DNA of 24,000 nucleotides from Acidimicrobiales bacterium (GTDB taxonomy: Bacteria > Actinomycetota > Acidimicrobiia > Acidimicrobiales > SKKL01). Of this stretch, positions 1-24,000 are shown in pieces (positions within the stretch are counted from its first letter, which is position 1; every line of letters starts with the position of its first letter). The translations under genes and the position numbers were made by a program. The stretch spans positions 2,025 through 26,024 of the forward strand of contig DATHSN010000163.1 of assembly GCA_035464115.1 (NCBI GenBank), given 5' to 3'. Under the pieces are notes generated by a model, which saw nothing but the letters and a program-made list of their open reading frames with translations, was not told where the DNA came from and did not search any database.

Positions 1-197
1 GCAGGGTCGATGACCGGGACGTCGCCCCCGTCCTTCACGCTGCCCTCGATGAAGAACACGAAGATGGCGGTCTGGAAGATGACCAGGCCCACCAGCTTCT
101 TCACGAGGTGGCGCTCGACGAGCAGGGTGAACAGCCCGATGGAGAGCAGCGCCACGACCATCAGGTAGACGTAGCGGTCGCCGAGGGTCTCGAGCAT
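1..197 (-). CDS. mrpC: Mrp/Mnh cation:proton antiporter subunit C (NuoK-like); first 65 codons only, gene continues past the left edge
   Basis: Absent from the ORF track because it has no stop in the window. Manual reverse translation from ATG at 197-195 gives MLETLGDRYVYLMVVALLSIGLFTLLVERHLVKKLVGLVIFQTAIFVFFIEGSVKDGGDVPVIDP. This is a hydrophobic helix followed by a KKLVGLxIFQTA-type motif, as I recall for MnhC/MrpC. The ATG shares 1 nt with the stop of upstream mrpB. Third codon positions are nearly all G/C. Confidence 0.75.
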   Translation of the reverse strand, partial: MLETLGDRYVYLMVVALLSIGLFTLLVERHLVKKLVGLVIFQTAIFVFFIEGSVKDGGDVPVIDP

Positions 198-634
198 CAG
201 TCGTCCCCCGCGTGGGCCAGCCGGTCGAAGATGTGGAGGATCCCGCCGAACACCACGGCGCCGACCCCGATCTCGACCGCGCCGATGCCGAGGTAGCGCA
301 GCCGGGAGTCGCTGATCGACGTGCCCGGGTACTGCGAGTAGTCGAGCAGGTCGCCGCCAGCGAGCAGGGGCACGATGCCGGCGACGAGGAAGATCGCCAT
401 GCCGGCGCTCATCGCCAGCAGCGCCACACCCTCGGGGAAGTGCCGCAGGCTCGTCTCGCGATCGAGGGTGAGGCGGGCCAGTACGACACCCACCGCCAGG
501 ACCACGCCGCCGGCGAAGCCACCGCCGGGCCCGTAGTGGCCGTGGGCGACCACGTAGACGCCGAACACGAGCACGAACGGCACCATGAGCGCGGCGACGA
601 CCCGCACGTTCTCGCTGGGGTGGCGGCCGATCAC
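197..634 (-). CDS. mrpB: Mrp/Mnh antiporter subunit B (MnhB domain)
   Basis: ORF track, 145 aa. HGHYGPGGGFAGG matches the HxxxPGGGFxGG signature of MnhB/MrpB. The protein is a polytopic hydrophobic one. GTG start forms a GTGA overlap with the upstream gene stop (631-634). Confidence 0.85.
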   Translation of the reverse strand: MIGRHPSENVRVVAALMVPFVLVFGVYVVAHGHYGPGGGFAGGVVLAVGVVLARLTLDRETSLRHFPEGVALLAMSAGMAIFLVAGIVPLLAGGDLLDYSQYPGTSISDSRLRYLGIGAVEIGVGAVVFGGILHIFDRLAHAGDD

Positions 635-1164
635 GCGTCGGCCCTCCGGCGGGCGAGCACCAGCGCCGCCGACAGCGCCGCGGTGAACACCACGATGGTC
701 TCGCCGAGGGTGTCGAGCGAGCGGTAGTCGGCGAGCACGGCGGTGACCACGTTGGGGGTCTCGCTGTCGTCGAGCGAGCGCTCGACGTACTGGGCCGCCA
801 CCCCCAGGGCCGCCGGGGCGTCGGGGTCGCCCCGGTCGGGGAGGTCGACGCTGGCGACGAGCAACAGCCCGGCGAACGCCACCACCAGGGGCCCGGCGAA
901 GAGCACGGCGCGACGATCGCGGCCGGCGGGGCGGTCGCCGGTGACGAGCACCGCCACCAACAACAGCACCCCGACGAAGGCCGAGCCCAGCACCGCCTCC
1001 ACGAACGCGACGTCGGGGGCTCCCATGCCGGCGAACAGCAGCGCCACGAACAGGCTGAACAGCGCGAGCACCGCGACGGTGGCGGTGATCGACCGCACCC
1101 GCACCGCCACGGTGGCGCTCCCGATCAAGAGCACGAAGAACATGAGGTCGAGCTGCCAGATCAC
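631..1164 (-). CDS. MrpA C-terminal-like membrane protein (DUF4040 part plus MnhB-related part; MbhD/MbhE-like)
   Basis: ORF track, 177 aa. GAPDVAFVEAVLG resembles the APDVAxTEAxVG motif of DUF4040. NVVTAVLADYRSLDTLGE resembles the NxVTAILxDYRxxDTLGE motif of MnhB-related proteins. GTGA overlap with the mrpG stop (1161-1164). Confidence 0.8.
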   Translation of the reverse strand: MIWQLDLMFFVLLIGSATVAVRVRSITATVAVLALFSLFVALLFAGMGAPDVAFVEAVLGSAFVGVLLLVAVLVTGDRPAGRDRRAVLFAGPLVVAFAGLLLVASVDLPDRGDPDAPAALGVAAQYVERSLDDSETPNVVTAVLADYRSLDTLGETIVVFTAALSAALVLARRRADA

Positions 1165-1511
1165 GGCGCGCCGCCTGGGGAGCCGGGCCGATCGACGTCG
1201 GGCTCCACCGCGCGCACCTCGCCGGATGCGTCGATGATCCGTTGGCGGGTGGCGCTGCGGGCCAGGGCGTGGATGGCGGTGGGGTTCACGAGGATCGAGA
1301 AGACCGCGATGAGCACCAGCTGGATGCTCCCGGGTCCGAACCGGTTGAGCACGACCAGCCCCGCGAACACCAGCACGAGCCCGAGGGTCTCGGCCTTGGC
1401 CACCGCGTGGGCGCGGGTCCAGAAGTCGGGGAAGCGGGCCAGCCCGAGAGCGCTCACCCCGAGGAACGCCGTGCCCATGACCAGCAGGATCCCCGCGACG
1501 ATGTCGGTCAT
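1161..1511 (-). CDS. mrpG: Mrp/Mnh antiporter subunit G
   Basis: ORF track, 116 aa. The three-helix small membrane protein starts MTDIVAGILLVMGTAFLGVSALGLARFPDFWTRAHAVAKAETLG, typical of the MnhG/PhaG N-terminus. ATGA overlap with the mrpF stop (1508-1511). Confidence 0.8.
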   Translation of the reverse strand: MTDIVAGILLVMGTAFLGVSALGLARFPDFWTRAHAVAKAETLGLVLVFAGLVVLNRFGPGSIQLVLIAVFSILVNPTAIHALARSATRQRIIDASGEVRAVEPDVDRPGSPGGAP

Positions 1512-1774
1512 CGGGCGCTCCGGGTGTCGAGGTACCGGGCGAACGCGAGCGGGAAGAGGAAGGCGAGGAGCGCGTACGCCAAGCCGATGTCGACGAACAG
1601 CACCGGCCGGCCGAACACGAAGCCGATGATCATCAACAGCACGATGCTGTTCACCGCGGCGAACGAGCTGGCGAGGATCCGGTCGAGCACGGTGGGGCCC
1701 TTCGCGATGCGGATCAGCGCCACGATCGTGAGCGCGGTGATCACGAACGACAGGGCGAACAGCAGGCCGGTCAT
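1508..1774 (-). CDS. mrpF: Mrp/Mnh antiporter subunit F
   Basis: Only the last 88 codons of track ORF 1508..2989 are used: MTGLLFALSFVITALTIVALIRIAKGPTVLDRILASSFAAVNS... The IRIxKGPTxxDRI motif is typical of MnhF/MrpF. ATG at 1774 makes an ATGA overlap with the mrpE stop. The rest of the track ORF is an R/P-rich out-of-frame shadow. Confidence 0.8.
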   Translation of the reverse strand: MTGLLFALSFVITALTIVALIRIAKGPTVLDRILASSFAAVNSIVLLMIIGFVFGRPVLFVDIGLAYALLAFLFPLAFARYLDTRSAR

Positions 1775-2328
1775 CTCCTGCGCTCCCTCTGGATGACGGA
1801 CGGGTCGACCGGAGGCTGGGGCCGGTCGAGGAACACCTTGGCGATGCGGTTCTGCAGCTCTCCGGTGACGAGGTCGCCGGCCTGGGAGGGGGTGAGGGCG
1901 TGGACGACGAGCTCGGCGCCGTCGATGTCGACGGTGAGGGTGCCCGGCACCAGCGAGATGGCGTTGGCGAGGGTGGTGCGCGCGAGAGGGCTGCGCAGCT
2001 CGGTGTGGAACCGCAGCGTGCACGGGTCGAGCTCGAGCTTCGGCGTGAGCGTGAGCCGTGCCAGCTGGAGGCTGGCGACGAAGATGCGCCCCGCCATCCA
2101 ACCGACGAAGCCGATGCTGCGCACGAAGGCGAGGGGGAGCTGGCCGACGGGCAGGTGGTCGAGGTCGGGGCGGAGGCACTCGCCGGCGATGCGGTGGGTG
2201 ACGGCCGTGACGACGGCGGCGGTGATCGCGCCGGTGACGAGGAACAGGGGCTCGTTGCGGCCCGAGAGCGCGTACCAGAAGGCGAAGAGCACCAGGAACT
2301 GGACGATGGTGGTGCGGCGGACGCTCAC
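1771..2328 (-). CDS. mrpE: Mrp/Mnh antiporter subunit E
   Basis: Last 185 codons of track ORF 1771..3435, starting at GTG 2328 (VSVRRTTIVQFLVLFAFWYALSG...). Supporting points: size, two N-terminal helices, the LxPGTLTVDID segment, and position between mrpD and mrpF. GTGA overlap with the mrpD stop (2325-2328). Confidence 0.75.
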   Translation of the reverse strand: MSVRRTTIVQFLVLFAFWYALSGRNEPLFLVTGAITAAVVTAVTHRIAGECLRPDLDHLPVGQLPLAFVRSIGFVGWMAGRIFVASLQLARLTLTPKLELDPCTLRFHTELRSPLARTTLANAISLVPGTLTVDIDGAELVVHALTPSQAGDLVTGELQNRIAKVFLDRPQPPVDPSVIQRERRR

Positions 2329-4028
2329 GGCACCACACTCCAGCCGAGCACGAGCACCATCGCCATCGCGACCACGCTGCCGAGGAGCCAGCCGGGAGCG
2401 ACCGGTCCGAGGCCGGGCCCGGGCAGGGTCGGCCGGGGCAGGGTCGGCCGGGGCAGGGTCGGCCGGGGCAGCCGGCGCCGCTCGGTGGTGGCCGTGGGGC
2501 GGGCGGGCTGCTCGGCCCGGCGCGCCGCGACCAGGACGGGCAGCTCGCGGTACACCCAGTCGGTGTCGACGCTGGTCTTGGCCGCCGGTGCCAGCCGGGA
2601 CCGCAGCAGGGTGAAGCCGATGCCGGTGAAGGCGAACAGCTGCAGCGCCTCGACCAGCTTGGTGGTGGTGTACGGCTCGAACGCCACCTCGGTGGGCATC
2701 TGGCCGTACAGCAGCCCGGGGTCGACCCCGATGGCGATGTTGGCGACCGCGGCGATGCCCATGGCGAGGTACATGGTGACCGGCACGGCTCGCACCTCCA
2801 GCGGGCCTCGCGGCGCGCCGAACCAGGTGGCCCACGGCAGCTTGAGCGCCACGCTGAGGAAGGTGCCGACCGACGCCAGCTTGAGCAGCCACTGGGCGGT
2901 GGTGAACCCGCCGTCGCCCACCGACGCCACGGCCAGCTCCTTGGCCGGGAAGCCGCTGAACAGCGGCACCCCCGAGATCGACAGCGCACCCACCAGGTAG
3001 AGCGCGAGGGCCCAGGGCAACGCCCGCGCGAGCCCTCCGAGCTCGGAGGCGCGGCTGCGCCCGGTGGCGTGCAGCACCACGCCGACGCCCATGATGAGCA
3101 GCCCCTTGTAGAGCACGTGGGCGTAGGCGTGGGCGGTGGCCCCGTTGACGGCGAGGTCGGTGCCCACGCCGACCGCGGCGACCATGAAGCCGACCTGGCT
3201 GATGATGTGGTAGCCGAGCAGGCGGCGGATGTCGTCCTCGAGCACGGCGTAGACGACGCCGAACAGGGCCATCGCCACGCCGAGCCAGACCAGCAGCTCG
3301 AGGCCGGCGAACCCCCGGGCGAGCACGTAGACCGCCGACTTCGTGGTGAACGCGCTGAGGAACACCATGCCGGCGACCGACGCCTCGGGGTAGGCGTCGG
3401 GGAGCCAGGCGTTGAGCGGCACCGCCGCCGCGCACAACAGGAAGCCGACGAGGATCAACCCGGTGGCGCCACCCAGCTCGAGCGAGCCGAACGCGAGCGA
3501 CCCGGTGTCGGTGAGGTGCCAGAGGATGCCGCCGAGCAGCACGACCCCGCCGAGGAGGTGGACGCCGAGGTAGCGCAACCCGGCTGCGCTCGATCCGGCG
3601 CGCCGGGCGCCGACGATGACCATCGTGGCGGTGCTGACCTTCAGCTCCCAGAAGAAGAACAAGGTGAGCAGGTCGCCGGCGAGGACGACGCCGATTCCTG
3701 CGCCGGCGGTGGCGAGGGCGCCCGCCCGCTCGAGCGTGCCCATGGTCGACCAGCCGTAGATGCCGGCCAGGACGGCGACGACCGCGAAGACGGTGGCGAA
3801 CGGGATCGACAGGCCATCGGCGCGCAGCACGGTGAGCTGGTAGCCGTAGAAGTCGAAGGTGGAGAGCGCGGCATCGTCGAGGCGCACGACGGCGAGCAAG
3901 CCGACCAACGCCGACGCGACCGCGATCGGCCCGCCGAGACGGCGGGGGGCGATCGCGACGAGCACCGCGCCGACGAGGAGCACGAGGGCCGGGTGCAGGT
4001 CAACCACGACGTGCCCCTCCCGCCCCAT
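2325..4028 (-). CDS. mrpD: Mrp/Mnh antiporter subunit D (NuoN/NuoM-like proton-conducting subunit) with a C-terminal repeat-plus-helix extension
   Basis: ORF track, 567 aa. NAWLPDAYPEASVAGMVFLSAFTTKSAVY is the MrpD/NuoN-type WLPDAxxEAP...K motif. The real start may be GTG at 4007, giving an 8-nt overlap with the upstream small ORF instead of 29 nt. The C-terminus carries (LPRPT)x3 and one extra hydrophobic helix. Confidence 0.85.
   Translation of the reverse strand: MGREGHVVVDLHPALVLLVGAVLVAIAPRRLGGPIAVASALVGLLAVVRLDDAALSTFDFYGYQLTVLRADGLSIPFATVFAVVAVLAGIYGWSTMGTLERAGALATAGAGIGVVLAGDLLTLFFFWELKVSTATMVIVGARRAGSSAAGLRYLGVHLLGGVVLLGGILWHLTDTGSLAFGSLELGGATGLILVGFLLCAAAVPLNAWLPDAYPEASVAGMVFLSAFTTKSAVYVLARGFAGLELLVWLGVAMALFGVVYAVLEDDIRRLLGYHIISQVGFMVAAVGVGTDLAVNGATAHAYAHVLYKGLLIMGVGVVLHATGRSRASELGGLARALPWALALYLVGALSISGVPLFSGFPAKELAVASVGDGGFTTAQWLLKLASVGTFLSVALKLPWATWFGAPRGPLEVRAVPVTMYLAMGIAAVANIAIGVDPGLLYGQMPTEVAFEPYTTTKLVEALQLFAFTGIGFTLLRSRLAPAAKTSVDTDWVYRELPVLVAARRAEQPARPTATTERRRLPRPTLPRPTLPRPTLPGPGLGPVAPGWLLGSVVAMAMVLVLGWSVVP
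2421..2471. repeat. 15-bp direct tandem repeat, about 3.4 copies (GGGCAGGGTCGGCCG), inside mrpD
   Basis: Read directly: identical units at 2421-2435, 2436-2450 and 2451-2465, then a partial GGGCAG. On the minus strand it encodes LPRPT LPRPT LPRPT LPGPG near the MrpD C-terminus. Confidence 0.9.
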
Positions 4029-4254
4029 CGGCGCGCGGCTCGGGGGGCGGCGCGCTGGTGAGCGACTCGCCGGGTCGGCTGCCGGCCGGCCGCGACACGA
4101 GGTGGCGACCGAGCGCCTTGGCGCCGAGCACGAGGGCGACGGTGCCGACGAGTGAGAACGCCGGGACGAGACCCGGCTGCTTCGCGCCGGTGGCGAGGTC
4201 GACCACCACCGCGAGGACGAGCGCGGCCGTCACGAGCGCGACGATCCGGGTCAT
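4000..4254 (-). CDS. Small two-helix membrane protein of unknown function, inside the mrp operon
   Basis: ORF track, 84 aa. Two hydrophobic segments: IVALVTAALVLAVVVDLA and LVPAFSLVGTVALVLGAKAL. Third positions are almost all G/C. An AGGAG Shine-Dalgarno sits 6 nt before the ATG (minus-strand reading gagAGGAGcgtccgATG). I recall no family motif. Confidence 0.55.
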   Translation of the reverse strand: MTRIVALVTAALVLAVVVDLATGAKQPGLVPAFSLVGTVALVLGAKALGRHLVSRPAGSRPGESLTSAPPPEPRADGAGGARRG

Positions 4255-4297
4255 CGGACGCTCCTCTCGGGGAGCGGCGCACGACGGGCGACGGTGC

Positions 4298-5761
4298 TCA
4301 CACCCGACCTCCGGTGACCGCGGCGCCGACCGCGGCGGTGAGCTCGCCGAGCGACACGACGTCGCCGAGACCGAGCGCCAGCCCGACCGCCGCGGTGGTG
4401 GCGATCGGCACGACCATGAGCGGCGAGGCCTCGGCCCGGACCGGGAAGTCGGGCGAGGAGCGGAAGAAGGCGCGGAACACGATGGGCAGCAGGTATCCAG
4501 CGGTGAGCAGACCGCTCCCGATGACCACCGCCGCCAGCAGGGGCTCGCCCGCGTCGAGCGCGCCGAGCCCCAGGAACCACTTGGAGACGAACCCGCTGAC
4601 CGGTGGCACGCCAGCGAGGCCGAGCGCGGCGATCCCGAACGCGGCCATGGTGACCGGCATCCGCCGCCCGATGCCGTCCATCTGCGACACCCGGTCGACC
4701 CCGGTGGTGACGTAGATGGCCCCGGCGCAGAAGAAGAGGGTGATCTTCAACACGGCGTGGTTGGCGAGGTGGAGCATGGCGCCGTTCCACGCGCTGGCCG
4801 ACAGCAGTGACAGCCCGAGCACGATGTAGGAGAGGTGGGCGATGGTCGAGTAGGCGAGGCGGCGCTTGAGCTGGTCCTGGCGGAACGCCACCACGGAGGC
4901 CACCACGATGGTGACCGCGGCGACGCTCGCGACGACGGCTCCCGCGCCGACGTCGGCGAGGCGCTCGGGGCCGATGACGTAGCCGAACATCCGGGCGAAG
5001 CCGAACACCCCGGCCTTCACCACCGCGACGGCGTGCAGCAGGGCGCTGACCGGGGTGGGGGCGACCATGGCCGCGGGCAGCCACTGGTGGAACGGCATGA
5101 TCGCCGCCTTGGTGCCGAAGCCGAGCACCGCCAACACGACGAGCGCCACGACCCCGGCGTCGGACACGGCACCGTCGAGCACGCCGCCCGGTGTGAACTC
5201 CGCACCGGGCACCGCGATGTGGACCACCGCCACCGCCAGCAGGACGGCGGTGCCGCCCCCCAGCAGGGTGAAGAGGTACCGGCGACCGGCCGCCAGGGCT
5301 TCGGGGGTCTGCTTGTGGACGACCAGCGGATAGGTGGCGAGGGTCAGCAGCTCGTAGAAGACGAAGAACGTGAACAGGTTGGCGGCGAAGGCCAGACCGA
5401 TGGTCTCCGACACGCACACGGCGAAAGTGGAGAAGAACCGGGTGCGGTGCTGCTCGCGGGCGCCCCGGACGTAGCCGAACGAGAACGACGACGCGAGGAT
5501 CCACAGCGCGCTGGCCGAGGCGGCGAACACCATCCCCGCGGCGTCGACCCGCAGGGCCAGCTCGAGGTCGGGGGCCAGCGAGCCGATGGTGAACGCCGGC
5601 TCGTCACCGTCGAGGACGGAACCGAACATGGAGGCCACCAGCGCGAACGTGGCCGCCGCCGCGAGCGCCGTCCACATCGCGTGCAGCCGCGGCCGGTCGC
5701 CGCTCACCACGATGAGCGCTGCGGCCACGGCGGGGACGGCGACGGCGATGGGGACGAGCAC
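4298..5761 (-). CDS. mrpA: MrpA/NuoL-like proton-conducting antiporter core subunit, lacking the MrpA C-terminal extension
   Basis: ORF track, 487 aa. HQWLPAAMVAPTPVSALLHAVAVVKAG matches the NuoL/MrpA-type WLPxAMxxPTPVSALLHAATMVxAG signature. GTG start at 5761 with GAGG upstream. It is the first gene of the operon. Confidence 0.85.
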   Translation of the reverse strand: MLVPIAVAVPAVAAALIVVSGDRPRLHAMWTALAAAATFALVASMFGSVLDGDEPAFTIGSLAPDLELALRVDAAGMVFAASASALWILASSFSFGYVRGAREQHRTRFFSTFAVCVSETIGLAFAANLFTFFVFYELLTLATYPLVVHKQTPEALAAGRRYLFTLLGGGTAVLLAVAVVHIAVPGAEFTPGGVLDGAVSDAGVVALVVLAVLGFGTKAAIMPFHQWLPAAMVAPTPVSALLHAVAVVKAGVFGFARMFGYVIGPERLADVGAGAVVASVAAVTIVVASVVAFRQDQLKRRLAYSTIAHLSYIVLGLSLLSASAWNGAMLHLANHAVLKITLFFCAGAIYVTTGVDRVSQMDGIGRRMPVTMAAFGIAALGLAGVPPVSGFVSKWFLGLGALDAGEPLLAAVVIGSGLLTAGYLLPIVFRAFFRSSPDFPVRAEASPLMVVPIATTAAVGLALGLGDVVSLGELTAAVGAAVTGGRV

Positions 5762-5818
5762 GGGGACCTCGGGTCGGCGGACGGGCGAAGGCGGACGCGC
5801 CCTCCCCGACCCGCGAGG

Positions 5819-5950
5819 TCAGTCGAGCGGCGCGATCACCGAGCGTTCCGGTGGCTCGAGCGGCGCTCCCGCCCGGTAGCCGGCCGTGACCGCACCGTCG
5901 GCGAGGCGACGGGAGCACTTGTCACGCACGAGGACGAGCTGCGGGAGCAC
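5819..5950 (-). CDS. Candidate 43-aa leaderless small ORF or uORF upstream of the mrp operon
   Basis: Not in the track (under 60 aa). The minus strand reads TATGAT-TGCCCG-GTG, a -10-like hexamer 6 nt before GTG at 5950. The ORF is VLPQLVLVRDKCSRRLADGAVTAGYRAGAPLEPPERSVIAPLD, stop at 5819-5821. Third positions are mostly G/C, unlike the flanking intergenic sequence. No homology recognised. Confidence 0.2.
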   Translation of the reverse strand: MLPQLVLVRDKCSRRLADGAVTAGYRAGAPLEPPERSVIAPLD

Positions 5951-5956
5951 CGGGCA

Positions 5957-5962
5957 ATCATA
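5957..5962 (-). promoter_or_regulatory. -10-like hexamer TATGAT (minus strand); candidate mrp operon promoter
   Basis: Plus-strand ATCATA at 5957-5962. A TANNNT box lies 6 nt upstream of GTG 5950. It overlaps a plus-strand TACGAT (5961-5966) that could serve the divergent methyltransferase. No convincing -35 on either strand. Confidence 0.25.
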
Positions 5963-6051
5963 CGATCTGCCATGCACGTCTCCACCGTGGTGCGTCCCCG
6001 GCGCCGCATCGGTGGCACCCTGGACACCTGACGATCCGAGGAGACGCAGCG

Positions 6052-6672
6052 ATGACCACGAGCAGCTTCGACGAGCGGGCGGCCACGTGGGACGACGACC
6101 CCGCGAAGGTGGCGCGCTCCCGCGAGGTCGCCGAGGCCATCGCCGCCGCGGTGCCCGTCGACCGCACGACCCGGATGCTCGAGTACGGGGCGGGCACCGG
6201 GCTCGTCACCCAGGCGCTGCGCGATGCCGTCGGCCCGGTCATCCTCGTCGACACCTCGGCGGGCATGCGCGCCGTCATCGACGCCAAGATCGCCGCCGGC
6301 GCCCTCCCCGACGCCCGCGTCTGGGACGTCGACCTGGCCACCCAGCCGCCGCCCGACGAGCAGGTCGACCTGGTCGTCACCGTCATGGCCATGCACCACG
6401 TCACCGACATCGACCGCGTGCTCGCCGCCTTCGCCGAGCTGCTCGTCGACGGCGGTCACCTCTGCGTGGTCGACCTCGAGGAGGAGGACGGCTCGTTCCA
6501 CGGCGAGGGCTTCGACGGCCACCACGGGTTCGCCCCCGACGACCTGGCCGACCGGCTGACCCGGGCCGGCTTCACCGACGTCGGCATCGACACCGTCCAC
6601 CACATCGAGCGCGACGGCGGCACCTACCCGGTGTTCCTGGCCACCGGCACCCGGGTGGCGCGCCCCTCCTGA
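6052..6672 (+). CDS. Class I SAM-dependent methyltransferase
   Basis: ORF track, 206 aa. Motif I is LEYGAGTGLVT, with an acidic post-I residue (VDTS) and later DLVVTVMAMHH. GAGGAG Shine-Dalgarno lies before the ATG. Confidence 0.85.
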   Translation: MTTSSFDERAATWDDDPAKVARSREVAEAIAAAVPVDRTTRMLEYGAGTGLVTQALRDAVGPVILVDTSAGMRAVIDAKIAAGALPDARVWDVDLATQPPPDEQVDLVVTVMAMHHVTDIDRVLAAFAELLVDGGHLCVVDLEEEDGSFHGEGFDGHHGFAPDDLADRLTRAGFTDVGIDTVHHIERDGGTYPVFLATGTRVARPS

Positions 6673-6691
6673 CCGACCGACGGGTCAGGAG
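6666..6691. terminator. Inverted repeat between convergent genes (9-bp stem, 8-nt loop); candidate bidirectional terminator hairpin
   Basis: CTCCTGACC (6666-6674) pairs with GGTCAGGAG (6683-6691) around loop GACCGACG. The TGA of the methyltransferase (6670-6672) and the TGA of doxX (6685-6687, minus) each sit inside one arm. There is no U-tract. Confidence 0.4.
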
Positions 6692-7197
6692 CGCTCGGGC
6701 CGCCAGAACACCGCGAGCAGGGCGACGGCGCCCCCGATGCCGGGCACTGCGGCCAGGGCCAGGCCGCTCGCCCCCGAGAACACGTCGAGGTCGAGCGCGG
6801 CGTCGAGCGACCACTCGCCGGCCCCGAGCGCGCCGAGCGAGAGGCTCAGCGCGGCGAGCACCATCACGTACTCCCAGCCCTCGCCCGGCCGGAAGATGAA
6901 GAACCCGTTGCCGCGGTGGTTGGTGACCCACGCCACGACCATCACGCCGAGCGCCCCGCCGGCGGCGAGCGACGTGCCGAGGCCGATGATGAGCAGGACC
7001 CCGGCCACCACCTCGGTGATGCTCGCCGTCCAGGCGTGCAGCCAGCCGGGCCGCATGCCGAGCGATTCGAACCACCCGGCCGTGCCGCTGATCTTGCCGC
7101 CGCCGACGATGTGGTTGACCCCGTGGGCGAGCATCACCGCGCCGAGCGCGACGCGCAGGACGGTCAGCGCCAGGTCGACCGCGGCGGCGTCGCTCAT
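6685..7197 (-). CDS. DoxX family membrane protein
   Basis: Last 170 codons of track ORF 6685..8745, from ATG 7197 (MSDAAAVDLALTVLRVALGAVMLAHGVNHIV...). It has four hydrophobic helices and the LRxxLGxxxxxHGxxK/H-type DoxX N-terminus. The rest of the track ORF is an R-rich shadow over the dynamin gene. Confidence 0.85.
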   Translation of the reverse strand: MSDAAAVDLALTVLRVALGAVMLAHGVNHIVGGGKISGTAGWFESLGMRPGWLHAWTASITEVVAGVLLIIGLGTSLAAGGALGVMVVAWVTNHRGNGFFIFRPGEGWEYVMVLAALSLSLGALGAGEWSLDAALDLDVFSGASGLALAAVPGIGGAVALLAVFWRPERS

Positions 7198-7231
7198 GGC
7201 GCGGTCGGGGCGGTGGCGGGCACGACGGCAT

Positions 7232-7249
7232 CCTGACACGGCGGTCAGG
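7232..7249. repeat. Inverted repeat CCTGAC-N6-GTCAGG overlapping the stop of the second dynamin-like gene
   Basis: Read directly: a 6-bp stem with a 6-nt loop, and the stop codon at 7245-7247 lies inside the right arm. Function unknown; it could be a weak hairpin between the DLP genes and doxX. Confidence 0.3.
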
Positions 7250-8699
7250 CCGATGCGACGAGGTGCTCGCAGAGGTGGACGGCGACGCGGGCGGCCTCGA
7301 CCACGGCGCGATCCGACATGGGGTTCTCGGCTCGCGCCTGCCACTGGCCGAGCGCGGCGAGCGCGGCGGCGCGCGTGGCATCGGGGGACGCGTCGGGATC
7401 GAGACCGAGCCGAGCGGTCACCGGTCCGCCGCCGGCCAGGCGCTCGAGGGCGTCGAGCTCGACCTCGCGCACGCGCAGCGCGCCCCCGCGGACGGCGTCG
7501 AGGAGGCGGATCTCGAGCAGCTCGCGAGCGCTGGCCGTGATCCGCTCGATCTCCCGGTCGACCCGGGCCGCCACCTCGCCGGGCAGCGACGGGGCCATCG
7601 CCTCGAGGGTGGCGAGCAACGAGCGGGCCTTCAAGGTGTCGGCACGGGCCCCGAAGCGCTCGACCAGGACGCGCCGGAGCTGCTCGATGCCCGAGACCTC
7701 CAGCAACGAGCGCGACAGCTCGGCGCTGGAGTCCACGCCCCCGACGGCGAGCCGCGCCATGGCGTGGCGGACACCGAACCACCCGAGGCGGTCGAGCAGG
7801 TCGTCGCGCTCCACCGCCGTGACCGGCAGCGCGGGGTCGTCGACGAGGAACCGGTCGGCGGTGAGCAACAGCTCGTCGCGACGCTCGGCGTCGAGCTCGG
7901 CGAGGCGGGCGAGCAGACGGAACTCCCGCTCGGCGAGCGTGGCACCGGCGACGGCGACCAGACCGGCGACCGGGAGCACCGTCTGGACGAGCCGCCGCAG
8001 CTTGGGTTCGCGTCGGTACCGGTCGGCGATGCGGGTCGCGGAGTCCATGGCGTCGAGGCGGCACGCGCCCACCTCGTCGGCCCGGGCGAGCACGCCGATG
8101 GCGTTCACGGGCGTCGGCCGGGCGAGGGCGTCGTCGTGGAAGGCCTCGAGGAACCGCACGTCGCTCGCGTGGGCGTGGCGCATCAGGTAGACGACGGCGT
8201 CGACCTCGGTGGGGCGCCCGTCGTCGGGGGCGAGCAGGGCCGTCGTCCGCCCCGAGACGTCGATCGAGATGGAGTCGATCCCGGGGGTGTCGACCAGGGT
8301 CATCGTCCGGAGCCGCGACGACGGCCACTCGACGTCGAGGCGGGCGATGTCGTCGGCGGGGGTGCCGGCCAGGTCGATGACGAGCGCCCCGTCGTCGCGG
8401 CTGAAGCGGGCCGGCCGCGGGAGGCCGTCGATGGGGTGCACGGTGACCCGGTAGGTGATCCCGTCGTGGTACCAGGTGACGATCCGGGTGCACTCGCCGA
8501 CGTCGGTGGGGGCCAGCTCCTCTCCCACGAGTGCGTTGAGGAGGGTCGACTTGCCCGCCTTCACCCGACCGGCGATCGCGACCCGCAGCGGCTCGTCGAA
8601 CCGCTCGAGGCCATCCCGCAGCGCCGCCGCCGCCGGGTGGTCGCCCACCTCGGCGACGGTGCCCTGCGCGAGGGCGCGGACCTCGTCGGCGAAGCTCAA
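7245..8699 (-). CDS. Bacterial dynamin-like protein (DLP), second gene of a tandem pair
   Basis: Track ORF 7245..8894, trimmed to TTG 8699. G1 is GRVKAGKST, G3 is LVDTPGIDS, and the G4-like motif is LARAD, followed by a long Arg/Leu/Glu-rich helical stalk. G/C-saturated third positions begin at the TTG, which overlaps the TGA of the upstream DLP (TTGA). The 5' part of the track ORF would overlap the upstream gene by about 200 nt. The alternative start is GTG 8648. Confidence 0.8.
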   Translation of the reverse strand: MSFADEVRALAQGTVAEVGDHPAAAALRDGLERFDEPLRVAIAGRVKAGKSTLLNALVGEELAPTDVGECTRIVTWYHDGITYRVTVHPIDGLPRPARFSRDDGALVIDLAGTPADDIARLDVEWPSSRLRTMTLVDTPGIDSISIDVSGRTTALLAPDDGRPTEVDAVVYLMRHAHASDVRFLEAFHDDALARPTPVNAIGVLARADEVGACRLDAMDSATRIADRYRREPKLRRLVQTVLPVAGLVAVAGATLAEREFRLLARLAELDAERRDELLLTADRFLVDDPALPVTAVERDDLLDRLGWFGVRHAMARLAVGGVDSSAELSRSLLEVSGIEQLRRVLVERFGARADTLKARSLLATLEAMAPSLPGEVAARVDREIERITASARELLEIRLLDAVRGGALRVREVELDALERLAGGGPVTARLGLDPDASPDATRAAALAALGQWQARAENPMSDRAVVEAARVAVHLCEHLVASA

Positions 8700-10552
8700 G
8701 CGGAGGACGCTCCCGCCTCGGGGCCACCCACCAGGTCGAGCGCACGGGCCCGCAACGCCGCGATCCGAGCCAGCTCGGCCTCGACGTCGGCGAGCCGCCG
8801 GCCGCGCTGGTCGCTCGCCGTCCGCTCGGCCTCCTGAGCGGCGCGCAGCGCCTCGTTGGTGGAGCGCTGCAGCTGCTTGGCGCGGTCCGCCCACGAGTCG
8901 CGCAGGTCGCGCTGGACCCGGCGCAGGGCGTCGCGGCTCTCCTTGCCGACGGCGAAGCTCACCTCGTCGACGTACTTGCGGTAGGTCTGCTTGGCCGTCT
9001 GGCGGCGCTGGGCGAGCTGGCGCTGCTGCTCCTCGCGCTGCTGCTTGCGGCCCATGGCCAGCCCGATGGCCACGCTCACCGGGGCGATCAGGGTGATGCC
9101 GACCATGCTGGCCAGCATCCCGAACATGAGCATCCCCCCGTAGCCACCGCGCAGGACCCCCAACGCGGTGTTCACCAGGTTCGTTCTCGTGACGTCGAGC
9201 TCGAGGTCGATGCGGATCCCCTCGAGCGACGGGAGCGGTCCGTCACCGAGGAGGTCGAGGGCTGCGTCGGCCTCCTCGGCGAAGAGGGCGGCGATGCGCG
9301 CCGACAGCGCCGCGGCCTGGTCCACGAGCACGGCGTGGTTGGCGGCCACCTCGTCGGCGACCACCCGCCGGAGCCACGGGTCGAACTCCTCCCAGATGTC
9401 GACCGGGTCGGCCGCCTCGATGCGGGTGTCGGCCTCGGCGAGGATGTGACGGAACCGAGCCCGCAGGTCGTGGTCGACGTCGGAGGTGAGGTCGGTGACC
9501 CCGTCGTTCAGGGCCGTCTGCCACCGGGCGCCACTCGACTCGAGCTGAGCGGCACGGGCCCGAGCCCGCTCGAGCTCGGCGACGAGCGCGGCGATGGCGG
9601 CCGGGTCGGCGAGGGCTCGGCGCTCGGCGTCGAACTCGACGGCGAGCTGGTCGCACACCCCGGCCACGTCGTGGGCGGCGGCGGCGACCTCGGCGGCATC
9701 GGACCGCGCGAGCACGTCGTCGCGCAGCCACCCGATGAGCGCGGGGTAGCCCGACTCCTCGTTGAGGGCCGGGTCGCTGCGCTCGATGGCCTGCTGGCGC
9801 ACCACGGCCGACAGGGGGAAGAGCGGCAGGTCGAGGCCCGCGGCGGCGAGGTGTCCCCGGTCGAGCTCGGCGACGCGGTGGCGCCGCGGCTGGAGGTCGG
9901 TCTTGGTGAGCGCCACGCACACGTGAGCGCAGCGATCTGCGGCCCGGCGCAGGGCGGCGAGCTCGGATTGGGTGAGCTCCTGGGAGGCGTCGGTGACGAA
10001 GACGGCGGCGTGCGCCACCGCCAGCGACCCCAGCGCGGCCGCGGCGTGCTCGCCCGCCAGTCCACCGACCCCAGGGGTGTCGACGAGGCGCAAGCCGGAG
10101 GCGAGCAGCCGGCGGGGCACGGTGACCTCGACCGACGTCACGGGCGTCGACCCCGCCCGGCCGGTGACGAGTGCCGGCACCTCCTCGGGGGCGAGCGGTG
10201 AGGGCCCGTCGGCCGACAGCGCGACGGCCTGCACCGTCTCGCCGAAGCGGACGGTGGTGGGCACGGCCGTGGCGATGTCGTCGTCGACGGGGCACACGCT
10301 CGTGCCGAGCAACGCGTTGACGAGGGTGCTCTTGCCCTGCTTGAACTCGCCGATCACCACCACCGCGACGCCCGGGTCGAGCAGCCGGCGTCGACGGTCC
10401 TCGACCCGCCGGGCGAGATCGTCGCGCCCGTAGGCCCCGCACGCGGTGAGGGCCAGATCGACGACCTGGGTGGCCGCGTCGAGGTGCGGCCGTCCCTGCT
10501 GCGGTGCGGTCGGCGCGCCGACGGTTCCACCCTCCCCGGATGCGGTCCCCAC
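8696..10552 (-). CDS. Bacterial dynamin-like protein (DLP) with hydrophobic membrane hairpin, first gene of the pair
   Basis: Track ORF 8696..10660, trimmed to GTG 10552. G1 is GEFKQGKST, G3 is LVDTPGVGG, G4 is TKTD. The hydrophobic paddle is GGYGGMLMFGMLASMVGITLIAPVSVAIGLAMG, followed by a charged coiled-coil-like tail. GTG 10552 lies 6 nt after TACACT. ATG 10660 would run 20 nt past the divergent Hsp70-like start. Confidence 0.8.
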   Translation of the reverse strand: MGTASGEGGTVGAPTAPQQGRPHLDAATQVVDLALTACGAYGRDDLARRVEDRRRRLLDPGVAVVVIGEFKQGKSTLVNALLGTSVCPVDDDIATAVPTTVRFGETVQAVALSADGPSPLAPEEVPALVTGRAGSTPVTSVEVTVPRRLLASGLRLVDTPGVGGLAGEHAAAALGSLAVAHAAVFVTDASQELTQSELAALRRAADRCAHVCVALTKTDLQPRRHRVAELDRGHLAAAGLDLPLFPLSAVVRQQAIERSDPALNEESGYPALIGWLRDDVLARSDAAEVAAAAHDVAGVCDQLAVEFDAERRALADPAAIAALVAELERARARAAQLESSGARWQTALNDGVTDLTSDVDHDLRARFRHILAEADTRIEAADPVDIWEEFDPWLRRVVADEVAANHAVLVDQAAALSARIAALFAEEADAALDLLGDGPLPSLEGIRIDLELDVTRTNLVNTALGVLRGGYGGMLMFGMLASMVGITLIAPVSVAIGLAMGRKQQREEQQRQLAQRRQTAKQTYRKYVDEVSFAVGKESRDALRRVQRDLRDSWADRAKQLQRSTNEALRAAQEAERTASDQRGRRLADVEAELARIAALRARALDLVGGPEAGASSA

Positions 10553-10558
10553 GCCGCA

Positions 10559-10564
10559 AGTGTA
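10559..10564 (-). promoter_or_regulatory. -10-like hexamer TACACT, 6 nt upstream of the DLP GTG start (leaderless arrangement)
   Basis: The minus strand reads TACACT-TGCGGC-GTG (plus-strand AGTGTA at 10559-10564). This is the TANNNT plus 6 nt geometry expected for leaderless actinobacterial transcripts. No -35 recognised. Confidence 0.35.
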
Positions 10565-10640
10565 CGGGCGGCGTCGACCCGGCTCGGCGGAGGTGTCGAG
10601 CGGTAGCCTGCGCGCGCCCGTCGAACGACCCAGGAGCGTG

Positions 10641-12686
10641 ATGGCGTACTTCCTCGGCATCGATCTCGGAACGACCTACACCGCGGCTGCGATCTCCCGG
10701 GAGGGTTCGGCCTCCGTCGTGAACCTGGGCAACCGTGCCCCGGTGGTGCCGTCGGTCGTGCTGCTGCGCGACGACGAGTCGATCCTCACCGGCGAGGCGG
10801 CGGTGCGGCGCGCCGCCACCGAACCCCAGCGGGTGGCTCGCGAGTTCAAGCGCCGCATGGGTGACCCCACGCCGATCATCGTCGGTGGGTCGCCGTACTC
10901 CGCCGATGCGCTCACCGCGTCGCTCCTGCGGTGGGTCGTCGAGAAGGTCACCGAGGTCGAGGGCAGCCCGCCGACCGGCATCGCGGTGTCGTATCCGTCG
11001 AACTGGGGTGAGTACAAGCAGGACCTGTTGCGCCAGGCGATCGCGCGCGCCGACCTCGACGGCGTGGTGATGGTCACCGAGCCCGAAGCGGCCGCCATCC
11101 ACTACGCCTCCCAGGAGCGCGTCGAGGCCGGCTCGGTGATCGCGGTGTACGACCTCGGCGGCGGCACGTTCGACGTGGCGGTGCTGCGCAAGACCGAGTC
11201 GGGCTGGGAGGTGCTCGGCGAACCTCAGGGCATCGACCGGCTCGGCGGCATCGACGTCGACGAGGCCGTGTTCCGCCACGTGGTCGACGCCACCGACGGC
11301 GTCATCACCGAGCTCGACCCCGACGATCCTGCGGCGCTCGCCGCCGTCGCCCGGTTGCGCCAGGAGTGCGTCGAGGCCAAGGAGGCGCTGTCGTCCGACA
11401 CCGACGTGCTCATCCCGGTGCTGCTCCCGAACCTGCAGACCGAGGTCCGCCTCACCCGGGCCGAGCTCGAGCAGATGGTGCGCCCCGCGCTCGCCGACAC
11501 GATCACCACCATGGGCCGGGCGCTGCGGTCGGCGGGTGTCGAGCCCGAGCAGGTCGACGCCGTGCTCCTGGTGGGCGGGTCGTCGCGCATCCCGCTGGTC
11601 GCGCAGCTCGTCGGCTCGGCGCTCAGCCGCCCGGTGGCGGTCGACGCCCACCCCAAGCACGGCATCGCCCTCGGCGCAGCGATGGTGGCCGCCGAGGCCG
11701 ACCGGGCCGGCACCGCTCCCGTCGCCGCACCCCTCCCGCCGCCCCCGGTCGCGCCTCCGGTCGCTGCACCCGTTCCGCCGCCCCCGGTCGCGCCCCCGCC
11801 CGTCACCGCGCCGCCCACTCCCCCGCCGGTCGCCGCCCAGCCCACCGAGCCGGACCCCGTCGTGGCCGCATCGCCGCCAGCACCGATCCTCGACCCGCCT
11901 CGCGGGCGGTCGGGGCCACCGCTCGGGCTCATCGCCGCAGCGGTGCTCGCGGTGCTGGTGGTGGCGGTCGTCGCGGTGGCCGCGCTCGGCGGCGGCGGCG
12001 ACGACGACGACGTGGTCGCCGCCGAGCCCGTCGGCAACGAGGCGCCGGCCGCCACCACGGCGCCACCAGCCGAGGACACGTCGACCACGTCCGTCACCGC
12101 CGCGCCACCAGTCGAGGACACGTCGACCACCGACCGCGCCTACGACGACGCCATCCGCGCCAACTTCATCGACGCGTGCGTCGTCGAAGGCACCCCCGAC
12201 GGGTGCGAGCGGGTGCTCCAGTGCATCGAGGGTCAGCTCACCCAGGCCGAGTTCATCCAGGAAGAGGCCGAGGCGACGGCCACCGGCGTGATGTCGGACC
12301 GGCTCAGCGACGTGGTGTCCGACTGTCTCGCCCGAGCGACCGCGCCGGTCCCGGATGGTCCCTTCGTGGCGCTCGACGCGGTCGTCGTCGACGGCGGCCT
12401 CTACCGCGTCAGCTACGAGGTGTTCGGCTTCGAGCCCCGGATCGACGGCGGCCCCGACTCGTTGCACCTGCACCTCTTCCTGGACACCACCGCACCCGAG
12501 AACGCCGGCGTCGACGGCAACCCTCCGGGCGAGTGGTACATCACCGACGCACCATCGACCGACGTCACGTCGTTCGGGCCGGCGAACCGGGGGGCGGCCA
12601 CCCAGATGTGCGTGGTCGTCGCCAACGTCGACCACTCGGTGCACGACCCGGAGTCGGGCACCTGCGTGGCCCTGCCCGACTCCTGA
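10641..12686 (+). CDS. Hsp70-family ATPase domain protein lacking a substrate-binding domain: NBD, Pro-rich linker, one TM helix, Thr/Pro-rich linker, Cys-containing extracytoplasmic domain
   Basis: Track ORF 10446..12686, trimmed to ATG 10641 (AGGAG upstream), giving 681 aa. Hsp70/actin-fold motifs: IDLGTTYT (phosphate 1), DLGGGTFDVAV (phosphate 2), LLVGGSSRIP (adenosine). The NBD ends near HPKHGIALGAAMVAAE. Then come a PPPPVAPP-type linker (about aa 360-420), the TM helix LGLIAAAVLAVLVVAVVAVAAL, GGGGDDDD, and a C-terminal region of about 185 aa with 6 Cys. Confidence 0.85.
   Translation: MAYFLGIDLGTTYTAAAISREGSASVVNLGNRAPVVPSVVLLRDDESILTGEAAVRRAATEPQRVAREFKRRMGDPTPIIVGGSPYSADALTASLLRWVVEKVTEVEGSPPTGIAVSYPSNWGEYKQDLLRQAIARADLDGVVMVTEPEAAAIHYASQERVEAGSVIAVYDLGGGTFDVAVLRKTESGWEVLGEPQGIDRLGGIDVDEAVFRHVVDATDGVITELDPDDPAALAAVARLRQECVEAKEALSSDTDVLIPVLLPNLQTEVRLTRAELEQMVRPALADTITTMGRALRSAGVEPEQVDAVLLVGGSSRIPLVAQLVGSALSRPVAVDAHPKHGIALGAAMVAAEADRAGTAPVAAPLPPPPVAPPVAAPVPPPPVAPPPVTAPPTPPPVAAQPTEPDPVVAASPPAPILDPPRGRSGPPLGLIAAAVLAVLVVAVVAVAALGGGGDDDDVVAAEPVGNEAPAATTAPPAEDTSTTSVTAAPPVEDTSTTDRAYDDAIRANFIDACVVEGTPDGCERVLQCIEGQLTQAEFIQEEAEATATGVMSDRLSDVVSDCLARATAPVPDGPFVALDAVVVDGGLYRVSYEVFGFEPRIDGGPDSLHLHLFLDTTAPENAGVDGNPPGEWYITDAPSTDVTSFGPANRGAATQMCVVVANVDHSVHDPESGTCVALPDS
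11736..11794. repeat. Duplicated 20-mer CCGCCGCCCCCGGTCGCGCC at a 39-bp period (Pro-rich linker)
   Basis: Read directly at 11736-11755 and 11775-11794. It encodes PPPPVAP twice within the linker of the Hsp70-like protein. Confidence 0.8.
12062..12130. repeat. Duplicated 27-mer (1 mismatch) at a 42-bp period in the extracytoplasmic linker
   Basis: GCCACCAGCCGAGGACACGTCGACCAC (12062-12088) and GCCACCAGTCGAGGACACGTCGACCAC (12104-12130). They encode APPAEDTSTT and APPVEDTSTT. Confidence 0.85.
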
Positions 12687-12716
12687 TCAGGCCCCGACCG
12701 CGCACCGCGAGACCGC

Positions 12717-13505
12717 TCAGTCGCCGAGCGACCCCCCGTAGATCTGCCAGGCCAGCACCGACTTCGCGCCGAGGCTGAGCACCAGGTAGGCCTTCTCGCC
12801 GAACACGTAGTCGGACCACCGGCTGATGCCGCGGTACTGCAGCCACTGGTTGAACCCGAAGCTGAAGAAGAACAGCAGCTGGGCGAAGAAGATGCCGTAG
12901 ACGAAGCCGGGGACCTCGTCGGCACCCACCAGGTTGGTGGCGATGGCGAGCCACGGTGCGAGCCCCACCAGGGTGCCGAACCAGAACGGCAGCATGGTGG
13001 TCGTCTCGCGCCCGGGCGGGTTCATCCGCTCCTGGATCCAGCCGAACAGGATCATGGCCACGTTGGCGCCGGCGATGGCGATGACGCCGGTGATGTCGGT
13101 GATGCCCGAGTACGACGCGATGAGCAGCACCATCAGCGTCGCGCTGAAGGAGTACTCCACCCAGCGGAACCGGTTGATGCCGGCGCGCAGGTCGGCTTCG
13201 TAGGTGCCCCGGGCGACCGTCCCGGTGAGCAGGTGGTCGAGGGCCGCGAGCCCGAGGAACACGGCGATGGCCACGCCGATGCGGATGTCGACCAGGCCCT
13301 CGGGGGTGGGGGTGCGGGTGCCCGGCGGGCCCTCGGGGTAGGTCGACGTGAGGGTGATGGCGAAATCGCTGGCGAGCACCAGGATGAGCACCGCCTGGGC
13401 GGCGTGGAGCACGGTGAGCCCGATGTTCCACGTGCGCAGGTTGGCGAGGCGTTCGGGGGTGACCCCGGAGGCGGTCGGGCCCGGCCGTGAGGCGGTCGAT
13501 GACAT
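12717..13505 (-). CDS. Heliorhodopsin (retinal-binding seven-helix photoreceptor with inverted topology)
   Basis: ORF track, 262 aa. Collinear blocks match my recollection of heliorhodopsin 48C12: YPEGPPGT (48C12 LNGPPGT), FRWVEYSFSATLMVLLIA (FRWVEYSLSSSVMIVLIA; Glu is the counterion), MILFGWIQE, LPFWFG, VPGFVYGI, and AYLVLSLGAKSVLAWQIYGGSL (AYIVLSLVAKSALAWQIFSGTL). The putative Schiff-base Lys is K248, codon AAG at 12762-12764. Conserved His residues occur in helix 1 (VLHAAQ) and helix 2 (LDHLL). GAGGAG Shine-Dalgarno lies 7 nt before the ATG. Confidence 0.9.
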   Translation of the reverse strand: MSSTASRPGPTASGVTPERLANLRTWNIGLTVLHAAQAVLILVLASDFAITLTSTYPEGPPGTRTPTPEGLVDIRIGVAIAVFLGLAALDHLLTGTVARGTYEADLRAGINRFRWVEYSFSATLMVLLIASYSGITDITGVIAIAGANVAMILFGWIQERMNPPGRETTTMLPFWFGTLVGLAPWLAIATNLVGADEVPGFVYGIFFAQLLFFFSFGFNQWLQYRGISRWSDYVFGEKAYLVLSLGAKSVLAWQIYGGSLGD

Positions 13506-13562
13506 GGGGGATCTCCTCGTGGCGGACGAACGTCCTTCGGAGGCTACCCACGGCCGGGTCGA

Positions 13563-13568
13563 TAGATT
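13563..13568 (+). promoter_or_regulatory. -10-like hexamer TAGATT, 8 nt upstream of the methyltransferase GTG
   Basis: Read directly as TAGATT-CCGACGTC-GTG, consistent with a leaderless or near-leaderless transcript. It lies in the 71-bp divergent region shared with the heliorhodopsin gene. Confidence 0.3.
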
Positions 13569-13576
13569 CCGACGTC

Positions 13577-14173
13577 GTGCAACACGAGTGGGTGAGGATC
13601 ACCGAAGCCGACCCCGACCACTCGGCTCGCTACGCCGAGCGGTTCCGGGCGATGGCGGCCGAGGGCCGCGACCTCGCCGGCGAGGCGCGGCTGGTCGACG
13701 CCATGGTCCCCCGCGGCGCCCACGTGCTCGACGCCGGCTGCGGACCGGGCCGGGTGGGTGCGTTCCTCCACGCCGCCGGCCACCAGGTGGTCGGGGTCGA
13801 CATCGACCCGGTGCTCGTCGCCGCCGCCGAGGCCGATCACCCCGGTCCCCGCTGGATCGTGGGCGACCTGGCCGAGCTCGACCTCGCCGCCCACGGCATC
13901 GGCCACCGCTTCGACGCCATCGTCTCGGCCGGCAACGTGATGACCTTCGTGCACCCCGCGACCAGGGTCGAGATCCTGCGCCGGCTCGGCGCCCACCTGG
14001 CCGACGACGGTCGCGCCGTCATCGGCTTCGGCGCCGGGCGGGGCTACGAGTTCGACGCGTTCCTCGCCGACGTGGCCACCGCCGGGCTCGCGCCCCACCT
14101 GCTGGTGTCGAGCTGGGACCTGCGTCCGTTCACCACCGACTCCGAGTTCCTGGTCGCCGTCGTCGGTCGGTGA
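13577..14173 (+). CDS. Class I SAM-dependent methyltransferase
   Basis: Track ORF 13487..14173, trimmed to GTG 13577; the upstream part would overlap the heliorhodopsin start. Motif I is VLDAGCGPGRVG, post-I is VVGVDID, followed by IVGDL and FDAIVSAGNV. Confidence 0.8.
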   Translation: MQHEWVRITEADPDHSARYAERFRAMAAEGRDLAGEARLVDAMVPRGAHVLDAGCGPGRVGAFLHAAGHQVVGVDIDPVLVAAAEADHPGPRWIVGDLAELDLAAHGIGHRFDAIVSAGNVMTFVHPATRVEILRRLGAHLADDGRAVIGFGAGRGYEFDAFLADVATAGLAPHLLVSSWDLRPFTTDSEFLVAVVGR

Positions 14174-14266
14174 CATCGGGTCGGACATGGCGGCCGCGGT
14201 CCTGGGCAACACTGTCGTGATGCCCGCCGCCCCCCGCACCCCAGCGCGCCCCGTGCCCCGATCGGC

Positions 14267-15088
14267 GTGAGCATCGTCGAAGCGGTGGTGCTCGGGATCC
14301 TCCAGGGTCTGACCGAGTTCCTCCCGATCTCGTCGAGCGGCCACCTGCGGATCGCCCCGGCCCTGTTCGGGTGGGACGACCCCGGCGCCGGGTTCACCGC
14401 GGTCGTCCAGCTCGGGACCATGGCCGCGGTGCTCGTCTACTTCTGGAGCGACCTCTGGGCGATCGGCACCACCTGGCTGCGCTCGCTCGTCGATCGCGAC
14501 CTGCGGGCGGACCCCTCGGCCCGGCTCGGGTGGTACCTCATCGTGGCCACCATCCCCATCGGGATCTTCGGCCTCGCCTTCCAGGACCAGATCGAGACCG
14601 GGGCGCGCGACCTGCGCATCATCGCCTCGGCCCTGATCCTTCTGGGGCTCGGCCTCGCCGTCGCCGACCGGGTGGGGTCGCAGAGCAAGGCCATGGACGA
14701 TCTGCGACCCCGCGACGGCATCCTCATCGGCGTGGCGCAATCGCTGGCGCTGATCCCCGGCGTCTCGCGCTCGGGGGCCACCATCTCGGCCGGGCTCCTC
14801 GCCGGGTACAAGCGCGCCGACGCCGCCCGCTTCTCGTTCCTGCTCTCGGTGCCCGCCGTCGTGCTGTCGGGCCTGTTCCAGCTGCGCGACGCCACCAGCG
14901 CCGACGGCGCCGGCCTGGTCGCCACCGCGGTCGCCACCATCGTGGCCTTCATCAGCGGCTACGCCTCGATCGCCTGGCTGTTGCGGTGGCTCACCACCCA
15001 CAGCACCGCCGTCTTCGTGATCTACCGCGTGGCCCTCGGCGGCCTGGTGTGGATCCTGCTCCTCCTCGGGACCCTCGAGCCGACCTGA
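14267..15088 (+). CDS. uppP: Undecaprenyl-diphosphate phosphatase (BacA/UppP)
   Basis: ORF track, 273 aa, GTG start. Both UppP signatures are present: GLTEFLPISSSGHL and ALIPGVSRSGATI. The protein is an eight-helix polytopic one. Confidence 0.9.
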   Translation: MSIVEAVVLGILQGLTEFLPISSSGHLRIAPALFGWDDPGAGFTAVVQLGTMAAVLVYFWSDLWAIGTTWLRSLVDRDLRADPSARLGWYLIVATIPIGIFGLAFQDQIETGARDLRIIASALILLGLGLAVADRVGSQSKAMDDLRPRDGILIGVAQSLALIPGVSRSGATISAGLLAGYKRADAARFSFLLSVPAVVLSGLFQLRDATSADGAGLVATAVATIVAFISGYASIAWLLRWLTTHSTAVFVIYRVALGGLVWILLLLGTLEPT

Positions 15089-15218
15089 GCGAGGTGGTGG
15101 ACCGGTGGTCGTCGATGGCCCGGGCGGCGGCGAGCGACGCGGGCTCGAGTGTCGACCAGGACCCGTTCCGGTCGAGCCGGGCGCGGAATGCCGATCGGCC
15201 GGGGCCGGTTCCCCCGCC

Positions 15219-16604
15219 GTGACCGTTGCGTACGATCTGGTGGTGGTGGGCGGTGGCGCCGGCGGGCTGGTCGCCGCCAAGGAGGCTCGCCGTCGCGGCG
15301 CCTCGGTGGTGATCGTCCAGGACGGTCCGGTGGGCGGCGACTGCACGTTCACCGGATGCGTCCCCTCCAAGGCGCTGCTGGCCGCCGCCGCGTCGGGCGC
15401 CGACTTCGACGACGCCATGGGCCGCGTCCACCGGGCCGTCGAGCGGATCGCCGCCACCGAGGACGCCGCCGCCCTCGCCGCGTTCGACATCGACGTGATC
15501 GACGGCTTCGCCCGCTTCACGTCGCCCACCAGCCTGGAGGTCGACGGGCGCACCATCTCCTCACGCCGCTTCGTGGTCGCCACCGGCGCCCGCCCCTCCC
15601 TGCCCCCCATCCCCGGGCTGCGCGAGTCGTCACCGCTCACCACCGAGACGCTGTTCGACCTGTCGAGTCGACCGGGGTCGATGATCGTGCTGGGCGGCGG
15701 GCCCATCGGCTGTGAGATGGCCCAGGCCTTCGCCCGCCTCGGCACCCGCGTCACCCTCGTCGAAGCCCTCGACCGGATCCTGCCCCGCGAGGAGCCCGAC
15801 GCGTCGGCGGTGATCGCCGAGGCGCTCGCCGCCGACGGGGTCGACGTGCGGGTCGGCGCGACGGTCGAGCGCATCGAGCAGATGGTCGACGGCCAGGTGT
15901 GCGCCCACCTCGCCGACGGCTCCCGGGTGGGGGCGACGCACCTCCTCGCCGCCATCGGGCGGGTGCCGTCGGGACGCGGGTTCGGCCTCGAGGACATCGG
16001 CGTGGAGCTCGACGCACGGGGCGCCGTGGTCGTCGACGCCACGCTGGCCACGTCGGTGCCCGGCATCTGGGCGGTGGGCGACGTGACCGGGGGCCTGCAG
16101 TTCACCCACGTCGCCGGGCGCATGGGGTGGGTGGCAGCCTCCAACGCGCTCTCCAAGCTGGCCCGCGTCCGCGGCTTCCGGTTCGACCCGACCAACGTCC
16201 CGTGGGCCACGTTCACCGCCCCCGAGGTGGGCCGGGTCGGGCTCACCGAGGCCGAGGCCGCCGCCCTGCACCCCACCGCCCGGGTGGCCCACCTCCCCCT
16301 CGACCACGTCGACCGGGCCATCGCCGTGGGCGCCGAGCGGGGCTTCGTGAAGCTCATCGCCGCCCCCAAGCGGGGGGCCCGCCACCTCGGGGGCGGGCGG
16401 CTGGTGGGGGCCACCATCGTGGCGCCCACCGGGGGCGACCTGGACCACGAGGCCGCCCTCGCCATGCAGACCAACATGTTCGTCGGCCGGCTCGCCCAGA
16501 CCGCCCACGCCTACCCCACGTGGGCGGCGGCGGTGCAGCAGGCCGCCCTGCAGTTCTTCGGGACGTCGTCGGGCTTCACGGCCCGCCCCGTCCGAGCCGG
16601 GTAG
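15219..16604 (+). CDS. Class I FAD-dependent pyridine nucleotide-disulfide oxidoreductase (dihydrolipoamide dehydrogenase / mercuric reductase-like)
   Basis: Track ORF 15105..16604, trimmed to GTG 15219 so that the FAD Rossmann motif DLVVVGGGAGG is N-terminal. The redox-active CxxxxC is GGDCTFTGCVPSK. The second Rossmann motif is IVLGGGPIGCE, followed by GDVTGG and a C-terminal HAYPT (His of the interface dyad). No metal-binding NmerA-like domain. Confidence 0.85.
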   Translation: MTVAYDLVVVGGGAGGLVAAKEARRRGASVVIVQDGPVGGDCTFTGCVPSKALLAAAASGADFDDAMGRVHRAVERIAATEDAAALAAFDIDVIDGFARFTSPTSLEVDGRTISSRRFVVATGARPSLPPIPGLRESSPLTTETLFDLSSRPGSMIVLGGGPIGCEMAQAFARLGTRVTLVEALDRILPREEPDASAVIAEALAADGVDVRVGATVERIEQMVDGQVCAHLADGSRVGATHLLAAIGRVPSGRGFGLEDIGVELDARGAVVVDATLATSVPGIWAVGDVTGGLQFTHVAGRMGWVAASNALSKLARVRGFRFDPTNVPWATFTAPEVGRVGLTEAEAAALHPTARVAHLPLDHVDRAIAVGAERGFVKLIAAPKRGARHLGGGRLVGATIVAPTGGDLDHEAALAMQTNMFVGRLAQTAHAYPTWAAAVQQAALQFFGTSSGFTARPVRAG

Positions 16605-16637
16605 ACCAGCGACGAGGTCGTCAGCGGCCGCCCCCCG

Positions 16638-16657
16638 AAAGGGACGAAGGTCCCGGC
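16638..16657. promoter_or_regulatory. DosR/DevR-like palindrome GGGAC-N4-GTCCC upstream of the USP genes
   Basis: AAAGGGACGAAGGTCCCGGC compared with the recalled M. tuberculosis DosR consensus TTSGGGACTWWAGTCCCSAA. Both GGGAC/GTCCC cores and the 4-nt spacing are exact; flanks are poor (13 of 20 by hand). The centre is about 130 nt before USP GTG 16778. No response regulator gene in the window. Confidence 0.3.
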
Positions 16658-16777
16658 CGAATGGCCCACCCTCCCCGGGACGTAGCCGCACCTGGTCCGT
16701 AGCGTGGCAGGTGACCCGATGGGGGGTCATGTCGTGCCGGGAAGCCTGGTCGGCGAGCGTCCAGGAGGTCGCGCGCC

Positions 16778-17716
16778 GTGATCAGCAACGCCGTCGGCAC
16801 GGTCTCGTTCCGCAGCATCCTCGTCTGCCCGCTCCGCTCCGACGAGCGGCCCGACCCGCTCCGCCGGGTGGTCGAGCTGGCGCGACGGTGCGACGCGCGC
16901 ATCACCCTGCTCGGGATCCTCCGTGAGCCCCCGCGGGTCGTCACCCCCTTCATGAGCCAGGAGCGCCTCGAGCGCATCGCCCGGGCGGAGCACACCGCGA
17001 TGGAGCAGCGGCTGGACCGCATGGCGACGCAGTGCGATGCGCCAGACGCCGAGGTCGCGGTCCGGGTCGGGAACCCGGCGCTGACCATCGTCGCCGAGGT
17101 GCTCGCGGGCGGCCACGACCTGGTGGTCGTCACCTCCGACGAGGATCGGGAAGACCGCGCCACCCTCCGGCGGCTGCTGCGCAAGTGCCCCGCGCCGGTC
17201 TGGGTCATCCGACCGACGCGGGCCCGGGTCCAGCGGGTGATGGTGTCGGTCAGCGCGGAGCCCGACGAGGAGGACCTGAACCGGCATCTGCTCGACCTCG
17301 GCGCCACCGTCGTCGGGCTCGGCGGGGGCGAGCTCCACGTGGTCCATGCGTGGCAGGTGTTCGCCGAGGACGCCCTTCGCCTCTTCGGCGACTGCTCCGA
17401 CGCTGACATCGCCGACCTCCGGCGCGAGGAGAGATCGGCGCGTGACCGTGAGGTCCTCGCCCTCCTCGAGACGTCGGCCGCCGCCACCCTCGACTGGACG
17501 CTGCACCTCGAGCACGGGCCGCCGGCTCCCAGCATCATCGACCTGGTGCGCCGCAAGCGCATCAACCTGCTGGTGATCGGCACGGTGGCCCGCACCGGCT
17601 TCAGCGGACTGCTGATGGGCAACACCGCCGAGCAGGTCCTCGACGAGGTCGACTGCTCGGTGCTGACGGCGAAGCCCGAGGGATTCATCACGCCGATCGC
17701 CGGCGCCAGCTCGTGA
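16778..17716 (+). CDS. Tandem-domain universal stress protein (UspA family)
   Basis: ORF track, 312 aa, GTG start with AGGAGG upstream. It has two USP-like halves. The C-terminal half carries the ATP-binding-type motif LLVIGTVARTGFSGLLMGNTAEQV. Confidence 0.85.
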   Translation: MISNAVGTVSFRSILVCPLRSDERPDPLRRVVELARRCDARITLLGILREPPRVVTPFMSQERLERIARAEHTAMEQRLDRMATQCDAPDAEVAVRVGNPALTIVAEVLAGGHDLVVVTSDEDREDRATLRRLLRKCPAPVWVIRPTRARVQRVMVSVSAEPDEEDLNRHLLDLGATVVGLGGGELHVVHAWQVFAEDALRLFGDCSDADIADLRREERSARDREVLALLETSAAATLDWTLHLEHGPPAPSIIDLVRRKRINLLVIGTVARTGFSGLLMGNTAEQVLDEVDCSVLTAKPEGFITPIAGASS

Positions 17717-17757
17717 TCGGCCAGTCGAGCTCCATGCTCACGACCCAGGGAGGCGTC

Positions 17758-18597
17758 ATGAAGCGGATCATCGTCGGAACGGACGGCTCGCCCGGCGCGG
17801 CGAACGCCCTGCGGTGGGCGGCTCGCCTCGCGTCCCGCCACGGCGCAGAGGTCGTGGTGATGACCGGCTTCGTGCCGGTCGACTCCGAGCTGCGGCCGCC
17901 GCGCATCGAGGTGCTCCTCGCCGAGCAGGAGACGCGGTTGGAGACGTGGAGCGAACCGGCTCGGCTCGGTGAGCTCCGGGTGCGGACCGTCGTCGAACGG
18001 GGTGACCCGCGCCCGGCCATCCTCGCCGTCGCCGAGCGCGAGGACGCCGACCTCGTCGTGGTGGGACGGGTCGGCGACTCCGCCGGACCCGGGGTGTTGC
18101 ACCTCGGCAGCATGGCGGAGTGGCTGGCCCACCACGCCGATCGCCCGGTGGCGGTGGTCGGAGGCCAGGTCGACCTGAGCACCCGCACCGCGCTCGTGGC
18201 CGTCGATGGCTCAGCCGGATCCCGCGCTGCGGTCCGATGGGTCCTCGCCATGCGAGGCGACGCCGACATGCAGGTCACCGCGGCGTCGGTCGAGCGCGTC
18301 CCGCTCGAGTGGACGCCCGCCGACAGCCCGCAGAACTGGCGCCGCGACCTCGAGCGGCGGATCCTCGATGACTACGCGTCCGAGCTCGTCGACGCCGGAC
18401 TCGAGATCAACGCGCTCGCCCGCAACGGTGCCGACGTCGCCGGCGCTCTGCTCCAGGCGGCCAAGGACGAGCGCAGCGATCTCGTCGTCGTCGGCACGCG
18501 CGGTCTGGGCGGCTTCACCGGCCTGCGGGTCGGTGGTGTCTCGCTCAAGACCCTGCACCGCGCCGACCGCCCGGTCGTGCTCGTGCCGCCCACGTGA
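17758..18597 (+). CDS. Tandem-domain universal stress protein (UspA family)
   Basis: Track ORF 17713..18597, trimmed to ATG 17758 (GGGAGG upstream). It begins MKRIIVGTDGSPGAANALRWAA. First-domain end: DLVVVGRVG...GSMAEWLAHHADRPVAVV. Second-domain motif: LVVVGTRGLGGFTGLRVGGVSLKTLHRADRPVVLV. Confidence 0.85.
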   Translation: MKRIIVGTDGSPGAANALRWAARLASRHGAEVVVMTGFVPVDSELRPPRIEVLLAEQETRLETWSEPARLGELRVRTVVERGDPRPAILAVAEREDADLVVVGRVGDSAGPGVLHLGSMAEWLAHHADRPVAVVGGQVDLSTRTALVAVDGSAGSRAAVRWVLAMRGDADMQVTAASVERVPLEWTPADSPQNWRRDLERRILDDYASELVDAGLEINALARNGADVAGALLQAAKDERSDLVVVGTRGLGGFTGLRVGGVSLKTLHRADRPVVLVPPT

Positions 18598-18600
18598 AGC

Positions 18601-18617
18601 GCGGGCAGCCTGCCCGC
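18601..18617. repeat. 17-bp perfect palindrome GCGGGCAG-C-CTGCCCGC between USP2 and the NOX-like gene
   Basis: Read directly. It starts 4 nt after the USP2 stop and ends 25 nt before ATG 18643. It could be a short hairpin or an operator; no U-tract. Confidence 0.3.
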
Positions 18618-18642
18618 CGATGAAGGTCAAGGAGTGGTTGTG

Positions 18643-20058
18643 ATGGATCGCGACGCGCGCCTCTGGGTCGCGGCCGGTGCCTACGCGTTGGTCACCCTCG
18701 CCCCGCTGTTCGTCATCCGGATCGGCACGACCGTGCCCCAGCGCGGCTTCTGGGTGGAGTTCGCGGTGGCCCTGGGGTTCATCGGCCTCGCCATGTTGTG
18801 CCTCCAGGCCGTGCTCACCGCCCGCTACCCGAAGGTCACGGTGACGCTCGGTCAGGACGCCATGCTGCAGTTCCACCGCCAGGCGGGTCTCGTCGGGTTC
18901 GGGTTCGTCATGTTCCACCCGGTGATCCTCCTCGCCACCGACGGCGACTACTGGGAGTTCCTCGACCCCCGGGTGAACTTCCTGCGCGCCATCTTCTTGA
19001 TCATCGCCGTGGTGGCGCTCCCGGCGATCATCGCCACGTCGTTGTGGCGCGACCGGCTGCGGATCCCCTACGAGTGGTGGCGCCTCGGCCACGGCGCCCT
19101 GGCCGTGCTCATCGTGATCATCGGGCTCGTCCACATCACGCGGGTGAGCTACTACCTCGAGAGCCTCTGGAAGCAAGGGCTGTGGCTCGCGATCGGCGTC
19201 GCGTCGATCGGCAGCGTGGCCTACGTGCGGGTGCTCACCCCGGTGCGCTCGGGCCGTCACCCCTATTCGGTCGCCGCGGTCGAGCCCCTGGCGCGGCGCA
19301 CGTGGCGGGTGCGGGTCGAGCCCGACGAGTCGACGCACCCGCTCGACTTCGACGCCGGGCAGTTCGCGTTCGTCACCATCGCCGACTCACCCTTCTCCTT
19401 GGAGCAGCACCCGTTCTCGGTCGCCTCGAGCGCTCGGGAGGCCACCCACCTCGAGTTCGCGGTGAAGGAGCTCGGCGACTTCAGCGCCACCATCGGTGAT
19501 GTCGAGCCGGGTCAGCGGGTCTACGTCGACGGCCCCTACGGCTCACTGGCACTCCCCCGCGGGGACGCGCCCGGTGTCATGTTCCTGGCCGCGGGCATCG
19601 GGATCACGCCGATCATCAGCATGCTGCGCACGCTGCGAGACGACCGCAGCGAGATGTCGGCCGTGCTGGTGTGCGCCAACGAGCGACCCGACGACATCGC
19701 CTACCGCGACGAGATCGACGCGATCGCCGAGGTCATCGACCTCACCGTGGTGCACGTGGTCGAGCACCCCGACGCCGACTGGTCGGGGGAGACCGGCCGC
19801 ATCTCCCGGGAGCTCGTCGCCCGGGCGCTACCCGCCGATGCGGCACGCTGGCACTACGTGGTGTGCGGTCCGCCGCCGATGATGGAGGCCGTCGAGGGCG
19901 CCCTCGTCGACCTCGGGGTGCCGATCGAGCGGGTGGAGTCGGAGCGGTTCGACATCGGCGCGGCCGGGATGGTGGGACGCCGGGGCGCCGGGGTGCGGCG
20001 ACGGGTGCTGGCGCTCGGCGCGCTGCTCCTCGTGGCGGCCGCCGCGTTCGCCTGGTGA
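18643..20058 (+). CDS. Ferric-reductase/NADPH-oxidase-like membrane flavocytochrome (FRD heme domain plus FAD- and NAD(P)H-binding domains)
   Basis: Track ORF 18634..20058; ATG 18643 is preferred (AAGGAG 8 nt upstream). Two His pairs in hydrophobic helices each have 13 intervening residues: QFHRQ...MFHPV and LGHGA...GLVHIT. HPFS is the FAD motif, GIGITP is the NAD(P)H motif, and CGPPPM is present. There is an extra C-terminal hydrophobic helix, VLALGALLLVAAAAFAW. Confidence 0.85.
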   Translation: MDRDARLWVAAGAYALVTLAPLFVIRIGTTVPQRGFWVEFAVALGFIGLAMLCLQAVLTARYPKVTVTLGQDAMLQFHRQAGLVGFGFVMFHPVILLATDGDYWEFLDPRVNFLRAIFLIIAVVALPAIIATSLWRDRLRIPYEWWRLGHGALAVLIVIIGLVHITRVSYYLESLWKQGLWLAIGVASIGSVAYVRVLTPVRSGRHPYSVAAVEPLARRTWRVRVEPDESTHPLDFDAGQFAFVTIADSPFSLEQHPFSVASSAREATHLEFAVKELGDFSATIGDVEPGQRVYVDGPYGSLALPRGDAPGVMFLAAGIGITPIISMLRTLRDDRSEMSAVLVCANERPDDIAYRDEIDAIAEVIDLTVVHVVEHPDADWSGETGRISRELVARALPADAARWHYVVCGPPPMMEAVEGALVDLGVPIERVESERFDIGAAGMVGRRGAGVRRRVLALGALLLVAAAAFAW

Positions 20059-20151
20059 CGCGGATCATGCCGGAACCGTCCACACCGGCACGAGACTTCT
20101 TCGTCTCCTAGCGTCGCATGGCGGTACGACCCAGCAGGGAAGGGTGCCGCC

Positions 20152-21084
20152 GTGGGGGCCAGCGGACCAGACCGAACCGACCGCTACCGGGGAGCGCTGG
20201 TGGGCGTGGCCGTGGGCGACGCGCTCGGCGCGGCGTTCGAGGGTCACCCCGGCCCGGTGCCGCCCGCCGCCCTCCGCGAGCACCTCGACGGCACCGGTCG
20301 GGCCCTCTACACCGACGACACCGCGCTCACCATCGCCACCGCCGAGTCGCTGCTCGACGCCGACGGCCTCGACCTCGACCACCTCGCCGCCGCGCTCGCC
20401 GCCGCCCACCACCGCGAGCCCGGCCGGGGCTACGGCGCCGGCACCGCGTCGCTGCTCGCCCGCATCCAGGCGGGCGGCGACTGGCGCCCGCTCGCGGCCG
20501 GGCAGTTCGGGGGCACCGGGTCGTTCGGCAACGGCGCGGCCATGCGCTCGGCGCCGATCGCCCTGTTCGCCGGGCGCCACGCGGTGCGCGCCGCCGATCT
20601 CGCCCGCCGGGCGGCGCGCACGACCCACACCCACACCGTGGGGGTGGAGGGCGCCGCCGCTCTGGCCGCCGCGGTGGCCCTCGTGCTGGGCGGCACCGAC
20701 CCGGGGATGGTGGCCCACGAGCTCCAGGTCGTCGTCCACGACCCCGACCTGCGCGAGCGGTTGTGGGCGGTGGGCGACCTGCCGACGGGCGAGAGCGCCC
20801 CGGTCGTCGCCCGCGTCACCGGCACCGGGGTCAGCGCCGCGGAGTCGGTGCCCGCCGCGATCGCCGCGTTCGTCACCCACCCCGACGGGTTCGCCGACAC
20901 CGTGGCGTTCGCCATCTCGCTGGGTGGCGACACCGACACCATCGCGTCGATGGCCGGGGCGCTGGCCGGCGCCCACCACGGGTACCGGGCCATCCCCGAG
21001 CACTGGGTGGCCCGCACCGAGGGCTGTCCTGTCCTCGTCGAGCTGGCCGACCGGCTGGCCGCGCGCCACCGCCACGACGGCTGA
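20152..21084 (+). CDS. ADP-ribosylglycohydrolase family protein (DraG/ARH-like)
   Basis: ORF track, 310 aa, GTG start with GGAAGG upstream. ARH motifs: RYRGALVGVAVGDALGAAFE, YTDDTALT, GNGAAMR and SLGGDTDTIASMAGALAGA. Confidence 0.85.
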   Translation: MGASGPDRTDRYRGALVGVAVGDALGAAFEGHPGPVPPAALREHLDGTGRALYTDDTALTIATAESLLDADGLDLDHLAAALAAAHHREPGRGYGAGTASLLARIQAGGDWRPLAAGQFGGTGSFGNGAAMRSAPIALFAGRHAVRAADLARRAARTTHTHTVGVEGAAALAAAVALVLGGTDPGMVAHELQVVVHDPDLRERLWAVGDLPTGESAPVVARVTGTGVSAAESVPAAIAAFVTHPDGFADTVAFAISLGGDTDTIASMAGALAGAHHGYRAIPEHWVARTEGCPVLVELADRLAARHRHDG

Positions 21085-21155
21085 CCGGTGGCGGTCGGCA
21101 CAAAAGGGTCCGACGGCATCTCGACAGAGACGCCCCGGGTGGGTGAGGGTGGATC

Positions 21156-22019
21156 ATGGCCTTCGAGCTCCAGCACGTGTCCATCCATGGTCACGACGTC
21201 GGCTTCCGGCGGGGCGGCGACGGACCGGTCATCTTGTTGGTGCACGGCATCGCCGGCAGCTCGCGCACCTGGCGGGAGGTGATGCCCGCCCTGGCGGAGC
21301 GCTACACGGTGCTCGCGCCCGATCTGATCGGCCACGGCGAGTCGGCCAAGCCGGTGGGCGACTACTCGCTCGGCGCCTACGCCAGCGGCCTGCGCGACCT
21401 CATGGGCGTGCTCGACATCCCGAGCGCCACCATCGTCGGGCACTCGTTCGGGGGCGGGGTGGCGATGCAGCTCGCCTACCAGCACCCTGAGCGCTGCGAC
21501 CGCCTGGTGCTGGTCGGCAGCGGTGGCCTCGGCCGCGAGGTGAGCTGGATGCTGCGGCTGCTGGCTCTGCCGGGCACCGAGCTGCTCATGCCGATCATCT
21601 TCCCGTCGTTCCTGCGAGATCGAGGCAACGACGTCGGGCGCATCCTGCACGACCGGGGCATCCGGTCGGCCCGCATCGACGAGATGTGGCGGTCCTACGG
21701 CTCGCTGGCCGAGTCGCCCAACCGCCGGGCGTTCCTGCGCACGCTGCGGGCGGTCATCGACCCCGGTGGCCAGGTGGTGAGCGCCATGGACCGCATCTCG
21801 CTCGCCGCCGCGGTGCCCACCATGATCGTGTGGGGCGACCACGACGACATCATCCCCGTCGAGCACGCCTACGCCGCTCACGAGGCCATCCCCGGGAGCC
21901 GACTCGAGGTGTTCGACGGCGCGGCCCACTTCCCCCACGCCGAGCATCCCGAGCGGTTCGTCGCCGTGCTGCGCGACTTCATGGAGACCACCACCGCCGG
22001 GGTCACCACCGCGGCCTGA
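21156..22019 (+). CDS. Alpha/beta-fold hydrolase
   Basis: ORF track, 287 aa. The HG oxyanion motif is LLVHGIAGS and the nucleophile elbow is GHSFGG. Late acidic residues (WGDHDD) and a His (AAHFPHAEHP) fit a Ser-Asp-His triad. Confidence 0.85.
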   Translation: MAFELQHVSIHGHDVGFRRGGDGPVILLVHGIAGSSRTWREVMPALAERYTVLAPDLIGHGESAKPVGDYSLGAYASGLRDLMGVLDIPSATIVGHSFGGGVAMQLAYQHPERCDRLVLVGSGGLGREVSWMLRLLALPGTELLMPIIFPSFLRDRGNDVGRILHDRGIRSARIDEMWRSYGSLAESPNRRAFLRTLRAVIDPGGQVVSAMDRISLAAAVPTMIVWGDHDDIIPVEHAYAAHEAIPGSRLEVFDGAAHFPHAEHPERFVAVLRDFMETTTAGVTTAA

Positions 22020-22076
22020 CGTCGGGCGCGGCTGCGGCCGCCCACCCTGCCGGTCCACCAGGCCTGGCGAGGCTCA

Positions 22077-22095
22077 TTAGGTGGCCCTAACCTCA
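22077..22095. promoter_or_regulatory. IdeR/DtxR-type iron box overlapping a -10-like TAACCT and abutting the permease start
   Basis: TTAGGTGGCCCTAACCTCA compared with the recalled IdeR consensus TTAGGTTAGGCTAACCTAA: 14 of 19 on the top strand and 15 of 19 on the reverse complement, by hand. TAACCT (22088-22093) lies 6 nt before GTG 22100, the same leaderless geometry seen elsewhere in the window. The downstream genes are iron-siderophore permeases. Confidence 0.55.
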
Positions 22096-22099
22096 CCGG

Positions 22100-23185
22100 G
22101 TGGCCCTCTCCACGCCGACGCGCACCACCACCACGGTCGACGCCGTCGACGACCCTGTCGCCCGTCGCGAAGCGCGCCGGACCGGCTCCCGGTCGACACG
22201 GGCGCTCGGGCTCGCCGGGGCGACGGTGCTGCTCACCGGGGTGGCGTTCGCCAGCCTCGCCTTCGGGGCCAAGGCGATCCCGCTCGCCACGGTGTGGGAT
22301 GCCCTGTGGGCGTTCGATCCCACGGTCACCGACCACCTGGTGGTGCGCGAGCTGCGGATGCCGCGCACCGCGGTGGGGCTCATGGTCGGGGTGGCCCTCG
22401 GGCTCGCCGGGGCGCTGATGCAGGGGGTGTCGCGCAACCCGCTCGCCGACCCCGGCATCCTCGGCGTCAACGCGGGGGCCGCCCTCGCGGTGGTGATCGG
22501 CATCTACGTGTTCGGCGTCGGCAGCCTGCTCGGCTACGTCTGGTTCGCCTTCGCCGGCGCCGCGGTGGCCAGCGCCATCGTCTACGGCATCGGCTCGCTC
22601 GGGCGCGAGGGGGCCACGCCGGTGAAGCTGGCTCTCGCCGGTGCTGCGGTCACCGCGCTGCTCGGCTCGCTCACCACGGCGATCCTGCTCATCGACGTGG
22701 CCACCCTCGACCAGTTCCGGTTCTGGGCCGTCGGGTCGCTCGCCGGTCGCACCGACGAGGTGGCCTGGCAGGTCGCGCCCTTCGTGGCCGTGGGCGTCGT
22801 CATGGCCCTCGTGTCGGGTCGGTTGCTCAACGCCCTCGCGCTCGGCGACGACGTCGCCCGGTCCCTCGGCCAACGGGTGGCGCGCGCCCGGCTCTTCACC
22901 GCCGCGGCCACGGTGGTGCTCGCCGGGGCCGCCACCGCCGCCGCCGGCCCCATCGGGTTCGTGGGCCTCACCGTGCCCCACGTGGCCCGCGCCCTCACCG
23001 GGCCCGACTACCGCTGGGTGCTCCCCTACTCCATGGTCCTCGCCCCGGCGCTGCTGCTCGGCGCCGACGTCATCGGACGGGTGGTGGTCCGGCCGGGTGA
23101 GCTGCAGGTCGGCATCGTCACCGCGCTGGTCGGGGCGCCGTTCTTCATCGCGCTCGTGCGGCGCCGCAAGCTGGCCGAGCTGTGA
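22100..23185 (+). CDS. FecCD-family iron-siderophore ABC transporter permease
   Basis: ORF track, 361 aa. The motifs LRMPRTAVGLMVGVALGLAGALMQGVSRNPLADPGILGV, GPIGFVGLTVPH and the C-terminal GAPFFIALVRRRK are typical of BtuC/FepD/FhuB-type permeases. Confidence 0.9.
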   Translation: MALSTPTRTTTTVDAVDDPVARREARRTGSRSTRALGLAGATVLLTGVAFASLAFGAKAIPLATVWDALWAFDPTVTDHLVVRELRMPRTAVGLMVGVALGLAGALMQGVSRNPLADPGILGVNAGAALAVVIGIYVFGVGSLLGYVWFAFAGAAVASAIVYGIGSLGREGATPVKLALAGAAVTALLGSLTTAILLIDVATLDQFRFWAVGSLAGRTDEVAWQVAPFVAVGVVMALVSGRLLNALALGDDVARSLGQRVARARLFTAAATVVLAGAATAAAGPIGFVGLTVPHVARALTGPDYRWVLPYSMVLAPALLLGADVIGRVVVRPGELQVGIVTALVGAPFFIALVRRRKLAEL

Positions 23186-24000
23186 CCACCGTGGTCGCGC
23201 CCACCGGCGAGCCGACCGCCGGCTCGACCCACTCGAGCGGGTGGATCCGCGCCGCCCGGCGCGCCGAGTCGGTGCGGGCCCGCCGCGTGTCGGTGGTGCT
23301 CGCCGTGGTGGGGGTGGTGGCGTTCTGCGTGAGCCTCAGCGTCGGCGACTTCCCGATCCCGCTCGCCGACGTCGTCCCTGCGCTCGTCGGGCTCGGCACC
23401 GACGACGCCGAGTTCATCGTCGGCACCCTCCGGCTCCCCCGGGCGCTGGCCGCGGTGCTGGTCGGTGCCGCGTTCGGGGTCTCCGGGGCCATCTTCCAGG
23501 CCCTGGCCCGCAACCCGCTCGCCAGCCCCGACATCATCGGCATCACCGCCGGGGCCAGCACCGCGGCCGTGGCCCTCATCGTGCTCGCCAGCGCGCCCGC
23601 CGTCGTCGTCTCGCTGGGCTCGTTCGCCGGCGCCCTCGCCACCGCCACCGCCATCTACCTGCTCGCCTGGCGCCAGGGCGTGTCCGCCTACCGGCTCGTG
23701 CTGGTCGGTGCCGCGTTCGGGGTCTCCGGGGCCATCTTCCAGGCCCTGGCCCGCAACCCGCTCGCCAGCCCCGACCTCATCGGCATCACCGCCGGGGCCA
23801 GCACCGCGGCCGTCGCCCTCATCGTCCTCGCCAGCGCACCCGCGGTCGTCGTGTCGCTGGGCTCGTTCGCCGGCGCCCTCGCCACCGCGACGGCCATCTA
23901 CCTGCTCGCCTGGCGCCAGGGCGTGTCCGCCTACCGGCTCGTGCTGGTCGGCATCGGCCTCGGGGCGATGCTCGCGAGCATCACCTCCTACCTGTTGACC
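23182..24000 (+). CDS. Second FecCD-family permease; 5' part only, runs off the right edge; contains an in-frame 81-codon tandem duplication
   Basis: Not in the track because it has no stop in the window. GTG 23182 forms a GTGA overlap with the upstream permease stop. Manual translation: VTTVVAPTGEPTAG...LRLPRALAAVLVGAAFGVSGAIFQALARNPLASPDIIGITAG..., open to position 24000. The RNPLASP-containing block appears twice. Confidence 0.85.
   Translation, partial: MTTVVAPTGEPTAGSTHSSGWIRAARRAESVRARRVSVVLAVVGVVAFCVSLSVGDFPIPLADVVPALVGLGTDDAEFIVGTLRLPRALAAVLVGAAFGVSGAIFQALARNPLASPDIIGITAGASTAAVALIVLASAPAVVVSLGSFAGALATATAIYLLAWRQGVSAYRLVLVGAAFGVSGAIFQALARNPLASPDLIGITAGASTAAVALIVLASAPAVVVSLGSFAGALATATAIYLLAWRQGVSAYRLVLVGIGLGAMLASITSYLLT
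23455..23951. repeat. 243-bp direct tandem duplication: two full copies plus an 11-bp third start
   Basis: Copy 1 is 23455-23697 and copy 2 is 23698-23940, then GTGCTGGTCGG recurs at 23941-23951. Hand alignment gives 8 mismatches in 243. Seven are synonymous third-position changes and one is ATC to CTC (Ile to Leu). The period is exactly 81 codons and in frame with the permease. Confidence 0.95.

Follow-up and report, generated by a model that had tools for sequence, protein, structure and literature searches.

A 48C12-like actinobacterial heliorhodopsin gene in a gene neighbourhood not shared by its relatives

Characterised heliorhodopsins and their partner genes

Heliorhodopsins are retinal-binding light receptors of inverted topology. 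Their physiological output is unsettled: glutamine synthetase, photolyase and an ABC transporter have all been proposed as targets, and so have proton transport in viruses and a carotenoid antenna function. For proteins without an agreed physiological role, a conserved new gene linkage could have pointed to a testable partner.

Heliorhodopsins that regulate a partner include AbHeR, which is paired with glutamine synthetase (PMC9529153), TfHeR, paired with photolyase (PMC9769723), and OcHeR, paired with the OmrDE ABC exporter (PMC11109279). The protein analysed here belongs to the same family. In all three systems the partner gene is part of the heliorhodopsin operon. More generally, Cho et al. 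[quoted passage not shown] By their count, a mere 18.8% of the heliorhodopsin genes of actinobacteria are in an operon with a neighbour. Bulzu et al. 2021 (PMC8612252) reported that genes for two-component systems and redox functions are enriched around heliorhodopsin genes, and in addition described the hosts as monoderm.

The window, i.e., the whole 24,000-nucleotide stretch of DNA that was analysed, was mapped by GC3 frame analysis together with Pfam and NCBIfam scans of all its genes. Its contents are as follows.

1-5818, minus strand: Mrp/Mnh-type antiporter cluster
6052-6672, plus strand: SAM methyltransferase
6685-7245, minus strand: DoxX
7245-8699 and 8696-10552, minus strand: two dynamin-like GTPases with a 4-bp overlap
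10644-12686, plus strand: Hsp70-like membrane-anchored protein, its gene converging on that of the heliorhodopsin and also present among the public gene calls (Pfam HSP70, E = 2e-53, match confined to the nucleotide-binding domain)
12717-13505, minus strand: heliorhodopsin coding sequence, intact, with an ATG start, 262 amino acids plus stop and no internal stop codons
13577-14173, plus strand: SAM methyltransferase, divergent from the heliorhodopsin gene, GTG start at 13577
14267-15088, plus strand: undecaprenyl-diphosphate phosphatase UppP
15105-16604, plus strand: FAD pyridine-nucleotide-disulfide oxidoreductase
16778-18597, plus strand: two tandem-Usp proteins
18634-20058, plus strand: NOX-like ferric reductase
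20152-21084, plus strand: ADP-ribosylglycohydrolase
21147-22019, plus strand: alpha/beta hydrolase, 7.6 kb from the heliorhodopsin gene and on the opposite strand to it
22100-24000, plus strand: two FecCD permeases

These scans bear out the identities that a sequence-only reading of the same DNA had given to the heliorhodopsin's neighbours, including the membrane anchor of the Hsp70-like protein. The latter consists of an actin-like ATPase domain, a Pro-rich linker, a transmembrane helix at about residues 427 to 448 and a C-terminal domain predicted to lie outside; with this one hydrophobic helix, the label "membrane-anchored" is right. tRNA and Rfam scans of the 24-kb window gave no matches.

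The arrangement differs from that of AbHeR, TfHeR and OcHeR in that both neighbours of the heliorhodopsin gene are on the opposite strand. The flanking families are HSP70 and SAM methyltransferase, and neither provides an adjacent, same-strand, apparently cotranscribed partner gene. No glutamine synthetase, photolyase or ABC exporter gene adjoins the heliorhodopsin gene, the only ABC components in the window being the FecCD importer permeases, 8.6 kb away. Hsp70-like, dynamin-like, methyltransferase, UppP and disulfide reductase families are all absent from the ten groups of Cho et al. 2024. The redox and stress genes of the window fit the enrichment reported by Bulzu et al. only loosely.

The heliorhodopsin gene and its product

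The open reading frame is a genuine, intact heliorhodopsin gene. Its product matched Pfam PF18761 over the entire profile (positions 1 to 242 of 242; E = 3.1e-95, 318.6 bits against a cutoff of 26.7) and the NCBIfam equivalog NF038020, "heliorhodopsin HeR" (E = 4.9e-78, 262 bits against a cutoff of 100). In a sequence search of the PDB, the best matches among solved structures were 48C12 (E = 1.1e-65) and the Thermoplasmatales heliorhodopsin (E = 2.4e-45). Alignment to 48C12 placed the key retinal-binding residues as listed below; the list also gives a good ribosome-binding site, read directly from the sequence.

12762-12764, minus strand: AAG codon of K248, the retinal Schiff-base lysine, aligned with K241 of 48C12 and invariant in 119 of the 119 close relatives listed
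13155-13157, minus strand: codon of E117, the Schiff-base counterion in FRWVEYS, aligned with E107 of 48C12
13233-13235, minus strand: codon of H91, aligned with H80 of 48C12
13404-13406, minus strand: codon of H34, aligned with H23 of 48C12
13513-13518, minus strand: Shine-Dalgarno sequence GAGGAG, 7 nt 5' of the heliorhodopsin ATG

The identification made in the sequence-only reading is thus upheld by full-length profile matches, by the PDB search and by the residues themselves. Each of the motifs on which that reading had relied was found in the translated frame (FRWVEYS at residues 113 to 119, ILFGWIQE at 152 to 159, LPFWFG at 172 to 177, VPGFVYGI at 198 to 205 and SLGAKSVLAWQI at 244 to 255), and the codon that it had assigned to K248 is indeed an AAG on the minus strand at the position given. 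The GC3 of the frame, 0.93, is similar to that of the surrounding genes. An antisense frame at 12901-13203 on the plus strand (GC3 0.97) was rejected as an artefact; it has its third-codon positions in common with the heliorhodopsin frame.

The window protein and 48C12, which derives from an actinobacterial fosmid and belongs to subfamily 1, have the same residue at 46.7% of 242 aligned positions. The residues that define the Schiff-base and E149 regions as well as the cytoplasmic cavity were listed by Kovalev et al. (bioRxiv 10.1101/767665). Of the 14 that we compared (in 48C12 numbering, S237, S111, S76, N101, Y108, N16, E230, R104, Y92, E149, Q216, Y226, W105 and Q213), 13 are identical in the window protein and the sole exception is S76, replaced by A87. 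K241, E107, H23, H80, Q26, S242, W246 and Q247 of 48C12 are likewise kept. In the numbering of the window protein, the counterion stabilisers S244 and S121 are present, as are all polar residues of the cytoplasmic cavity (H34, H91, N111, Y118, N27, E237, R114 and Y102). The chromophore-pocket residues are each invariant across the 119 relatives listed, which indicates selection for retinal binding.

Unlike 48C12, the window protein carries S76A, N207F, P40T and Y179N, and its EF loop is shorter by five residues. We considered whether the four substitutions might be unusual active-site changes and rejected this reading, as they are common to essentially all of the 119 listed close relatives and lie within the normal variation of the family; the shorter EF loop is likewise a feature of the clade and normal for the family. 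S76A is found in 119 of 119 listed clade members and N207F, at the lateral fenestration, in 116 of 119. In a diverse set of 90 full-length family members, position 76 is Ser in 48 and Ala in 34, and position 207 is Asn in 29, Ala in 12, Ser in 11 and Phe in 9.

An AlphaFold2 model (pLDDT 85.2, pTM 0.79) has seven helices and a long A-B loop that forms a beta-hairpin (strands 49 to 54 and 69 to 75). In Foldseek comparisons it gave TM-scores of 0.88 to 0.90 with 48C12 (6su3, 6su4 and 6uh3; rmsd 1.8 A) and of 0.86 to 0.92 when 48C12 and TaHeR are taken together, against 0.52 to 0.74 with type-1 rhodopsins (0.54 to 0.67 when normalised to query length). The predicted seven-helix fold can hence be superposed on the solved heliorhodopsins and is distinct from that of type-1 rhodopsins. 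Based on the model helices, the loops and helix caps presumed to face the cytoplasm carry 10 Lys and Arg residues in total, versus 2 outside, and Asp and Glu number 6 versus 8. Judged by the positive-inside rule only, this charge distribution agrees with an inverted topology in which the N terminus would be cytoplasmic. As in AbHeR, TfHeR and OcHeR, the predicted cytoplasmic loops are positively charged, with R225, R229 and K238 in or next to the F-G loop.

The gene represents an already known kind and is typical of its family, a known one of very large size. A search of 5.8 billion proteins found, among the candidates scored, at least 5,795 homologues at E <= 1e-20, and the exact protein is already present in a public ENA metagenome assembly (ERZ27272644, contig k141_670462). 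The 119 relatives among the matches listed are 73 to 87% identical. In addition, 80 species-level genomes, nearly all of them Acidimicrobiales or Ilumatobacteraceae metagenome-assembled genomes (MAGs) along with a few other Actinomycetota, carry copies that are 69 to 85% identical. These Acidimicrobiia/Ilumatobacteraceae heliorhodopsins, which are uncharacterised and annotated as "heliorhodopsin HeR," are 69 to 87% identical to the window protein over the full length and share the same clade-specific residues. The best named matches of the window's UppP are also Acidimicrobiales proteins, which supports the actinobacterial context that the sequence-only reading had suggested, and the GC content of the window is 70 to 78%. 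Judging from the relatives of the heliorhodopsin and of UppP in Actinomycetota, the host would be monoderm, in keeping with the hosts described by Bulzu et al.

Transcription unit and conservation of the neighbourhood

Since both flanking genes are on the opposite strand, the heliorhodopsin gene is most likely a stand-alone transcription unit, transcribed outside any operon with either neighbour. From stop to stop, 30 bp (12687-12716) separate it from the Hsp70-like gene, exactly as had been read from the sequence. The gap on the other side is the following.

13506-13576, between genes on opposite strands: divergent intergenic region of 71 bp between the heliorhodopsin and methyltransferase starts

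The 71-bp figure, too, had been given earlier and holds with the methyltransferase start at GTG 13577, which is also the start in the public annotation of the identical ENA contig. An alternative in-frame GTG at 13487 would lengthen the methyltransferase gene and give a 19-nt overlap with the start of the heliorhodopsin gene. With 13577 as the start, the 71-bp region must hold the promoters of both the heliorhodopsin gene and the methyltransferase-UppP-oxidoreductase string. A scan of this region for the sigma-70 consensus found no match, a negative that is uninformative for a high-GC actinobacterium, and promoter and terminator consensus scans around the heliorhodopsin gene gave no matches either. 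The convergent side contains one candidate element.

12636-12697, no strand assigned: imperfect 25-nt inverted repeat that extends across the stop codon of the Hsp70-like gene into part of the 30-bp gap, with arms 80% complementary and 12 nt between them

This repeat might conceivably act as a bidirectional terminator without a U-tract. Its predicted fold has an energy of -44.5 kcal/mol with a z-score of only -1.3, not significantly better than that of shuffled sequence, so that the candidate is a weak one. The same convergent/divergent arrangement was found in 10 of 66 related loci.

The sequence-only reading had proposed that the new genomic context of the gene would be informative, and a survey of neighbourhood conservation did not sustain this proposal: the context is unique to this genome, and linkage was kept in neither direction. 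On the heliorhodopsin side, we compared 16 neighbour proteins from the window by tblastn with the 80 related genome loci, including flanks of 10 kb on either side. No homologues were found there, except for an unrelated oxidoreductase (31% identity) located 8 kb away at a single locus. Nor does either of the two nearest relatives from metagenomes (87 and 85% identical) have any of the window neighbours beside the heliorhodopsin gene: the former sits downstream of a gene for an Fpg/Nei glycosylase, and the latter is upstream of a cytochrome P450 gene and adjoins toxin-antitoxin modules and a TrwC relaxase gene.

In the opposite direction, 14 metagenome loci with homologues of the Hsp70-like protein (50 to 78% identity) had no heliorhodopsin, dynamin-like or UppP gene nearby, also when the cutoff was relaxed to E <= 1e-3 and low-complexity filtering was disabled. 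In two long contigs these Hsp70-like homologues are flanked by an acyl-CoA ligase gene and a beta-lactamase-family gene. Three long contigs with UppP homologues had neither a heliorhodopsin nor an Hsp70-like gene in the vicinity.

What surrounds the related heliorhodopsin genes is of a different kind. In a Pfam census of the 137 genes that immediately flank the heliorhodopsins of the clade, the commonest family was NmrA/NAD_binding_10, often together with DUF2867 (only 9 of 137), and neither HSP70 nor BacA was among the 25 commonest. In a subset of the MAG relatives, the heliorhodopsin start overlaps the end of an NmrA-like/DUF2867 gene by 4 bp, near an SDR gene and a DPRP photolyase-related gene; in others, the heliorhodopsin gene is next to a B12-binding MerR regulator (two loci), SelO, P450 or Fpg/Nei. 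The window heliorhodopsin differs in having none of these neighbours (NmrA/DUF2867, SDR, DPRP, MerR, SelO, P450 or Fpg/Nei).

Synteny is generally poor in this lineage, and the UppP homologues also have differing neighbours. For this reason the lack of conservation makes a functional link specific to the lineage less probable, though still conceivable. The local neighbours are nevertheless most likely there by chance. As the linkage is conserved in neither direction, the locus is merely another stand-alone heliorhodopsin gene among the thousands that are public.

Probable function and rival explanations

Taken as a whole, the data are best explained by a functional gene product, a heliorhodopsin from the actinobacterial 48C12-like subfamily, and we regard this as probable. 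By analogy with 48C12, TaHeR and other characterised heliorhodopsins, all-trans retinal would be attached to K248 through a protonated Schiff base, for which E117 would serve as the counterion, and the protein would go through a slow photocycle without pumping ions. As suggested by the partner-regulating relatives, it may serve as a light sensor or regulator that touches another protein directly with its positively charged cytoplasmic loops and thereby changes how active that protein is. Transcription would start from a promoter of its own in the 71-bp divergent region. With the gene standing alone, any partner protein and the source of retinal would have to be encoded elsewhere or be taken up from outside.

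The close spacing to both neighbours (30 and 71 bp) invites a different reading, in which the heliorhodopsin is functionally coupled to them by membrane contact or through common control from the 71-bp region. The targets would be either the Hsp70-like protein with the paired dynamin-like GTPases, in membrane repair or remodelling, or the methyltransferase-UppP-disulfide reductase string, in envelope or redox stress. Two of these products, the Hsp70-like protein and UppP, reside in the membrane, and the wider window has many genes for stress and redox functions (DoxX, the disulfide oxidoreductase, the two tandem-Usp proteins and the NOX-like ferric reductase), in loose accord with the redox enrichment of Bulzu et al. 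2021 (PMC8612252). We nonetheless consider such coupling very unlikely, given that the neighbours were not found near the heliorhodopsin gene in any of 80 related genomes or in either of the two closest metagenomic relatives, that neither the Hsp70-like homologues at 14 loci nor the three UppP homologues are found beside a heliorhodopsin gene, that both neighbours are transcribed from the opposite strand and that their families fall outside the ten recurrent groups of Cho et al. 2024. A more novel form of it, in which the heliorhodopsin of this Acidimicrobiales lineage was recruited beside the Hsp70-like ATPase and the dynamin-like pair as the light input to a response to membrane damage or remodelling, or to the UppP-disulfide reductase envelope operon, appears likewise very improbable; if true, such a light input would add a class of partner new to heliorhodopsins. 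The literature was also searched for a described link between Hsp70-like and bacterial dynamin-like proteins, and nothing specific was found. On the strength of the window alone, the Hsp70-like, dynamin-like and UppP neighbours should not be taken as partner candidates.

Two other explanations concern the protein itself. It is quite unlikely to be mainly a light-harvesting two-chromophore rhodopsin, with an exogenous xanthophyll at the lateral fenestration, instead of a partner-regulating sensor; to our knowledge, there is no known energy-conserving output for bacterial heliorhodopsins. Kornilov et al. 2025 (preprint) put forward recruitment of a xanthophyll at this site as a general property of heliorhodopsins, on the basis of docking and sequence analysis, and the predictive motif of that preprint is present in the window protein (aromatic pair F174/F213, G181, and the small residues T178 and G217). 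However, the conserved Asn suggested to position the carotenoid, N207 of 48C12, is Phe both here and in 116 of the 119 clade members. The product might alternatively be an apo-opsin, or be conditionally inactive, in a host that depends on environmental retinal, its gene having perhaps been acquired or relocated recently and contributing little. In line with this, a Pfam scan of all genes in the 24-kb window found no retinal or carotenoid biosynthesis gene (blh, carotenoid-oxygenase or crt), as had been noted from the sequence. Furthermore, the wide variation in the location of the heliorhodopsin gene among relatives, along with the toxin-antitoxin modules and TrwC relaxase gene that adjoin one close relative, suggests a mobile gene. 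With 24 kb of the genome in view, however, the missing retinal genes say little, and the intact frame with its host-like GC3 of 0.93 and the invariance of every chromophore-pocket residue across the 119 listed relatives make this explanation quite improbable. A weak Lycopene_cycl match on the FAD oxidoreductase, below the Pfam cutoff, was discarded as reflecting the common Rossmann fold.

A functional heliorhodopsin acting apart from its neighbours hence remains our preferred reading. Being an ordinary member of its family with neighbours that its relatives do not share, it adds nothing new on heliorhodopsin function. More promising leads are found in the relatives, namely, the recurrent string of photolyase-related, SDR, NmrA/DUF2867 and heliorhodopsin genes and the B12-binding MerR regulator at two loci, both of which fit categories already published.

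Genomic contexts of the heliorhodopsin gene in related loci

The most recurrent operon-like context of the heliorhodopsin gene within the clade is its association with a gene encoding an NmrA-like NAD(P)-binding and DUF2867 protein of ~550 aa. In an Ilumatobacteraceae subset of eight loci (L009, L010, L011, L014, L015, L020, L026, and L036), the start of the heliorhodopsin gene lies at, or overlaps, the end of the NmrA-like/DUF2867 gene; six of the eight have a 4-bp overlap. At each locus, the region concerned lies roughly 2 to 3 kb upstream of the heliorhodopsin match, and in several the NmrA-like/DUF2867 gene is itself preceded by an SDR gene and a divergent photolyase-related (DPRP) gene. 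This arrangement plausibly constitutes a light-response module. At two other loci (L007 and L013), the heliorhodopsin gene (at 10001) has a P-type ATPase on one side and, on the other, a regulator of the MerR type whose B12-binding domains give it a LitR/CarH-like light-responsive architecture.

The closest relatives (L085 to L087 and L082) occupy widely differing genomic locations. The heliorhodopsin gene of the 87%-identity relative is preceded, on the same strand, by an Fpg/Nei DNA glycosylase gene. That of the 85%-identity relative is followed by a cytochrome P450 gene and, beyond it, by a number of toxin-antitoxin pairs along with a TrwC relaxase, the presence of which suggests that it sits in a mobile or integrative element. 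Some related genomes also seem to carry two heliorhodopsin paralogues. Locus L047 has a second heliorhodopsin-cluster ORF on the same contig, three genes downstream of the first, and in MAG JTS-RE252 heliorhodopsin genes occur on two different contigs (L018 and L049).

Residues and sequence features at the heliorhodopsin gene

Compared to the solved reference heliorhodopsin 48C12, the clade shows the substitutions S76A, N207F, P40T, and Y179N (48C12 numbering), corresponding to A87, F214, T51, and N191 of the window protein, all encoded within positions 12717 to 13505. An asparagine at position 207 has been described as conserved and located at a proposed carotenoid site (2025 preprint). This position is Phe in 116 of the 119 clade members and is variable across the heliorhodopsin family. 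Two further features were considered in and beside the gene:

12636-12697: imperfect 25-nt inverted repeat, running across the Hsp70-like stop codon into the 30-bp gap that separates it from the heliorhodopsin stop codon
12901-13203 (+): antisense ORF of 100 codons within the heliorhodopsin gene, GC3 0.97

The inverted repeat may be a terminator, lacking a U-tract, shared by the two convergent genes; its folding was not significantly better than that of shuffled sequence. The antisense ORF was rejected as a gene, since such an artefact is expected wherever a frame on the opposite strand of a high-GC gene has its third codon positions in common with that gene.

Hsp70-like/dynamin-like pair and other gene groups

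7245-12686: membrane-anchored Hsp70-like gene and an operon of two dynamin-like GTPase genes, divergently transcribed
15105-21084: redox and stress genes downstream of UppP, in a run on one strand
1-5818 (-): complete Mrp/Mnh-type multisubunit cation/proton antiporter cluster

The Hsp70-like gene is separated by a 91-bp gap from the dynamin-like operon, the two genes of which overlap by 4 bp. Its product has the ATPase domain only, which a Pro-rich linker connects to a single TM helix; a conserved domain of ~100 aa forms the C terminus. Because none of the soil-metagenome homologues of the Hsp70-like protein (50 to 78% identity) adjoins dynamin-like genes, this pairing, too, appears to be lineage specific.

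The redox and stress run includes genes for two tandem-Usp proteins, an ADP-ribosylglycohydrolase, a membrane ferric reductase of NOX-like type (Ferric_reduct+FAD+NAD), and an FAD disulfide oxidoreductase, whose nearest models are MerA and "FAD-containing oxidoreductase," with scores under both cutoffs. The antiporter cluster encodes two Proton_antipo_M subunits together with MnhE, MrpF, MnhG, MbhD/E-like, MnhB, and NuoK-like subunits.
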